Sequence record: OP902294.1
DNA from: Staphylococcus phage BSwM-KMM1
Reading direction: 5' to 3' (one strand)
Length of the DNA stretch: 64,000 nucleotides
In this document: positions 1 to 64,000 of the stretch, piece after piece
How the letters are laid out: each line of letters begins with the position of its first letter
How positions within the stretch are numbered: position 1 is the first letter of the stretch
The notes under the pieces: generated by a model
The model's database searches: none
The model's input: the letters and a program-made list of their open reading frames with translations, nothing else
Told to the model about the DNA's origin: nothing
Translations under genes and position numbers: made by a program

Positions 1-792
1 ATTTTCTGAGGATAATATTTATACAGGTACAGTAGAGAGTATAATAGGAGATGTTACTACAAGTAGTATAAATACTGAACCTAGTATTCCTAATACTACG
101 AATACTATAATACCTGATGAATCTAGTGCTACAAACCCTACAAACCCTACAAACCCTACAAACCCTACAAACCTTATATTACCTAGTGAACCTAGTGAAT
201 CTATTACTACAAACCCTACATTACCAAGTGAACCTAATACCCCGATAGAAAATCAGGAGGAGCCACTAGTACCTGATAACAACCAAGAGGGAACGGATAA
301 CCCAAATCCTCCGCCTCCAGGGTATACAGATGAAGAAGGTGGAAGAGGTTCAGGTGGAGGAGGAAATGTTGAACAACCTCCAACAGAAGAGCCTTCAGAT
401 AATGGTAATACTGACCTAGGTGAAGAGGAAGAAAAACCTGACCTAGGAGAAGAACCATCAGATAATGATAATAATAATGAAGATAATGAAGAAGGTAATG
501 AAGAAGAAGTAACCCCTGAACCTGATAATACCCCTTCTGAGTCTGAACAACCTAATGAAAACACTGATGAAGATAAAGAAGAAAACCATCTGACAACTCA
601 GAAGAAAATGAAGAACCAGAAACAGAACCAACAGAACCAACAGAACCTGATAAACCTTCAGAACCGGACGATAAAGTGGACGAAGAGGGTAAAAATGAAG
701 AAACTCCAGGGGATAAACAGCCAATAGAACAACCGGACGATAAAGCGGACGATAATAACATAGGTAATGAAGATAAAACTGAAGAGGAGTAA
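1..792 (+). CDS. C-terminal part of a large acidic, low-complexity protein whose start lies upstream of the window. It is D/E/N/P-rich and contains a (TNP)n repeat. An apparent frameshift sits in an A-run near 590-600.
   Basis: An open frame runs from base 2 and, after a -1 shift at ~595, continues to the TAA at 790-792. Codon usage matches the rest of the phage and a terminator follows the stop. Confidence 0.5.
131..175 (+). repeat. 9-bp tandem repeat (ACAAACCCT) x5, encoding TNPTNPTNPTNPTNL, with an extra isolated copy at 211-219.
   Basis: Direct reading of the sequence: four perfect copies and one degenerate copy. Confidence 0.9.
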
Positions 793-808
793 CTACTCCT
801 CTTTTTTG
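784..808 (+). terminator. Rho-independent terminator: GAGGAGT/ACTCCTC stem, 4-nt loop, T6 run.
   Basis: Inverted repeat 784-801 followed by TTTTTTGTTT. The gene's stop codon lies within the stem. Confidence 0.7.
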
Positions 809-843
809 TTTGCTATATTAAATAAGAGCTAAGTATAAAAAAA

Positions 844-1233
844 TTGAACATTGCGGTGGTGGAAACTTTGTTAGAACCAAATATTATAACGTCACTATCA
901 GTAGTATTAACCTGTTTAAGTCTTTTAATTTTAATGGTTTTTGTTCATAGTAGATTCTCTAGTAAAAACGTTTTTGTTTTGTATGTAATTTATGCTATAA
1001 TAGGTGTAGGTTCATATGTAGCACTAACTATGTTCCAAACAACGTCTGTATTAATAAAAAATGATGTTATAGATTCTATAGAAAATACCGAACACTATGT
1101 AGGATTTAATGACCCTGTAATAATATTTACTATAAGTTTTATAGGAGCTATACTGGGTGGTATATGGTATAAGGCTATGAAAATCGTTAAGAAAAGTAAC
1201 TTTAAAGATAAAAAAGAAAAAGACGGTGAATAG
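844..1233 (+). CDS. Small integral membrane protein (~3 predicted TM helices).
   Basis: 129-aa ORF with long hydrophobic stretches (LSVVLTCLSLLILMVFV, VIYAIIGVGSYVALTMF, IIFTISFIGAILGGIW). TTG start as called, so the true start is uncertain. Confidence 0.45.
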   Translation: MNIAVVETLLEPNIITSLSVVLTCLSLLILMVFVHSRFSSKNVFVLYVIYAIIGVGSYVALTMFQTTSVLIKNDVIDSIENTEHYVGFNDPVIIFTISFIGAILGGIWYKAMKIVKKSNFKDKKEKDGE

Positions 1234-1605
1234 GTTGATATTCTCTAAAGATAAAAAATGGGATGAAGCAAAAGACTTTATTAAAGGTCAAGGTATGCAA
1301 GATAATTGGATAGAGATTGTAGATTATTATAGGCAGATAGGTGGAAAACACGTAGCTGTTTTTATTGCTTTAGATAGAGTAAAATATATGATTTTAGAAG
1401 CTACTAGGGATGATAAAGTAATACTAGTAGACAAAGATAATAATATTTTATTAGAAGACTATAGTATTGTAATGGAAAGTAAAAAATGTTTTATTATATA
1501 GAAGAACCTTTCGAGGTTAAAATAAATATACCTCAACATATAAGAGAGGTAACATATAATAATACTGTTGTACTAACCACAGTAAGAGGGAGTAGAGGTG
1601 ACTAA
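1226..1605 (+). CDS. Hypothetical protein (~126 aa), frameshifted at an A6 run near 1487.
   Basis: The 91-aa ORF 1226-1501 continues after a 1-nt shift into EEPFEVKINIPQHIREVTYNNTVVLTTVRGSRGD*. Confidence 0.35.
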
Positions 1606-1608
1606 TAA

Positions 1609-3291
1609 TTGGCAGATTTATTTAAGCAATTTAGATTAGGTAAGGATTATAGTAACGATACTATTGCACAAGTACCTATTGATGAAGGATTACAAGCTAA
1701 CATAAAGAAAATAGAACAAGATAATAAAGAATACCAAGATATAACTAAGTCCTTATATGGTCAGCAACAAGCTTATGCAGAGCCATTTATTGAAATGATG
1801 GATACTAATCCTGAGTTTAGAGATAAAAGAAGTTATATGAAGAATGAACATAATTTACATGATGTTCTTAAAAGTTTGGTAATAACCCTATTCTTAATGC
1901 TATCATACTTACACGTTCTAATCAAGTAGCTATGTATTGCCAACCGGCAAGATATTCTGAAAAAGGTTTAGGATTTGAAGTTAGGTTACGTGATTTAGAT
2001 GCTGAGCCAGGCAGAAAAGAAAAAGAAGAAATGAAGAGAATCGAAGATTTTATTGTTAATACAGGAAGAGATAAAGATGTAGACAGAGATTCTTTCCAAA
2101 CATTCTGTAAAAAAGTTGTAAGAGATACTTATATATATGACCAAGTTAACTTTGAGAAAGTATTCAATAAAAAAATAAGACTAAATTAGAGAAATTTATA
2201 GCTGTAGACCCTTCTACTATATTCTATGCCACTGATAAAAAGGTAAAATTATTAAAGGTGGAAAACGTTTTGTTCAGGTCGTAGATAAGAGAGTCGTAGC
2301 TAGTTTTACCTCTAGAGAATTAGCAATGGGGATAAGAAACCCAAGAACAGAATTAACATCGTCAGGGTATGGACTATCCGAAGTAGAAATAGCTATGAAA
2401 GAATTTATTGCATATAATAATACAGAATCTTTTAACGATAGATTCTTCTCTCATGGTGGAACTACTAGAGGTATTTTACAGATACGTTCAGACCAACAAC
2501 AATCACAACATGCCCTAGAGAACTTTAAGCGTGAATGGAAGTCTAGTTTATCAGGTATTAATGGCTCATGGCAAATTCCTGTGGTAATGGCAGACGATAT
2601 TAAATTTGTCAATATGACACCAACAGCTAATGATATGCAATTTGAGAAATGGTTAAACTACCTTATTAACATTATATCTGCTTTATATGGTATTGACCCT
2701 GCAGAAATAGGCTTCCCTAATAGAGGAGGAGCTACAGGTTCTAAAGGTGGTTCAACTTTAAACGAAGCTGACCCAGGTAAAAAACAACAACAATCACAAA
2801 ATAAAGGATTACAACCTTTACTTAAATTCATAGAGGATTTAGTAAATAGACACATAGTATCAGAATATGGAGATAAATATACTTTCCAATTTGTTGGTGG
2901 AGATACTAAGAGTGCCACAGATAAACTTAATATCCTTAAACTTGAAACTCAAATATTTAAAACAGTAAATGAAGCTAGAGAAGAGCAAGGTAAGAAACCT
3001 ATTGAAGGCGGAGACATTATTTTAGATGCTTCATTCTTACAAGGAACAGCTCAACTACAACAAGAGAAACAATATGATGACGGTAAACAAAAAGAACGTT
3101 TACAAATGATGATGAGTTTACTAGAAGGAGATAATGAAGACTCCGGAGAAGAGCAATCACAAGGTTCCGATAGTGATAAAGAAATAGGAACAGATGCTCA
3201 GATAAAAGGTGACGATAATGTATATCGTACACAAACATCTAATAAAGGTCAAGGAAGAAAAGGAGAAAAATCTTCTGACTTTAAACATTAA
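1609..3291 (+). CDS. Portal protein (~561 aa) broken into 3-4 ORFs by frameshifts near 1905-1930, 2190 and 2285.
   Basis: Fragments 1609-1929, 1932-2189 and 2326-3291 are collinear and together give ~561 aa. The position is immediately upstream of the prohead protease and capsid gene, the size is typical of Twort-like portals, and a TTG start has an AGAGGTG RBS. Confidence 0.8.
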
Positions 3292-3296
3292 TAACT

Positions 3297-3332
3297 AAGC
3301 CTAGTTTTATGCTAGGCTTAATTTATTTTTTG
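3297..3332 (+). terminator. Rho-independent terminator after the portal gene.
   Basis: AAGCCTAG / CTAGGCTT stem with a 7-nt loop, followed by TTTATTTTTTG. Confidence 0.75.
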
Positions 3333-3342
3333 TTAATTTAAT

Positions 3343-3371
3343 TTTGATAAAGATAATAATTATGGTATACT
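3343..3371 (+). promoter_or_regulatory. Sigma-A-like promoter (TTTTGATA ... TGGTATACT).
   Basis: -35-like TTGATA and an extended -10 TGgTATACT with suboptimal 15-17 nt spacing. A long A/T-rich 5'UTR runs to the protease gene. Confidence 0.5.
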
Positions 3372-3471
3372 ATATGTAATTGATATTAATGTTAAATACA
3401 TAAAAATATTAATATTTCACTTACAAGTTATAATTGTTATATTATTAACGTAAAAGTAAATAAAATAACAA

Positions 3472-4254
3472 ATGGAGGTGCAACCACCTTTGGAAGAAAT
3501 GAAATTTAAAGCTTTTATGAATGTAGATGTAGAGAAATCCACTACTACAGAAAATAAAAGCAATATTATAATTAAAGGTATGGCATCCACTGGTTCTTTG
3601 GACTTAGGTAACGATATAGTAGACCCTAAGGGTATAGATATCAGTTATTTTGTTGACCATGGTTACATAAATGATAACCATGATAAGAATAAAATTATCG
3701 GATACCCAACTAAGAATTGTAGTGTTACCCCTGAAGGTCTTTATGTAGAAGGTGAGCTTTTTAGAGATAATGAAAATGTTCAGAAATACATGGAGCTTGC
3801 AGATAATTTAGAGAAATCTAATAGTGGTAGGAAAGTAGGAATGTCTATAGAAGGTTCTGTGAGAGCTAGAAATAGAAATGATAATAGAGTTATAGAAGCT
3901 ATCCTTATTACAGGATTAGCTTTAACTCCTAATCCTATGAATACTACAGCAACGATAGATACAGTAATTAAATCTTTCTTAACAGGTCATGGTACTTCAC
4001 CTGACACTCAAGAGGATGCAGGAGCTTTAAGAAGAGAAGAACTAGCATCTAGTATTACAAACTTAGCATATGTTACTAAGATTAAAGATTTAAAAGAGTT
4101 TAATGATGTATGGAATGGTGTTGTTGAGGATTTGAGTAAATCTAATAGTATGGGGTATGAGGAATCAGTCCTTACACTACAACTAGCTAAAGGTTTATCT
4201 CGTAAAGATGCAGAACTAGCAGTAATGGATATAAACAAACAAAAACTAGAATAG
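3472..4254 (+). CDS. Prohead (maturation) protease.
   Basis: 260-aa ORF located between the portal and the scaffold/capsid genes. An alternative start at ATG 3499 (MKFKAF...) is possible, giving ~251 aa. Confidence 0.7.
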   Translation: MEVQPPLEEMKFKAFMNVDVEKSTTTENKSNIIIKGMASTGSLDLGNDIVDPKGIDISYFVDHGYINDNHDKNKIIGYPTKNCSVTPEGLYVEGELFRDNENVQKYMELADNLEKSNSGRKVGMSIEGSVRARNRNDNRVIEAILITGLALTPNPMNTTATIDTVIKSFLTGHGTSPDTQEDAGALRREELASSITNLAYVTKIKDLKEFNDVWNGVVEDLSKSNSMGYEESVLTLQLAKGLSRKDAELAVMDINKQKLE

Positions 4255-4273
4255 GTAAGGAGAATACATTCTA

Positions 4274-5208
4274 TGAGTAAAGAAATGAAAAATATTTTAG
4301 AAGAGTATGACAAGTTAAATGCTCACGAGGAAGTTTCGAAATCTGTAGATGAAGATGAAAAAATACAGTAGAAGCTACCGAAGAACAAGTAGCAGAAACA
4401 ACTGAGGAGCCTGCTAAAGAACCTGAAAAGGTTACTGAAGAAGATGCTAAAGAAGCACAAGAGCAAGGTGAAAAAGTTGAGTCTGAAGAGGTGTCTGAAG
4501 AAGACGTTGAGAAATCAACTAAAGAATCTAAAGACCCAGTAGACAAAAAGATACTAAAACAGAAGATAAAGACAACGAGAAACGTAAGAACAAGAAAGAT
4601 AAAGATTCTGACGGAGACGAAGAAGACGAAGATAACGACTCTAAAGATAAAAAAGAAGATAAGAAAGAAAAAACATCTAAATCAATTTCTGATGAAGATA
4701 TCTTAGTCGGATTTAAAACTATTTTGAAATCTTTTGAAAATTTAAATGAAGAGAAAAAGAGTTTGCTACTAAATCTGAAGTTGAAGAATTAAGTAAATCA
4801 ATTAAAGAATTATCAGCTAAACTTGACACTCAAGATAAAGAAGATGTTTCTAAATCAGTAGATAATGCTGAAGATGAAGCTGTAGAAAAATCAGTTACAT
4901 CTACAAATGGGGAACAAGAAAAAGTAGAAGGTTATGTTGCTAAGTCAGTAGATGCTGAAGAACAAGCTGAAACTGGAGAAGCAAAATCAGAAGAAGCTGA
5001 AGCAGTACAAGAAGATAACACATTTAAAGGTTTAAGTCAAGAAGAGAGAACTAAGTTCATGGATGCTTATAAAACACAAGCTAAAGACCCTAGAGCATCT
5101 AAGCATGACTTACAATCAGCATACCAATCTTATTTAAATGTTAACACTGACCCTACTAATGCATCAGAGAAAGATATTAAAACTGTAAAAGACTTTGCAC
5201 AAATTTAA
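4274..5208 (+). CDS. Acidic coiled-coil, scaffold-like head protein (~310 aa) with frameshifts near 4370, 4600 and 4760.
   Basis: Collinear E/K/D-rich fragments (MSKEMKNILEEYDKLNAHEE..., ...EDEDNDSKDKKEDKKEKTSK..., ...SKSVDNAEDEAVEKSV...DPTNASEKDIKTVKDFAQI*). A strong RBS GGTAAGGAG sits before ATG 4274, and the position before the capsid gene is typical for a scaffold. Confidence 0.5.
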
Positions 5209-5323
5209 TTAACATACAAAGTTGTGTTATATTATACGGTGTAACTAAAGAATATAAATAGGGTACATTTTACTGTACCCTACATAAAATAAAAAGAACA
5301 CAAATGAAAGGTGATAAATTTAT

Positions 5324-6715
5324 ATGACTATCGAAAAGAACCTGTCAGACGTTCAACAAAAGTACGCTGACCAATTCCAAGAAGACGTAGTAAAGTCATT
5401 CCAAACTGGTTATGGAATCACTCCTGACACACAAATTGACGCAGGAGCTTTACGTAGAGAAATTTTAGATGACCAAATCACAATGTTAACATGGACTAAT
5501 GAAGACTTAATCTTCTATCGTGATATTTCAAGACGTCCTGCCCAATCAACAGTAGTTAAATATGACCAATATTTACGTCACGGTAACGTAGGTCACTCTC
5601 GTTTCGTTAAAGAAATTGGAGTAGCACCAGTATCTGACCCTAATATCCGTCAAAAAACTGTATCAATGAAATACGTTTCTGATACTAAAAATATGTCAAT
5701 TGCATCAGGTTTAGTAAATAACATTGCTGACCCATCACAAATCCTTACAGAAGATGCTATCGCAGTTGTTGCAAAAACAATTGAGTGGGCTTCATTCTAC
5801 GGTGACGCTTCATTAACTTCTGAAGTTGAAGGTGAAGGTTTAGAGTTTGATGGTTTAGCTAAATTAATTGACAAAAATAACGTGATTAACGCTAAAGGTG
5901 AACAATTAACAGAACGTCACCTAAATGAGGCGACGGTTCGTATCGGTAAAGGTTTCGGTACAGCTACAGATGCTTACATGCCTATCGGTGTACACGCAGA
6001 CTTCGTTAACTCAATCTTAGGTCGTCAAATGCAATTAATGCAAGATAACAGCGGTAACGTTAATACTGGTTACAGTGTAAATGGTTTCTACTCATCTCGT
6101 GGATTCATTAAATTACATGGTTCTACAGTAATGGAAAATGAATTAATCTTAGATGAATCATTACAACCATTACCAAACGCTCCACAACCTGCAAAAGTTT
6201 CAGCTACAGTTGAAACTAAACAAAAAGGTGCTTTCGAAGATGAAGAAGACCGTGCAGGATTATCATATAAAGTAGTAGTTAACTCAGATGACGCTCAATC
6301 AGCTCCTTCTGAAGAAGTAACAGCTACAGTATCTAACGCTGACGATGGTGTTAAATTAACAATTAATGTTAACGCTATGTACCAACAACAACCACAATTC
6401 GTATCTATCTACCGTCAAGGTAAGAAAACAGGTATGTACTTCTTAATCAAACGTGTACCAGTTAAAGATGCTCAAGAAGACGGTTCAATTATTTTCGTAG
6501 ATAAAAACGAAACATTACCTGAAACAGCAGACGTATTCGTTGGTGAAATGTCACCACAAGTAGTTCACTTATTCGAATTACTTCCAATGATGAAATTACC
6601 ATTAGCTCAAATTAATGCTTCTATTACATTTGCAGTATTATGGTATGGTGCATTAGCATTACGTGCTCCTAAAAAATGGGCTCGTATTAAAAACGTTCGT
6701 TATATCGCAGTTTAA
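5324..6715 (+). CDS. Major capsid protein (463 aa).
   Basis: Intact ORF with RBS AAAGGTGA. Its N-terminus (MTIEKNLSDVQQKYADQF...), length and position match the Twort-like/phage K major capsid protein as I recall it. A strong terminator follows. Confidence 0.9.
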   Translation: MTIEKNLSDVQQKYADQFQEDVVKSFQTGYGITPDTQIDAGALRREILDDQITMLTWTNEDLIFYRDISRRPAQSTVVKYDQYLRHGNVGHSRFVKEIGVAPVSDPNIRQKTVSMKYVSDTKNMSIASGLVNNIADPSQILTEDAIAVVAKTIEWASFYGDASLTSEVEGEGLEFDGLAKLIDKNNVINAKGEQLTERHLNEATVRIGKGFGTATDAYMPIGVHADFVNSILGRQMQLMQDNSGNVNTGYSVNGFYSSRGFIKLHGSTVMENELILDESLQPLPNAPQPAKVSATVETKQKGAFEDEEDRAGLSYKVVVNSDDAQSAPSEEVTATVSNADDGVKLTINVNAMYQQQPQFVSIYRQGKKTGMYFLIKRVPVKDAQEDGSIIFVDKNETLPETADVFVGEMSPQVVHLFELLPMMKLPLAQINASITFAVLWYGALALRAPKKWARIKNVRYIAV

Positions 6716-6746
6716 TAGAATAAGAAAAACTGAATACAAAAGAATA

Positions 6747-6777
6747 GGGATAAACTTAGGGTTTATCCCTTTTTATT
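6747..6777 (+). terminator. Rho-independent terminator after the capsid gene.
   Basis: GGGATAAAC-tta-GTTTATCCC perfect 9-bp stem followed by TTTTTATT. Confidence 0.85.
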
Positions 6778-6805
6778 AAAATAAATTTGAAGGGACGCAA
6801 TAAAT

Positions 6806-7039
6806 ATGTTATACTATAAGAAACTAATAGGTAAAAAAATGGCTACCGTTTATGGTACAGTAGAAATTGACAAAGACGGTGTAGTTAAAGGGTTAACTAA
6901 AGAACAAGAAAAAGAATTTGAAAATGTTCCTGGTTTTGAATTAGAAGAAGAAAAGAAAGCCTCTACTAGAAAAACTACAAGTACTACTAGAAAATCAACA
7001 GCACGTAAAACAACAGCCAAAAAAGATGAAAATAAGTAA
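6806..7039 (+). CDS. Small K/T-rich hypothetical protein.
   Basis: 77-aa ORF; an alternative start at ATG 6839 is possible. Confidence 0.35.
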   Translation: MLYYKKLIGKKMATVYGTVEIDKDGVVKGLTKEQEKEFENVPGFELEEEKKASTRKTTSTTRKSTARKTTAKKDENK

Positions 7040-7051
7040 AGGGTGAATTAA

Positions 7052-7958
7052 ATGGTTAACTCAATGTTCGGAGGGGACTTAGACCCTTATGAGAAATCAT
7101 TAAACTATGAATATCCTTATCACCCATCAGGTAACCCTAAACATATAGATGTAAGTGAAATAGATAACTTAACATTAGCTGATTATGGATGGTCACCTGA
7201 TGCAGTTAAAGCTTATATGTTCGGTATCACAGTACAAAATCCTGATACAGGACAACCTATGGGTGATGAGTTTTATAATCACATATTGGAAAGAGCAGTA
7301 GGTAAAGCAGAGAGAGCTTTAGATATATCTATATTACCTGACACACAACATGAGATGAGAGATTATCATGAGACAGAATTTAATAGTTATATGTTTGTAC
7401 ATGCATACAGAAAACCTATTTTACAAGTAGAAAACCTACAACTACAGTTTAATGGGAGACCTATATATAAATATCCTGCTAACTGGTGGAAAGTAGAGCA
7501 CCTAGCAGGACATGTACAGTTATTCCCAACAGCACTAATGCAAACAGGACAATCAATGTCATATGATGCTGTATTTAATGGGTACCCACAATTAGCAGGT
7601 GTATACCCACCATCAGGAGCAACCTTTGCACCTCAGATGATACAGTTAGAATATGTATCCGGAATGTTGCCACGTAAAAAGCAGGAAGAAACAAGCCATG
7701 GGAAATGCCCCTGAATTAGAACAATTAGTTATAAAATATGCACTGAAAGAGATATATCAAGTATGGGGTAACCTAATTATTGGTGCCGGTATTGCTAATA
7801 AAACATTAGAAGTAGATGGCATTACAGAAACAATTGGTACTACACAATCTGCCATGTATGGTGGGGCTAGTGCTCAAATACTTCAACTCAGTGATGATAT
7901 AAAAGAAATACTAGAGGGATTAAGAGCTTATTTCGGATATAATATGATAGGATTATAA
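7052..7958 (+). CDS. Hypothetical head/neck structural protein (~302 aa), frameshifted in an A5 run near 7690.
   Basis: ORFs 7052-7714 and 7653-7958 are collinear and overlap across an A-run. RBS AAGGGTGA. Confidence 0.5.
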
Positions 7959-7971
7959 GGAGGGTTACGAA

Positions 7972-8849
7972 ATGGAAAAACCATATATGCTAGGAGCCAC
8001 TTCTAACCCTAATATTATTAATAAGTCAACGTCATATAATACTATAACACAAGCAGATGAACAGGATAAACCTAAGTATACTACTAGATTAGAGTTTGAT
8101 ACTATTGATATGATTAGGTTTATTAATGACCGAGGTATAAAAGTATTATGGGAAGAAGCATATTTCTGTCCTTGTCTTAACCCTGATTCAGGTCACCCTA
8201 GGGTAGATTGTCCTAGATGCCACGGTAAAGGCATTGCCTACTTACCTCCTAAAGAGACTATAATGGCAATACAATCCCAAGAGAAGGGTACTAATCAATT
8301 AGATATAGGAATACTTGATACAGGTACAGCAATCGGCACAACTCAATTAGAGAAAAGAATATCTTATAGAGATAGGTTTACTGTTCCTGAAGTGTTAATG
8401 CCTCAACAAATGGTATACTTTGTTAATAAGGATAGAATAAAAAAGGTGTACCTTTATACTACGATGTTCAAGAAGTGACTTATATTACCACACAAGATGG
8501 TACAATATATGAGGAAGATTATAAAATTGAAAATAATAGGTTATATCTAAATGAGAAATATGAAAATCATACAGTATCGTTAAAAATACTTATGACTTTA
8601 AGATATGTAGTTTCAGACATACTAAAAGAAAGTCGTTACCAATATACTAAATTTAATCAGCCTAAAACTAAGTTTGAGAACTTACCTCAAAAACTACTTC
8701 TTAAACGAGAAGATGTTATTGTATTACCTGCCCCTTATAAAGTAAATGATGGTATAGAAAAAGACCTAGAAATTCAAGTAGAAGACCCTAAAGCTTCTGC
8801 ATCTAACCCAAGTAATTTAGGTGGATTCTTCGGAGGTGCATTTAAATAA
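7972..8849 (+). CDS. Hypothetical head-tail protein (~292 aa) with a CxC...CxxC zinc-ribbon motif, frameshifted at an A6 run near 8445.
   Basis: ORFs 7972-8478 and 8475-8849 join after correcting AAAAAAGG. The motif CPCLNPDSGHPRVDCPRCHGKG is present. Confidence 0.5.
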
Positions 8850-9468
8850 TGCCAGTTCATGGAAAAAGACCTAACTTATTTAAAAATAAAAACTATAAGC
8901 AGGTAGGTAGAAAAACAATTGATGGTATGCGTTCAGAGGTACTAGATAAATTACAAGCAACAGCTCAACAAGTAGAAAACACTAGTATTAAACGTATGCC
9001 TACTTACCTCCAAGTCACAGAGAAGAAACTTGAAAATGATGGAGTAGTAGACCTTAAAAAGCGTTTGCTCATTCATCTAAAAAGAAAACTAGTAAAGATG
9101 GCGGATGGTACTTAACTGTACCAATACGTATTAAAACTAGTAGAATGAATAATAGTACCTATCAAGACATGAGAAAACTAAAGGTAGATACAAATACTGG
9201 TTCAGTTTCTAAGATAACAGATTATCTAGAAGGAAGAAGAAAAAATGTAAGTAATCCTTCTATGAAACCGGAGCCTATGACACATAACATGACTAAAGTT
9301 AAAAGAGGTAAACAATCCTCCTACTTCATTTTCCGAACAGTTTCTAGTAAATCACCTGCAAGTTCTTGGATACTAAATAGAGATAAAGTTAATGGAAATA
9401 ATTTCTCTAAAACAACCTTGAAAAATGTTAAACAATTAATGAATTGGAAAATGAAAAACTTAACTTAA
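8849..9468 (+). CDS. Basic hypothetical structural protein (~206 aa), frameshifted near 9058.
   Basis: ORFs 8849-9115 and 9145-9468 are joined by a continuous frame across an A5 run. Confidence 0.4.
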
Positions 9469-9488
9469 AAGGAAAGAGGAATTACTAA

Positions 9489-10325
9489 ATGGCAATAACA
9501 TCAGTTGATTCATATTTATTATCAGAAATAAAGCCTAGACTGAACACTGTGCTAGAGAATTGTTATATTATAGATGAAGTTTTAAAAGACTTTGATTATC
9601 AAACTAGAGAGAGTTTTAAAGAAGCTTTCTGTGGTAAGAATGCACAACATGAAGTAACTGTAGGATTTAACTTCCCAAAATTTAAAAATAACTATGAAGC
9701 TCATTACTTGATACAATTAGGTCAAGGACAAGAGACAAAAAACTCTTTAGGGAGTATTCAGTCATCTTACTTTGAGGCAACAGGAGATACCTTAGTCGAA
9801 TCTTCTACAGCAGTAAGAGAAGATGATAAGTTAGTTTTTACTGTTTCTAAACCAATAGGAGAGTTAATAAAAGTAGAGGATATAGAGTTTGCCAAGTATG
9901 ACAATCTTAAAGTAGAAGGTAATAAAATTTATTTTAGATACCAATCTAACGAGGATTATGAAAATTACAATGCAAACATTATATTTACTGAAAAGAAAAA
10001 TGATTCTAAAGGTTTAGTAAAAGGGTTTACAGTTGAAGAGCAAGTAACAGTTGTTGGTTTATCATACAATGTAGATGTTGCAAGATGCTTAGATGCTGTA
10101 CTAAAAATGATTTTAATATCTATGAGAGATAGTATAGAAGAGCAACAAACCTTCCAATTACAAAACCTCTCTTTTGGTGATATAGCTCCAATCATAGAAG
10201 AAGGAGACTCAATGATTTTTGGTAGACCAACAATTATTAGGTACACAAGTTCTTTAGATTTGGATTACACTATTACACAAGATATTAATAAGCTAACTTT
10301 TAAAGAAAGAAAGGATTGGAAGTAG
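9489..10325 (+). CDS. Hypothetical structural (neck/tail-terminator region) protein, 278 aa.
   Basis: Intact ORF with RBS GGAAAGAGGA. Confidence 0.55.
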   Translation: MAITSVDSYLLSEIKPRLNTVLENCYIIDEVLKDFDYQTRESFKEAFCGKNAQHEVTVGFNFPKFKNNYEAHYLIQLGQGQETKNSLGSIQSSYFEATGDTLVESSTAVREDDKLVFTVSKPIGELIKVEDIEFAKYDNLKVEGNKIYFRYQSNEDYENYNANIIFTEKKNDSKGLVKGFTVEEQVTVVGLSYNVDVARCLDAVLKMILISMRDSIEEQQTFQLQNLSFGDIAPIIEEGDSMIFGRPTIIRYTSSLDLDYTITQDINKLTFKERKDWK

Positions 10326-10326
10326 G

Positions 10327-10550
10327 ATGGCTAGAAAAAGACACCTGAAAATAACACTCCTAAATTTAATGGTTATGTTCATATAGATACATTCCTTGAT
10401 ACTGCAAAAACCCTTTTAACATGAAGGAGTCACAGGTAGCAGGATTTAAAGCCTATATGGAAGGTAGTCATTATTTGTTTAGTGAGCAAGAGTTCTTACC
10501 TTCATTAGAGAAATACCTAGGTAGGAAATTAGATATATAATAACATTCAG
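10327..10550 (+). CDS. Small hypothetical protein (~75 aa) interrupted by two A-run frameshifts.
   Basis: Collinear fragments MARKRH.. / ..PENNTPKFNGYVHIDTFLDTAKTLLT / ..KESQVAGFKAYMEGSHYLFSEQEFLPSLEKYLGRKLDI* fill the portal-to-sheath intergenic gap. Confidence 0.3.
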
Positions 10551-10566
10551 ATAAGGAGAATTAAAT

Positions 10567-12378
10567 ATGGCAGTAGAACCATTCCCAAGAAGACCTATTA
10601 CCCGCCCACATACATCTATTGAAGTAGATTCATCAGGTATCGGTGGTTCAGCAGGGTCTAGTGAAAAAGTTTTATGTCTTATCGGACAAGCTGAAGGCGG
10701 AACACCAAATGAAGTCGTTAAATTACGTAACTATGCACAAGCTAAAAGATATTTCCGTTCAGGAGAATTATTAGATGCAATTGAATTAGCATGGGGTTCA
10801 AACCCTACTTATACAGCAGGTAAAATTTTAGCTATGCGTATTGAAGATGCTAAACCTGCTTCAGTAGAAGCCGGTGGATTAAAAATTACATCTCAAGTAC
10901 ACGGTAACGTTGCTAATAACATCCAAGTAGGACTAGAAAAGAATACACTAAGTGATTCTTTACGTTTAAGACTAGTTTTCCAGGAAGACCGTGTAAACGA
11001 AGTTTATGATAACATCGGTAATATCTTCACAATTAAGTATACAGGTGACCAAGAGAGTGCAACTTTCTCTGTAGAACACGATGAAGAAACTCAAAAAGCA
11101 AGTCGTTTAGTATTAAAAGTAGCAGACCAAGAAGTTAAATCTTATGACTTAACTAGTGGTGCTTATGATTATACTAACGCTATTATAACAGATATTAACC
11201 AACTACCTGATTTCGAAGCTAAATTATCACCTTTCGGAGATAAAAATTTAGAATCTAATAAATTAGACAAAGTAACAGATGTTGACGTTAAAGATAAAGC
11301 TGTTTATGTAAAAGCTGTTTTCGGAGACTTACAAAAACAAACAGCATACAATAGTCTTGTAACTTTTGAACAACTTACTACAGAAGGTCAAGTCCCAAGT
11401 GATGTAGTAGTAGAACCTGGGGAAGAATCAGCAGAAGTAACTGCTACTTCACCTATTCAAACTATCGAACCTTTTGAGTTGACAAAACTACAAGGTGGTA
11501 CTAATGGAGAACCACCGGCTTCATGGGCAGATAAATTAGATAAATTTGCTCATGAAGGTGGATACTACATCGTACCATTATCAGCTAAACAATCAGTTCA
11601 TGCAGAGGTATCAGCGTTTGTTAAAGAACGTTCAGACTCAGGAGAACCAATGAGAGCTATTGTTGGTGGAGGATTTAATGAGTCTAAAGAACAGTTGTTT
11701 GGTAGACAAGCATCATTATCTAACCCTCGTGTATCATTAGTAGCTAACTCAGGTACATTCGTTATGGACGATGGACGTAAGAACCATGTTCCTGCTTATA
11801 TGGTAGCAGTAGCATTAGGTGGACTTGCAAGTGGTTTAGAGATTGGTGAATCAATTACTTTCAAACCATTACGTGTAAGCTCATTAGACCAAGTATACGA
11901 GTCAATTGATTTAGATGAGTTAAATGAAAATGGTATTATTAGTATCGAGTTTGTTCGTAACCGTACTAATACATTCTTCAGAATTGTTGATGACGTAACT
12001 ACATTCAACGATAAGACAGACCCAGTTAAAGCTGAAATGGCTGTCGGAGAAGCTAATGACTTCTTAGTAACTGAGCTTAAAATACAGCTTGAAGACCAAT
12101 TTATTGGTACTCGTACTATCAATACAAGTGCTTCAATCATTAAAGACTTTATCCAATCTTACTTGGGTCGTAAGAAACGTGATAATGAAATTCAAGACTT
12201 CCCTGCTGAAGACGTACAAGTTATTGTTGAAGGTAACGAAGCAAGAATTTCAATGACAGTTTACCCAATCAGAAGCTTCAAGAAAATTTCTGTTAGCTTG
12301 GTTTACAAGCAACAAACATTAGAAGCCTATCTAGGTTACGGAGTACCTAGATTGGGTACTCCTATTAATATAATTTGA
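10567..12378 (+). CDS. Tail sheath protein.
   Basis: 603-aa intact ORF with RBS TAAGGAGAAT. Its N-terminus (MAVEPFPRRPITRPH...) and its position immediately before the tail tube are typical of Twort-like sheath proteins. Confidence 0.85.
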   Translation: MAVEPFPRRPITRPHTSIEVDSSGIGGSAGSSEKVLCLIGQAEGGTPNEVVKLRNYAQAKRYFRSGELLDAIELAWGSNPTYTAGKILAMRIEDAKPASVEAGGLKITSQVHGNVANNIQVGLEKNTLSDSLRLRLVFQEDRVNEVYDNIGNIFTIKYTGDQESATFSVEHDEETQKASRLVLKVADQEVKSYDLTSGAYDYTNAIITDINQLPDFEAKLSPFGDKNLESNKLDKVTDVDVKDKAVYVKAVFGDLQKQTAYNSLVTFEQLTTEGQVPSDVVVEPGEESAEVTATSPIQTIEPFELTKLQGGTNGEPPASWADKLDKFAHEGGYYIVPLSAKQSVHAEVSAFVKERSDSGEPMRAIVGGGFNESKEQLFGRQASLSNPRVSLVANSGTFVMDDGRKNHVPAYMVAVALGGLASGLEIGESITFKPLRVSSLDQVYESIDLDELNENGIISIEFVRNRTNTFFRIVDDVTTFNDKTDPVKAEMAVGEANDFLVTELKIQLEDQFIGTRTINTSASIIKDFIQSYLGRKKRDNEIQDFPAEDVQVIVEGNEARISMTVYPIRSFKKISVSLVYKQQTLEAYLGYGVPRLGTPINII

Positions 12379-12401
12379 ATACTTTAGGAGAGTGAATACA
12401 G

Positions 12402-12828
12402 ATGGCATCAGAAGCTAAACAAACCGTCCATACTGGTAATACCGTCTTACTTATGATTAAAGGTAAACCGGTAGGAAGAGCACAATCAGCATCAGGTACT
12501 CGTGAATACGGTACAACTGGTGTATACGAAATCGGTTCTATCATGCCTCAAGAACACGTATACTTACGTTATGAAGGTACAATTACAGTAGAACGTTTAC
12601 GTATGAAAAAGAAAACTTTGCAGATTTAGGATATGCTTCACTAGGTGAAGAAATTCTTAAGAAAGATATCATTGATATTTTAGTAGTAGATAACTTAACT
12701 AAACAAGTTATCATTAGTTACCACGGATGTAGTGCTAACAATTATAATGAGACTTGGCAGACAAATGAAATCGTAACAGAAGAAATTGAGTTTAGTTACT
12801 TGACAGCAAGTGACAAAGCACGTACTTA
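12402..12828 (+). CDS. Tail tube protein (~142 aa), frameshifted in an A-run at ~12612.
   Basis: ORF 12402-12629 continues in another frame (..ENFADLGYASLGEEILKKDIIDILVVDNLTKQVII...ASDKART*). It is a small protein directly after the sheath, with RBS AGGAGAGTGA. Confidence 0.8.
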
Positions 12829-12835
12829 ATATATT

Positions 12836-12864
12836 AGACCAACTAAAAAAGTTGGTCTTTTTTA
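12836..12864 (+). terminator. Rho-independent terminator after the tail tube gene.
   Basis: GACCAACT-aaaaa-AGTTGGTC stem followed by TTTTTTAT. Confidence 0.8.
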
Positions 12865-12893
12865 TTGACAATATGAAAATTAAATGCTACTAT
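12865..12893 (+). promoter_or_regulatory. Sigma-A-type promoter: TTGACA, 17-nt spacer, TGcTACTAT.
   Basis: Perfect -35, 17-bp spacer, and a TG-extended but imperfect -10. Confidence 0.55.
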
Positions 12894-12925
12894 AAGAATA
12901 TCAAATAAAAAGGAGATGTACTAAG

Positions 12926-13066
12926 TGGCAAATAAAAGAAAAACAATAGGTAAAATGAGTAATACCAGGGCAACATGGAATATTAACCCTGTAACTAAAG
13001 TTAAGAAAGATAAAACTAAATATTCTAGAAAAAATAAGCATAAAGGTATTGACAACTATAATTAAA
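12926..13066 (+). CDS. Very basic 46-aa peptide (MANKRKTIGKMSNTRATWNINPVTKVKKDKTKYSRKNKHKGIDNYN).
   Basis: GTG start 7 nt after RBS AAAAGGAGATG and downstream of the promoter at 12865. Not in the ORF track because it is shorter than 60 aa. The coding status is uncertain. Confidence 0.3.
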
Positions 13067-13077
13067 TACAGTATACT
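13049..13077 (+). promoter_or_regulatory. Sigma-A-type promoter: TTGACA, 17-nt spacer, TATACT.
   Basis: Consensus -35, 17-bp spacer and TATACT -10, located 30 nt upstream of the RBS/ATG of gene 13108. Confidence 0.7.
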
Positions 13078-13107
13078 AAGAGTATAACAAATAAGGAGGG
13101 GGATTAT

Positions 13108-13560
13108 ATGACTACATTTTGGTCAAAAAGAAGAACAACTGGTAAACATAGACAAGTAAAGAAACATTATACTCAAATGACTTTACAGGAAAAGAAACAA
13201 TGTGTTAAACTATTACAAGATACAGTTAATACACACAAATATTTAGAACTATCAAGTCATTGTAAAACTAAAATTAAAAATGAAATTAATTTCAGTAAGT
13301 TAGTAGGATTTATATTCAAGAGTAATAACGCACCATTTAATATTATTGAATATAATATTACAGACTTCCATGGGGAAAAACAAAGAAGAATAATTTTTAA
13401 AAGTCCTACTATTGTAACTATAGAAGGAGTAAGTAGTTATCAGTATTTAGTTATTAACTTAGAAGATGGTACAATAATAACTACATACTATAATGGTATT
13501 ACAGATACACATAAAACATTAGATTTATATTATTATGATAAAGGCTTGACAATTCAATAA
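13108..13560 (+). CDS. Hypothetical 150-aa protein with its own promoter.
   Basis: Intact ORF with RBS AAGGAGGGGG, a basic N-terminus, and no recognisable motif. Confidence 0.5.
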   Translation: MTTFWSKRRTTGKHRQVKKHYTQMTLQEKKQCVKLLQDTVNTHKYLELSSHCKTKIKNEINFSKLVGFIFKSNNAPFNIIEYNITDFHGEKQRRIIFKSPTIVTIEGVSSYQYLVINLEDGTIITTYYNGITDTHKTLDLYYYDKGLTIQ

Positions 13561-13572
13561 GGAGGAATTATA

Positions 13573-14010
13573 ATGGATAATATTAAAGGAATAATTGTAA
13601 CAACAACATGTGCAAACTTTAAAGAGGGGAATTTTAATTATTAATAAAGACTCAACTAGTCTCCCTTTAGAGGAAGCTTTAGATAGAATAGAGATAGGTT
13701 TAGAAACTAATAGTAATATTAAATTGCCTCACAGAGACAATAAAGGATACTCAATAATTTTACCTAGTTCTATCGTAGGGTATGATGTTCATATAGAAGA
13801 GGAGGGGTTATAATAGGTATTACAGTAGTTAATATATATTTTATTCTATCGAGTATCTTATTTATCGTATTAAGTATATTAAACGGTAAAGGTACAGTTA
13901 CTAAGGAATCACTAGCTATGAGTAAAGCTTTAATGGTAATAACAGCAGTTCAATTTTTAGCATTTTTAATTATTAATGGTATTTATTACTCATTAAAATA
14001 TATGTAATAA
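13573..14010 (+). CDS. Small hypothetical protein(s). An ~84-aa ORF (frameshift near 13625) may continue into a C-terminal 2-TM hydrophobic segment (ITVVNIYFILSSILFIVLSIL...VITAVQFLAFLIINGIYY).
   Basis: RBS AAGGAGGAAT before ATG 13573. ORF 13610-13813 is collinear with it, and the hydrophobic frame 13813-14010 lacks its own start codon. The boundaries are uncertain. Confidence 0.3.
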
Positions 14011-14015
14011 AAGTA

Positions 14016-14044
14016 TTGACAAATTAAAACTAATAAATTATAAT
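14016..14044 (+). promoter_or_regulatory. Perfect consensus sigma-A promoter: TTGACA, 17-nt spacer, TATAAT.
   Basis: Read directly from the sequence. It lies ~25 nt upstream of the RBS AAAGGAGAAT of gene 14069. Confidence 0.8.
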
Positions 14045-14068
14045 AAAGGTATAACAAATTAAAGGAGA

Positions 14069-14389
14069 ATGATAATTATGGCACAAGATAAATTAAGAGC
14101 AGTTTACGAAGAGATGAAAGTAGAATTACACAAATTCCCGAAAGAGATTGATGTAACAAGTAAATCAACAGCAATTGCAATCAATCAGATTTTAGATAAA
14201 TTCAAAAAATTAACAGAGCAAGCAGGTAAAATTACTAAAAAGTATTTAGAAGGTCAAGAGATTTTAACAATCAACTATGAGTACTACGATTCTTTAAATG
14301 AATACTACGTTTATTTATTAAGAAATAGTGATAAGATTAAACAAAGTTTAGAGGAGATTTTAACAAGCACAGAGAAATACGTAAAGTAA
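14069..14389 (+). CDS. Hypothetical 106-aa alpha-helical protein.
   Basis: Intact ORF with a strong RBS and its own consensus promoter. Confidence 0.5.
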   Translation: MIIMAQDKLRAVYEEMKVELHKFPKEIDVTSKSTAIAINQILDKFKKLTEQAGKITKKYLEGQEILTINYEYYDSLNEYYVYLLRNSDKIKQSLEEILTSTEKYVK

Positions 14390-14391
14390 TT

Positions 14392-14425
14392 TTGATTTAA
14401 AAACAAAATATGCTATACTATATTT
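14392..14425 (+). promoter_or_regulatory. Candidate promoter: TTGATT, 16-nt spacer, TGcTATACT.
   Basis: Imperfect -35 paired with an extended -10. Confidence 0.4.
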
Positions 14426-14436
14426 AAAGTAGTAAG

Positions 14437-14489
14437 CCTACACTAGTCCGTGTTATATTAATAATGAATCGGATAAGCGTAGGCTTTAT
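14437..14489 (+). other. Stem-loop AAGCCTAC...GTAGGCTT (9-bp stem, ~31-nt loop) followed by a T-rich tract. It may be a terminator or an RNA structural element.
   Basis: Inverted repeat read directly. Its position downstream of the promoter at 14392 argues for a 5'UTR or attenuator element over a simple terminator. Confidence 0.35.
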
Positions 14490-14519
14490 TAATATTTAAA
14501 AAGGAAGGTACATCATATT

Positions 14520-14982
14520 ATGGCTGAAGAAATTAAAAAGAACAAGAAGTACAAGAGCAAGAAACTACGAAAGAAGATAAAAAGATGTTAGTAAAATGAC
14601 ACCTGAAGAAATAGATGAATTAAAATATCAAGATAGAAAAGAAAAAGAAAAAGTTATTAACAAAGTTATCAAAGGTGTTAATGATACTTGGGAAAAAGAG
14701 TATAACTTCGAAGAATTAGATTTAAGATTTAAAGTTAAAATTAAATTACCTAATGCACGAGAACAAGGTAACATCTTTGCATTACGTTCTGCTTACTTAG
14801 GTGGTATGGATATGTACCAAACAGACCAAGTAATTAGAGCTTACCAAATGTTAGCTACATTACAAGAGGTAGGTATTGAAGTTCCTAAAGAATTCCAAGA
14901 CCCTGACGAAATTTATAACTTATATCCTTTAACTGTTATGTATGAAGATTGGTTAGGTTTCCTAAACTCCTTTCGTTACTAA
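14520..14982 (+). CDS. Hypothetical protein (~154 aa), a possible tail assembly chaperone, frameshifted in an A5 run near 14545.
   Basis: The frames MAEEIKK.. and ..QEVQEQETTKEDKKMLVKMTPEEIDELKYQ... are collinear. It is one of two genes directly preceding the tape-measure gene, so the chaperone assignment rests on position only. Confidence 0.4.
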
Positions 14983-15025
14983 TAGTATAGAAACACTAGA
15001 TAAAGATATAGAACGTTTAGGTGGA

Positions 15026-15562
15026 ATGCAGTCCATTGTTAAACAACCTTTATCTAGGAATCTTTGGGCTATTATGAAAGAGTTTAATGTGTTACCTACC
15101 GAACAAAGATTTAAGGACTTAGATGACTATCAAATAGAGTTTATAATTGGTAACATGAACAGAGATGTTTATGAGTATAATAAACAACTTAAACAAGCTC
15201 AAAAAGGTGGAAAATACGACAGTCAATTCGAAGATGATGATAATAGTTGGTGGAATGAATCTCATGAAGACTTTGACCCAGTACCTGATTTCTTAGACGC
15301 AGAGGACTTAGCACAACAGATGGAAGCTAAATTATCTGATAGAGATAAGGAAGAAAGAGCTAAGAGAAATGATGCAGAGTTAAATGATGAAACAGAAGGA
15401 CTTACTACACAACATCTTGCTATGATGGAATACATTAGAAGAAAGCAAGAAGAGTTAGATGATGAAGTAGGAAACGGTAAGACTAGTGAAGACGATGCTA
15501 CTATATCACAGGATAGCGTTAATAAAGCATTAGAAGATTTAGATGATGATTGGTATATGTAA
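15026..15562 (+). CDS. Acidic hypothetical protein (178 aa), a possible second tail assembly chaperone.
   Basis: Intact ORF immediately upstream of the tape-measure gene. It is D/E-rich, and the assignment rests on position only. Confidence 0.4.
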   Translation: MQSIVKQPLSRNLWAIMKEFNVLPTEQRFKDLDDYQIEFIIGNMNRDVYEYNKQLKQAQKGGKYDSQFEDDDNSWWNESHEDFDPVPDFLDAEDLAQQMEAKLSDRDKEERAKRNDAELNDETEGLTTQHLAMMEYIRRKQEELDDEVGNGKTSEDDATISQDSVNKALEDLDDDWYM

Positions 15563-15612
15563 AGGGTGGTAGGTGATACTACCATCCTTATTTTTTAAAT
15601 GGATGGTGAATA

Positions 15613-18600
15613 ATGATGGCAATGAATGACGATTATAGATTGGTCTTATCCGGTGATAGTTCAGATTTAGAGAATAGTCTGAAGGCTATAGAACTTTATA
15701 TGGACTCTTTAGAGGCTAAAGATATTGATGCCCCTTTAGATAATTTCTTGAAGAAATTAAAAGTAATTGCTAAAGAAGTTAAAAATGTACAGAATGCAAT
15801 GGATAAACAGGAAGGTAAATCTGTAGTATCTGCTAAAGATATGGATGAGACCATTAAATCTACTCAATCTGCTACGAAACAAATAAATGAGTTGCAGAAA
15901 GCTTTAGACGACCTTCAAAAAGAAAATATATCTAAAGGTATAGCACCTGACCCTGAAGTTGAAAAAGCATACGCTAAGATGAACAAAGTTGTTAAAGAGA
16001 CTAGTGAAAATCTTAGTAATATGTCTAACCAAAAAATAGGTTCGGATGCTAGTATTCAAAATAGAATTAAAGAACAGAAAGTATTAAATAAAGTAACTGA
16101 AGAATACAATAAAATAAGTAAAGACTCTAGTTCTACCCAAGATTATACTAAAAGACTAAGAGCTAATCGTAACATGACTAGAGGGTACATGGAACGTTCA
16201 GAAGGAACAGGACGTTTAACGTATGACCAAGGAGCAAGAGTTAGAAGTGAATTAGGTAAGGTAGATTCTTATGAAAGTCAAAGAAAACAAAACCAACGTA
16301 ACTTAACACAAGCAAGAGAACAGTATAGTAACTACGGAAATCAACAACAAGATTTGACGAAACGAAGAGCTAATGGTCAAATTAATAAAGCCCAATATGA
16401 GCAAGAACTAGCTTCTATTAAACAAGAAATGAAAGCTAGAGAAGAACTTATAACTAACTATGAGAAATTAGGGGCTGAACTAGATAAAACTATTCAGTAC
16501 TATAAAGGCTCAGTTCAGAAAGATTTTCAAACTAGAGATGTAGACCAACAACGAGGAACATTCGGTAGAATGGTTCAAGAGCGTTTACCATCTATTGGTT
16601 CTCATGCTATGATGGGTACGACTGCCATGGCTACAGGTTTATATATGAAGGGTGCTTCATTAAGTGAGACAAATAGACCAATGGTTACATCATTAGGTCA
16701 AAATTCAGACAATATGGATATAGATTCTGTAAGAAATGCATATGGGGACTTGTCAATTGATAACAAGTTAGGTTATAATAGTACTGACATGTTGAAAATG
16801 GCTACTTCATATGAATCTTCTGTAGGACATAAAAGTGATGCGGAAACGGAAGCAGGAGCTAAACAACTTGCAATAGGGGGTCGTTCATTAGGAATACAAG
16901 ACCAAGAAGCTTACCAAGAGTCTATGGGTCAAATAATGCATACTGGTGGAGTAAATTCCGATAACATGAAGGAGATGCAAGATGCATTCCTAGGTGGGAT
17001 TAAACAATCAGGTATGGTTGGTCGTCAAGATGAACAACTTAAAGCATTAGGTTCTATAGCTGAGCAATCAGGAGAAGGAAGAACTTTAACTAAAGACCAA
17101 ATGAGTAATCTTACCGCTATACAATCTACTTTTGCAGAGTCAGGAAGTAAAGGATTACAAGGTGAACAAGGTGCCAATGCTATTAATAGTATAGACCAAG
17201 GACTTAAAAATGGTATGGATAGTTCTTATGCTCGTATAGCAATGGGATGGGGAACACAATACCAAGGTCTTGAAGGTGGATACGATTTACAAAAACGTAT
17301 GGATGAAGGAATATCTAATCCTGAAAACTTGACAGATATGTCTGATATGGCTACTCAAATGGGTGGCAGTGAAAAAGAACAAAAATACCTATTTAATAGA
17401 AGTATGAAAGAGATAGGTGCCAACCTTACTATGGAGCAATCTGATGAAATATTTAAAGATGCTCAATCCGGAAAACTATCTAAAGAAGAGTTAGCTAAAA
17501 AGCTAAGAAAATGGAAGAAGAAGGTAGTAAAGAAGGGAAGATAATGCCACTGATTATAAAGAATCTAAGTCAGGTAAAAATGACCAAAATAAAGCTAAGA
17601 CCGATGATAAAGCAGAGGATACTTATGATATAGCCCAACCACTTAGAGATGCTCACAGTGCCCTGGCAGGTTTACCTGCACCTGTATATCTAGCAATAGG
17701 TGCAATAGGGGCATTTACAGCTTCATTAATTGCATCAGCAGGTCAATTCGGAGCCGGACATCTAATTGGTAAAGGTGCTAAAGGCATGAGAAACAAATGG
17801 AATGATAGAAAAGGAGGTAACTCAGGAGGCGGGATTGCTCCTGGCGGAGGCTCTCCTAAAGGAGGCGGGTCTCCTAAAGGTGGGGGAACTCGTTCTACAG
17901 GTGGTAAAATTCTCGATGGTGCTAAAGGATTAGGAGGATTCCTAATTGGAGCAGGGGTACTAGAGGAGCTAAAGATACCACTAAAAAGCTTTTGAAGGTA
18001 CTAAAAAGTATTTAATAGAGATAATGGTAGAAAAGCTATGGATAAATCTAAAGATATAGCTAAAGGTACTGGTAGCGGGCTTAAAGATTTATATAGTGGT
18101 AGTATACTAGGTAAAGAAAGAAGACAGAACCTAGGAGAGAAAGCTAAAGGACTATACGGTAAATTTGCTGATAAGTTTGGTGATGGAAGTAAAAATGGTA
18201 TTCTATCACAATCACCTAACGCAGGAGGTAGTGGAATAGGTAAGTTAGGAAAACTTGCCGGAGGATTAGGAAAAGGTGCAGGACTCTTAGGAGTTGGAGC
18301 ATCCGCACTATCTCTTATACCTGCTCTAGCATCAGGAGACGATAAAGCTATAGGCAAAGGCGTAGGCTCTATGGGTGGCGGAATGGCAGGTGCATCCGCA
18401 GGAGCTTCTATAGGAGCACTATTCGGAGGAGTAGGCGCAGTACCTGGAGCTTTAATAGGAGGAGCTGTCGGTTCTATCGGTGGAGGAGCTGTCGGTGAAA
18501 AAGTCGGAGATATGGCTAAAAGTGCAAACACTAAAGATGGGTGGAAATTATGGTCTAATGGAGACAAAGACGGTAAGAATAAATTCCAAGACTCTTTATT

Positions 18601-19594
18601 AGGTAAACCTATATCTAAAGCATGGAGTGGTGTAACAGGTCTCTTTGATAATGACGCTGAAGCATCTGAAGAAGATAGTAAAGATAAGAAAAAGGCGTTA
18701 AAGGTGTTAAAGGAGATACTAAGAAGAAAGAAAAAATGACAGCAGAACAACTTAGAGAAAAGAATAATCAATCTGAAACTAAGAACCTTAAAATCTATAG
18801 TGACTTACTTGACAGAGCTCAGAAAATTATTGAGAGTGCTAAAGGTATAAATATAGACGGAGGAACATCTGATGGTGGTTCTGATAGCGGAGGCTCTGCA
18901 TCTGATATAGGTGGAGAAGGCGCAGAGAAAATGTATAAGTTCCTAAAAGTAAAGACCTATCTGATAATCAGGTAGGAGCTATTATGGGTAACTTAAAACA
19001 AGAATCTAATTTAGACCCCAAAGCTGTTAACCAATCTAGTGGTGCATTTGGTATAGCCCAATGGATGGGAGATAGAAAAGCAGGGTTGGATAAATTTGCC
19101 AAAGAAAAAGGTAAAAGAATACTGACCTAGATGTACAGTTAGACTATCTATGGAAAGAGATGCAGTCCGACTATGAAAGTAACAACCTCAAAAATGCAGG
19201 TTGGAGTAAGGACGCAAGCTTAGAGAAGAATACTAATGCATTTGCTACCGGATTTGAGCGTATGGGAGCAAATGAAGCTATGATGAGCACCCGTGTTAAC
19301 AATGCTAAAGAATTCAAGAAGAAATACGGAGGCTCTGGTGGCGGAGGAGGTGGAGGAGCTCTATCTTCTACTTACCAAGAAGCTATGAGTAACCCTGTAT
19401 TAACTACCGGTTCTAATTATAAAGGCTCTAATGACGCTTCTAATGCCTCTACAACTAACAGAATAACAGTTAATGTTAACGTTCAAGGCGGAAATAATCC
19501 TGAAGAAACTGGAGACATTATCGGAGGAAGAATTAGAGAAGTTCTAGACAGTAATATGGATATATTTGCAAATGAATATAAGAGAAGTTATTAA
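15613..19594 (+). CDS. Tail tape-measure protein (~1327 aa) fragmented by at least 5 frameshifts (near 17545, ~17780, ~18000, 18738 and ~19100). It contains Gly-rich repeats (GGGSPKGGGSPKGGG) and a lysozyme/transglycosylase-like segment.
   Basis: The collinear ORFs 15613-17544, 17786-17995, 18038-18739, 18736-18975 and 19160-19594 are all in sense orientation with a coiled-coil N-terminal half. Length and position are as in Twort-like TMPs. The motif ...NLKQESNLDPKAVNQSSGAFGIAQWMGDRKAGLDKF... (18960-19140) resembles phage tail lysozyme domains. Confidence 0.85.
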
Positions 19595-19604
19595 TAATTT
19601 TGTA

Positions 19605-19633
19605 TTGACACAGGAGTAGTATCGTAGTATACT
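19605..19633 (+). promoter_or_regulatory. Sigma-A-type promoter: TTGACA, 17-nt spacer, TATACT.
   Basis: Consensus elements between the TMP and TAME genes, with no terminator in between. Confidence 0.7.
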
Positions 19634-19667
19634 ACTCTTATACATATAAAAAAATAAAAGGAAGTAT

Positions 19668-22100
19668 GTGTATATGCGTAGAATAAGAAGACCTAAGGTA
19701 AGAATAGAAATCGTTACAGATGATAATACATTTACATTACGCTTTGAAGATACAAGAGACTACAGCGGGGAAGAATTTGGAGCTAAGCTTTTAGGTTTCC
19801 AAACTAAAAACTCAATGGAAGATGATAGTTCTGTTTTCCAAATTAATATGGCAGGAGATACGTATTGGGATAAGTTAGTTATGGCTAATGACATAATCAG
19901 AATATTTATTACACCTAATGATGACCCTAACGATAAAGAAGGAAGACAAGAAAGGTTAATTCAAGTTGGAATGGTTTCACAAGTATCAAAAGTAGGTAGC
20001 TATGGAAATGACCAAACTCAATTTAGAATAACCGGTCAATCTTTTGTAAAACCATTTATGAAATTTGGGTTAGGTGTTATTCAAGAGGTTCAAGCTGTAC
20101 TTCCTGAAGTAGGTTGGCTTATTGACGGTGACGGAGATAATGAAGTTAAATTTACAGGTAGCTCGGCTCATGAAGTTATGACAGGTATTATCCGTAGATT
20201 TGTCCCTTACATGAAGTATAATTATACTGAAAAGACATATAATACTATTGATAATTATCTTGACTATGATGATTTAAGTAGTTGGGATGAGTTTGAAAAC
20301 TTGACAGAAGTCTCTGCTTTCACTAATTTTGATGGGACGTTAAAACAGTTTATGGATATGGTAACAGCTAGACCTTTCAATGAATTATTCTTTAAAAACT
20401 CAGAGAAAACACCTGGTAAGGCACAACTTGTTTTAAGAAAAACACCTTTCAACCCTACTGAGTGGAGAGCTCTTGACGTGATTAAAGTCCCTACAGAGGA
20501 TTTTATTGAAGAGGATGTAGGTAAAAGTGATGTTGAAACATACTCTATATTTACAGCTACACCTGCAGGTATGTTAAAAGAACTTAATGGTGATGTATTT
20601 TCTAAACCACAATTTCACCCTGAATTGACTGATAGATATGGGTATACTAAATTTGAAGTAGAAAATATCTATCTTAGTACTAAATCAGGTTCAGCTACTG
20701 AAGACTCAGATTCTTCGGGTGATGATAATGGTACTGAAAGAGGAACTTACTCTAAAATTATGAAAGATTTAAGTAACTATGGAAGAGATAATGTTTCTAA
20801 AGGTATAGATAAGTATACAAGTAAATTATCTTCAAAATATAAAAACTTAAAAAAGCCCAAGCTAAAAAAATTATAGAGAAGTTTGTCAAAGAAGGAAAAG
20901 TAACAGAAAAAGAATACGAGAAGATAACAGGGAATAAAGTAGATGATGAATTAACATCAGATAACAGACCGAAGTTGACAAAAGATAAATTAAAGAGTAT
21001 ACTAAAAGAGGAGTTTAAAACACAAGATGATTTTAATAACTCTAAGAAAAAGAAAAAGCTAAGACAGATGCACTTAAAGAATTGACAACTAAATATCGTT
21101 TTGGTAATAAAACACACGCTACAACTTTGCTAGATGAATATATTAAATACAAAGGAGAACCACCAAATGATGAGGCTTTAGATAACTACTTAAAAGCTAT
21201 TGAAGGTGTAAGTAACATAGCAACGGATACTGGTTCTGACGCAAGTGATAGCCCTTTAGCAATGTTCTCTCGTATGTTATTTAATTGGTATCATGGTAAC
21301 CCTAACTTTTACGCAGGGGATATCATTGTACTAGGAGACCCTAAGTATGACCTTGGTAAGAGATTATTTATAGAAGACAAACAACGAGGAGATACATGGG
21401 AATTTTATATCGAATCCGTAGAACATAAGTTTGACTATAAACAAGGTTACTACACAACAGTAGGTGTTACTAGAGGACTAAAAGATGCTATCCTTGAAAG
21501 TGGTAAAGGTAGTCCTCATAGATTTGCAGGTTTATGGAATCAGTCATCTGACTTCATGGGAGGTCTCATGGGAGAAGATACATCTAAAGAACTTAAAGAA
21601 AAAGGTGTGTCAGAGAAACAACAAAGCGGTGGAGATAAAGATGGTGGTTCTGATAGTGGGGGAGCCCAAGACGGAGGTTCTTTAAGCTCACTTAAGAAAT
21701 TTAATGGTAAGCTACCTAAACATAACCCAAACTTTGTTCAACCAAATAACCGACATTACAAGTACCAATGTACTTGGTTTGCCTATAATAGAAGAGGAGA
21801 GCTTGGTATTCCTGTACCTTTATGGGGGACGCTGCCGACTGGATTGGTGGGGCTAAAGGAGCAGGTTATGGGGTAGGTAGGACACCTAAACAAGGTGCCT
21901 GTGTTATTTGGCAACGAGGAGATAAAGGTGGCTCTAATGCTTATGGTCACGTTGCTTTCGTTGAGAAAGTTTTAGACGGTGGAAAGAAAATATTTATATC
22001 CGAGCATAACTGGGATACACCGAATGGTTATGGAACTAGAACAATAGATATGAGCTCTCAAATTGGTAAAGAAGCCCAATTTATTTACGATAAAAAATAA
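19668..22100 (+). CDS. Tail-associated muralytic enzyme (TAME, ~811 aa) with a C-terminal CHAP peptidase domain. It is split into three ORFs by frameshifts near 20875 and 21850.
   Basis: ORFs 19668-20876, 20875/21082-21876 and 21822-22100 are collinear. The CHAP motifs YKYQCTWFAYNRRGELG (catalytic Cys) and NAYGHVAFVEKV (catalytic His) lie at 21750-21970. The size matches the ~808-aa TAME of K-like phages. Confidence 0.8.
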
Positions 22101-22113
22101 AGGAGGATAAGCT

Positions 22114-23000
22114 ATGGCAACAGATAAACAAGTTAAAGATATTATCGAAAAGTTTATAGATAATGTATTTAGTTTTGATGTACTAACAATGGAAAAGGTA
22201 GCAGAGAAAGACGAAGAAGTCAAAAAATATCTGTTAATGACGTATATAACAAAGTAGTGTATATTAGACCTTATGTAGGTGTTATACAAAGCATGAATAC
22301 TCAACATATACAATATGAGAACTTTTCAAATAATGGTACAGATGCTGAAGCAGTAGTTACTTTTAGAAAAATAAGTTATCCAATAGGTAGAGAGTCTATA
22401 CCAACAGACTCTTTATCTACACTTATTATTAGTTTAGTTGAACGAAATCAAGAATTGCTTATAGATTCATTTGACGAGACGCAGGATGTCCTATACGGAG
22501 CCTACATGGAAGAAGAATATGTATTTGATGAGGATGTTCCTCTGAGTACAATAATTGCACTAGATTTAAGTGATAATATTAAGTCCTTATCAAATATAAA
22601 ATATATGTTTAAAGGAGCCCCTAAAGAGAATCCTTTTGGCACAGACAAAGATGTTTATATAGATACTTATAATTTATTATATTGGTTATACCTTGGTGAA
22701 GGAGAAGAGTTATCTTACCCAATGAATATTAATTACTTCTTTACAGAAGGAAGGTTCTTTACTATATTTGGTAAAGGGCATAAATATAAAGTAGATGTAG
22801 ACCAATTTATAGCGGGAGATATATTATTCTTTGGTAGAAGTGATACTAATATTGGAATATATGTAGGGGACGGGGAATTTATTTCTATGATAGGGAAGTT
22901 CCCTAAAGATGAAACGTCTATAGGTAAATATAAGCTAGAAGATTATTGGAACGAATTTAACGGAAGAGTCATGAGATTTGATGAAGAGGTGTATATTTAA
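22114..23000 (+). CDS. Baseplate/tail protein (~295 aa) with a degenerate NlpC/P60-like C-terminal motif and no Cys. It is frameshifted at the A6 run at 22222-22227.
   Basis: The 47-aa ORF at 22114 (strong RBS AAAGGAGGATAAGCT) continues, after a 1-nt correction, into GTG-ORF 22257-23000. GDILFFGRSDTNIGIYVGDGEFISMIG resembles the NlpC/P60 His region, but the protein contains no cysteine. Confidence 0.5.
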
Positions 23001-25893
23001 TGGTAGTAAGATTCCAATCTTCCATGGGAAGAAGTTTAAAAAGAGTAGATTCAGACGACTTAAATGTAAAAGGGTTAGTTTTAGCCACAATAAGTAAAAT
23101 CAATTATCAGTATCAGTCAGTAGAAGTTAAAGTTAATAACTTGACACTAGGAAGACATATAGGGGATGATGGTAGTTTATCTGTACCTTACCCTAAATCC
23201 TTTATAGGTAGAACACCTGAAGGTAGTGTATTTGGAACAAAACCTTTAATTACTGAAGGTTCCGTAGTATTAATTGGGTTTTTAAATGATGATATAAATA
23301 GTCCTATAATTCTTAATGTTTATGGAGATAATGAGCAAAATAAAATGATTAATACCAATCCTCTTGAAGGAGGTAAATTTGATACAGATGACACTTACAA
23401 GTATAGTAGTGCAATATATGAGATACTACCATCTTTAAATTATAAGTATGAAGATGGAGAAGGTACAAGTATTAAAACTTTCAATGGTAAATCTTTCTTC
23501 TCTATGACATCAGGTGAAGAGGAGAAACCACAAGCTTCAGACTTCTATACTGGTACAGAATATCAAGATTTATTTACTTCATATTACGGTAATAAAACAT
23601 TAATTGAGCCTAGAATACAAAAAGCACCTAACATGTTATTTAAACATCAAGGCGTTTTTATGATGATGGTACACCCGATAACCATATAACTACTCTATTC
23701 CTTTCTGAACGAGGGGATATTAGAACATCAGTATTAAATACAGAAACACAACAAAGAACAACACAAGAAATGTCGAGTGATGGGTCTTATAGAGTAATTA
23801 AACAAGACGATGACTTAATGTTAGATGAAGCTCAAGTTTGGGTTGAGTATGGAATTAGTGAAGATAATAAATTTTATATTAAAAATGATAAACATAAATT
23901 TGAATTTACAGATGATGGTATTTATATAGATGAAAAGCCTATGTTAGAAAACTTAGGAGATAGTATTGAAGAATCTATGAAAAACTTAGAAGAGATACAA
24001 AAGAACTTGAAGATATAAATTATCTCTTAGAAGGAGTAGGGAAGGATAATCTAGAGGAACTTATTGCCTCTACTAAAGAGTCTATAGAAGCATCTAACCA
24101 AGCTACTAAAGATGTTCAAACCTTAGGAACAAATATAAATGCTGTAAGTTCTAGAACAGAAGGTATTATAACACAATTCCAAGATTTTAGAGATAGAACA
24201 TTCAAAGATTTTTATGATGAGGTAAATGAATACCTAGCAGGAGAGCATGGCTCGGTTGAAACAATTGTTAATACTGATTTACCTGAAATAAGAAATACTG
24301 AACAAAAGTATAGACATACAACGTTTAGAGACATAAAAATACATGCGGATTTACCCTTTAAATTCCAAGACTATGATAGTATAGTAGCAAATGATAATGT
24401 GACGTATTATTTCCCGCAAGGTATTGCCATTAATAACGGTCAAACCTATATTATACATTCAGCTCCTGAGAGCGGTACTAAAAGACTAATTGTTATCTAT
24501 GATGAGTTTTATAAGTATGTTAATATGTTTTACGCAGGAACAACCGGAGGAGAAGGTCTTCATGTAGAAACAGAAGGAACTAAAACTTACCTCTATGCTA
24601 GAACAAGCAATAATAATATAGGTAAGTTTGATGTAACTAATTCTAGAAATATTGAGGAGAAATCAACGTTACAACCTGTAGAAGAATATAATATAAACGC
24701 ATACATGAATTTCTTTAGAACAGAAAGTGGATGGGGAGTAGAATACAATAACCAAACTAAAGGTGTGTTTTTACAGAGAGATACGGTAGTATTCTTCAAC
24801 AAGGATTTCAGTAAAAAACAGGGTACTTATGGATAAACCCTTCTAATTCTACATTATGGTCAAGTAATTTATTAGAGGGAGTTACAAACCACTCAGCTAA
24901 GAAGCAAGGTATGACACTTATAAATAATACCATCGTACAGACACTAGGAGGTAACTGGAACCCAACTAGAGATATTGAACCACATACTTATCATTTACAA
25001 GGGGTACAAGAGATAAGCCCTAGTGGAGATATTATGAATGATTATACGTACCATCCTTATGAGTTAAGAGATTACCTAACTAAACAAGGTAAAGTTGTCG
25101 ATATGATTGAACATGAAGGTGCGTTCTCTTATAATAATAGACTATTTAGTATTATTGTTTACAAAAGCAGAACTAAATCAGATGCAAATAAACAAGGTGT
25201 ACTTATTGTAGAATACAAACCTAAAGAGAAAGAATACACTTTCAATAAGACAGGGAGCCTTTCTTGGCACCTACAGCTAACTATAACCCTTATAAAACTA
25301 ATATTGATGGTAAGCTTTATAATGAATACACAGGAGAAGAAATAACAAATATTAAAGACCTTGTAAGATATATGGTATCAACGTATCAAAGTAATATTGT
25401 ATTCTATTCATCTAAGGTATCTATGTTAGATTATGAAGGAGTAGCTATACCAGGAGGTATACGAGTAGAGTTAGAGAATTTAAATAACTACACATTCCAT
25501 TTACTGTACAGAGGTAATGCTACTAATGAAGTTTATATAATAAATTATACAGCCTCTACAGATAGCTTTAATATAACTTCACAAGATTCTGATAACAAAT
25601 ACGATAAACTAGATTTAAGTACTATTAAATATAAGATGACAGGGTACGTAACAAATGCTACAAATACACCTACAAGTACTAGACATGGTTATATAGATTC
25701 AAGAAGGTATGGCTCTAATTCTAAATTGTTCTTCTCTCCTTATAATAGTTACAGAAACATATATGAACCTAAATCTAGGGGAGTATGGCAAGGTTGGGAA
25801 AAAACAGGAAGTAACACAGATAACAACAACCCTGTAGTAGTATCTAAAGAAGAACCTGCAGAAGCAGTTATTTGGTTTGAGGTGACTGACTAA
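23000..25893 (+). CDS. Large baseplate/tail structural protein (~964 aa), fragmented by frameshifts near 23660, 24015, 24815 and 25270.
   Basis: The collinear ORFs 23000-23689, 23770-24018, 24399-24836, 24911-25345 and 25264-25893 join across A-runs. No catalytic motif was recognised and no GDPD-type HRG motif was seen. Confidence 0.55.
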
Positions 25894-27001
25894 TGAATAA
25901 GTATTTAATAGTTTTGAAAGATAAGAATAACAAAGAGTTTTTAAACGAGTATGATATTCAAAATATAGAAATTTATATGGGAGTAATTGTTATTGCTTAT
26001 ATGTTAGAAAGTACAGCAAAAGAATTAGAAACACATTCTAACATAGAGAGTATAGAAAAGATGGAGCAGAGCATGTCGATATAGAAGAAGAATCCGATAT
26101 AAGATATGAGACTTCCACAACAACGTATGCCTTTGATATGATGGAAATACAGAAATTCCATAAGGAAGGGTATACAGGAAAAGGTTTTAAGATAGGTTTA
26201 CTTGACACAGGTGTACAGAAGCATGTAAACTTAAACGTAACAGATGGTATAAATGTTTATGATGGTAATTTACCATGGGATAATAGTTTAGCTAACTCCC
26301 ATGGTACTCTAGTAGCAGGGGTTATTAATGCTCAAGGTAGAAACGGAGAGCTTATAGGTATAGCCCCTGACGCAGAGTTATATGCTATTAGAATAGATAA
26401 TGGAAATGGGGCTATTAACTCTACTACATGGAGCTCTCAAATAGCGGGGATGAGTTGGGCTATAGATAATGGAATGGATGCTGTAAACTGTTCCTTTTCT
26501 AGTAGGATAGAATCTAAAGCTAGAAAAATGGCTTTTAAGATAGCAGAAGAAAACGGTATAGCTATATTTTGTAGTGCAGGAAACACACAACCTAGTAATG
26601 ATACAACTACAAATACTGCTAAGTATCCTGCAAAATACCCTTTCACTATAGCAAATGCTAATATATATCCTGATAAGAGAAGATATCCTACTAGTTGTAT
26701 AGGTCAAGGTTTGAATTTCTCAAACGGAGGGGTAAAAGTGGTAACAACAACTACAGCTAAAAACTCTACTGCAGTAAGCACAGCCTACTCAGGAGGTAGT
26801 ACAGGAACCTCTCTAGCATCTCCGGCTACACTAGGTATCTATATATTATATAAACAAAAATACAAAGAATCTAAAGATAAAATATTACAACGAATGGCAG
26901 TTAATGCAGAAAACCTAGGAGACACTTTTTGGTACGGAGCAGGATTACCTAAGTATCCTACAAGTAATTATATAAATATTAATATTAGGGGTAAGAAGTA
27001 A
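25893..27001 (+). CDS. Subtilisin-like serine protease (peptidase S8): an I9-type propeptide (63-aa ORF 25893-26084) plus a catalytic domain (26138-27001). The two are joined by an apparent frameshift near 26060-26085, and there is no signal peptide.
   Basis: Catalytic-triad motifs are GLLDTGV (Asp), NSHGTLVAG (His), SAGN (oxyanion Asn) and GGSTGTSLASPA (Ser). The region before the Asp box (EIQKFHKEGYTGKGFKIGLLDTGV) aligns with the mature subtilisin N-terminus, and the C-terminal ...ENLGDTFWYGAGL resembles subtilisin ...YLGNSFYYGKGL. The upstream ORF MNKYLIVLKDKNN... carries the I9 propeptide KYIVGFK-like motif, and the open frame from 26042 is continuous with the catalytic-domain ORF. Confidence 0.8.
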
Positions 27002-27002
27002 T

Positions 27003-27473
27003 ATGCAAATGAAGTATAAAGTAGCCGGGCAATTTGAACATATGTATCCAAAAACGCTCGGAGATAATGTTAATCTAAATAATGGTCAAACATTAGAGCA
27101 ATGGAAAAAACAGATAGATGATATTTATAACGATAAAGAAGATTCCGATTTTAACGAAGTATGGAGCGGGGCAGACGTATTAGGAGGGAATTCAGAATTA
27201 ACAATACTAAAGCCTTTAAAAGAGTGTAAGAATGGGTGGATACTAGTATTTAAAGAACCTTCAGGAGCATCAGGTAATATTAACTATTGTTATGTACCTA
27301 GAGTCCATTCCGATTTATATTCTACTTTTGGGGTAAAATTTTTAGTAGGGGTTAGAAGTGGAGGAGTTCGTTCTAAGTTCTTGTTCATTACGGACACAAC
27401 AATAAAAGGACATACTTCCAATGGTACAGGAGGAAATGAAGAAACTACATTAGTTAAAGTTATAAGTTACTAA
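27003..27473 (+). CDS. Hypothetical 156-aa protein translationally coupled to the subtilase (TAAtATG).
   Basis: Intact ORF starting 2 nt after the protease stop. It is followed by a terminator and has no recognisable motif. Confidence 0.5.
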   Translation: MQMKYKVAGQFEHMYPKTLGDNVNLNNGQTLEQWKKQIDDIYNDKEDSDFNEVWSGADVLGGNSELTILKPLKECKNGWILVFKEPSGASGNINYCYVPRVHSDLYSTFGVKFLVGVRSGGVRSKFLFITDTTIKGHTSNGTGGNEETTLVKVISY

Positions 27474-27486
27474 ATAATAATTAAAA

Positions 27487-27511
27487 GGCTAACTAAAGTT
27501 AGTCTTTTTTT
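27487..27511 (+). terminator. Rho-independent terminator closing the subtilase cassette.
   Basis: GGCTAAC / GTTAGTC stem (one G-U pair), 4-nt loop and T7 run. Confidence 0.65.
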
Positions 27512-27585
27512 AGTTGTAATTTAAACTAATTCGTGATATATTAGTAGTATGAGATTTATATACATACTGAAAAGGAGAGGATAAA

Positions 27586-28376
27586 ATGCCACAATCAGAC
27601 GGAATAAGTAGCCTTCATAGAATAGCCTTACGTTTCCCTAAAGAGGGCGGTGGTTATGATATGTACAGATTTAAAGTAAACCCGGAAAACTATACTATAG
27701 ATGCACCTCAACGTACAACAGCAATTAAAACAAAATCGGATATTGTGATAGAAGATTACGGTAAAGACATAGAAGTTATTAACTTCTCAGGTACTACTGG
27801 ATTTAGACCAGTCAGAGAATCAAGTGGTTTGAAAACAGGTAAACAGAAAATGGAAGAACTACAAAGCAGAGTTAAAGAGTATGCAATGCAAGGTGGAAGT
27901 GGTAACGTAAGCGGTTCTTACTTACAATTTTTAACTTTACAGATGATAGTTACTATAAAGTACATTTAGCACCCCAAGGATTAAAAATAACTAGGTCTAA
28001 GGATGAGCCTTTACTCTTTAGATATGAGATAACCTTAGTAGTTATTGGTTCATTAACGGAGTCGGATAGAAGTGCTGTAACAACAGAAGAGTTTGGTAAT
28101 ATTAATCCTAATGCTTCACAGAGAGTTGACGAAGGTATGAAAGAATTAGATAAAAATGCCCGTAAGACTAGAGACAGAAACAATCAAGAAATATCTAGAA
28201 GAGAAAATACAATACCTAAATCTACCGGAGACAACACAAATGAGGGTAATAGACTAAAACAAAGCTTTCCTAGTAGTTCTATATATAATCCTAGACAATC
28301 TACTAATGGATTAAAAGGGAACATTGATAACATGGCTCTAATAATAGGCTATGGTGATGGAGGTGTATCTAGTTAA
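27586..28376 (+). CDS. Baseplate protein (~263 aa), frameshifted near 27945 and 28130.
   Basis: Collinear ORFs 27586-27969 and 28137-28376 plus the intervening frame (..KVHLAPQGLKITRSKDEPLLFRYEITLVVIGSLTESDRSAVTTEEF..). The RBS is AAGGAGAGGA, and the size matches the ~263-aa baseplate gene of K-like phages. Confidence 0.55.
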
Positions 28377-28899
28377 TGAATAATTTTATAGCACAACCAC
28401 AAGGTTTACTTAGATTTTTAAATGCTTTAGATACAGATTTAACTTCTTCTCATATGAATTTACTTGATGAAGAGGTATCATTTGTATCTAGATTTTATAC
28501 CCCACAGCTACAATTAAGTGAATTAGCAAAAACAGTATTGACAAGTATAAAGACAGATGATATACCTGTATTAGAGAGGAATTTAATAATAACACTATTA
28601 TCCATAAAGCAAATGATACATTGTTAAAAGTCCAAGCACCTAGAATGTATATGATTTTACAATCCATTGTACTTGAAGCATATGCTATTGTTAATTGCTT
28701 TGTAGAAAACCCAAGTTCTTTGAAATATTTAACTGAAGATGATGTTAAAATAACACGAGAAAACTTGAATTATGTAGCAGATTATTTAGGTAACTATGAT
28801 GACTACAATAGTGTTGTTCTAGATTTAAGAGATTTAGACTTATGTTTTAGTGCAATAGAATTACAACTACCTCTAATTAAAAAGGAGGCTAATGTATAA
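28376..28899 (+). CDS. Hypothetical baseplate-module protein (~174 aa), frameshifted near 28620.
   Basis: ORFs 28376-28627 and 28621-28899 overlap and are collinear. Confidence 0.45.
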
Positions 28900-29603
28900 T
28901 GAGATTTAAGAAACATGTAGTTCAGCATGAAGAGACTATACAAGCAATAGCACAAAGATATTATGGGGATGTAAGTTATTGGATAGATTTAGTAGAACAT
29001 AACAACTTAAAGTATCCATATCTAGTAGAAACTAATGAAGAGAAAATGAAAGACCCTGAAAGGTTAGCTTCTACAGGTGATACACTTATTATACCTATAG
29101 AATCTGATTTAACAGATGTAACAGCAAAGGAAATTAATTCTAGAGATAAAGACGTATTAGTTGAACTAGCCTTAGGGAGAGACTTGAATATTACATCTGA
29201 TGAAAAGTATTTTAATGAACATGGTACTAGTGATAACATACTAGCATTTAGTACTGATGGTAACGGAGACTTAGATACTGTAAAAGGTATAGACAATATG
29301 AAACAGCAGTTACAAGCAAGATTATTAACTCCTAGAGGTTCTTTAATGTTACACCCTAATTATGGTTCTGACTTGCATAATTTATTTGGTCTTAACATAC
29401 CGGAGCAAGCAACATTAATTGAGATGGAAGTCTTAAGAACCTTAACATCAGATAATAGAGTAAAATCTGCTAACTTAATTGATTGGAAGATACAAGGAAA
29501 CATTTATTCAGGTCAATTCTCAGTAGAAATAAAATCTGTTGAGGAATCTATAGAATTTGTTTTAGGGCAAGATGAAGAAGGCATTTTTGCTTTATTTGAA
29601 TAG
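28899..29603 (+). CDS. Baseplate protein with an N-terminal LysM-like motif and a gp25/GPW-like body (234 aa).
   Basis: The N-terminus HVVQHEETIQAIAQRYYGDVSYWIDLVEHNNL fits the LysM consensus. Size and position (before the J-like gene) are as for K-like baseplate wedge proteins. Confidence 0.65.
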   Translation: MRFKKHVVQHEETIQAIAQRYYGDVSYWIDLVEHNNLKYPYLVETNEEKMKDPERLASTGDTLIIPIESDLTDVTAKEINSRDKDVLVELALGRDLNITSDEKYFNEHGTSDNILAFSTDGNGDLDTVKGIDNMKQQLQARLLTPRGSLMLHPNYGSDLHNLFGLNIPEQATLIEMEVLRTLTSDNRVKSANLIDWKIQGNIYSGQFSVEIKSVEESIEFVLGQDEEGIFALFE

Positions 29604-29617
29604 GAAAGGATTAAATT

Positions 29618-30664
29618 ATGAAAACTAGAAAATTAACCAATATACTATCGAAGTTAATAGATAAGACAATGACAGGTACAAGTAAGATAACAGATTTTAC
29701 ACCAGGGTCAGCTTCTCGTTCATTATTAGAAGCTGTATCACTAGAGATAGAGCAATTTTATATACTAACAAAAGAGAATATTAATTGGGGTATTCAAGAA
29801 GGTATTATTGAGGCTTTTGATTTTCAAAAGAGACAATCTAAAAGAGCGTATGGTGATGTAACCATTCAATTTTATCAACCCTTAGATATGCGGATGTATA
29901 TACCTGCAGGAACAACTTTTACCTCAACACGTCAAGAGTACCCGCAACAGTTTGAAACATTAGTTGATTATTATGCAGAACCTGATTCCACTGAGATTGT
30001 AGTAGAGGTATATTGTAAAGAAACAGGGGTTGCAGGGAATGTACCTGAGGGAACAATTAATACAATAGCATCAGGCTCTAGTTTAATTAGAAGTGTTAAT
30101 AACGATTTATCTTTTAATACAGGTACTAAAGAAGAAAGCCAAGAAGATTTTAAACGTAGATTCCATTCTTTCGTAGAATCTAGAGGAAGAGCAACTAATA
30201 AATCAGTACGATATGGTGCCCTACAAATACCTGACGTTGAAGGTGTTTACGTTTATGAAGAAATAGGTCATATCACTGTATACGCCCATGATAGAAACGG
30301 TAACTTATCAGATACTTTAAAAGAAGATGTAACTAATGCTTTACAAGACTATAGACCTAGTGGTATAATGTTAGATGTTACAGGAGTAGAAAAAGAAGAA
30401 GTTAATGTTTCTGCTACAGTAACAATATCTAATAAATCTAGAATTGGTGATACATTACGTAGACATATTGAAGGCGTAATTAGAAGTTACTTAAATAATT
30501 TAAAAACATCCGATGACTTAATTATTACAGACCTTATACAGGCAATAATGAATATTGATGATGTATTAATTTATGATGTGGCATTTGATAACTTAGATGA
30601 AAACATTATAGTACCACCACAAGGAATTATTAGAGCAGGAGAAATACAAGTAGAATTGAAGTAA
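29618..30664 (+). CDS. Baseplate J-like protein (348 aa).
   Basis: Intact ORF with RBS AGGAAAGGA. Size and synteny (after the gp25-like gene) are typical of the gpJ/gp6 family. No motif was verified. Confidence 0.55.
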   Translation: MKTRKLTNILSKLIDKTMTGTSKITDFTPGSASRSLLEAVSLEIEQFYILTKENINWGIQEGIIEAFDFQKRQSKRAYGDVTIQFYQPLDMRMYIPAGTTFTSTRQEYPQQFETLVDYYAEPDSTEIVVEVYCKETGVAGNVPEGTINTIASGSSLIRSVNNDLSFNTGTKEESQEDFKRRFHSFVESRGRATNKSVRYGALQIPDVEGVYVYEEIGHITVYAHDRNGNLSDTLKEDVTNALQDYRPSGIMLDVTGVEKEEVNVSATVTISNKSRIGDTLRRHIEGVIRSYLNNLKTSDDLIITDLIQAIMNIDDVLIYDVAFDNLDENIIVPPQGIIRAGEIQVELK

Positions 30665-30787
30665 AGAGAGGTGAGACTTAAGTCGTGGCTAATTTTTAAA
30701 AAATCTTCATCCATTATTAAGAAGAAATAGAAATAAAAAGATAATCAAGACCCTAACTTTGCCTTAATTGATACTCTTAATGAGGAA

Positions 30788-32608
30788 ATGAATCAGGTAG
30801 AGAGGGATGCAATAGAAAGTAAATTACAGTCATCTTTAAAGACAGCAACAAGTGAGTACCTAGATAAATTCGGGGATTGGTTTGGTGTCTATAGAAAGAC
30901 AGATGAGAATGATGATGACTATAGAGCAAGGATTATAAAATATTTACTCTTGAAAAGAGGAACTAATAATGCTATAATTGAGGCTATAAAAGATTATTTA
31001 GGTAAAGATGACATTGATGTTAGTGTATATGAACCCTTTACAAATATCTTTTATACTAATAAATCACATTTAAATGGTGAAGACTACTTAATGGGGTACT
31101 ACTATAGATTTGCTGTTATTAACGTTTCTATAGGTGATTACTTCCCTGTAGAGATTATAGATGTAATTAATGAGTTCAAACCTGCAGGTGTAACATTGTA
31201 TGTTACTTATGATGGGGCTTCTACTATTAGAGGTGGGTCAATCATTAAATGGTTGGATGGACTACCTAAAATAGAAACATACCAAGAATACGAAAGATTT
31301 ATAGGATATGATGATACTTTTTATGGTCACATTAATATGAATGAGAGTAAAGATAGTGATAATAGCTCCTCAGACATATTTAAAACGAACCATAGCTTAA
31401 TAAATAGTTCAGATGTTCTAGCAGGCTCTTCTAGTATAGGTAGGCAGTATGTTAACTATGGTTATACAACTTCTTATACCTACAATCCGGATATGACATC
31501 ATCAGTAAACCAAATAAGTGCTAGTACAAACGGAAGAGGTCAGGAAGTACCATATGACTACTATATGTACACTGGTGTACGAAATAACAACACCGTAGAA
31601 CTTGAGATGCAGACATCATCAGGTGTATCTTACTTGTATAATAACTTTAATTTTAGGGACTATATGAGTAAATATAGACCTCAAGTAGATATACAATCAG
31701 ATGAGTCAAGAAAGATAGTATCAGATTATATTAAAGAATTAAGTATTGATTACTATCTTAGTGCCGTAATACCTCCCGATGAAAGTATAGAAATTAAATT
31801 ACAAGTTTATGATTTCTCTATTGATAGATGGCTTACAGTATCAATTAATAATCTATCTTTCTATGAGGAAAATATAGGCAGTAATATTGGTTATGTAAAA
31901 GATTACTTAAACAATGAACTAAATATGTTTACTAGACTAGAAATTAATGCAGGTAGAAGAGATTCCGTAGATATTAAAGTTAACTATTTAGATTTAATGT
32001 TTTATTACTATGAAAGAAATGTTTATACAATAAAACCGTATAAGGCAATAGTAGAAAATTATTTAGATATAACTAGAGAGGCTTATGTAGAAGCATTTAA
32101 AATAGCTTCCTTGAATAACGGAGATATTATATCTAAATCAGGGTTCCAACCTATCGGGTATTTAAGAGTATCGGGAGATATTGATAACTTCAGTAATCAT
32201 ATAGAAATTATTACCACAGACAATAATACGGATAGTATCTCAAGCATTATTTTAAAAGACGACCTTAATAGTTTTATATTATCATATGGTAACGTAAAAA
32301 CTAATATACACAATTTTGTATTAAATAGTGACACTTTAATTTCGAATATTAAATTTGAATATTCTTATTATGGTGATTCCTGGGAAGAACTGACAAAATT
32401 AACTGAAATCCCTGAGGGTGAAACTATAATACCTAATATATTAATAGATTTATATGGATTACAAACAGTAGATTATTCTAATATAAACCCAATGTCAAAT
32501 ATATCGTTACGTTCTATTTGGGATGTTAAATTAGGGAACTTAATAATAAAGAAGGCTCTTTATCAAATATGTCTAACAACTATTTTAATGCTGTATGGCA
32601 AGATATAG
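30788..32608 (+). CDS. Baseplate/tail structural protein (606 aa), possibly continuous with 32569-32901.
   Basis: Large ORF with a weak RBS and an uncertain start, since all three frames are closed in 30710-30740. Confidence 0.5.
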   Translation: MNQVERDAIESKLQSSLKTATSEYLDKFGDWFGVYRKTDENDDDYRARIIKYLLLKRGTNNAIIEAIKDYLGKDDIDVSVYEPFTNIFYTNKSHLNGEDYLMGYYYRFAVINVSIGDYFPVEIIDVINEFKPAGVTLYVTYDGASTIRGGSIIKWLDGLPKIETYQEYERFIGYDDTFYGHINMNESKDSDNSSSDIFKTNHSLINSSDVLAGSSSIGRQYVNYGYTTSYTYNPDMTSSVNQISASTNGRGQEVPYDYYMYTGVRNNNTVELEMQTSSGVSYLYNNFNFRDYMSKYRPQVDIQSDESRKIVSDYIKELSIDYYLSAVIPPDESIEIKLQVYDFSIDRWLTVSINNLSFYEENIGSNIGYVKDYLNNELNMFTRLEINAGRRDSVDIKVNYLDLMFYYYERNVYTIKPYKAIVENYLDITREAYVEAFKIASLNNGDIISKSGFQPIGYLRVSGDIDNFSNHIEIITTDNNTDSISSIILKDDLNSFILSYGNVKTNIHNFVLNSDTLISNIKFEYSYYGDSWEELTKLTEIPEGETIIPNILIDLYGLQTVDYSNINPMSNISLRSIWDVKLGNLIIKKALYQICLTTILMLYGKI

Positions 32609-32901
32609 ATAAGTTAACAGACATAAATTTTAGTTCTATGAAAATAGTTAAAGATACTGAGGGTGGAGTATTCGATGGTGCTACTGGGGAAGTTATTAGA
32701 GCTACAGTCTTAAATGCAGATACCTATACTGACTTAGATAAATTGTCTTATACTCTAAATAAATATATTGAACCATTGACTTTAGGTTCTAGTAGGTTAA
32801 TAAGTGAGCTGAAAGATGAGTTACTAACAACAGAGTCCCTCAATATAGATAACAGAATTAAAGTAGTAGATACCGATACAGAAATTACAATTAATGAATA
32901 A
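32569..32901 (+). CDS. Hypothetical 110-aa protein. It is either separate or the frameshifted C-terminus of the preceding gene.
   Basis: Its 40-nt overlap with the upstream ORF suggests a frameshift join, but an ATG with an AAGAAGG RBS is also present. Confidence 0.4.
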   Translation: MSNNYFNAVWQDIDKLTDINFSSMKIVKDTEGGVFDGATGEVIRATVLNADTYTDLDKLSYTLNKYIEPLTLGSSRLISELKDELLTTESLNIDNRIKVVDTDTEITINE

Positions 32902-32922
32902 ATAAATAAATAAATAAATAAG
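32899..32922 (+). repeat. (TAAA)6 tetranucleotide tandem repeat that places stop codons in all three frames.
   Basis: Direct reading. It sits immediately 3' of gene 32569-32901 and abuts the -35 of the next promoter. Confidence 0.85.
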
Positions 32923-32951
32923 TTGACAGAAAGTTAATAATATGGTATACT
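32923..32951 (+). promoter_or_regulatory. Sigma-A-type promoter: TTGACA, 17-nt spacer, TGgTATACT.
   Basis: Consensus -35, 17-bp spacer and extended -10. It is followed by the palindromic GGTATACC motif. Confidence 0.7.
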
Positions 32952-33009
32952 TAAAAAGTAATATTTAGTGGGTATACCATGTTATATTAATAAAGAAAAC
33001 AACAGATGA

Positions 33010-33545
<536 letters not shown>

Positions 33546-33565
33546 GGAAAGGAAGATAATTCTAA

Positions 33566-36500
33566 ATGGCAATTAATTTTAAAGGTTCACCTTATTTAGA
33601 TAGATTTGACCCATCTAAAGATAGAACAAAAGTATTATTTAATCCTGATAGACCTCTACAACAGGCAGAATTAAATGAAATGCAGTCTATAGACCAATAT
33701 TATTTAAAAAATCTAGGAGACGCTATCTTTAAAGATGGAGATAAACAATCAGGACTTGGATTTACATTATCTCAAGACAATGTAGTAACAATAAACCCTG
33801 GTTATGTATATATTAACGGTAAAATACGATATTATGATAATGATGACTCAGTTAAAATAACTGGAGTAGGTAAAGAAACAATAGGTATTAAGTTAACAGA
33901 ACGTATTATAACACCTGATGAGGATGCTAGTTTACTAGACCAAACTAGTGGAGTACCAAGTTACTTTTCTAAAGGTGCAGATAGACTAGAAGAAAAGATG
34001 ACATTAACAGTTAACGACCCTACCTCAGCAACTATATATACCTTTATGGATGGAGACTTATACATCCAATCAACTAACGCTGAAATGGAGAAAATCAATA
34101 AAGTGTTAGCTGAACGTACTTATGATGAGTCAGGTTCATATAAAGTAAGTGGCTTTGAGTTATTCTCAGAAGGCAATGCTGAATCTGATGACCATGTGTC
34201 TGTAGTTGTAGATGCAGGTAAAGCGTATGTAAAAGGTTTTAAAGTAGATAAACCAGTATCAACAAGAATTAGTGTGCCAAAATCTTATGACTTAGGTACA
34301 GCAGAAAATGAAAGTACAATATTTAATAAATCTAATGACTCTATTAGTTTAGCTAATAGCCCAGTAAAAGAAATAAAACGTGTTACAGGGCAAGTACTTG
34401 TTGAGAAAGAACGTGTTACGAGAGGTTCAACAGGGGATAGTCAAGACTACTTATCTAATAACACAGCATTTGAAATTGTAAAAGTTTGGACGGAAACAAG
34501 TCCAGGACAAACAACAAAAGAATATAAACAAGGGGAAGACTTTAGACTAACAGATGGTCAAACAATTGATTGGTCTCCTCAAGGACAAGAACCTAGTGGA
34601 GGTACTTCATACTATGTATCATATAAATACAATAAACGTATGGAAGTTGGAACGGACTATGAAGTAACAACTCAAGGTGAAGGTTTAGGTAAGAGATGGT
34701 ATATTAATTTTACCACTTCAAACGGAGTTAAACCTATTGACCAAACAGTAGTATTAGTAGATTATACCTACTATTTAGCTCGTAAAGATGCTGTATTTAT
34801 TAACCAATACGGTGACATTGCAGTATTACCAGGTGAACCGAATATTATGAGATTGGTTACTCCACCTCTTAATAATGACCCTGAGAACCTGCAGTTAGGT
34901 ACAGTTACAATATTACCCGATTCAGATGAAGCAGTTTGTATTTCATTTGCAGTCACTAGATTATCTATGGAAGACTTACAGAAAGTTAAAACAAGAGTAG
35001 ATAACTTAGAATACAATGAGGCAGTTAACGCTCTTGATGACGGGGCTATGGAAGGGCAAAACCCATTACACTTACGTTCAGTATTTAGTGAAGGTTTCAT
35101 TAGTCTTGATAAATCAGATATTACACATCCTGACTTTGGTGTTGTATTTAGTTTCGAAGATGCAGAAGCTACTCTAGCGTATACAGAAGCAGTAAATCAA
35201 CCTAAGATTATACCGGGAGATACAACAGCTCATGTTTGGGGTAGATTAATATCTGCACCATTTACAGAAGAGCGTACTATTTATCAAGGTCAAGCGTCAG
35301 AAGCATTAAACGTTAACCCTTATAATATCCCTAATAAACAAGGTGTATTGAAACTAACACCTAGTGAGGATAACTGGATTGATACAGAAAATGTAACAAT
35401 AACAGAACAAAAAACTAAGAAAGTAACAATGAAACGATTTTGGAGACATAACGAAAGTTACTTTGGTGAAACAGAGCAAATGCTCTATAATAACTTACAG
35501 TTAGATGCCGGACAAAAATGGGGTAACATGCAATCCAATGCAGGTGAAGCCTATCGTTATGATACAAAATATGGAAGAACAGGAACAATGCTTACTTCAG
35601 GAGGACAACGTACTTTAGAAGAAATGATTGAATTTATTAGAATTCGAGACGTATCCTTTGAAGTTAAAGGTTTAAACCCTAATGATAATAACTTATACCT
35701 ATTATTTGATGGTGTAAGATGTCCTATTACACCTGCAACTGGTTATAGAAAAGGTTCTGAAGATGGAACTATTATGACAGATGCTAAAGGTACAGCTAAG
35801 GGTACATTTACTATTCCTGCAGGTATCCGTTGCGGTAACCGAGAAGTTACACTTAAAAATGCTAACTCTACAAGTGCTACAACTTATACAGCCCAAGGAC
35901 GTAAAAAATCGTTCAAGATATTATTATTAGAACTCGTGTAACAGTAAACTTAGTAGACCCATTAGCACAGTCATTCCAGTATGATGAAAACAGAACTATC
36001 TCATCATTAGGTTTATATTTTGCTTCTAAAGGAGATAAACAATCTAACGTTGTTATCCAAATTAGAGGTATGGGTGACCAAGGTTACCCTAATAAAACAA
36101 TCTATGCAGAGACAGTAATGAATGCGGATGATATTAAGGTATCTAACAATGCTAGTGCTGAAACTAGAGTATACTTTGATGACCCTATGATGGCTGAAGG
36201 CGGTAAGGAATACGCTATTGTTATTATCACTGAGAACAGTGATTACACAATGTGGGTAGGTACTAGAACTAAGCCTAAGATTGATAAGCCTAATGAAGTA
36301 ATTTCCGGTAACCCATATCTACAAGGTGTACTATTCAGTTCATCAAACGCATCAACATGGACTCCTCATCAAAACTCAGACCTTAAATTTGGTATTTATA
36401 CTTCTAAATTTAATGAAACAGCTACAATTGAGTTTGAACCAATTAAAGATGTGTCTGCAGATAGAATAGTTCTTATGTCTACGTACTTAACACCTGAAAG

Positions 36501-37041
36501 AACAGGATGTACTTGGGAAATGAAAATAATTTTAGATGATATGGCATCATCTACAACATTTGACCAATTGAACTGGCAACCTGTTGGTAACTACCAAGAC
36601 TTAGATGTTTTAGGTTTAGCAAGACAAGTTAAATTAAGAGCAACATTTGAATCAAATAGATATATCTCACCATTAATGAGTTCTAGTGATTTAACATTCA
36701 CTACATTCTTAACAGAGCTTACAGGTTCTTATATAGGAAGAGCTATTGATATGACTGAAGCACCTTATAACACAATAAGATTTAGTTATGAAGCTTTCTT
36801 ACCTAGAGGTACTAAGGTAGTTCCTAAATACTCTACAGATGATGGTAAAACTTGGAATACATTTACTAAACCTGCTACAACTACTAAAGCTAACAATGAA
36901 TTTACACGATACACTATTGATGAAAAAGTAAAAGAATCAGGTACAAATACTAAATTACAAGTAAGATTAGATTTATCAACTGAAAATAGCTTTTTACGTC
37001 CTCGTGTTCGTAGACTTATGGTTACTACTAGGGATGAATAA
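33566..37041 (+). CDS. Large adsorption-associated tail/baseplate protein (~1158 aa), with a frameshift in an A6 run near 35905.
   Basis: ORFs 33566-35941 and 36070-37041 are collinear through ..IVQDIIIRTRVTVNLVDPLAQSFQYDENRT... The size matches the ~1152-aa tail protein of K-like phages. Confidence 0.65.
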
Positions 37042-37089
37042 ACTAGAGGGGTTGATTGACCCCTCTTTATTTAATAAGGAGAGATTTAT

Positions 37090-37248
37090 ATGCCTAGAGA
37101 AGTTAGAGACCCTTACTCTCAAGCTAAATTATTTATACCTACAGTTGAAGAGAAATCAATTAAGGAATTAGAAAAAACATACAAAGAAAAGATTAATGAA
37201 GTTGATAGACTTCTTAATGAATTAAAGAAAGAGAGAGGAGACAAATAG
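37090..37248 (+). CDS. Small coiled-coil ORF (52 aa, MPREVRDPYSQAKLFIPTVEEKSIKELEKTYKEKINEVDRLLNELKKERGDK).
   Basis: RBS TAAGGAGAG, then 7 nt, then ATG. The stop codon overlaps the start of the RBP gene. Confidence 0.4.
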   Translation: MPREVRDPYSQAKLFIPTVEEKSIKELEKTYKEKINEVDRLLNELKKERGDK

Positions 37249-39161
37249 ATGGCATTTGAATATACGCCTCTTACTGAATCACAAAAGTTAAAAGATATGT
37301 ACCCTAAGGTTAATGATATAGGTAACTTTTTAAAGACAAAGGTTAACCTAAGTAATATAACGACTATAAGTGGTGCTGACTTTAATAACATCTTATCATC
37401 TATCCCTGATAGCGGTAATTACTATGTTACTACTTCTAAAAACCAACCACCGGAAGAGAGTTGGAATGGGTTCGTTAGACTTGATAAACGAAGTGAAACT
37501 TATTACAAAATATACTATTCACCTTTTAACAGTAATAATATGTATGTTAAGACCTATGCTAATGGTACTGTATACAATTGGGTTAGGTTTAAATTAGATG
37601 AAGGTAGCTTATATGAAGAAGGTAATACACTTAATGTAAAAGAGCTTTCTGAATCTACAACACAATATGCAACTTTATTAAACCCACCGAAAGAAGACTT
37701 AAATACAGGTTGGGTTAGCTATAAAGAAAGTAAAAATAGTATTTCATCTTTAGTAGAATTTAACCCTGTTAACTCTACCTCAACTTTCAAGATGATAAGA
37801 AGACTACCAGTACAAGAACAAAATCCTAACTTACTGAGAGATAGCTTATTTGAGGAAACACAATACAATCTAAAATCATACGAAGATAGAGTAAGTAATT
37901 GGTATTGGGATACAATATATTCATCTGATACCTCAATTACAAACGATATAAGTTTCGAAGGGTATAAAACAGCTAAAGTAACTAATAATGGGACTGCAAA
38001 ATACCCTATTATGAGAAGTAGAGGACTGGAAATAGGTAAGGATGTGCAACCAGGAGAAGAATTAACATTCTCTACTTATTTGTATGTACCTAGTTTAGAA
38101 GCAATGAAAGAGAATGCATTTTACATTCAAATAGATAAATACACTGATGATTTGCTAGATGTTAATACTTCCATCCGAAGTTCTAATTATTATAAAGCAG
38201 ATTTAAAAGAAAAAGAATGGCAGAAAATAACAGTAACAGCTACAGTACCTCCTGTAACAGAAGCTAAATATATAGCATGTGCTATGCGTATTACTACTGT
38301 TAACTCAGGAATAGGGACAGATATGACAGGTTACTATGCTTTACCTAAATTAGAAAAAGGCAATAAAGCTACACCTTTCATAACACATAAGGATGATAAA
38401 GTACAATATGACGAAATTTGGTCTAATTGGATAGAGAATGTCGATGAACAATCAATCTTAAATAATTATACTTCAGATATAAATACAAATAACTACTTTA
38501 AGTATGCATGGTTTAAAGATGAAGTAGGGGACTTAACACTTAAAGACTTAATTATGACAGTACCACAGGGATTCCACACTTTTTATTGTCAAGGTAGTAT
38601 TGAAGGTACACCGAGAAACCGTTCTATAAGAGGTACGATACAAGTAGACTATGACAAAGGAGACCCAAATAGTACTAATAGATTTATTAATGTACAGTTT
38701 ACAGATAGTCAAGGTCTAAACTACACCCTCTATTATGGAGGTCACAATCAAGGATGGAAACCTATAAGACAGCAAAAAGTAGCTACACATTTATGGGAAG
38801 GTACATTCGATTACAATAGTAAAGAGACATTAACTCTATCAGACTCTATTTTAAACTATGATATTTTAGAAATAACTTACTTAACTCAATCAGCAGGTCA
38901 TTATAAAGTAGCAGAGTTAGATATGAGACCCCTAACAACTCCGTTCTTATATCTCAGAGATTTTAACCTATCTAATTCGGCTACAGGCTCAGGAGTAGAC
39001 TTTTTGAAGGGTACTTAACATTCCCTACTAATACTACTGCCAAAGCAGGAATGGTTAAAATGGTATCCCTAGATGGAACTACGAATACGACATCAGTACG
39101 TTCTTGGAACGCTGATAATGTAATAACAATATATAGAATAATAGGAATTAATACATTATAA
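37249..39161 (+). CDS. Receptor-binding / tail fibre protein (~637 aa), frameshifted in a T-run near 39010.
   Basis: ORF 37249-39018 continues in another frame as ..LTFPTNTTAKAGMVKMVSLDGTTNTTSVRSWNADNVITIYRIIGINTL*. The size matches the ~640-aa RBP of K-like phages. Confidence 0.6.
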
Positions 39162-39175
39162 GGAGACATAAAACA

Positions 39176-39537
39176 TGGTAGTAAAATACGATATAGGTGA
39201 AGATGAATTAGTTTTACACTTAAGATATGGTAAATATATAACAGGGTTTACTGTCTACGGAGGTTACTCAGAAGAAAACGGACAAGTTAAAGTAAAGAGA
39301 GATTTTACCTCCTTACTTTTTTGATGACTTTGCTGTCAGTAAGTACCTATACTACGAAAAACCGGAAGAAGTTATAGAAAATAAAGATTATACTCCCCTA
39401 ATTACGGTAGTGTAGAAGATGAGACAAGTAACCCTCCAGTTGAAGAAACAGTATCTAAAGAAGAATACGATAAGTTAAAAGAAGAAATGGATGAAATTAA
39501 AAAACTTCTAGAACAATTAATGAAACAAAAGGGGTAA
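39176..39537 (+). CDS. Small hypothetical protein (~120 aa) with two frameshifts.
   Basis: Collinear fragments MVVKYDIGEDELVLHLRYGKYITGFTVYGGYSEENGQVKVKRDFTSLLF.. / ..EETVSKEEYDKLKEEMDEIKKLLEQLMKQKG*. RBS AAGGAGACAT. Confidence 0.3.
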
Positions 39538-39543
39538 TAGCCA

Positions 39544-40920
39544 ATGGCATTAAATTTCACTACAATAACTGACAACAATGTTATTAAGGATTTGACAGTT
39601 CAAGTAAATAACATTGGGGAAGAATTAACAAAAGAAAGAAATATATTTGACATTACAGATGACTTAGTATATAATTTTAATAAGTCACAGAGAGTTAAGT
39701 TAACAGATGACAAAGGACTAGCTAAAGCCTATGGAAATATAACTACTCTTAAGGACATAAAAGAGCCAGGTTACTATTATATTAATGCAAGAGCCTTTGC
39801 AATGTTAACAGATAAACCTGATATAGAATCTATTGATGTAGTACTTCAGGTACTACCTTTAGAATCTTCTAACCGAGTAGTACAACACTTATATACTTTG
39901 TCTACTAATAATAGTCAAATTAAGACTATATATAGATATGTTTCAGGAAATTCAAGTTCAGAGTGGCAGTTTATTCAAGGACTACCAAGTAATAAAAATT
40001 CTGTTATATCAGGTTCTAACTTAGAAGATTTAACTTCCCCTGGAGTATACTTTGTAACAGGTATGACAGGCGGTATGCCTGATGGAGTTAGCTCAGGGTT
40101 CTTAGAATTAAATATAGATGCTAATGATAATAGATTAGCTAAGGTAACTGATATTGAAACAGGTAAACAATATACTAACATTAAAAAATCTGCCGGTGTT
40201 TATATAGGATGGGTAAAAGAGTTTGAACCTAAGGATATGGAAAAATACTTTATAAGTAGTATAAGAGAAGATGGTAATGCTTCTTTTCCTCTGCTAGTAT
40301 ACGCTAGTGATAACGTCACTTTCCAACAAGCTGTTTTAAATCATGTAGATAAAACAGGGCAAACAACGTTCACTTTCTATGTTCAGGGAGGCGTTGCAGG
40401 CTCTCCTATGACAAACAGTTGTAGAGGTATATTCATGTCAGATACCCCTGCCACTTCTAGTTTCCATGGTGTTTACAATGCAATAGGTACAGATGGTAGA
40501 AATGTTACAGGGTCTGTAAGTAGTGGAAACTGGACAACACCTAAAGCTTCTCCTTCCTATAAAGAATTATGGACTGGGGCACAATCATTTTCCTCTATTG
40601 GAACTTCCAAGAAGTTAGAAGACGATATAAGTAATTATTCATATGTAGAGGTTTATACTAAACATAAAACTGTAGAGAAAACTAAGGGAAATGATGATAC
40701 AGGAACTATTTGCCATAAGTTTTATTTAGATGGTAGTAAAACTTATGTTTGTTCAGGAACTTTTGTTTCAGGAGAAAAAACAGACAAAACAGTACCTGTT
40801 ACAGAATTTTATAGAGTAGGTATTAATTTTTCAGGAACAACTTGGAAAGTAGTAGATAGTGCAGTACAAAATAATAAAACTCAATACGTCACAAGAATTA
40901 TAGGTATTAATATGCCATAG
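39544..40920 (+). CDS. Second receptor-binding / tail fibre protein (458 aa).
   Basis: Intact ORF. Its size and position match the 458-aa RBP/tail-fibre gene that ends the structural module of K-like phages. Confidence 0.6.
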   Translation: MALNFTTITDNNVIKDLTVQVNNIGEELTKERNIFDITDDLVYNFNKSQRVKLTDDKGLAKAYGNITTLKDIKEPGYYYINARAFAMLTDKPDIESIDVVLQVLPLESSNRVVQHLYTLSTNNSQIKTIYRYVSGNSSSEWQFIQGLPSNKNSVISGSNLEDLTSPGVYFVTGMTGGMPDGVSSGFLELNIDANDNRLAKVTDIETGKQYTNIKKSAGVYIGWVKEFEPKDMEKYFISSIREDGNASFPLLVYASDNVTFQQAVLNHVDKTGQTTFTFYVQGGVAGSPMTNSCRGIFMSDTPATSSFHGVYNAIGTDGRNVTGSVSSGNWTTPKASPSYKELWTGAQSFSSIGTSKKLEDDISNYSYVEVYTKHKTVEKTKGNDDTGTICHKFYLDGSKTYVCSGTFVSGEKTDKTVPVTEFYRVGINFSGTTWKVVDSAVQNNKTQYVTRIIGINMP

Positions 40921-40946
40921 ACTAGGATAAACTCCTAGTCTTTTTT
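40921..40946 (+). terminator. Rho-independent terminator at the end of the structural module.
   Basis: ACTAGGA-taaac-TCCTAGT stem followed by CTTTTTTC. Confidence 0.7.
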
Positions 40947-40947
40947 C

Positions 40948-40976
40948 TTGACTTAATAAGCATTCTGTGCTATACT
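40948..40976 (+). promoter_or_regulatory. Sigma-A-type promoter: TTGACT, 17-nt spacer, TGcTATACT.
   Basis: Near-consensus elements ~30 nt upstream of the helicase gene RBS. Confidence 0.65.
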
Positions 40977-41007
40977 ATAACTCGTGTAAGGATATAAGGA
41001 GATTAAA

Positions 41008-42754
41008 ATGAAATTACGAATTAAGAACTTATATACCTATGTAGAATTTGAGGAGGATGATAAATACTTAAAAGATATATTTTTAAAGAGAGTCCATACT
41101 ACAATCGGGGCAAGACAGGAAGGGTTTCAATACAGCCCTGCATACAAGAGAGGTAGTTGGGATGGTTACGTAGACTTTTATGTTTATGAGGAAGATAAAT
41201 TCCCTACTGGACTTTTATTTAAGATTGAGTTATTATTAGGAGAGTTACAATCAAGATATAACTTCCAGTTTGAAACGATTGATGAACGTGATGAAAGTTT
41301 CTTATCAGAAGAGGATATTGATGATGAAATAACTTTACTAGATAATAATATCGGTCAGATAACTTTAAGAGACTATCAGTATGAGGCAGTATATAATAGT
41401 TTAACATTCTATAATGGTATTGCTCATTTAGCAACCAACGGAGGTAAAACAGAGGTTGCTAGTGGTATTATAGACCAATTACTTCCTCAGCTAGAGAGAG
41501 GAGAAAGAGTAGCTTTCTTCACAGGCTCTACAGAAATTTTTCATCAGTCTGCAGATAGGTTAAAAGAAAGATTAAATATCCCTATCGGTAAAGTAGGAGC
41601 AGGTAAGTTTGATGTTAAACAAGTTACAGTTGTAATGATACCTACATTAAACGCTAACCTTAAAGACCCAACACAAGGGGTTAAAGTTACACCTAAGCAG
41701 AATATTAGTAAAAAGATTGCACAAGAAATACTCCCTAAATTTGAAGGAGGTACTAACCAAAAGAAATTACTTAAAGTACTACTAGAAAATACAACACCAA
41801 AAACAAAGGTAGAGCAAAATGTATTAAATGTTTTAGAGTTAATTTATCAAAACAGTAAAACAGATGCAGAGGTCTTACTAAATCTAAAGAAACACAATGC
41901 TCACTTTCAAAAAGTTGTTAGAGAAAAGAATGAAAAGAAATATGATAAGTATCAAGATATGAGAGATTTTTAGACTCAGTGACTGTTATGATAGTTGATG
42001 AAGCTCATCACTCTAAATCAGACTCATGGTACAATAACCTAATGACTTGTGAGAAAGCACTTTATAGGATTGCACTAACAGGTTCTATAGATAAGAAAGA
42101 TGAATTACTGTGGATGAGACTACAAGCCTTGTTTGGTAATGTTATAGCTAGAACTACTAATAAGTTCTTAATTGATGAAGGACATTCAGCTAGACCTACA
42201 ATAAATATTATACCTGTAGCTAATCCTAATGATATAGACAGAATTGATGATTATAGGGAAGCTTACGACAAAGGTATAACAAATAATGATTTTAGGAATA
42301 AACTTATTGCAAAACTAACAGAAAAGTGGTATAATCAAGATAAAGGTACATTAATCATTGTAAACTTCATAGAGCACGGAGATACACTATCTGAGATGTT
42401 AAATGACTTAGACGTAGAACACTACTTCTTACATGGAGAAATAGACTCTGAAACTAGGAGAGAAAAATTAAATGATATGAGAAGTGGTAAACTAAAAGTA
42501 ATGATAGCTACATCTCTTATTGATGAGGGTGTAGATATATCCGGAATTAACGCATTAATATTAGGAGCCGGAGGTAAGTCACTAAGACAAACCTTACAGC
42601 GTATTGGTCGTGCATTACGTAAGAAAAAGATGATAATACCACACAAATATTTGATTTTAATGATATGACTAACAGATTTTTATACACGCATTCTAACGAA
42701 CGTAGAAAAATCTATGAAGAAGAGGATTTTGAAATAAAAGACTTAGGAAAATAG
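41008..42754 (+). CDS. SF2 (DEAD/DEAH-box) DNA helicase (~582 aa), frameshifted near 41975 and in an A5 run near 42640.
   Basis: Walker A-like LATNGGKTEV, motif II MIVDEAHHSK and a helicase C-domain (..IATSLIDEGVDISGINALILGAGGKS..QRIGRALR). The C-terminus continues as ..DDNTTQIFDFNDMTNRFLYTHSNERRKIYEEEDFEIKDLGK*. Confidence 0.75.
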
Positions 42755-42765
42755 GAGGGTAAGAG

Positions 42766-43731
42766 ATGGCAACAAAAACACAAAGAAAGCTATACCAATA
42801 TCTAGAGCAAAATGCTATAGAAAATAAATTTCATATTTCTACTAAGAAAGAACTAGCAGATTCTCTAGATGTTTCCATCTCTGCTTTATCCAATAACCTT
42901 AAAAAGTTAGAAGAAGAAAATAAAATTGTTACTGTATCTAAAAGAGGCAAAAACGGTGGTGTAGTAATAACTCTAGTAAGAGATTACAATACCGAAGAGT
43001 TAAAAGAGTTTAATGAGTCTAAGGATAATATTATTACGTCAGATTTACAATATGCTAAAGAGCTTAGAGAAAAACATTTCCCTTCATATAGATATGAAAG
43101 AAAAGAACAACGAAGACGTACAAAATTAGAAATGGCTCAGTATAACGCTATTAAAGATGAGAAGAGAAGAATTATAGCCGATATGAATTTTCATTCAGAA
43201 GGTCTCCCTTATCCTTCTAAGGAAGTATTTAACATGTCTTACGACCCTGAAGGTTTTTATAAAGCCTATATACTTTGTAAGCTTTATGACCAGTATGCTA
43301 TCTCACACATGGATGCTAAGCATACTAGTCATCTTAAAGCAATGAGTAAAGCAAAAACTAAAGATGAGTATGACTACCACCAACATATGTCTGAATACTA
43401 TAGAAATAAAATGATTCAGAACTTACCTAGAAATAGTGTAAGTGATAATTTCTTCGGTAGTAAAACATTTAATACATTTTATAATTTTTATCTAAAAGTA
43501 AAAGATAAAAATATTAACGTTTTTAAGTATATGCAGAATGTATTTAAGAATGTAACATTTTATTATGAGAATGGTATGCAACCAAATCCTATACCTTCTC
43601 CTAACTTCTTTAGTTCAGATAAGTATTTTAAAAACTATAATAATTATATTAAAGGAATAAAAAAGGTATTAATAATACCAATAGACATCTTGGGGATACA
43701 GATAGTGCTATCAATTCTTCAGACTATGTAA
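42766..43731 (+). CDS. Rep-like / winged-HTH DNA-binding replication protein (321 aa).
   Basis: The N-terminal wHTH-like segment (KKELADSLDVSISALSNNLKKLEEENKIVTV...) and a position between two helicase genes match the 'Rep protein' of K-like phages. Confidence 0.45.
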   Translation: MATKTQRKLYQYLEQNAIENKFHISTKKELADSLDVSISALSNNLKKLEEENKIVTVSKRGKNGGVVITLVRDYNTEELKEFNESKDNIITSDLQYAKELREKHFPSYRYERKEQRRRTKLEMAQYNAIKDEKRRIIADMNFHSEGLPYPSKEVFNMSYDPEGFYKAYILCKLYDQYAISHMDAKHTSHLKAMSKAKTKDEYDYHQHMSEYYRNKMIQNLPRNSVSDNFFGSKTFNTFYNFYLKVKDKNINVFKYMQNVFKNVTFYYENGMQPNPIPSPNFFSSDKYFKNYNNYIKGIKKVLIIPIDILGIQIVLSILQTM

Positions 43732-43760
43732 AGAACCCTGCTGTTTTACATTTACATCAG

Positions 43761-44378
43761 TTGTACACTACAGGATTGAATTCTACTTTACATGATATTG
43801 ATACTATGTTTGAGCAAGCATTAGATTTAGAGAATGCTTCTTATGGATTATTTGGAGATATGAAACATATTGTATTACTACAATATAATTCTATGATTGA
43901 AGAAGAAGTTAAGAACTTACCTGAAGAAGAAAGAGGTATTATTAATAAATATGTAAAACAATGTATAATTAACGAATATTCACCTACAAGTATCTCACCT
44001 TCTGCAAGATTATCTATGTTTACTATGCAGAAAGAACATATAGTTTCTAGTAAACAGTTAAACGGAGGTATTAGTAGAGAGGACTTATTACCACTGAGTC
44101 TAGGAGGTATAGTGAATAAAGATTCATTAAGAAGTATGGATATACAAAACTTAGAACAGAATGGTAATGAGTACCTTTATATGAGACAATTCACTTCTAC
44201 TTATTATATACTAAGAATGTTTGGGGATTACCTAGGATATGAAGTAAACTTAAGGGAAGTAAAATACATTGTAGAGAAATATAATTTAATTGATAAAATA
44301 CCATTGACAAAAGAGGGTATGTTGGATTATAATAAACTTATACATTTAGTAGAGGAAGAGGTTAATAACTATGAGTAA
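43761..44378 (+). CDS. Hypothetical protein (205 aa).
   Basis: Intact ORF whose 3' end overlaps the start of the next gene. Confidence 0.4.
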   Translation: MYTTGLNSTLHDIDTMFEQALDLENASYGLFGDMKHIVLLQYNSMIEEEVKNLPEEERGIINKYVKQCIINEYSPTSISPSARLSMFTMQKEHIVSSKQLNGGISREDLLPLSLGGIVNKDSLRSMDIQNLEQNGNEYLYMRQFTSTYYILRMFGDYLGYEVNLREVKYIVEKYNLIDKIPLTKEGMLDYNKLIHLVEEEVNNYE

Positions 44379-45813
44379 GAAAATAAAGGAGCTTATTCTT
44401 CATAAATCAATGAAGGATATACATTTTGCAAGAGAAGTACTAGACAATTTACCTAAGAACCTATTCTCAGCAGAGTCTGAGGATATGGGTTACTTATTTA
44501 CAGCTATAAAAAGAACAGCCCATATTTCAGATAAGATGTCAAATGAGGCATTAGCAATTAAAATAGAACAACTTATGGGTAACAACAAGGAAGATGAAGA
44601 GAAGGTAACTAAAACTCTAACTTACTTGGAAGACTTATATAAAGTAGACGTTAATGAGAAAGACGAGTCTGTTAACTATGAAATAGAAAAATACATTAAG
44701 ACAGAAATGTCTAAAGAAGTATTAGTTAAGTTTATTGCAGAAAATAAACAGGAGGACTCAGACAACTTACATGAGCTTGTAGATAAGCTAAAACAAATAG
44801 AAGTAAGTGATATTTCAGGAGGCAATGGGGAATTTATCGACTTCTTCGAAGACACTGAAAAGAAACAAGAATTATTAAGTAATTTAGCTACAAATAAATT
44901 CTCTACAGGCTTTAATTCTATTGATAATCATATTGAAGGTGGAATAGCACGAGGAGAGGTTGGATTGATTATAGCTCCGACAGGTAGAGGTAAATCATTA
45001 ATGGCATCTAACTTAGCTAAAAACTATGTGAAGAGTGGATTAAGTGTATTATATATTGCATTAGAGGAAAAAATGGATAGAATGGTTTTACGTGCAGAGC
45101 AACAAATGGCAGGCGTAGAGAAAAACCAACTTGTAAACCAAGACATGTCTTTAAATAGTAAAGTTTATGGTGCCTTACAAAATCACTATCAAAAAAATAG
45201 AAAGTTATTAGGTGACTTCTATATTTCTAAACACATGCCAGGTGAAGTTACACCAAACCAATTAGAACAAATTATTGTTAACACTACAATTAAGAAAGAT
45301 AAGAATATTGATGTTGTTATTATTGACTACCCACACTTAATGAGAAATCCTTATGCTAAGTACCATTCAGAATCAGATGCAGGAGGAAAACTGTTTGAAG
45401 ATATTCGTAGATTATCTCAACAATACGGATTTGTTTGTTGGACGTTAGCACAAACTAACCGTGGAGCATATGGTTCAGATGTTATTACAAGTGAACATGT
45501 TGAGGGTTCTCGTAAGATTGTCAACGCAGTGGAAGTATCCTTAGCAGTAAACCAAAAAGACGAAGAATTCAAGAGCGGTTTCTTAAGATTGTACTTAGAT
45601 AAAATCCGTAACAGCTCTAACACAGGAGAAAGATTTGTTAATCTTAAAGTAGAACCAACTAAGATGATTGTAAGAGATGAAACACCTGAAGAGAAACAAG
45701 AACATATTCAACTCTTATCAGATAATGGAAAAGAAGATACAAGTAAGTTCCAAAATAAAGATAATAAGATAGAAGCTATAAATAACACATTCGGAGGTTT
45801 ACCTGGAGTTTAA
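44371..45813 (+). CDS. DnaB-like replicative helicase (480 aa).
   Basis: RecA-fold C-terminal domain with Walker A GLIIAPTGRGKSLMASNLA and Walker B VVIIDYPHLM, plus an N-terminal helical domain. Confidence 0.7.
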   Translation: MSKKIKELILHKSMKDIHFAREVLDNLPKNLFSAESEDMGYLFTAIKRTAHISDKMSNEALAIKIEQLMGNNKEDEEKVTKTLTYLEDLYKVDVNEKDESVNYEIEKYIKTEMSKEVLVKFIAENKQEDSDNLHELVDKLKQIEVSDISGGNGEFIDFFEDTEKKQELLSNLATNKFSTGFNSIDNHIEGGIARGEVGLIIAPTGRGKSLMASNLAKNYVKSGLSVLYIALEEKMDRMVLRAEQQMAGVEKNQLVNQDMSLNSKVYGALQNHYQKNRKLLGDFYISKHMPGEVTPNQLEQIIVNTTIKKDKNIDVVIIDYPHLMRNPYAKYHSESDAGGKLFEDIRRLSQQYGFVCWTLAQTNRGAYGSDVITSEHVEGSRKIVNAVEVSLAVNQKDEEFKSGFLRLYLDKIRNSSNTGERFVNLKVEPTKMIVRDETPEEKQEHIQLLSDNGKEDTSKFQNKDNKIEAINNTFGGLPGV

Positions 45814-45831
45814 ATTTTTAATTAATACCAC

Positions 45832-45860
45832 TTGACATTTTATATGTTAGGTGGTATAAT
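45832..45860 (+). promoter_or_regulatory. Perfect consensus sigma-A promoter: TTGACA, 17-nt spacer, TATAAT (extended TGgTATAAT).
   Basis: Read directly. It is ~30 nt upstream of the sbcD RBS AAAGGAGAGG. Confidence 0.8.
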
Positions 45861-45891
45861 TATTTTATAAAGAAAAAAAGGAGAGGTTATT

Positions 45892-46917
45892 ATGAAGTTT
45901 GTATTTTTTACAGATAGTCATTTTCACTTATTTACAAACTATGCAAAACCTGATGATGAATTTGTAAATGATAGATTTAAAGAGCAAATAGAAGCATTAC
46001 AGAAAGTTTTTGATATTGCTAGGAAGGAAAAAGCTGATGTTATTTTTGGTGGGGATTTATTCCATAAGAGAAATAGTGTAGATACTAGAGTATATAACAA
46101 GGTCTTTGAAGTACTTGCTAGAAATAGAGATATTGATGTTTATATGTTAAGAGGTAACCATGATTCAGTAACTAATTCTTTATATACAAGTTCTAGTATT
46201 GAGCCTATTGGTTACTTACCTAATGTTCATATCTTTTCAAGTACTGATACATTTAGCTTTACTGATGTAAATTTAGTATTTGAACCTTATGGAGATGAAA
46301 CAGAAGAGATTAAAGAACATATTAAAGGGTCTTATGATGAAAATAAAATTAATATTTTAGTAGCACACTTAGGTGTTGAAGGGTCTTTAACCGGTAAAGG
46401 TTCCCATAGATTAGAAGGTGCATTTGGTTATCAAGACTTATTACCTGATAACTATGCTTTTATTCTATTAGGTCACTACCACAGAAGACAATACTTCCAA
46501 AACCCAAATCATTTTTATGGTGGCTCACTTATGCAACAATCATTTTCAGATGAGCAAGATTCTAATGGTGTACACTTAATAGATACAGAAAAAATGACTA
46601 CAGAGTTTATTCCTATTAATACTAGGAGATTTATTACTATCCAAGGAGAAGATATACCTGAGAACTTTGACCAACTTATAGAAGAAGATAACTTTATTAG
46701 AGTTATTGGTACCGCAAACCATGCTAAGGTTTTAGAAATGGATGAGAGTATGAAAGATAAAAATGTTGAAGTTCAGATTAAGAAAGAGTATACTGTAGAA
46801 AAACGTATAGATAGTGATGTATCCGATGACCCTTTAACAATTGCTAGTACTTATGCTAAGCAATATTCACCCGAATCAGAGAATGAAATACTTGAATGTT
46901 TGAAGGAGGTTCTATAG
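45892..46917 (+). CDS. sbcD: SbcD/Mre11-like recombination exonuclease (calcineurin-like phosphoesterase).
   Basis: Phosphoesterase motifs DSHF, GGDLFH, GNHD and GHYH in the canonical order. It precedes a Rad50/SbcC-like ATPase gene. Confidence 0.8.
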   Translation: MKFVFFTDSHFHLFTNYAKPDDEFVNDRFKEQIEALQKVFDIARKEKADVIFGGDLFHKRNSVDTRVYNKVFEVLARNRDIDVYMLRGNHDSVTNSLYTSSSIEPIGYLPNVHIFSSTDTFSFTDVNLVFEPYGDETEEIKEHIKGSYDENKINILVAHLGVEGSLTGKGSHRLEGAFGYQDLLPDNYAFILLGHYHRRQYFQNPNHFYGGSLMQQSFSDEQDSNGVHLIDTEKMTTEFIPINTRRFITIQGEDIPENFDQLIEEDNFIRVIGTANHAKVLEMDESMKDKNVEVQIKKEYTVEKRIDSDVSDDPLTIASTYAKQYSPESENEILECLKEVL

Positions 46918-47294
46918 TGAGAGGATACAGAAGATACTTAGATAAAACTGATGAAGAGAACTTAGCAGAAGACTGGGAGAAAGTAGCAGATGATTTATGG
47001 AAAGTTTTTGAAAATATGGAGCCTAAGATTAACAAACTAGATATTAGTAATATTGAGGACAAAGATTTAGATACAAAGAAACCTATTTTACAATTTCAAG
47101 ACTCGGATGGGGTAATAGAGAACATTTGTAATGTTGAAGGTTTAGAAAATGGTTTATCTAAAATGAAAAAGATTTTTGACGACAGTAATTTTGAAAAACA
47201 TTATTATAATAGAATTGTAGAACAGGATGAATACTATTGGATTGACTATGGTTCTCATCATTGTTTCTTTAGGGTTACGAAAGGGGATAAGTAA
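46914..47294 (+). CDS. Hypothetical protein (~127 aa).
   Basis: GTG start with a perfect AAGGAGG RBS overlapping the sbcD stop. The ORF track shows an in-frame ATG at 46896. Confidence 0.4.
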   Translation: MVRGYRRYLDKTDEENLAEDWEKVADDLWKVFENMEPKINKLDISNIEDKDLDTKKPILQFQDSDGVIENICNVEGLENGLSKMKKIFDDSNFEKHYYNRIVEQDEYYWIDYGSHHCFFRVTKGDK

Positions 47295-49208
47295 TGGTTG
47301 TATTTAAACAAGTAGAAGTTAATAATTTTTTAGCTATTAAAGAGGCTAAACTGGAGTTAGATAGTAGAGGTCTTATTCTCATTGAAGGGGAGAATAAATC
47401 TAATGAGTCCTTCCATTCTAATGGTGCAGGTAAATCAACTCTAATATCTGCCATTACTTACGCTTTATATGGTAAAACTGAGAAAGGATTAAAAGCAGAT
47501 GATGTAGTTAATAATATTGAGAAGAAAAACACATTTGTTAAACTACAGTTTGATATTGGAGAAGATAGTTATTTAATTGAACGTTACCGTAAAGATAAGG
47601 AAAATAAAAATAAAGTAAAATTATTTGTTAATGATAAAGAGATTACAGGTTCAACAAATGATGTTACTGATAAGCAAATACAAGATTTATTCGGTATTGA
47701 GTTTAATACCTACGTCAATGCTATTATGTATGGTCAAGGAGACATTCCTATGTTCTCTCAAGCTACAGACAAAGGTAAAAGGAAATATTGGAATCTATCA
47801 CTAAAACCGATGTGTATAAACAAGCACAAGATGTAGCAAAGAGAAAGTTAAAGAAGTAGAAGAAGAGCAGAATAAACTAAACCAAGAAATATATAAAATA
47901 GATTATCAATTATCTACCAAAGATGAGTATTTTCAAAAGAGGTAGAACAATATAATCAGTATAAGGAACAGTTACTTCAGATTGAGAACAACAATAAAGA
48001 AAAAGATAAAATGAGGGAACAAGAGGAGAAGCAAATAGAGGCTCAAATAGAGCAATTAACAGCTCAGATACCAACAATACCTAATGAACAATTTATGCAC
48101 TCAGAAGAGTACAATAAAGCCTCTCAGAGCTTAGATTTACTTTCTAATAAATTAACTGAGTTAAATCAAGTATATGCAGATTATAATACTAAAGAACAAG
48201 TACTAAAGTCTGAAATAGTAACGTTAAACAATAGTTTAAATCAGTTGGATACAAACGACCATTGCCCTGTTTGCGGTTCTCCAATAGATAACTCTCATAA
48301 ACTTAAGGAACAAGAAAACATCAATACTCAGATAGAGAATAAAAACAAGAAGTTAGTAGTGTAGAGAATATGAAAACTACTTATAAAGAAGCTATTGACA
48401 AAGTAAATGATAAATCACAAGAAATTAAAGATAGAATGGTACAGGAAGACCAACAAGAGAGAGAGCACAATAATAAAATCAATAATATTATACAAGAAGC
48501 TTCTAAAATTAAGTCAGACATTAGCTCACTAGAGAATAATAAGACTTATTTAAAGGTAAAATATCAACATCAATCTATACAAGGTTTAGAGAGAGAAGAA
48601 CCAAGTAAAGAAAAACATGAAGAAGAGAAAAAGAATTACAAAATACTATTGACAAACATGAGGATTATATAGTACACTTAGAAAGTAAGAAAGGTAAGTA
48701 TCAACAAGCAGTAGATGCTTTTAGTAATAAAGGAATACGTTCAGTAGTATTGGACTTTATTACACCATTCTTAAATGAGAAAGCTAATGAGTACCTTCAA
48801 ACACTATCAGGTTCAGATATTGAAATAGAATTCCAAACACAAGTTAAGAATACTAAAGGTGAACTAAAAGATAAGTTTGATGTTATTGTTAAGAACAGTA
48901 AAGGTGGAGGTTCATATAAATCAAACTCTGCAGGAGAACAAAAACGTATTGATTTAGCAATCAGTTTTGCAATACAAGATTTAATTATGAGTAAAGACGA
49001 GATATCTACAAATATTGCCCTTTATGATGAGTGTTTTGATGGGTTAGATACTATAGGATGTGAGAATGTAATTAGATTATTAAAAGACAGACTCAATACA
49101 GTAGGTACTATATTTGTAATTACACATAACCAAAGTTTAGCTCCCTTATTTGAGCAAACAATTAAAATAATAAAGGAAAACGGAATATCAAAATTGGAGG
49201 AAAAATAA
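47294..49208 (+). CDS. sbcC: SbcC/Rad50-like ATPase (~640 aa), fragmented by at least 3 frameshifts.
   Basis: N-terminal Walker A NGAGKSTLISAITYALYGK, a coiled-coil middle with the zinc-hook CPVCGSPI, and a C-terminal ABC signature SAGEQKRIDLAISFA with Walker B LYDECFDGLD. These lie on the collinear ORFs 47294-47836, 48011-48364, 48370-48672 and 48750-49208. Confidence 0.75.
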
Positions 49209-49807
49209 TGAAATTAAAGATTTTAGATAAAGATAACGGAACACTTAATGTGTTTCATCGTAACAAGGAATACAAGACAATAGACAATGTACCAACTGCT
49301 AATCTAATAGATTGGTACCCTTTAAGTAATGCTTATGAATATAAACTAAGCAGAAACGGTGAATACTTAGAACTGAAAAGGTTACGTTCAACACTACCTA
49401 CTTCATACGGGTTGGAAACTAATAATCAGAGTATTATTAGAGACAATAATCATAGATGTAAGATAGGGTATTGGTATAATCCTGCTGTAAGGAAAGATAA
49501 TTTAAAAATTATTGACAAAGCTAAACAATATGGGTTACCTATTATTACAGAGGAATATGATTCCGATATTGTAGAGCAAGGATTTAGAGACATTGGTGTA
49601 ATATTCCAAAGTCTTAAAACAATAGTAGTTACTAGGTACTTAGAAGGTAAAACAGAAGAAGAACTAAGAATTTTTAATATGAAATCTGAAGAATCACAGC
49701 TTAATGAAGCACTTAAAGAGAGTGATTTTTCCGTAGACTTAACATATAGTGACTTAGGTCAAATTTATAATATGTTACTACTAATGAAGAAAATCAGTAA
49801 ACAGTAA
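49208..49807 (+). CDS. Candidate gp67-like anti-sigma-A factor (199 aa).
   Basis: The inference is from synteny and size only. A ~198-aa gene between sbcC and the primase is where phage G1/K gp67, the sigma-A region-4 binder, is located. I cannot confirm the sequence from memory. Confidence 0.45.
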   Translation: MKLKILDKDNGTLNVFHRNKEYKTIDNVPTANLIDWYPLSNAYEYKLSRNGEYLELKRLRSTLPTSYGLETNNQSIIRDNNHRCKIGYWYNPAVRKDNLKIIDKAKQYGLPIITEEYDSDIVEQGFRDIGVIFQSLKTIVVTRYLEGKTEEELRIFNMKSEESQLNEALKESDFSVDLTYSDLGQIYNMLLLMKKISKQ

Positions 49808-49818
49808 GGAAGGATAAT

Positions 49819-50880
49819 ATGAGGTTTGAAGACTTTTTGACACAGGAATTAGGAGAACCAAAAGAGAATACTATAGGTGAGTTAAGATATTGTTGTCCGT
49901 TTTGTGGAGAAAAAGTTATAAGTTCTATGTTAAACAAGCGTTAGATTCTAGTAATGGTCAGTACCACTGTAAAAAGTGTGATGAGTCAGGTAATCCTATA
50001 ACGTTTATGAAAACTTATTATAACATCACAGGTAAACAAGCTTTTGATTTACTAGAATCTAAAAACATAGATATAGAGAAAGCCTCTGTACTTACATCAA
50101 ACAATAAGGATTTAACAGAGTCAGAGAAACTTATACTAATGCTTAGAGGAGTACACCAAGAGAATAAGAACTCAATAAAACCACCTAAGTTACCTGTTGG
50201 TTTTAAATTGATAAAAGATAATTTGAATAACAAAGAGATAATACCTTTTTAAAGTATCTAAAGGGAAGAGGAATAACATTAAACCAAATTATTAATAATA
50301 ATATAGGTTATGTCATTAATGGATACTTTTATAAATCTGATGGGGAGACCAAAGCACCTCTTAGAAATAGTATTATATTTTTCACATATGATAATGAAGG
50401 AAAGTATCAATACTGGAATACTAGAAGTATAGATAAGAATCCCTATATAAAATCTATTAACGCTCCTGCTAAACAAGATGAAGTAGGTAGAAAAGATATT
50501 ATATTTAATTTAAATATAGCAAGAAAGAAAAAATTCTTAGTTATAACTGAAGGTGTATTTGATGCTTTAACTTTCCATGAATATGGAGTAGCAACATTAG
50601 GAAAACAAGTAACAGACAATCAGGTACAGAAGATATTGGATAGTGTAGATAAAGATACTTCTATCTATATTATGTTAGATACAGATGCATTAGACAATAA
50701 CATAGATTTAGCATATAGATTAAAAACACATTTTAATAAGGTATACTTTGTACCTCACGGTGACGAAGATGCTAATGATATGGGAACAAAAAAGCATTTG
50801 AGCTTTTACAAAGTAATAGGGTATTAGTAACACCTGAAAGTATACAGAGTTACAAAATACAACAAAAACTTAAACTTTAA
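49819..50880 (+). CDS. DNA primase (zinc-binding domain plus TOPRIM), fragmented by at least 2 frameshifts.
   Basis: N-terminal zinc-binding motif YCCPFCGEK...HCKKCDESG, and a TOPRIM motif FLVITEGVFDALTFHEYG with an acidic cluster IMLDTDALD, on collinear frames including ORFs 49890-50252 and 50636-50827. Confidence 0.7.
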
Positions 50881-50882
50881 GC

Positions 50883-50911
50883 TTGACCTTTTAATCATTT
50901 TATGTTATACT
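50883..50911 (+). promoter_or_regulatory. Sigma-A-type promoter: TTGACC, 17-nt spacer, TGtTATACT.
   Basis: Near-consensus elements after the primase gene. Confidence 0.6.
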
Positions 50912-50945
50912 AGTAATTAAGAAATCAATAAAGGAGATAAATTTA

Positions 50946-51737
50946 ATGGCAGATAATAAAAAGATATTTTAGAATTTGTAGATGAGTACATTACAGCTAT
51001 GAGGGTTGGTAATGAGCAAAGACAGCACCAACTAGAAGAATTAGGTAAGGAAGAGACAGCAACGTTAACTGATGTAGCTTTAGCTATTACTAACCTTATG
51101 ATAGGTGTAAATAGTCAAATGATTGCGTTAGAAAATAATACAGAATTAAACTTAAATATTTTAATTGATGCTTTATACAAAGCAGAACTTATTAATGATG
51201 ATGTCCTAGACCACATTCAAGACTCAATTGATAAATCAGAAGAAGAAGAAAAAATAAAACAGAAGAAAAAGGAGAACAAGAATAATGGAAAAAATATTAG
51301 CACACACACAAAAGGTATTAGTCAAGAAGATATGGCAACATGGGTTGAAGCAATCACTGAAGGTACAGTAGAGGGTAAAGAGATTGATAAAGAAACAGCT
51401 AAGAAATTAGACCGAATCGGTTCTAGAAGTGTTTCCTTAGAAGAAGCAACTCGTATTGCAAAAGTTATTAATGCTGTATCAGCACAAGAAACAACTTCAG
51501 CTTTTAATGAAGCCTTTAATTTAATTGACCTTCTAATGATTATCTTAGAAGATGAAGTAGGGGTAACAGAAGAGCAAGTATCAAGAGCACAAAAAACGTT
51601 GAAGGAAAAAGAGAAGCTTATCTAAAAGATAAACAAGAAGAGTTACGTCAAAAACAACAAGAAGAAACAAAAGAAGAAACTGAGTCTGACAGCAATGAAA
51701 AAGTAATTCAGTTGAAGAAAAATGACGAACAGTAAGA
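50946..51737 (+). CDS. Acidic hypothetical protein (~265 aa) with frameshifts near 50965 and 51620.
   Basis: MADNKK.. continues into ..ILEFVDEYITAMRVGNEQ... (ORF 50999-51625) and on to ..KDKQEELRQKQQEETKEETESDSNEKVIQLKKNDEQ*. RBS AAAGGAGATAAA. Confidence 0.4.
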
Positions 51738-52174
51738 AAAAAGGGGATACATTCGAAAGAAAGATAGCTAAAGAATTGACTGCTTGGTGGGGATACCAGT
51801 TTAATAGGTCTCCTCAATCAGGTGGTGCTTCATGGGGTAAAGATAATAATGCTGTCGGAGATATAGTAGTACCTCAGGAAGCTAATTTTCCTTTAGTAGT
51901 AGAATGTAAACATAGAGAAGAATGGACGATTGATAATGTCCTACTTAACAATAGAGAGCCTCACACTTGGTGGGAGCAAGTAATTAATGATAGTAGCAAG
52001 GTGGATAAAACACCTTGCTTAATATTTACTAGAAATAGAGCTCAGAGTTACGTTGCCTTACCTTATGATGAAAAAGTATATGAGGACTTAAGAGATAATG
52101 AATATCCTGTTATGAGAACAGATTTTATTATTGATAACATACGAAAAGATAAATTTTTTATGATGTCCTTATAA
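51722..52174 (+). CDS. PD-(D/E)XK nuclease, a putative Holliday-junction resolvase (150 aa).
   Basis: Motif GDIVVPQEANFPLVVECKHRE (D ... E-C-K). It is small and sits in the replication/recombination module. Confidence 0.55.
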   Translation: MTNSKKKGDTFERKIAKELTAWWGYQFNRSPQSGGASWGKDNNAVGDIVVPQEANFPLVVECKHREEWTIDNVLLNNREPHTWWEQVINDSSKVDKTPCLIFTRNRAQSYVALPYDEKVYEDLRDNEYPVMRTDFIIDNIRKDKFFMMSL

Positions 52175-52344
52175 CTACCATGAGTGGGTTGACCTCATTT
52201 ACACCTTCTTATATTATATCTTGCTACGACAAAAAGATATAAAACCGTACAAGAAGGTCGAGTCTAATTTATCTGAGGTAAGTAAGCATGAAGATGAATT
52301 GATTGATGACCTTCTTAATGATATATAAGGAAGGTAAGATAGGT

Positions 52345-52737
52345 ATGACAAGTAAAGAAAGACCATTAATTGTGTATTTTTCAGGGACAGGACAAACAGA
52401 AAGACTAGTAAACAAGATTAACATTAATAACTCTTTTGAAACCTTTAGAGTTAAAAATGGAAAAGAGAAAGTAGACAAACCTTTTATATTAATAACACCA
52501 ACATATATGAAAGGTGCAATACCTAAACAAATAGAAAGATTTTTAGAAATTAATGGGAGCCCTAAAGAAGTTATTGGTACAGGAAATAAACAATGGGGCT
52601 CTAATTTCTGTGGAGCAAGTAAGAAGATTTCAGAGATGTTTAAGATTCCTTTAATTGCTAAAGTAGAGCAATCAGGACACTTTAACGAAATACAACCAAT
52701 ATTAGAACACTTTAGTAATAAATACAAAGTAGCGTAA
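52345..52737 (+). CDS. nrdI: NrdI flavodoxin-like protein.
   Basis: LIVYFSGTGQTERLV (FMN-binding loop), ~130 aa, immediately upstream of nrdE. RBS AAGGAAGGTAAGATAGGT before ATG 52345. The ORF track extends to 52303. Confidence 0.75.
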   Translation: MTSKERPLIVYFSGTGQTERLVNKININNSFETFRVKNGKEKVDKPFILITPTYMKGAIPKQIERFLEINGSPKEVIGTGNKQWGSNFCGASKKISEMFKIPLIAKVEQSGHFNEIQPILEHFSNKYKVA

Positions 52738-52751
52738 AGGATGAGAGATAT

Positions 52752-54865
52752 ATGGCAACATATGGTAAATGGATTGAGTTAAATAATGAGATAACTCAAT
52801 TAGATGACAATGGAAAAAATAAACTCTATAAAGACCAAGAAGCTTTAGATGAGTATTTAAAATATATTGAAGATAACACAAGAGAATTTAATAGTACAGT
52901 AGAAAGAATTAGATTATTGACAAAAGAAGGGACTTATGATAAGATATTTGATAGTGTTCCTGATACTATTATTGATGAAATGACTAAGTTAGCTTACAGT
53001 TTTAACTTTAAGTTCCCTAGTTTTATGGCAGGTCAAAAGTTCTATGAATCTTATGCTTCAAAACAATACGATAAAAATGATAAACCTGTATTTGTTGAAG
53101 ACTATGAGCAACATAATGTTAGAGTAGCTTTATATCTATTCCAAAACGATTATGTAAAAGCTAGAGAATTATTGATTCAACTTATGGAACAGACATTCCA
53201 ACCATCTACACCAACTTATAACAACTCAGGACAAGCTAACAGAGGTGAATTAAGTTCATGTTACTTGTTTGTAGTAGATGATTCAATTGAGTCTCTAAAC
53301 TTTGTTGAAGATAGTGTAGCTAATGCTAGTTCTAATGGTGGGGAGTTGCTATTGATTTAACTAGAATAAGACCTAAAGGTGCTCCAGTACGTAATAGACC
53401 TAATTCAAGTAAAGGTGTTATTGCTTTTGCTAAAGCTATTGAGCATAAAGTAAGTATCTATGACCAAGGTGGAGTTAGACAGGGAAGTGGAGCAGTTTAC
53501 TTAAACATATTCCACAACGATATTTTGGATTTATTAAGTTCTAAGAAAATTAATGCTAGTGAATCAGTAAGACTAGATAAATTATCTATAGGGGTTACAA
53601 TACCTAATAAATTTATGGAATTAGTTAAAGAAGGTAAACCTTTCTATACTTTTGATACTTATGACATTAATAAAGTGTACGGTAAGTACCTAGATGAATT
53701 AAATATTGATGAATGGTATGAAGAGTTACTAAACAATGATAAGATTAATAAAGTAAAACATGATGCTAGAGAAGTTATGACAGATATTGCTAAAACACAA
53801 CTAGAATCAGGATACCCTTACGTATTCTATATTGACAATGCTAATGATAATCACCCACTTAAAAACTTAGGTAAAGTTAAAATGAGTAACTTATGTACAG
53901 AAATTTCTCAATTACAAGAAGTATCAGAGATACACCCTTATGCATATAGTGATAAGAATATTATTAACAGAGATGTTGTTTGTACATTAGGTTCCCTTAA
54001 CTTAGTTAATGTGGTTGAAAAAGGTTTATTAAATGAGTCTGTAGACATTGGTACAAGAGCATTAACAAAAGTTACTGATATTATGGATTTACCATACCTA
54101 CCTAGTGTTCAAAAAGCAAATGATGATATTAGAGCTATTGGTTTAGGTTCAATGAATTTACATGGGCTTTTAGCTAAGAACATGATTAGTTATGGTTCTA
54201 GAGAAGCATTAGACCTGGTAAATAGTCTATATAGTGCTATTAACTTCCAGTCTATTAAAACTTCTATGTTAATGGCTAAAGAAACAGGTAAACCTTTTGC
54301 AGGCTTTGAGAAATCAGATTATGCTACTGGTGAATACTTTGTACGCTATATTAGAGAGTCTAACCAACCTAAAACAGAAAAAGCTAAGAAAGTATTAAGT
54401 AAAATTTATATCCCAACTCAAGATGACTGGGATAAGTTAGCAAAAGAAGTTAAAGTTCACGGATTATACAATGGATATAGAAAAGCTGAGGCACCTACTC
54501 AATCTATATCATATGTACAGAACGCTACAAGTTCTATTATGCCAGTACCTAGTGCTATTGAGAACAGACAATATGGAGATATGGAAACATATTACCCAAT
54601 GCCTTATTTAAGCCCTATAACTCAGTTCTTCTATGAAGGAGAAACAGCTTATAAGATTGATAATAAACGTATTATTAATACAAGTGCGGTAGTTCAGAAA
54701 CACACAGACCAAGCAGTATCTACTATTCTTTATGTAGAATCAGAAATACCAACTAATAAATTAGTATCGTTATATTACTATGCTTGGGAGCAAGGATTAA
54801 AATCATTATATTACACACGTTCACGTAAACTTTCTGTTATTGAATGTGAAACATGTTCGGTTTAG
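52752..54865 (+). CDS. nrdE: Ribonucleotide reductase class Ib large subunit NrdE (~704 aa), uninterrupted by introns, with one frameshift near 53350.
   Basis: The N-terminus MATYGKWIELNNEITQLDDNGK... (NrdE-type ATP-cone-less start) continues after a frameshift into ..GVAIDLTRIRPKGAPV...NLCTEI...C-terminal ...SV. Confidence 0.85.
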
Positions 54866-54887
54866 GAAGGAAATAGATATGGATATT

Positions 54888-55927
54888 ACACAAAAAGTAA
54901 AACAACATAATAAAAATGCAGTATTAAAAGCAACAAATTGGAATATTGAAGATGACGGTATGTCTGATATTTATTGGGAGCAAGGAATCTCCCAATTTTG
55001 GACTCCTGAGGAGTTTGATGTATCTAGAGACTTAAGTTCATGGAACAGTTTATCAGAGAGTGAAAAGAACACTTATAAGAAAGTCCTTGCAGGGCTCACA
55101 GGGCTCGATACGAAGCAAGGAGGGGAAGGTATGAACTTAGTATCCTACCATGAACCAAGACCTAAATACCAGGCTATATTTGCGTTTATGGGTGGTATGG
55201 AGGAGATACATGCTAAATCTTACAGTCATATCTTCACAACATTATTAAGTAACAAAGAAACAAGTTATCTATTAGATACCTGGGTTGAAGAAAATGATTT
55301 CTTAACTGTTAAAGCTCAATTTATTGGATACTACTATGACCAATTACTAAAACCTAACCCTACAGTATTCGATAGATATATGGCTAAAGTAGCTAGTGCA
55401 TTCCTAGAAAGTGCATTATTCTACTCGGATTTTATTATCCGTTATTACTTGCAGGCAGAGGTCAAATGACTCAATCAGGAGCTATCATTTATAAGATAAC
55501 TCAAGATGAATCTTATCATGGTTCAGCAGTAGGATTAACAGCTCAATATGATTACAACTCATTAACTGAAGAAGATAAAGTAAGAGCAGACAAAGAAACT
55601 TATGAGTTACTGAACATTCTATATGCAAATGAAGTAGCGTATACACACAGTCTATATGACCCATTAGACTTAAGTGAAGATGTAATCAACTATGTACAGT
55701 ATAACTTTAATAGAGCACTTCAAAACTTAGGTAAAGAAGACTACTTTAATCCTGAACCTTATAACCCTATTGTAGAGAACCAAACCAATGTAGATAGATT
55801 ACGAAATGTAGATTTCTTCAGTGGTAAAGCAGATTATGAAAAATCTACAAACATTAAGGATATTAAAGATGAGGATTTCTCATTCTTAGACAGTAAAGAA
55901 TATGATACTGCTAAAGAATTCCTATAA
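54888..55927 (+). CDS. nrdF: Ribonucleotide reductase small subunit NrdF (~346 aa), with a frameshift near 55465.
   Basis: Di-iron ligand motifs (..EEIHAKSYSHIF.., ..DESYHG..) on collinear ORFs 54840-55469 and 55466-55927. The start is ATG 54888 with RBS AGGAAGGAAA. Confidence 0.8.
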
Positions 55928-55944
55928 AAAGGAGAAAAGATATT

Positions 55945-56274
55945 ATGGATAGAAATGAAGCAATGGATTTATTAAGCAAAACAGAGATACTATTTAAAAA
56001 ACATGATGAGTTTTCATGTGTAAGTGACATAAATGACCCTATCAAGTTATTTAGTAACTCACAAGATGTTAAAGCAGACGATATGTCTAAGTCATTTCAG
56101 TTAGAGTTTATGCATGACATGACCATGTATACTCTATCTTATGGCTCAGGACAGCTAAAGCTTATTGACTTAGCAGAAGGCTATGAAGCACAGAAAGCAA
56201 CAGTAGTTAACTCATTTCCCGAAATTATTAAAACATTAGAAAAGGATGATTCAGAAGATGGAAAACATGAATAG
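55945..56274 (+). CDS. Hypothetical protein (109 aa).
   Basis: Intact ORF with RBS AAAGGAGAAAAG. Confidence 0.4.
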   Translation: MDRNEAMDLLSKTEILFKKHDEFSCVSDINDPIKLFSNSQDVKADDMSKSFQLEFMHDMTMYTLSYGSGQLKLIDLAEGYEAQKATVVNSFPEIIKTLEKDDSEDGKHE

Positions 56275-56578
56275 TTTAGTAGATTTAAATACAGCAATTA
56301 GACAAAAGAAAGATGTTATTGTAATGATTACACAGGATAACTGTGGTAAATGTGAAATTTTAAAAAGTGTAATTCCGATGTTCCAAGAGTCAGGGGATAT
56401 TAATAAACCTATCTTGACACTTAATTTAGATGCAGAAGATGTAGATAGAGAGAAAGCAGTTAAGTTATTTGATATTATGAGTACACCAGTACTTTTAGGT
56501 TATAAAGATGGAGAACAAGTTAAGAAATACGAAGACCAAGTTACACCAATGCAATTACAAGAATTAGAGTCACTTTAA
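56258..56578 (+). CDS. Thioredoxin/glutaredoxin-like protein (NrdH-like).
   Basis: CGKC (CxxC) active-site motif in a ~106-aa protein following the nrd genes. The ORF track starts at 56246. Confidence 0.7.
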   Translation: MENMNSLVDLNTAIRQKKDVIVMITQDNCGKCEILKSVIPMFQESGDINKPILTLNLDAEDVDREKAVKLFDIMSTPVLLGYKDGEQVKKYEDQVTPMQLQELESL

Positions 56579-56579
56579 T

Positions 56580-56608
56580 TTGGAATTTCCTACTATCTGT
56601 GCTATACT
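56580..56608 (+). promoter_or_regulatory. Sigma-A-like promoter: TTGGAA, 17-nt spacer, TGcTATACT.
   Basis: Imperfect -35 paired with an extended -10. Confidence 0.5.
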
Positions 56609-56649
56609 ATAATAGTACAAGGTAGTAGGATTTTTTTAATGAAAGGAAG

Positions 56650-57382
56650 ATGACATATCGCAAAGAATAAAACATTAACGATATATAATAGTGATAGGTA
56701 TTTTAATATACACACAAAAGATAAGGATAAGATTAATGAAGCAATTAAAGTAACACACGGTAATGAGGAAGAAATTGAAAAAGATATGGATGAATTAATA
56801 TCTAAATCTAAAAGATACATTATGAGAGATGACAAGCACTACATGCTATTCAACGAGAAATACAATAATGACAGATTGATTGAAAAAGTATGTAAACATG
56901 GTGGTAAAATTACATACTATACAGACTCAGTATTACCCTATTATGTATTAAAGGATTTATCCAGTCACCCTGACTCAGAAGTTGTTTATCGAATGCGTAA
57001 TGGTTTTACCTCTAAAGAGGTAGATAATATTGCTTTATCATTCATGGGAACAAAAGTAATTATTGATATTTCTGTAGTATTCCCTTACGTTAATCCTTAT
57101 GATATTATTAGAAGTTTACATGATATCAAAACAAATGTAGATGAGGTTCATTTATCATTCCCTCGTATATTAGAAGTAGATGAGAAACAAGAAAAGTTTT
57201 ATTTCTTTGATGGTGAAGCTTATGATGTAAAACCTGAATATAAAGTAGACTTTGCTGACAAAGTTAGAGTATCTCTATCGGTATGGAAAATGTATATCTA
57301 TATCTTAACAAGTAGTCATGATTTTGAAGATGTAGATGCAGTTATTACAAAATTAAAACAACAAAGAAAGATTAAGATATAA
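56650..57382 (+). CDS. Hypothetical protein (~244 aa), frameshifted in an A-run near 56665.
   Basis: ATG 56650 (RBS GAAAGGAAG) gives MTYRKE*, and the frame of ORF 56786-57382 is open back to 56654 with no start codon of its own. Confidence 0.4.
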
Positions 57383-57391
57383 GGTGATTAT

Positions 57392-57697
57392 ATGAGTACA
57401 GCAAACAGAAGAGACATAGCAAGGAAGATATCAGAGAATACCGGGTATTATATACAGGATGTAGAAGAGATACTAAGTGCAGAAACTGATGCTATCTCTA
57501 CTTTACTAGAAGAAGGGTACACTAAAGTAAAGAACCATAAATTTATGCAAATAGAAGTTATAGAGAGGAAAGGTAAGAAAGCATGGGATGGTCTTAATAA
57601 AGAATACTTCCACTTACCTAATAGAAAAGCTATAAAATTTAAACCTTTAAAGGAATTAGAGGAAGTTATAGAACGACTTAACGAAGAAGAGAAATAA
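57392..57697 (+). CDS. HU/IHF-like DNA-binding protein.
   Basis: 101-aa protein with the bacterial DNA-binding-protein fold signature (..ISENTGYYIQDVEEILSAETDAISTLL..HKFMQIEVIERK..). It sits directly before the polymerase gene, as in K-like phages. Confidence 0.7.
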   Translation: MSTANRRDIARKISENTGYYIQDVEEILSAETDAISTLLEEGYTKVKNHKFMQIEVIERKGKKAWDGLNKEYFHLPNRKAIKFKPLKELEEVIERLNEEEK

Positions 57698-57711
57698 ATC
57701 TCTTCTTTTTT
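57686..57711 (+). terminator. Rho-independent terminator.
   Basis: GAAGAGA-aataaa-TCTCTTC stem followed by TTTTTTATT. The stop codon lies in the loop. Confidence 0.7.
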
Positions 57712-57712
57712 A

Positions 57713-57741
57713 TTGACAAGGATTAAAATGTATGGTATAGT
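57713..57741 (+). promoter_or_regulatory. Sigma-A-type promoter: TTGACA, 17-nt spacer, TGgTATAGT.
   Basis: Consensus -35 and extended -10, immediately after the terminator. Confidence 0.7.
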
Positions 57742-57770
57742 ATTATTAAGTTAAAAAGGAGAGGGATTTA

Positions 57771-60700
57771 ATGAAAGTATTAATTTTATTCGACCACATT
57801 AGAGAAGAACACTTTTCAGTAAGTAAAGATGGGAGTGTGAAGTCTAACGTATTAAATACACCAAACGGAAAAACACTTAAGAAATTACTTGAGAAGTGTT
57901 CTAATTTAAAACGAGATAAATCAAACAGAGATTATGATATTGATTTTCTCTATAATGCAGTACCTACACCGATTAGAAATGATTATGGTAAAATTATTAA
58001 GTATCAAGATATTAAACAAGCAGAGGTTAAACCTTACTATGAGAGAATGAATAACCTTATTATTGATAATGCTTACGATATGATTATTCCTTTAGGTAAA
58101 CTAGGTGTTAAGTATTTGTTAAACGTTAGTGCTATTAGTAAAGTAAGAGGGGTACCTAGTAAAGTAACTATTGAGAGTGAAACATCTTCTCACGATGTAT
58201 GGGTACTACCTACATACAGCATTGAGTACACTAATGTAAATAAAAATAGTGAACGTCACGTTGTATCAGATTTACAAACTGTAGGTAAATTTGTAGAACA
58301 AGGAGAAGAAGCATTCAGACCTAAAGAGGTATCCTACGAGCTAGTAGATACTATTGAGAGAGTAAGAGAAGTATTTAACAAAGAAGTAAAAAATGATAAT
58401 TATGATGGTGTAGATATCACTGCATGGGACTTAGAGACTAACTCTTTGAAACCTGATAAAGAAGGAAGTAAACCTTTAGTACTATCTCTATCATGGAGAA
58501 ATGGTCAAGGTGTAACTATACCTTTATACAAATCAGACTTTAATTGGAAAAATGGTCAAGATGATATTAACGAGGTATTAGAATTATTAAAGAATTGGTT
58601 AGCCAGTAAAGAAGATATTAAGGTAGCACACAACGGTAAGTATGATATCAAGTTCTTAATGAGCACTGAAGACTTTAGAGACTTTGAAAGTATTCAGGAT
58701 ACTAAAGTAGGGTGGTACTTAGCTGTAACACAAGAAGTTAAAGAATCATTAAGATTATCTGATTTAGCCTATGAAGTAACAGATGTAGGTGGATATGATA
58801 AACCGCTAGAGGATTTTAAAATGTGGTTTGTTACTAAGTTATTGAGATTCTTCTCAGATAAAGTTAAAGAAATACAAAAAGAGAATAAAAAGATTGCTAA
58901 AAAAGAATATGATATTAAAGCTCCTGAGTATAAAGAATGGTTAGATAATAAGTTAGAAGAAATGACAGGGGAGAGTGAGTTAGAAAACAAATATACTCAG
59001 TTAGGATTAACACCTGAGGTTGTTAACATGAATTATACTATGGAAGATGACTTTAAGGCTATTGCAGAACAATCACCTGAATATATGGGATTATCTAATG
59101 AAGCTAAGTCATATACCTTAAATACCGCAATTGATTTAATTAACAAGTATAGAGATGCAAAAGATGTAGTTAATGATATTGATGGAGGTAACTTTAACTA
59201 TGATTGGTTCCCTATCGAGTTAATGCATCCATATGCATCAGGAGATACAGATGTATGTAGAAGAATTCACTGTGATGTAGTTAAGAAATTAGAAGAACAA
59301 GATAGACCTAAGTCAATGCATTTATTAGAAGTTAACTATCCTAGATTAACTAAATCATTAGCTAGAATTGAATCAAATGGTTTGTATTGTGACTTAGATT
59401 ACATGAAAGAGAATGATGAGTCATACGAGTCTGAGATGGCTAAGAACCACGCTACTATGAGAGAGCATTGGGCTGTTAAAGAGTTTGAAGAGTATCAGTA
59501 TAACCTTTATCAAATGGCTTTAGAAGAGCACGAGAAGAAACCTAAGGATAGAGATAAGGATATTCATCAATATAGAGATAAATTTAAAGACGGTAAATGG
59601 ATGTTTTCACCTAGTTCAGGAGACCATAAGGGTAGAGTTATTTACGATATACTAGGTATTCAATTACCTTATGATAAAGAGTATGTTAAAGATAAACCTT
59701 TTAATGCTAATGTTAAAGAAGCAGACCTTACTTGGCAGGACTACAAAACAGATAAAAAGCTATTGGGTATGCATTAGATAACTTAGATTTAAAAGATGAT
59801 GTTAAAGAGCTTCTTGAGTTGCTTAAATACCATGCTAGTATGCAAACAAAACGTAACTCATTTACTAAGAAATTACCTAATATGATTAATAAACAAAAAC
59901 GAACATTACATGGTTCTTTCTCTGAGACAGGTACAGAGACATCAAGACTAAGTAGTAGTAATCCTAACTTACAGAACTTACCTGCTCACACATCAGACGT
60001 AAACAAATTTGACTATAAGCACCCTATTAAACGTTCATTTGTTTCTAGATTTGAAAATGGAGTACTACTAGGAGCCGACTATAGTGCCTTAGAGATGCGT
60101 ATTATTGGATTATTTACTAAAGACCCTGATATGCTACAATCATTCCTAAATGGTGAAGATATTCATAAGGCTACTGCAAGTATTGTTTATAACAAACCAG
60201 TAGAAGAAGTAACTAAAGAAGAAAGACAAGCAACTAAAGCAGTTAACTTCGGATTAGCCTTCGGTGAATCACCATTCTCATTTGCAGGTAAAAACAATAT
60301 GTCAGTAGAAGAAGCAGAAGAGATATTTGAAAAGTACTTCCAAACTAAACCTAGTGTAAAAACTTCTATTGACAATGTACATGAGTTTGTGCAACAATAT
60401 GGTTATGTTGATACGATGCATGGTCATAGACGCTTCATCCGTTCAGCTCAATCAGGAGAAAAGAAAATAAGAAATGAAGGGTTAAGACAATCATTTAATA
60501 CTATCATTCAAGGTTCAGGTAGTTTCTTAACAAATATGTCTTTAACTTACTTAGATGACTTTATTCAATCTCGTAACTTGAAATCAAAAGTTATTGCCAC
60601 AGTACACGATAGTATTTTAATTGACTGTCCTCCTGAGGAAGCTAAGTTAATGGCTAAGGTAACAATCCATGTTATGGAGAACTTACCATTTGATTTCTTA

Positions 60701-60955
60701 AAAGCTGAAATTGGTGGTAGAGAAGTACAATACCCTATTGAAGCAGATATGGAAATTGGTTTAAATTATAATGATATGGTAGATTACGATGAGGAAGAAA
60801 TTGAGACATTTAATTCTTACCAAGGTTATATTAAATATATGATGAATTTACAAACATTAGAAGATTACAAAGAGTCAGGTAAATTAACTGATGAGCAATT
60901 TGAAAAAGCTACTAATGTAGTTAAAGGTGAGAAATCTATCTATCAAGAAATTTAA
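57771..60955 (+). CDS. Family-A (Pol I-like) DNA polymerase with an N-terminal 3'-5' exonuclease domain (~1061 aa). There are no introns, and one frameshift sits in the A5 run at 59754-59758.
   Basis: ORFs 57771-59777 and 59819-60955 are collinear (..TDKK/AIGYALDNLDLKDD..). Exo motifs (DLETNSL), Pol motif A (LGADYSALEMRI), motif B (RQATKAVNFGLAFG) and motif C (VHDSILID) are present. Confidence 0.85.
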
Positions 60956-60963
60956 AAAAGTAT

Positions 60964-60991
60964 TGACAAAAGGATAACTTATGTTATACTA
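60964..60991 (+). promoter_or_regulatory. Sigma-A-type promoter: TTGACA, 16-nt spacer, TGtTATACT.
   Basis: Consensus -35 and extended -10. Confidence 0.65.
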
Positions 60992-61022
60992 GTTAAGTAA
61001 TAAGTATAAGGAGGAAAAAGCA

Positions 61023-61265
61023 ATGAATACCGGAGAAATTAGATTTAATAAATCTATGGATGAGTGGGTTATAACAAGCATGTACCAAGATAACTTAGGT
61101 GAAATGAATATTGTTATTACATTCTATAGTAGAGAAGAAAATAAACATGGTTCTATGGTTTTACCTGCTGAGTCATCTACTGGAGAAGTAGCAGAAGAGT
61201 TAGAAAATATTGAGCATGAATATCCTTTAGCTTTACCTTTAGGCAATATTACTGTGAACATTTAG
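61023..61265 (+). CDS. Hypothetical protein (80 aa).
   Basis: Intact ORF with RBS AAGGAGGAAAAAG. Confidence 0.45.
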   Translation: MNTGEIRFNKSMDEWVITSMYQDNLGEMNIVITFYSREENKHGSMVLPAESSTGEVAEELENIEHEYPLALPLGNITVNI

Positions 61266-61278
61266 GAGGAACTGATAA

Positions 61279-61760
61279 ATGGAGATACACATTGATTCAT
61301 TAGACTTTACAAATTTTACGATTAAAGATAGAAATGGTAACTCACAAGATTTTGATATTACAGATGAATTAAAGATTACAGAGTATACAATACAAGAAGA
61401 CTTTATGCAACAGTCAGCTAAATATGCTTTTGGGCTTCTATATTAGAGAAGGTAAGAGCTTATTCTGAAATGGAACAAAGAAACTTAGAAACAATTGGTA
61501 GTAAGTTAAATCTTACTATTAGACAAGAATACGAACAGCAAGGCAAGAAACCTACAAAAGATATGATTGAGTCTAGTGTATATATTCATGACTCTTATCA
61601 ACAACAGCTTAAAGTTGTTGAGGCTTGGAATTATAAAGTTAAACAACTCCAATATGTTGTAAAAGCTTTTGAGACTAGGAGAGATATGATGATACAACTA
61701 GGTGCAGAGTTAAGACAGACAAATAAAAATGGTGGAATTACGAACCCATTTTCACATTAA
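61279..61760 (+). CDS. Hypothetical protein (~160 aa), frameshifted near 61430.
   Basis: MEIHIDSLDF...SAKYAFGLLY* continues in the frame of ORF 61470-61760. It has a putative coiled coil and sits between the polymerase and the SSB/RecA-like genes, which is where a recombination mediator might sit. This placement is speculative. Confidence 0.35.
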
Positions 61761-61780
61761 AAAATAATTTAAAAATATAG

Positions 61781-61809
61781 TTGACAAACATACGGAAGTA
61801 TGATACAAT
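61781..61809 (+). promoter_or_regulatory. Sigma-A-type promoter: TTGACA, 17-nt spacer, TACAAT.
   Basis: Consensus -35 with a 5/6 match at -10. Confidence 0.65.
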
Positions 61810-61845
61810 AAATAAGTAAATTAATTAAAAGGAGAAAAGATAACT

Positions 61846-63024
61846 ATGGATTTCAATCAATTTATTAACAATGAGGCAAGCAAATTAGAAAGTGGAAACA
61901 GTACTTTTAACAATAACAGTGGTGAAAGTTATAAACCTAAGAACCCTGTATTACGATTAGGTAACGTTAGAGATGCAAATGGAAAAAAATCAGTTAAAGA
62001 GAATGCTCTTGTACGAGTATTACCACCTGCACAAGGAACAAATGTTTTCTTTAAAGAATTTAGAGCAACAGGTATTAACTACACTAAGAAAGACGGTTCT
62101 CAAGGGTTCACAGGATTAACATTACCTGCAGAACAAGGTTCATCGGTACTTGACCCTTATATTGATAATTGGATAGCAAATAGTGTTCAATTCAGTAAAT
62201 TCCCTAATAAACCTGCAGTACGTTATTACATTCACGTTATTGAATACTTTAATAATAACGGACAAATTCAACCTAAAACAGATTCACAAGGTAATATTAT
62301 GGTACAACCTATGGAATTATCTAATACAGGTTACAAAGAGTTATTAGCAAACCTTAAGGATACTATGTTAAAACCGTCACCTAATGCACCTCATAGCTTT
62401 ATTTCAGCAAATGAAGCATTCTTAGTTAATATTGCTAAAGCTAAGAAAGGTGAAATGTCATGGAAAGTAAGTGTTTATCCTAATGCTCCGCTAGGTGCTT
62501 TACCTCAAGGTTGGGAACAACAATTATCTGACTTAGAGAAATTAGCAAAACCAACAGAAGAACAAAACCCTAACTTTGTTAACTTCTTAATTAATAACGT
62601 TAATAACACAGAATTAAGTCATGATAACTTTAAATTCAATCGTGAGTCTAATGTGTTAGGTGAAGAGCCTTCAGCACCTAAGCAAGAGCCTACACAACAA
62701 GATATAGATAGTCAGATTCCAAATAATATTGGTGGACAACAACAGGCTCCTGTGCAGTCACAGCAACCACAACAACAACAAGGTAATGTTGATTGGAATA
62801 ACCTAGCTCAACAACAATCACAACCTGACTCAAACCCTTTCAATGACTTTGATGTAAATAGTATTGATGATGTACAAGTACCTTTTGATACTCAACCTCA
62901 AAATACACAACAAGCACCTGAACCACAACCTGAACCACAACAAGCTACTCAAGAACCACCAAAACAAAATAAAACACAAAGCATTGACGATGTATTAGGT
63001 AGTTTAGATTTAGATAACCTATAA
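61846..63024 (+). CDS. Putative single-stranded DNA-binding protein (392 aa), with a structured N-terminal domain, a Q/P-rich linker and an acidic C-terminal tip.
   Basis: The architecture is a ~260-aa globular region, then a low-complexity Gln/Pro tract (QQQAPVQSQQPQQQQ...PEPQPEPQQ), and a C-terminal ..SIDDVLGSLDLDNL*, reminiscent of SSB acidic tails. It is adjacent to a RecA-like gene. Confidence 0.4.
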   Translation: MDFNQFINNEASKLESGNSTFNNNSGESYKPKNPVLRLGNVRDANGKKSVKENALVRVLPPAQGTNVFFKEFRATGINYTKKDGSQGFTGLTLPAEQGSSVLDPYIDNWIANSVQFSKFPNKPAVRYYIHVIEYFNNNGQIQPKTDSQGNIMVQPMELSNTGYKELLANLKDTMLKPSPNAPHSFISANEAFLVNIAKAKKGEMSWKVSVYPNAPLGALPQGWEQQLSDLEKLAKPTEEQNPNFVNFLINNVNNTELSHDNFKFNRESNVLGEEPSAPKQEPTQQDIDSQIPNNIGGQQQAPVQSQQPQQQQGNVDWNNLAQQQSQPDSNPFNDFDVNSIDDVQVPFDTQPQNTQQAPEPQPEPQQATQEPPKQNKTQSIDDVLGSLDLDNL

Positions 63025-63029
63025 GATAT

Positions 63030-63056
63030 AGAGTGCCTGAGAGCACTCTTTTATTT
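63030..63056 (+). terminator. Rho-independent terminator.
   Basis: AGAGTGC-ctgaga-GCACTCT stem followed by TTTTATTT. Confidence 0.7.
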
Positions 63057-63083
63057 AAGATACAATTATTAGGAGGACATTAA

Positions 63084-64000
63084 ATGGCAAGAGCAAAAAA
63101 GGTAAAGAAGTAGATTTAACAGATTTAAATACAATTGATTTAGGTAAAGAGTTAGGGTTAACATTATTATCTGATAGTAATAGAGCAGATATTAAAAATG
63201 TTATACCTACAATGATTCCTCAGTACGATTATATCTTAGGTGGAGGTATTCCATTAGGTAGATTGACAGAGGTTTATGGTTTGACTGGTAGTGGTAAATC
63301 TACTTTTGCAGTTCATTTATCTAGAATTGCAACACAGCTAGGCGTTATTACTATTTGGATTGATATTGAAGGAACCGCAGATAATAACCGTATGGAGCAA
63401 TTGGGAGTAGATGTAACTAAACTATTTGCTATTCAAGCAGGAGAAGATAGACTTAAAAATGTAACAGAGTTATCTGTAGAGGCTGTAGGTAAAGAATTAG
63501 AACATTGGATTGACACCTTTAATGAGAAGGTTCCAGGAATACCTATTATCTTTATTTGGGACTCATTAGGAGCTACAAGAACTCAGAAAGAGATTGATGG
63601 CGGTATTGATGAGAAACAAATGGGACTTAAAGCATCTGCTACTCAGAAAGTTATTAATGCAGTAACACCTAAATTAAATGATACAAACACAGGATTAATT
63701 GTTATTAACCAAGCTCGTGACGATATGAATGCAGGTATGTATGGTGACCCTATTAAGTCTACCGGAGGAAGAGCATTTGAACATAGTGCTAGCTTACGTA
63801 TTAAAGTTCATAAAGCTTCACAATTAAAACAGCAAAGTGAATTGACAGGTAAAGACGAATATCACGGTCATATTATGCGTATTGAGACTAAGAAATCCAA
63901 ATTGTCTAGACCAGGACAAAAAGCAGAAGCAGACTTACTTTCAGGATATGTAGTAGGTAGTAAAGATGACCCTATAGAATTAAATGGTATTGACTTAGAG
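63084..64000 (+). CDS. RecA/UvsX-like recombinase, N-terminal ~300 aa only, since the gene runs off the window. A frameshift sits in an A-run at ~63105.
   Basis: MARAKK.. then ..GKEVDLTDLNTIDLGKELG..., with Walker A GLTGSGKST and Walker B ..IWIDIEG.. in a RecA-like core. RBS AGGAGGACATTAA. Confidence 0.75.

Follow-up and report, generated by a model that had tools for sequence, protein, structure and literature searches.

In phage 812, the baseplate positions of two receptor-binding proteins (RBPs), termed RBP1 and RBP2, have been determined by cryo-EM, a role in the baseplate has been assigned to the coupler, and a sequence of teichoic-acid binding has been proposed, while both proteins are still termed "putative" receptor-binding proteins (PMC13433997). 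For phiSA012, whose ORF103 and ORF105 are the experimental basis for the naming of these RBPs, ORF103 has been assigned to alpha-GlcNAc on wall teichoic acid (WTA) and ORF105 to the WTA backbone (Takeuchi et al. 2016, as cited in bioRxiv 10.1101/339549). Sera against both proteins were used in neutralisation tests of phiSA012, the related phage phiSA039 was fully blocked by anti-ORF105, and mutations accompanying host adaptation in phiSA012 fell in ORF103, with host-range mutations also in ORF99, the arm scaffold (bioRxiv 10.1101/339549). The 458-aa protein of phage K prefers glycosylated WTA, the opposite of phiSA012 (Krusche et al.). That work assayed residues 50-458 of the K, Stab20, PG-2021_10 and PG-2021_17 proteins as GFP fusions, found that the binding patterns of GFP-RBPs varied among RBP subclusters, and defined a "PG2021-17-like" subcluster for the 458-aa RBP. 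The labels "RBP1" and "RBP2" have opposite senses in the phage 812 paper (PMC13433997) and in Krusche et al., and we speak here of a long and a short RBP. We had taken the "RBP1" of Krusche et al. for the long protein and dropped this reading, since the constructs in their Table S3 span residues 50-458 and show that it is the 458-aa protein.

The nearest relatives of the locus described here are PG-2021_17 and its siblings PG-2021_8, _16, _19, _64 and _86 (Goller et al. 2021, PMC8629997). In that study, the widest host range belonged to PG-2021_17 (32 strains of 18 species). Staphylococcus phage BSwM-KMM1 (KMM1) forms plaques on 16 strains, adsorbs by up to 99% in 5 min and has a high burst size (BSwM KMM1 paper).

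Gene order and boundaries of the cassette

The window analysed here is the whole stretch of 64,000 nucleotides from KMM1 (record OP902294.1). At 37090-40920 it carries four plus-strand genes running in one direction, which we read, with a probability of about 0.9, as the adsorption cassette of the peripheral baseplate in a K-like (Twortvirinae) myovirus, the breaks in the long RBP and coupler genes being non-biological. The same four genes stand in the same order, between tripod and helicase A, in phage 812 (gp120-gp123; PDB 9EUF; EMBO J 2026, PMC13433997). The order in the window is arm segment, tripod, 52-aa ORF, long RBP, coupler, short RBP and helicase A, a tblastn search with phage 812 gp118-gp124 found order and strand unchanged, and the annotated order of phiSA012 ORF102-105 and phage 812 gp120-123 agrees. 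The earlier note had proposed from the sequence that two RBP genes here match K-like phages in size and order, and the annotated comparators agree with it: both genes encode full-length homologues of phiSA012 ORF103/ORF105 and phage 812 gp121/gp123, in the same order. Synteny and sequence point to orthology with ORF103 and ORF105, the alignments gave 57% and 81% identity, respectively, and similarity to known Kayvirus RBPs, whose absence would have spoken against the proposal, was thus found. Long ORFs in DNA of 32% GC, with E values of about 1e-233 and 1e-255 to structurally solved baseplate proteins of phage 812, exceed by far what chance would give. The minus-strand ORFs of the interval (62-90 aa) sit within plus-strand genes having full-length homology.

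The label "K-like" is safe for this phage: megablast against Kayvirus records gave about 80-90% over most of the 64-kb window, to be read beside the ICTV genus rule of at least 70% over the whole genome. For the nearest relatives, the database classification stops at Twortvirinae. In the related Herelleviridae member Listeria phage A511, whose host genus differs, gp108 resembles the short RBP only at N-terminal residues 14-141 (35% identity), and its receptor-binding C-terminal parts are unrelated in sequence.

Upstream of the cassette lies the gene for the tripod protein (33566..37041, plus strand), the homologue of phage 812 gp119 and phiSA012 ORF101, with 92-96% amino acid identity to gp119 in two frames. 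It reads as ORFs of 791 and 323 aa, with a 1-base deletion in an A-run at about 35903-35908. The tripod protein adds a third putative receptor-binding component to the baseplate; its phage 812 counterpart contains several carbohydrate-binding-module-like domains and turns towards the cell (PMC13433997). DUF4815 is present in relatives of this protein. The small ORF seen earlier at the start of the cassette is indeed present, as a conserved 52-aa frame (37090..37248, plus strand) homologous to phage 812 gp120 and phiSA012 ORF102 (PHROG 1074, E 8e-22). Its C-terminal half is charged and helical, and it is 100% identical to the PG-2021_17 protein, 98% to ORF102 and 88% to gp120.

Terminator-like hairpins bracket the cassette. 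A GC-rich hairpin with a 9-bp stem (5 G-C pairs) and a T-rich tail lies between the tripod gene and the cassette (37045..37066, plus strand), and the hairpin scan found a second one with a T-run directly after the short RBP stop (40919..40941, plus strand); the region holds five such terminator-like sites, versus 1.5 expected. A promoter-like site for the helicase gene lies 3' of the second hairpin, at 40948-40976. The promoter scan gave 20 sites, versus 19.6 in shuffled sequence, and with no excess we claim none for the cassette.

Interrupted frames of the long RBP and coupler genes

The long RBP gene ("RBP1" in phage 812 naming; 37249..39161, plus strand) encodes the homologue of phiSA012 ORF103 and phage 812 gp121. 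phmmer against the PDB matched 9euf_8 over residues 1-635 of 637 (E 3e-233), PHROG 2665 matched at E 9e-272, and the protein is 96.7% identical to that of PG-2021_17 and about 57% identical to ORF103 and gp121. This full-length homology places it in the Twortvirinae gp121/ORF103 family, and the broken frame described below, which we judge to be a Nanopore artefact, counts against the sequence record and not against the family membership. Of the sizes given earlier, 637 and 458 aa, the 458-aa ORF is exact at 39544..40920 and the long gene does start at 37249, but the 637-aa frame is not open. As written, the gene is an ORF of 589 codons (37249..39018), and its last 48 codons are found in the +1 frame, up to a stop at 39159-39161. 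The apparent frameshift site is a T5 homopolymer (39001..39005, plus strand) that is T6 in PG-2021_17 and PG-2021_19; adding one T yields a 637-aa long RBP, and an uninterrupted frame of about 637-643 codons is what this family would lead one to expect. The final 48 residues in the corrected frame, which include FFEGYLTFPTNTTAK, form the conserved C-terminus, and the tip is 99% identical to that of PG-2021_16.

The coupler gene (39175..39537, plus strand) encodes the homologue of phage 812 gp122 and phiSA012 ORF104, with DUF2977, and reads as 121 aa after three bases are restored. It corresponds to the ORF of about 120 aa that had been described as flanking the RBP pair; it actually sits between the two RBP genes and is broken twice: an AG repeat at about 39296-39302 lacks 2 nt and a C-run at 39395-39398 lacks 1 nt, which as written leaves a 49-aa ORF. 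We tested the corrected protein for the family traits, namely DUF2977, a length of about 121-124 aa and a gene between both RBP genes. It showed Pfam DUF2977 (E 4e-6, above cutoff) and PHROG 2671 (E 5e-45), with 98% identity to PG-2021_17 and 62% to gp122, and as corrected it belongs to the coupler family, its written frame being broken.

The breaks in both genes are almost certainly under-calls of homopolymers and short repeats by Nanopore sequencing, a judgement that we base on the window-wide deletion pattern together with an assembly from R9.4.1 data only. KMM1 was sequenced on MinION R9.4.1 alone, with Guppy base-calling and Flye assembly (BSwM KMM1 paper). Between 34 and 44 kb, alignment-end gaps aside, all indels relative to PG-2021_17 are deletions in the window and fall in homopolymers or, once, in the AG repeat; throughout the window, runs of at least five bases show 63 one-base deletions versus 2 insertions, and runs of eight identical bases number 0, versus 6 in the relative. 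Splits affect about 30 of the 53 ORFs of at least 100 aa, among them those for the tape measure, tripod, helicase, DNA polymerase and RNR. The reading frames of the PG-2021 phages are intact. The long RBP and coupler genes differ in the same way from those of phage 812, where such interruptions by sequencing errors are not seen. By this verdict, which is statistical and comparative, the long RBP and the coupler are almost certainly made intact in the real phage, at 637 and 121 aa.

Were the frameshift real, the long RBP would end at residue 589 and lose the end of its tip domain, the coupler would be dead and adsorption would proceed mainly via the short RBP and the tripods. The 589-aa product is annotated in the deposited record (100% identical to FMLHJGGC_00218, as the 458-aa product is to FMLHJGGC_00220), and dependence on a single RBP is conceivable, since anti-ORF105 serum alone blocks phiSA039 (bioRxiv 10.1101/339549). 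However, the same class of deletion splits essential genes too in a viable and fast-adsorbing phage, the ratio of 63 to 2 is the signature of R9.4.1 under-calling, and the out-of-frame tail still codes a conserved C-terminus close to that of the relatives, which makes a real truncation very improbable. Two isoforms of the long RBP, produced at the T-run by programmed frameshifting or transcriptional slippage, are scarcely credible: the break does sit in a slippery-looking T-run, but in all close relatives the gene is read in one frame and the run has an extra T, 63 events of the same type are spread across the window, this site among them, and such a mechanism is not reported for these genes in the literature examined.

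Domain build and mosaic composition

The genes flanking the cassette are 92-99% identical to those of phage 812, versus 56-57% for the long RBP, about 62% for the coupler and 79.5% for the short RBP. Relative to PG-2021_17, the cassette has 96.3% nucleotide identity, with 98% for the coupler protein and 91.7% for the short RBP. By sequence, the cassette is a local divergence hot-spot and a mosaic.

In the long RBP, the wing domain (about residues 201-372; 37849..38364, plus strand) is a divergent allele of the carbohydrate-binding-module-like domain, which is 27% identical to the wings of phage 812 and phiSA012 and 85% to that of Stab22; the tip is about 54% identical to that of ORF103 and about 55% to that of phage 812. 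Pfam returned no family for the corrected long RBP or for the wing alone, and CBM_4_9, which matches the phage 812 wing at E 6e-7, did not match the wing of this window. Since Pfam gave no family, we turned to HHalign and structure prediction for the fold of the wing. HHalign aligned it with the K-type wing at a probability of 99.3% (E 8e-21). The AF2 model of the long RBP, a monomer without the last 48 tip residues, was of moderate confidence, with a pLDDT of 72 and a pTM of 0.37 and the wing at pLDDT 78-92, and Foldseek matched it best to 9euf_8 (E 4e-62) and next to CBM16/22/4 modules at TM 0.54-0.65. The predicted build is thus that of the phage 812 protein, with an antenna, tower domains, a lateral carbohydrate-binding-module-like wing and a tip.

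Among 120 homologues, wing and antenna each occur in two types and in all combinations, and phage CF7 combines a K-type wing with the tip type of this window. The long RBP is a mosaic: its antenna is of a common type, its wing is a non-K allele and its tip is of the PG-2021_17/CF7 type. We also considered its placement in the "PG2021-10-like" RBP2 cluster of Krusche et al., where it does not obviously belong (62% identity overall, 32% in the wing); the PG-2021_10 long protein is 84% identical to its phage 812 counterpart.

The short RBP gene (39544..40920, plus strand) is intact, and its 458-aa product belongs to the Twortvirinae gp123/ORF105/gp144 family of phages 812, phiSA012 and K. It matched 9euf_5 over residues 1-458 at E 3e-255, and its residues 228-458 align with phage K gp144 (PDB 5M9F, two C-terminal domains) at E 5e-127 and about 80% identity. 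Residues 337-458 match Pfam ORF68_C (PF23624; E 1e-58), a tip domain shared with RBP2 of phage 812. The protein is 80.6% identical to ORF105, 79.5% to gp123 and 91.7% to that of PG-2021_17, and all 38 amino acid differences from the last lie within a patch of residues 176-327 (40069..40524, plus strand), recognised as a cluster of substitutions, with the tip domain 100% identical. The patch covers approximately the penultimate domain, and in the window this is the region of gp144 that it replaces. At the nucleotide level, this region has 85 substitutions in 500 nt relative to PG-2021_17, and a comparison with 50,697 phage records gave the patch a best match of only 81%. Sequencing noise was considered as the source of the 85 substitutions at 40000-40500 and rejected, as the frame is kept and an independent metagenomic protein, P0141, shares 96% identity with the patch, versus 63-86% in the flanks. 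The short RBP thus reads as PG-2021_17-like apart from a recombinant patch of 150 residues from an unsampled lineage. A further difference lies outside the cassette: the C-terminal segment of about 118 aa in the arm scaffold of PG-2021_17 and PG-2021_19 is missing from that of the window.

Receptor assignment, host range and meaning

By homology with phage 812, the long RBP would form a winged trimeric fibre of 637 aa and the short RBP one of 458 aa with the same build minus the wing, both binding receptors, while the coupler of 121 aa would structurally resemble a tail-fibre chaperone. Six trimers of each fibre type would be suspended from the arm ends of the baseplate, with the coupler bridging long to short fibre on alternate arms. 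Binding to wall teichoic acid may then reorient the fibres, leading to baseplate rearrangement and sheath contraction.

The earlier note had given one RBP to the WTA backbone and the other to glycosylated WTA. This division is a result from phiSA012, and it cannot be transferred to the alleles of this window as judged from their sequences, because the wing and tip are only 27% and about 54% identical to those of ORF103, because CBM_4_9 matches the wing of phage 812 and not this one, because the 150-residue patch of the short RBP differs even from the closest relative, and because the published binding data differ between phages, phage K being opposite to phiSA012.

The same note had called the two proteins host-range determinants. 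It is alternatively conceivable, though unlikely, that both are genuine fibres and that the tripod, the arm scaffold or post-adsorption steps chiefly decide the host range. The domains and re-orientation of the phage 812 tripod (PMC13433997), the ORF99 mutations of phiSA012 (bioRxiv 10.1101/339549), the short form of the arm scaffold in KMM1 and not in its nearest relatives, and RBP binding patterns that in some cases disagree with infection patterns (Krusche et al.) speak for this view. However, within the tail module it is the RBP cassette that diverges most, by a wide margin, with the tripod conserved at 92-96%, a pattern expected of specificity determinants; antibodies against the phiSA012 homologues neutralise infection (bioRxiv 10.1101/339549), and RBP binding largely agrees with phage behaviour (Krusche et al.).

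The biological significance of the locus is small; the dual-RBP cassette of K-like phages is already established genetically, biochemically and structurally. The comparison gives names to genes that are listed as hypothetical proteins in the KMM1 record, one of them in truncated form. In the public KMM1 genome, homopolymer errors occur about once per kilobase, and polishing has to precede any RBP-based host-range prediction (e.g. PhARIS). Caution is also needed with the "RBP1" and "RBP2" labels, which conflict across key papers, and with the phiSA012 receptor assignments, which are unfit for divergent wing, tip and patch alleles. Finally, and as a speculative suggestion that we consider unlikely, KMM1 may have been retargeted by a three-way recombination of its adsorption module, which would join a PG-2021_17-type long RBP with a non-K wing allele, a short RBP that received its penultimate domain, and not its tip, from an unsampled lineage, and an arm scaffold of the short form. 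Should the patch by itself shift the host range, the short RBP would have its specificity site in the penultimate domain and not in the ORF68_C tip.

Identity and arrangement of the receptor-binding cassette

The earlier note had placed two receptor-binding protein (RBP) genes at 37249-40920, and the pair was correctly recognised, as shown by full-length matches to PDB 9EUF and by a shared gene order. Indeed, the long protein matched 9EUF chain 8, a 640-aa protein annotated in the phage 812 record as receptor-binding protein 1 (gp121), over its whole length (E 3e-233), and the 458-aa short RBP matched chain 5, the phage 812 RBP2 (gp123), with an E-value of 3e-255. The short RBP also matched 5M9F, a crystal structure comprising both C-terminal domains of phage K gp144 (E 5e-127), and its last 122 residues constitute the Pfam ORF68_C domain (E 1e-58). 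The long and short RBPs are distant paralogues.

The genes run in the order arm segment, tripod, small ORF, long RBP, coupler, short RBP and helicase A, as in phiSA012 (ORF100-106), phage 812 (gp118-124), MCE-2014 and Stab22, and the large ORFs of the interval (GC 32%) all lie on the plus strand. In the ORF list, the second, 458-aa gene (39544..40920, +) and the small upstream 52-aa ORF (37090..37248, +) agree exactly with their description in the note. Terminator-like hairpins were found on the plus strand directly before the small ORF (37045-37066) and directly after the short RBP gene (40919-40941), while promoter-like matches in a scan of the region showed no excess over shuffled sequence.

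The 52-aa ORF belongs to PHROG 1074, a family without known function, and shares 88-100% identity with phage 812 gp120, phiSA012 ORF102 and the copy in the close relative PG-2021_17. Identity of this ORF is 98-100% across phages whose adjoining long RBP is only 57% identical, and it therefore marks the conserved left boundary of a variable cassette. The phage 812 baseplate structure contains no assignment for this protein.

Frame breaks in the long RBP and coupler genes

The first gene had been described as encoding about 637 aa, and an ORF of about 120 aa as flanking the pair. As written, the long RBP frame contains only 589 codons (37249..39018, +), and the coupler region, which lies between the two RBP genes, holds only a 49-aa ORF (39175..39324, +) in place of the expected open frame. 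Reading of the DNA and alignment traced both departures to lost bases. The T-run at 39001-39005 has five T residues in the window versus six in the nearest relative, and past this run the +1 frame carries the 48 remaining codons of the long RBP, up to the stop at 39159-39161. In the ORF that separates the two large genes, two bases are gone from an AG repeat (~39296-39302) and one from a C-run (39395-39398). When these four bases were restored, proteins of 637 aa and 121 aa were obtained, with 96.7% and 98.3% identity to the intact PG-2021_17 ORFs, so that the claimed length of the first gene holds once the T is returned. The corrected middle protein contains DUF2977 (Pfam) and shares 62% identity with phage 812 gp122, the coupler, which resembles a tail-fibre chaperone and joins RBP1 to RBP2 on alternate arms (PMC13433997).

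The conserved C-terminus of the long RBP is still encoded in the out-of-frame tail, and the losses extend far beyond this gene. Gaps at the two alignment ends aside, all of the indels relative to PG-2021_17 between 34 and 44 kb are deletions in the window, located at homopolymers or, once, at an AG repeat. Against PG-2021_19, another of the nearest relatives, runs of at least five bases across the whole window (1-64000) showed 63 one-base deletions and only 2 insertions. Runs of eight identical bases number 0 in the window versus 6 in the relative, with a downward shift for runs of 6 and 7 bases as well. Of 53 ORFs with at least 100 aa and an intact frame in the relative, about 30 are interrupted in the window, including those for the tape measure, tail lysin, tripod, both helicases, DNA polymerase and the ribonucleotide reductase large subunit.

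The 589-aa and 458-aa products are each 100% identical to a protein deposited for BSwM-KMM1. This phage (BSwM KMM1, OP902294) came from Baltic Sea water, with a Staphylococcus from the jellyfish Aurelia aurita as isolation host, and its sequence derives solely from a MinION R9.4.1 flow cell, with Guppy base-calling and Flye assembly, no short-read polishing being described (Stante et al. 2023). The phage is fully viable: it adsorbs by up to 99% within 5 min and forms plaques on its own host and 15 further Staphylococcaceae strains (Stante et al. 2023). Given the deletion pattern, the Nanopore-only assembly and this viability, a real truncation or programmed frameshift is very unlikely; the breaks in the long RBP and coupler genes are almost certainly sequencing artefacts. 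The window-wide pattern is one of systematic homopolymer under-calling that fits the KMM1 assembly, and the 259 ORFs published for this genome are probably too many, owing to the fragmentation.

Divergence and modular composition

The nearest genomes, PG-2021_8, _16, _17, _19, _64 and _86 (96-98% DNA identity), are Swiss wastewater isolates. Propagation hosts of the PG-2021 relatives were S. xylosus, S. equorum, S. succinus and Mammaliicoccus vitulinus, and PG-2021_17 showed the widest host range of the study (PMC8629997). Relative to phage 812, the tripod, arm segment and helicase flanks retain 92-99% protein identity, whereas the long RBP, coupler and short RBP fall to 56%, 62% and 79.5%, so that divergence in this genome region peaks in the cassette.

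Overall, the long RBP shares 57% identity with phiSA012 ORF103; the figure is 70-93% for the first 200 residues, 27% for the wing (residues 201-372) and ~54% for the tip. Pfam did not recognise the window wing, whereas that of phage 812 is a CBM_4_9 domain; the window and K-type wings are homologous by HHalign (probability 99.3%), and the AF2 model confidently predicts a beta-sandwich for which Foldseek returned CBM16, CBM22 and CBM4 modules. Among 120 homologues (P0002-P0120 among them), most combinations of two antenna types with at least four wing types are represented, and several tip types vary independently of these; phage CF7, for instance, joins a K-type wing to the tip type of the window (95% identity). 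Judged from these sequences, the modules of the long RBP family assort independently, an explicit statement of which we did not find in the literature consulted on these proteins.

For the 458-aa RBP, Krusche et al. had already defined a 'PG2021-17-like' subcluster. The short RBP of the window equals the PG-2021_17 protein apart from 38 substitutions, all clustered in residues 176-327 (40069-40524, +). At the DNA level, no sequence among 50,697 phage records exceeds 81% identity to this patch, and a metagenomic protein from a 5.1-kb contig (P0141) is 96% identical within it and only 63-86% in its flanks, identifying the patch as a tract acquired by recombination from a lineage not yet sampled. 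The tract corresponds approximately to the penultimate domain, not to the ORF68_C tip.

Elsewhere in the window, the arm scaffold gene (30788-32901; homologue of phage 812 gp117 and phiSA012 ORF99) is without its C-terminal domain, ending ~118 aa (~340 bp) earlier than in phage 812, PG-2021_17 and PG-2021_19. Residues 288-464 of the gp117 C-terminal fragment, an internal stretch of the query, had no match in the window. Since the short form is contiguous in PSU5, vB_Sau_P68, PG-2021_10, OPT-SC01 and others, it represents a natural long/short polymorphism; in phage 812 this domain was tentatively positioned at the arm end, near the RBP1 attachment (PMC13433997). Inside the tape-measure gene, 17832-19328 aligned poorly or not at all with PG-2021_19, with 89% identity over 18140-18860 and unaligned gaps on both sides, and overlapping ORFs of 233-256 aa occupy both strands at 18001-18771.

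Receptor preference and baseplate function

By analogy, the putative receptor-binding role of both proteins rests on phiSA012 data and GFP-fusion binding assays. Sera against phiSA012 ORF103 and ORF105 were used in neutralisation tests, the anti-ORF105 serum completely blocking the phiSA012-related phage phiSA039, and ORF103 mutations accompany phiSA012 adaptation to resistant hosts (bioRxiv 10.1101/339549). Following the mechanism described for phage 812 (PMC13433997), six trimers of each fibre would be anchored by their antenna domains to the six arms of the baseplate, at the outer ends, with the long fibres spanning to the neighbouring arm and touching the short fibres directly or via the coupler. 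Upon cell-wall contact the long fibres would bind teichoic acid first; the short fibres may then rotate and bind, the tripods may flip, and the baseplate would pass from threefold to sixfold symmetry, releasing sheath contraction.

The division proposed in the earlier note, with one protein for the WTA backbone and one for glycosylated WTA, goes beyond the evidence when carried to this phage, as its alleles are far from the tested ones and the published preferences conflict. For phiSA012, Azam et al., citing Takeuchi et al., give alpha-GlcNAc on WTA as the ligand of ORF103 and the backbone as the probable ligand of ORF105. For phage K, Krusche et al. reported stable binding of the 458-aa protein (constructs of residues 50-458), with a preference for glycosylated WTA and also binding to S. 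epidermidis GroP-WTA, and reversible binding of the other RBP, presumably the long protein (construct without residue range), with a preference for unglycosylated RboP-WTA; these preferences disagree with those for phiSA012. The labels are likewise reversed, RBP1 being the 640-aa protein in the phage 812 structure paper and the 458-aa protein in Krusche et al. RBP subclusters differ in binding pattern (Krusche et al.), and we found no binding data in the literature for the wing type of the window; the tested long RBP of PG-2021_10 is of the K type, being 84% identical to the phage 812 protein and, within the wing, 32% identical to that of the window.

The gene pair is already well understood, and the genome is published but poorly annotated. 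The practical value of the analysis thus lies in the annotation and in the warnings on assembly errors and on the RBP1/RBP2 naming clash.

What the first reader, a model, noticed from the sequence alone, without database searches (positions are those of the whole stretch)
49208..49807. gp67-like anti-sigma-A candidate between sbcC and primase
A 199-aa gene occupies exactly the position and size of ORF67 of phage G1/K, whose product binds S. aureus sigma-A region 4 and selectively blocks -35/UP-element-dependent host promoters. This genome itself relies on many strong consensus -35/-10 promoters, which makes the interplay interesting. The assignment is by synteny only.
Basis: inference. Interest (0 to 1): 0.4.

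Follow-up and report, generated by a model that had tools for sequence, protein, structure and literature searches.

The report
Phage gp67 sigma-binding protein orthologue
The 199-codon gene is a clear, intact orthologue (94% identical) of the well-studied staphylococcal phage G1 protein gp67, which binds the host's main sigma factor and shuts down ribosomal-RNA-type promoters.

Summary
Confirmed and ordinary. Window 49208..49807 (+) is an intact 199-aa ORF with a GGAGG ribosome-binding site; its ATG overlaps the sbcC stop codon (TAATG). It matches PDB 4G6D/4G8X/4G94 chain "ORF067" (phage G1 gp67) end to end, E = 9.5e-124, with 187 of 198 residues identical. It contains both Pfam gp67 domains (PF20880, PF20881) and belongs to PHROG 1070 "anti-sigma factor". 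An AlphaFold model superposes on 4G6D_B at TM 0.94 and 1.5 Å. All 11 substitutions fall in variable columns of the family, and dN/dS is about 0.03. The protein is 100% identical in Staphylococcus phage PG-2021_29, and the gene is annotated "anti-sigma factor" in PSU5 and phiIPLA-RODI at the same position. The order sbcD, sbcC, gp67, primase holds in five Herelleviridae lineages. The target, sigma-A region 4, is identical between S. aureus and B. subtilis apart from the last two residues. It blocks alpha-CTD/UP-element contacts, which mainly affects rRNA promoters, and phage promoters are proposed to escape through extended -10 elements. The promoter of this operon (45832..45860) has such an element. 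Binding itself was not testable here. Side observation: the assembly under-calls homopolymers, which fragments sbcC and primase but not gp67.

The parts
49208..49807 (+). gp67 / Asf orthologue CDS (199 aa, stop included)
   Evidence: ORF. Full-length match to PDB ORF067, E = 9.5e-124. PHROG 1070 'anti-sigma factor', E = 5.9e-70. Maps 1:1 onto the annotated 'anti-sigma factor' CDS of PSU5.
49196..49200 (+). Ribosome-binding site GGAGG, 7 nt before the ATG. The ATG overlaps the sbcC stop codon (TAATG at 49206-49210), which suggests translational coupling.
   Evidence: Read directly from the sequence.
49238..49468 (+). N-terminal beta-rich domain (residues 11-87), Pfam G1_gp67_N
   Evidence: PF20880, 94.4 bits against a cutoff of 27. 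The model shows strands E2-5, 10-17, 21-29, 43-47 and 53-58.
49499..49798 (+). C-terminal helical domain (residues 98-197), Pfam G1_gp67_C
   Evidence: PF20881, 123 bits against a cutoff of 27. The model shows helices H92-107, 119-145, 150-157, 161-170 and 174-198.
45832..45860 (+). Likely operon promoter: perfect TTGACA-17-TATAAT with an extended -10 (TGG before TATAAT) and an 86% A/T upstream tract. It lies in the helicase-sbcD gap, 3.35 kb upstream of gp67.
   Evidence: Conserved with an identical spacer in PG-2021_16, PSU5 and phiIPLA-RODI. It fits the description of the G1 gp67 promoter in PMC3694059. Its function is inferred.
48649..48678 (+). Possible internal promoter inside sbcC (TTGACA-18-TACACT, 10/12), 530 nt upstream of gp67
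   Evidence: The same position in PSU5 and RODI reads TTGACA-18-TACAAT, 11/12. This is weak evidence: it lies inside coding sequence and is only a consensus match.
47294..49208 (+). Upstream neighbour sbcC/Rad50-like exonuclease subunit, split into 4 ORFs here by five 1-nt homopolymer contractions
49819..50880 (+). Downstream neighbour DnaG-type primase, split by three 1-nt homopolymer contractions. It starts 11 nt after the gp67 stop, so it is probably co-transcribed.

Best explanation
The gene encodes the orthologue of phage G1 gp67 (Asf, phage K gp137) in a Kayvirus-like staphylococcal myophage (Herelleviridae, Twortvirinae). By homology to the characterised protein, it is made from the DNA-replication/recombination operon (helicase, promoter, sbcD, orf, sbcC, gp67, primase) in the early-to-middle phase. 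It binds region 4 of the host primary sigma factor sigma-A and travels with RNA polymerase holoenzyme. It does not prevent -35 recognition or core binding. [quoted passage not shown] That selectively lowers transcription from UP-dependent promoters, chiefly the rRNA operons, and so stops host growth. Most other promoters stay active, including phage promoters with an extended -10. Shown here: identity, domain architecture, fold, selection, synteny, invariance of the target, and an extended -10 on the operon promoter. Inferred from G1 gp67: sigma binding and the alpha-CTD/UP mechanism.
For: Full-length match to the crystallised ORF067 (4G6D/4G8X/4G94), E = 9.5e-124, 11 differences in 198 residues. 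Pfam PF20880 and PF20881 both far above cutoff. PHROG 1070 'anti-sigma factor'. AlphaFold model with pLDDT 90.2 superposes on 4G6D_B/4G8X_B at TM 0.94-0.95 and rmsd 1.3-1.5 Å, with no other PDB fold matching. The 11 substitutions sit in high-entropy columns (mean 2.65 vs 1.71 bits; permutation p = 0.0014 when entropy is computed from distant rows only), and none touches an invariant or near-invariant column. dN/dS is 0.03-0.09. The protein is 100% identical in PG-2021_29, 98.5% identical to the PSU5 'anti-sigma factor', and the same slot is annotated that way in phiIPLA-RODI. The gene order is conserved in Twortvirinae, Bastillevirinae, Jasinkavirinae, Brockvirinae and Mooreparkvirus. S. aureus sigma-A region 4 is identical to that of B. 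subtilis over about 70 residues, so the target surface is the same in any plausible staphylococcal host. Mechanism and promoter-escape model: PMC3694059 and PMC3792026. The operon promoter has TGn.
Against: No binding or transcription assay exists for this variant. The primary structure paper (Cell 2012) was not available, so the 11 substitutions could not be checked against the published list of sigma-contact residues. Seven of them cluster in two patches (65-75 and 119-121) whose roles I could only judge from conservation and model confidence. The timing of expression is inferred from operon position and from transcriptomes of related phages and was not measured for this phage.
Confidence: 0.9

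Rival explanations
1. It is a classical AsiA-type anti-sigma factor that binds sigma region 4 and blocks -35 recognition, shutting off all -35-dependent host promoters. This is the original Dehbi 2009 model and part of the first reader's wording.
For: Historical interpretation of G1 gp67, summarised in PMC3694059. Some recent papers still describe Asf as 'inhibiting sigma70' (PMC9241854). Database names say 'anti-sigma factor'.
Against: Osmundson & Darst report that the co-crystal structure leaves the DNA-binding and core-binding surfaces of sigma free, that the -35 result could not be reproduced, and that gp67 does not inhibit most -10/-35 promoters, including its own. Early transcription is not shut off in Kayvirus infection (PMC7698491). 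There is no sequence or fold similarity to AsiA or to anything other than gp67.
Confidence: 0.04
2. Its main biological role is temporal control of the phage's own transcription, not host shut-off. It would damp phage early/middle promoters that depend on UP elements and lack an extended -10, and free RNA polymerase for the phage late sigma factor.
For: The gene is a positionally conserved member of the replication module in five Herelleviridae lineages, which fits a core developmental function. Eight of 15 strong sigma-A-type promoters in the window lack TGn and have A/T-rich upstream regions, for example 13546, 14016, 39647 and 44304. Transcriptome papers on Kayvirus and on the Listeria phage CKA15 put forward this idea.
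Against: This is hypothesis only. gp67 alone is enough to arrest S. aureus growth through rRNA promoters. The genome is 68% A/T, so A/T-rich upstream tracts are weak evidence for UP elements. This role is compatible with the best explanation (same biochemistry, additional targets) and does not exclude it.
Confidence: 0.05
3. The ORF is non-functional or mis-called in this assembly, for example a pseudogene or an artefact of the error-prone sequence.
For: The window has many 1-nt homopolymer errors that break neighbouring genes.
Against: No indel lies within 49208-49807. The length is identical to the PSU5 and PG-2021_16 genes, the protein is 100% identical to that of PG-2021_29, and purifying selection is strong.
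Confidence: 0.01

Closest known systems
Staphylococcus phage G1 gp67 (ORF067; PDB 4G6D, 4G8X, 4G94), also known as phage K Asf/gp137
   Same: Same length class (199 vs 198 aa), 94.4% identity over the whole protein, the same two Pfam domains, the same predicted fold (TM 0.94), the same slot between sbcC and primase, and the same kind of upstream consensus promoter with an extended -10.
   Different: Eleven conservative or loop substitutions (G11A, Y22H, I34V, T65S, E70D, T71D, S75D, D103E, S119A, D120N, I121T; window residue first). There is one extra C-terminal Gln, produced by TAG->CAG with read-through to the next TAA, and shared with PSU5 and PG-2021_16. The nearest phages were isolated on coagulase-negative staphylococci, not on S. 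aureus.
Phage Twort ORF065 and the SEP1-like, Listeria P100-like, Bacillus SPO1-like, Enterococcus and Lactobacillus Herelleviridae homologues
   Same: Same family (PF20880 and PF20881 in P0001-P0016), the same gene position, and shared invariant residues W36, Y37, P38, Y45, N98, A105, Y187, M189, L190, M193 and K195.
   Different: Only 25-45% identical. Annotation is inconsistent ('hypothetical', 'putative repressor', 'RNA polymerase sigma factor'). Apart from growth inhibition by the Twort homologue (PMC3694059), their function is untested.
Phage T4 AsiA
   Same: A small phage protein that binds region 4 of the host primary sigma factor and stays on the holoenzyme.
   Different: No sequence or fold relationship. 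AsiA remodels sigma region 4 and blocks -35 recognition, whereas gp67 leaves -35 recognition intact and interferes with alpha-CTD/UP-element contacts.
Phage T4 ADP-ribosylation of alpha-CTD R265 (as cited in PMC3694059)
   Same: The same functional outcome: loss of UP-element use and therefore of robust rRNA transcription.
   Different: It is a covalent enzymatic modification of alpha, not a stoichiometric sigma-bound blocker, and the proteins are unrelated.

Membership tests
Phage G1 gp67 family (Pfam PF20880 + PF20881; PHROG 1070) | Two-domain architecture, G1_gp67_N followed by G1_gp67_C, each above the Pfam gathering score | tested here: met
   PF20880: 94.4 bits, residues 11-87. PF20881: 123 bits, residues 98-197. 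Both cutoffs are 27.
Phage G1 gp67 family (Pfam PF20880 + PF20881; PHROG 1070) | Full-length sequence similarity to the crystallised ORF067 | tested here: met
   phmmer E = 9.5e-124, residues 1-198 aligned to 1-198 without gaps, 187/198 identical.
Phage G1 gp67 family (Pfam PF20880 + PF20881; PHROG 1070) | The gp67 fold (a beta-rich N-domain plus a helical C-domain, with no other known structural relatives) | tested here: met
   AlphaFold2 model with pLDDT 90.2 and pTM 0.85. Foldseek against PDB: 4g6d_B TM 0.94, rmsd 1.5 Å; 4g8x_B TM 0.95. The next hit has E = 1. At 94% identity this is expected.
Phage G1 gp67 family (Pfam PF20880 + PF20881; PHROG 1070) | Retention of the family-conserved residues. 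According to PMC3694059 the conserved surface residues form the sigma-A region 4 binding site. | tested here: met
   All 12 invariant and 13 near-invariant columns of the 22-sequence alignment are retained, and the 11 differences from G1 lie in variable columns. The explicit contact list from the Cell 2012 paper was not available.
Phage G1 gp67 family (Pfam PF20880 + PF20881; PHROG 1070) | Genomic position between sbcC-like exonuclease and DnaG-type primase in a Herelleviridae genome | tested here: met
   Window gene map. The same order is found in PSU5, RODI, Goe3, List-36, EfaM_A2, Lbab1 and Bc431v3.
Phage G1 gp67 family (Pfam PF20880 + PF20881; PHROG 1070) | Physical binding to region 4 of the host primary sigma factor | not testable with these tools
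   Indirect support only. The target sequence in 4g6d_A and 8x6f_E (S. aureus) is identical to B. subtilis SigA 299-369 apart from the last two residues, so the target is invariant across candidate hosts.
Phage G1 gp67 family (Pfam PF20880 + PF20881; PHROG 1070) | Selective inhibition of UP-element-dependent (rRNA) promoters and growth arrest of Staphylococcus | not testable with these tools
   Known for G1 gp67, and growth arrest also for the Twort homologue (PMC3694059, PMC3792026). Inferred here by orthology.
AsiA-type anti-sigma factors (block -35 recognition) | Sequence or fold similarity to AsiA | tested here: not met
   phmmer against PDB at E <= 10 returns only ORF067 plus three chance hits. 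The Pfam scan gives only the gp67 domains. Foldseek against PDB gives no other match with E < 1.

The most novel reading that the evidence does not exclude
In this lineage, whose nearest relatives were isolated on coagulase-negative staphylococci, the substitutions clustered at residues 65-75 and 119-121 might alter a second interface and not the invariant sigma contact. That interface could be with the alpha-CTD, with DNA, or with an unknown phage partner. gp67 might also act mainly on the phage's own UP-dependent promoters that lack TGn, as a timing switch. Neither possibility is excluded, because only conservation and model confidence, not contacts, could be examined.
Probability: 0.08. Interest if true: 0.35.

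Novelty: already known. Interest (0 to 1): 0.1.

Why it matters
gp67 is one of the few phage host-takeover proteins in Gram-positive bacteria with a solved mechanism. Correctly labelling it helps annotate therapeutic Kayvirus-type phages. This copy adds nothing new. It is identical to a protein already in public records and nearly identical to the crystallised one, and the question of how phage promoters coexist with it already has a published hypothesis (extended -10 escape). The practical result is a firm annotation, plus a warning that this assembly has homopolymer errors that break neighbouring essential genes.

Tried and rejected
(1) I tried to obtain the sigma-contact residues of gp67 from Osmundson et al., Cell 2012 (PMC3604623 and DOI) and the original Dehbi 2009 paper (PMC2698411). 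None is held, so I used family conservation as a proxy for the interface. (2) I considered scanning genome collections for sigA of coagulase-negative staphylococci to test target variation. I dropped this once one search showed that region 4 is identical even between S. aureus and B. subtilis. (3) I considered a relationship to sigma factors, because some distant homologues are annotated 'RNA polymerase sigma factor'. I rejected it because no sigma domain appears in Pfam and no sigma fold match appears in PDB. (4) I checked Rfam and tRNA scans of the whole window for an embedded RNA element and found none. (5) I looked for the Kayvirus late-promoter motif near the gene. Exact copies occur only at 3.4-33 kb, none in 41-64 kb, so nothing indicates late-class expression. 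(6) A first attempt to align the promoter region used wrongly guessed coordinates and was replaced by a pattern scan. (7) Complex prediction (gp67 plus sigma region 4) is not possible with the single-chain structure tool and its input restrictions.

Full report
OBSERVATION. The ORF list shows a 199-aa ORF at 49208..49807 on the + strand. The sequence shows GGAGG at 49196-49200, seven bases before the ATG, and the ATG overlaps the stop codon of the upstream ORF (TAATG), a typical translational-coupling arrangement. The next ORF starts 11 nt after the stop codon.

IDENTITY. The E-value is 9.5e-124, and query residues 1-198 align to chain residues 1-198 without gaps. There are 11 differences (94.4% identity): G11A, Y22H, I34V, T65S, E70D, T71D, S75D, D103E, S119A, D120N, I121T, window residue first. 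Pfam finds both dedicated domains, G1_gp67_N (94.4 bits) and G1_gp67_C (123 bits), each against a cutoff of 27. PHROGs places it in phrog_1070, 'anti-sigma factor', at E = 5.9e-70. An AlphaFold2 model built on 16 homologues has mean pLDDT 90.2. It superposes on 4G6D_B and 4G8X_B at TM 0.94-0.95 and rmsd 1.3-1.5 Å, and the next PDB hit has E = 1. That agrees with the published remark that gp67 has a fold of its own.

WHICH GENOME. The 4-kb neighbourhood is 98.3% identical to seven 'Staphylococcus phage PG-2021' records, which were isolated from wastewater on S. xylosus, S. equorum, S. succinus, S. epidermidis and Mammaliicoccus vitulinus. It is 96.9% identical to the vB_SauM_EW phages, 94.3% to vB_SurM-PSU5 and about 87% to classical Kayvirus genomes such as phiIPLA-RODI. 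The protein is 100% identical to the one encoded by PG-2021_29 and 98.5% identical to the PSU5 protein annotated 'anti-sigma factor'. RefSeq annotates the same slot of phiIPLA-RODI as 'anti-sigma factor'. The window is therefore a Kayvirus-like member of Herelleviridae/Twortvirinae, and this gene is already in public records under this name.

IS IT A LIVE GENE? Against phiIPLA-RODI the gene has 68 synonymous and 15 non-synonymous differences (dN/dS 0.028). Against PSU5 the counts are 8 and 3 (dN/dS 0.088). Against PG-2021_16 they are 7 and 0. The extra C-terminal Gln relative to G1/RODI comes from TAG->CAG followed by TAA, and PSU5 and PG-2021_16 share it. In a 22-sequence family alignment spanning five Herelleviridae lineages, the 11 positions that differ from G1 are among the most variable. 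Their mean column entropy is 2.65 bits against 1.71 overall. The permutation p-value is below 1e-4 with all rows, and 0.0014 when entropy is computed only from distant homologues. None coincides with an invariant column (M1, W36, Y37, P38, Y45, N98, A105, Y187, M189, L190, M193, K195) or a near-invariant one. Four of them lie in the segment 61-80, which is also the least confident part of the model (pLDDT 71-79). Osmundson & Darst state that the conserved surface residues of gp67 map to the sigma-A region 4 binding site, so the variable positions are unlikely to be contacts. This is an inference, because the contact list in the Cell 2012 paper could not be read.

CONTEXT. Mapping the PSU5 annotation onto the window gives this order: helicase 44371-45813, sbcD 45892-46917, a PHROG-2773 protein of unknown function 46917-47294, sbcC 47294-49208, gp67 49208-49807, primase 49819-50880, two unknowns, a RusA-like resolvase, then nrdI. 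Family scans of the window's own ORFs confirm SbcD (Metallophos; PHROG 100), SbcC (AAA_23, Rad50 zinc hook, Walker B; PHROG 77) and primase (DnaG zinc ribbon; PHROG 47 and 32622). The order sbcD, sbcC, gp67-like, primase recurs in Bacillus phages Goe3 and Bc431v3, Listeria phage List-36, Enterococcus phage EfaM_A2 and Lactobacillus phage Lbab1.

TRANSCRIPTION SIGNALS. The nearest strong + strand promoter upstream that lies between genes is at 45832..45860. It is TTGACA, a 17-nt spacer ending in TGG, then TATAAT, which makes it a perfect consensus with an extended -10, and it follows a tract that is 86% A/T. It is conserved with an identical spacer in PG-2021_16, PSU5 and phiIPLA-RODI. This matches the published description of the G1 gp67 promoter: perfect -10/-35, A/T-rich upstream, an extended -10, and no inhibition by gp67 in vitro. 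A weaker promoter-like site inside sbcC sits 530 nt upstream of gp67 (48649..48678, 10/12) and is positionally conserved in the relatives at 11/12. Its significance is uncertain. No terminator-like site lies between the 45832 promoter and the primase gene. Exact copies of the Kayvirus late-promoter core TGTTATATTA occur only at 3.4-33 kb in the window. Together with transcriptome reports that Kayvirus host-takeover genes, and the Listeria-phage homologue, peak in the middle phase, this places gp67 in the early-to-middle replication operon. That placement is inferred.

THE 'INTERPLAY' POINT. Across the window there are 15 sites matching at least 11 of 12 consensus positions. All are on the + strand, against about 4.7 expected on both strands from shuffles, so the genome does use many strong sigma-A-type promoters. 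Seven of the 15 carry TGn, against a TG dinucleotide background of about 5%. This enrichment is what the published escape hypothesis predicts. Eight lack TGn and have A/T-rich upstream regions, so they could in principle be gp67-sensitive, an idea already raised in transcriptome papers. In a 68% A/T genome that is weak evidence.

MECHANISM. For G1 gp67 the literature held here reports the following. It binds S. aureus (not E. coli) RNAP through sigma-A region 4. It does not block -35 recognition or core binding. It prevents the alpha-CTD from using UP elements, so it inhibits only UP-dependent promoters such as rrn, and this is enough to stop growth. The Twort homologue also inhibits growth. 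The target is remarkably constant: S. aureus SigA 296-367 (4g6d_A, 8x6f_E) is identical to B. subtilis SigA 299-370 (7ckq_F). Any staphylococcal host of this phage therefore presents the same surface. At 94% identity, with all family-conserved residues retained, transferring the mechanism to this protein is a safe inference, but it remains an inference.

COMPARISON AND NOVELTY. This is a member of the gp67 family by every criterion I could test: domains, full-length similarity, fold, conserved residues and genomic position. The two functional criteria, sigma binding and UP-specific inhibition, cannot be tested in silico here. It is not an AsiA-type anti-sigma factor in sequence, in fold, or (according to the literature) in mechanism. 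The gene is already known, so interest is low.

SIDE OBSERVATIONS. Relative to PG-2021_16 the window has 94 one-base indels. Of these, 82 are deletions in the window and about 45 fall in homopolymers of five or more bases (19 A-runs that are 6 long in PG-2021_16 and 7 that are 7 long). At the sites examined, PSU5 and RODI agree with PG-2021_16 and have intact genes. The window assembly therefore systematically under-calls homopolymers. This splits sbcC (five sites), primase (three sites), nrdE and other genes. The gp67 ORF escapes this because no indel falls within it. Further minor observations are listed separately.

Noticed in passing
whole window; e.g. 47780, 47840, 47938, 48345, 48632, 49914, 50250, 50790, 50962, 51294, 51610, 52159, 52235, 53343: Systematic one-base contractions of A/T (and some G) homopolymers relative to PG-2021_16, PSU5 and RODI. 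There are 82 deletions against 12 insertions in the window, and about 45 fall in runs of 5 or more. They fragment sbcC, primase, nrdE and other essential genes, so they are almost certainly sequencing or assembly errors, not biology.
   Followed up: yes
window 45825..45857: A 14-bp-stem inverted repeat (ATACCAC...GTGGTAT) brackets the -35 and runs into the -10 of the consensus promoter downstream of the helicase gene. It could be the helicase terminator overlapping the promoter, or an operator. It is conserved in relatives as part of the identical spacer.
   Followed up: partly
window 45813..45892: The window and PG-2021_16 go straight from helicase to sbcD. PSU5 (282 nt) and phiIPLA-RODI (420 nt) carry an extra small hypothetical ORF in this gap.
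   Followed up: partly
window 46205..46350 (inside sbcD): A short patch with many clustered indels and substitutions relative to PG-2021_16 and PSU5. It looks like a locally divergent or mosaic segment within an otherwise 96-98% identical region.
   Followed up: no
window 24224..27501 and 1..32865: The first half of the window is only 87-93% identical to PG-2021_16, against 96.5% for 32885-63999. About 3.3 kb (24224-27501) gave no alignment at all. This suggests mosaicism, possibly in tail or receptor-binding genes.
   Followed up: no
window 13049..61809: All 15 near-perfect sigma-A-type promoters (at least 11/12) are on the + strand, and 7 of them carry an extended -10 TGn, against a background of about 5%. 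Five exact copies of the Kayvirus late-promoter core TGTTATATTA are also all on the + strand, confined to 3435-32989.
   Followed up: partly
relatives Stab20 (LR215718) and Zeno (PQ626786), between sbcC and the gp67 gene: These phages carry an HNH homing endonuclease gene inserted between sbcC and the gp67 homologue. The window has no such insertion (the two genes overlap by one base).
   Followed up: no
protein P0004; loci L006, L007: A 150-aa partial protein, 95% identical to this one, is deposited in NCBI as a Klebsiella pneumoniae hypothetical protein, which is probably contamination of that assembly. Distant homologues are variously annotated 'putative repressor' (Enterococcus EfaM_A2) and 'RNA polymerase sigma factor' (Lactobacillus Lbab1 and some Bacillus phages). 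Neither the Pfam result nor the fold result for this family supports those names.
   Followed up: partly
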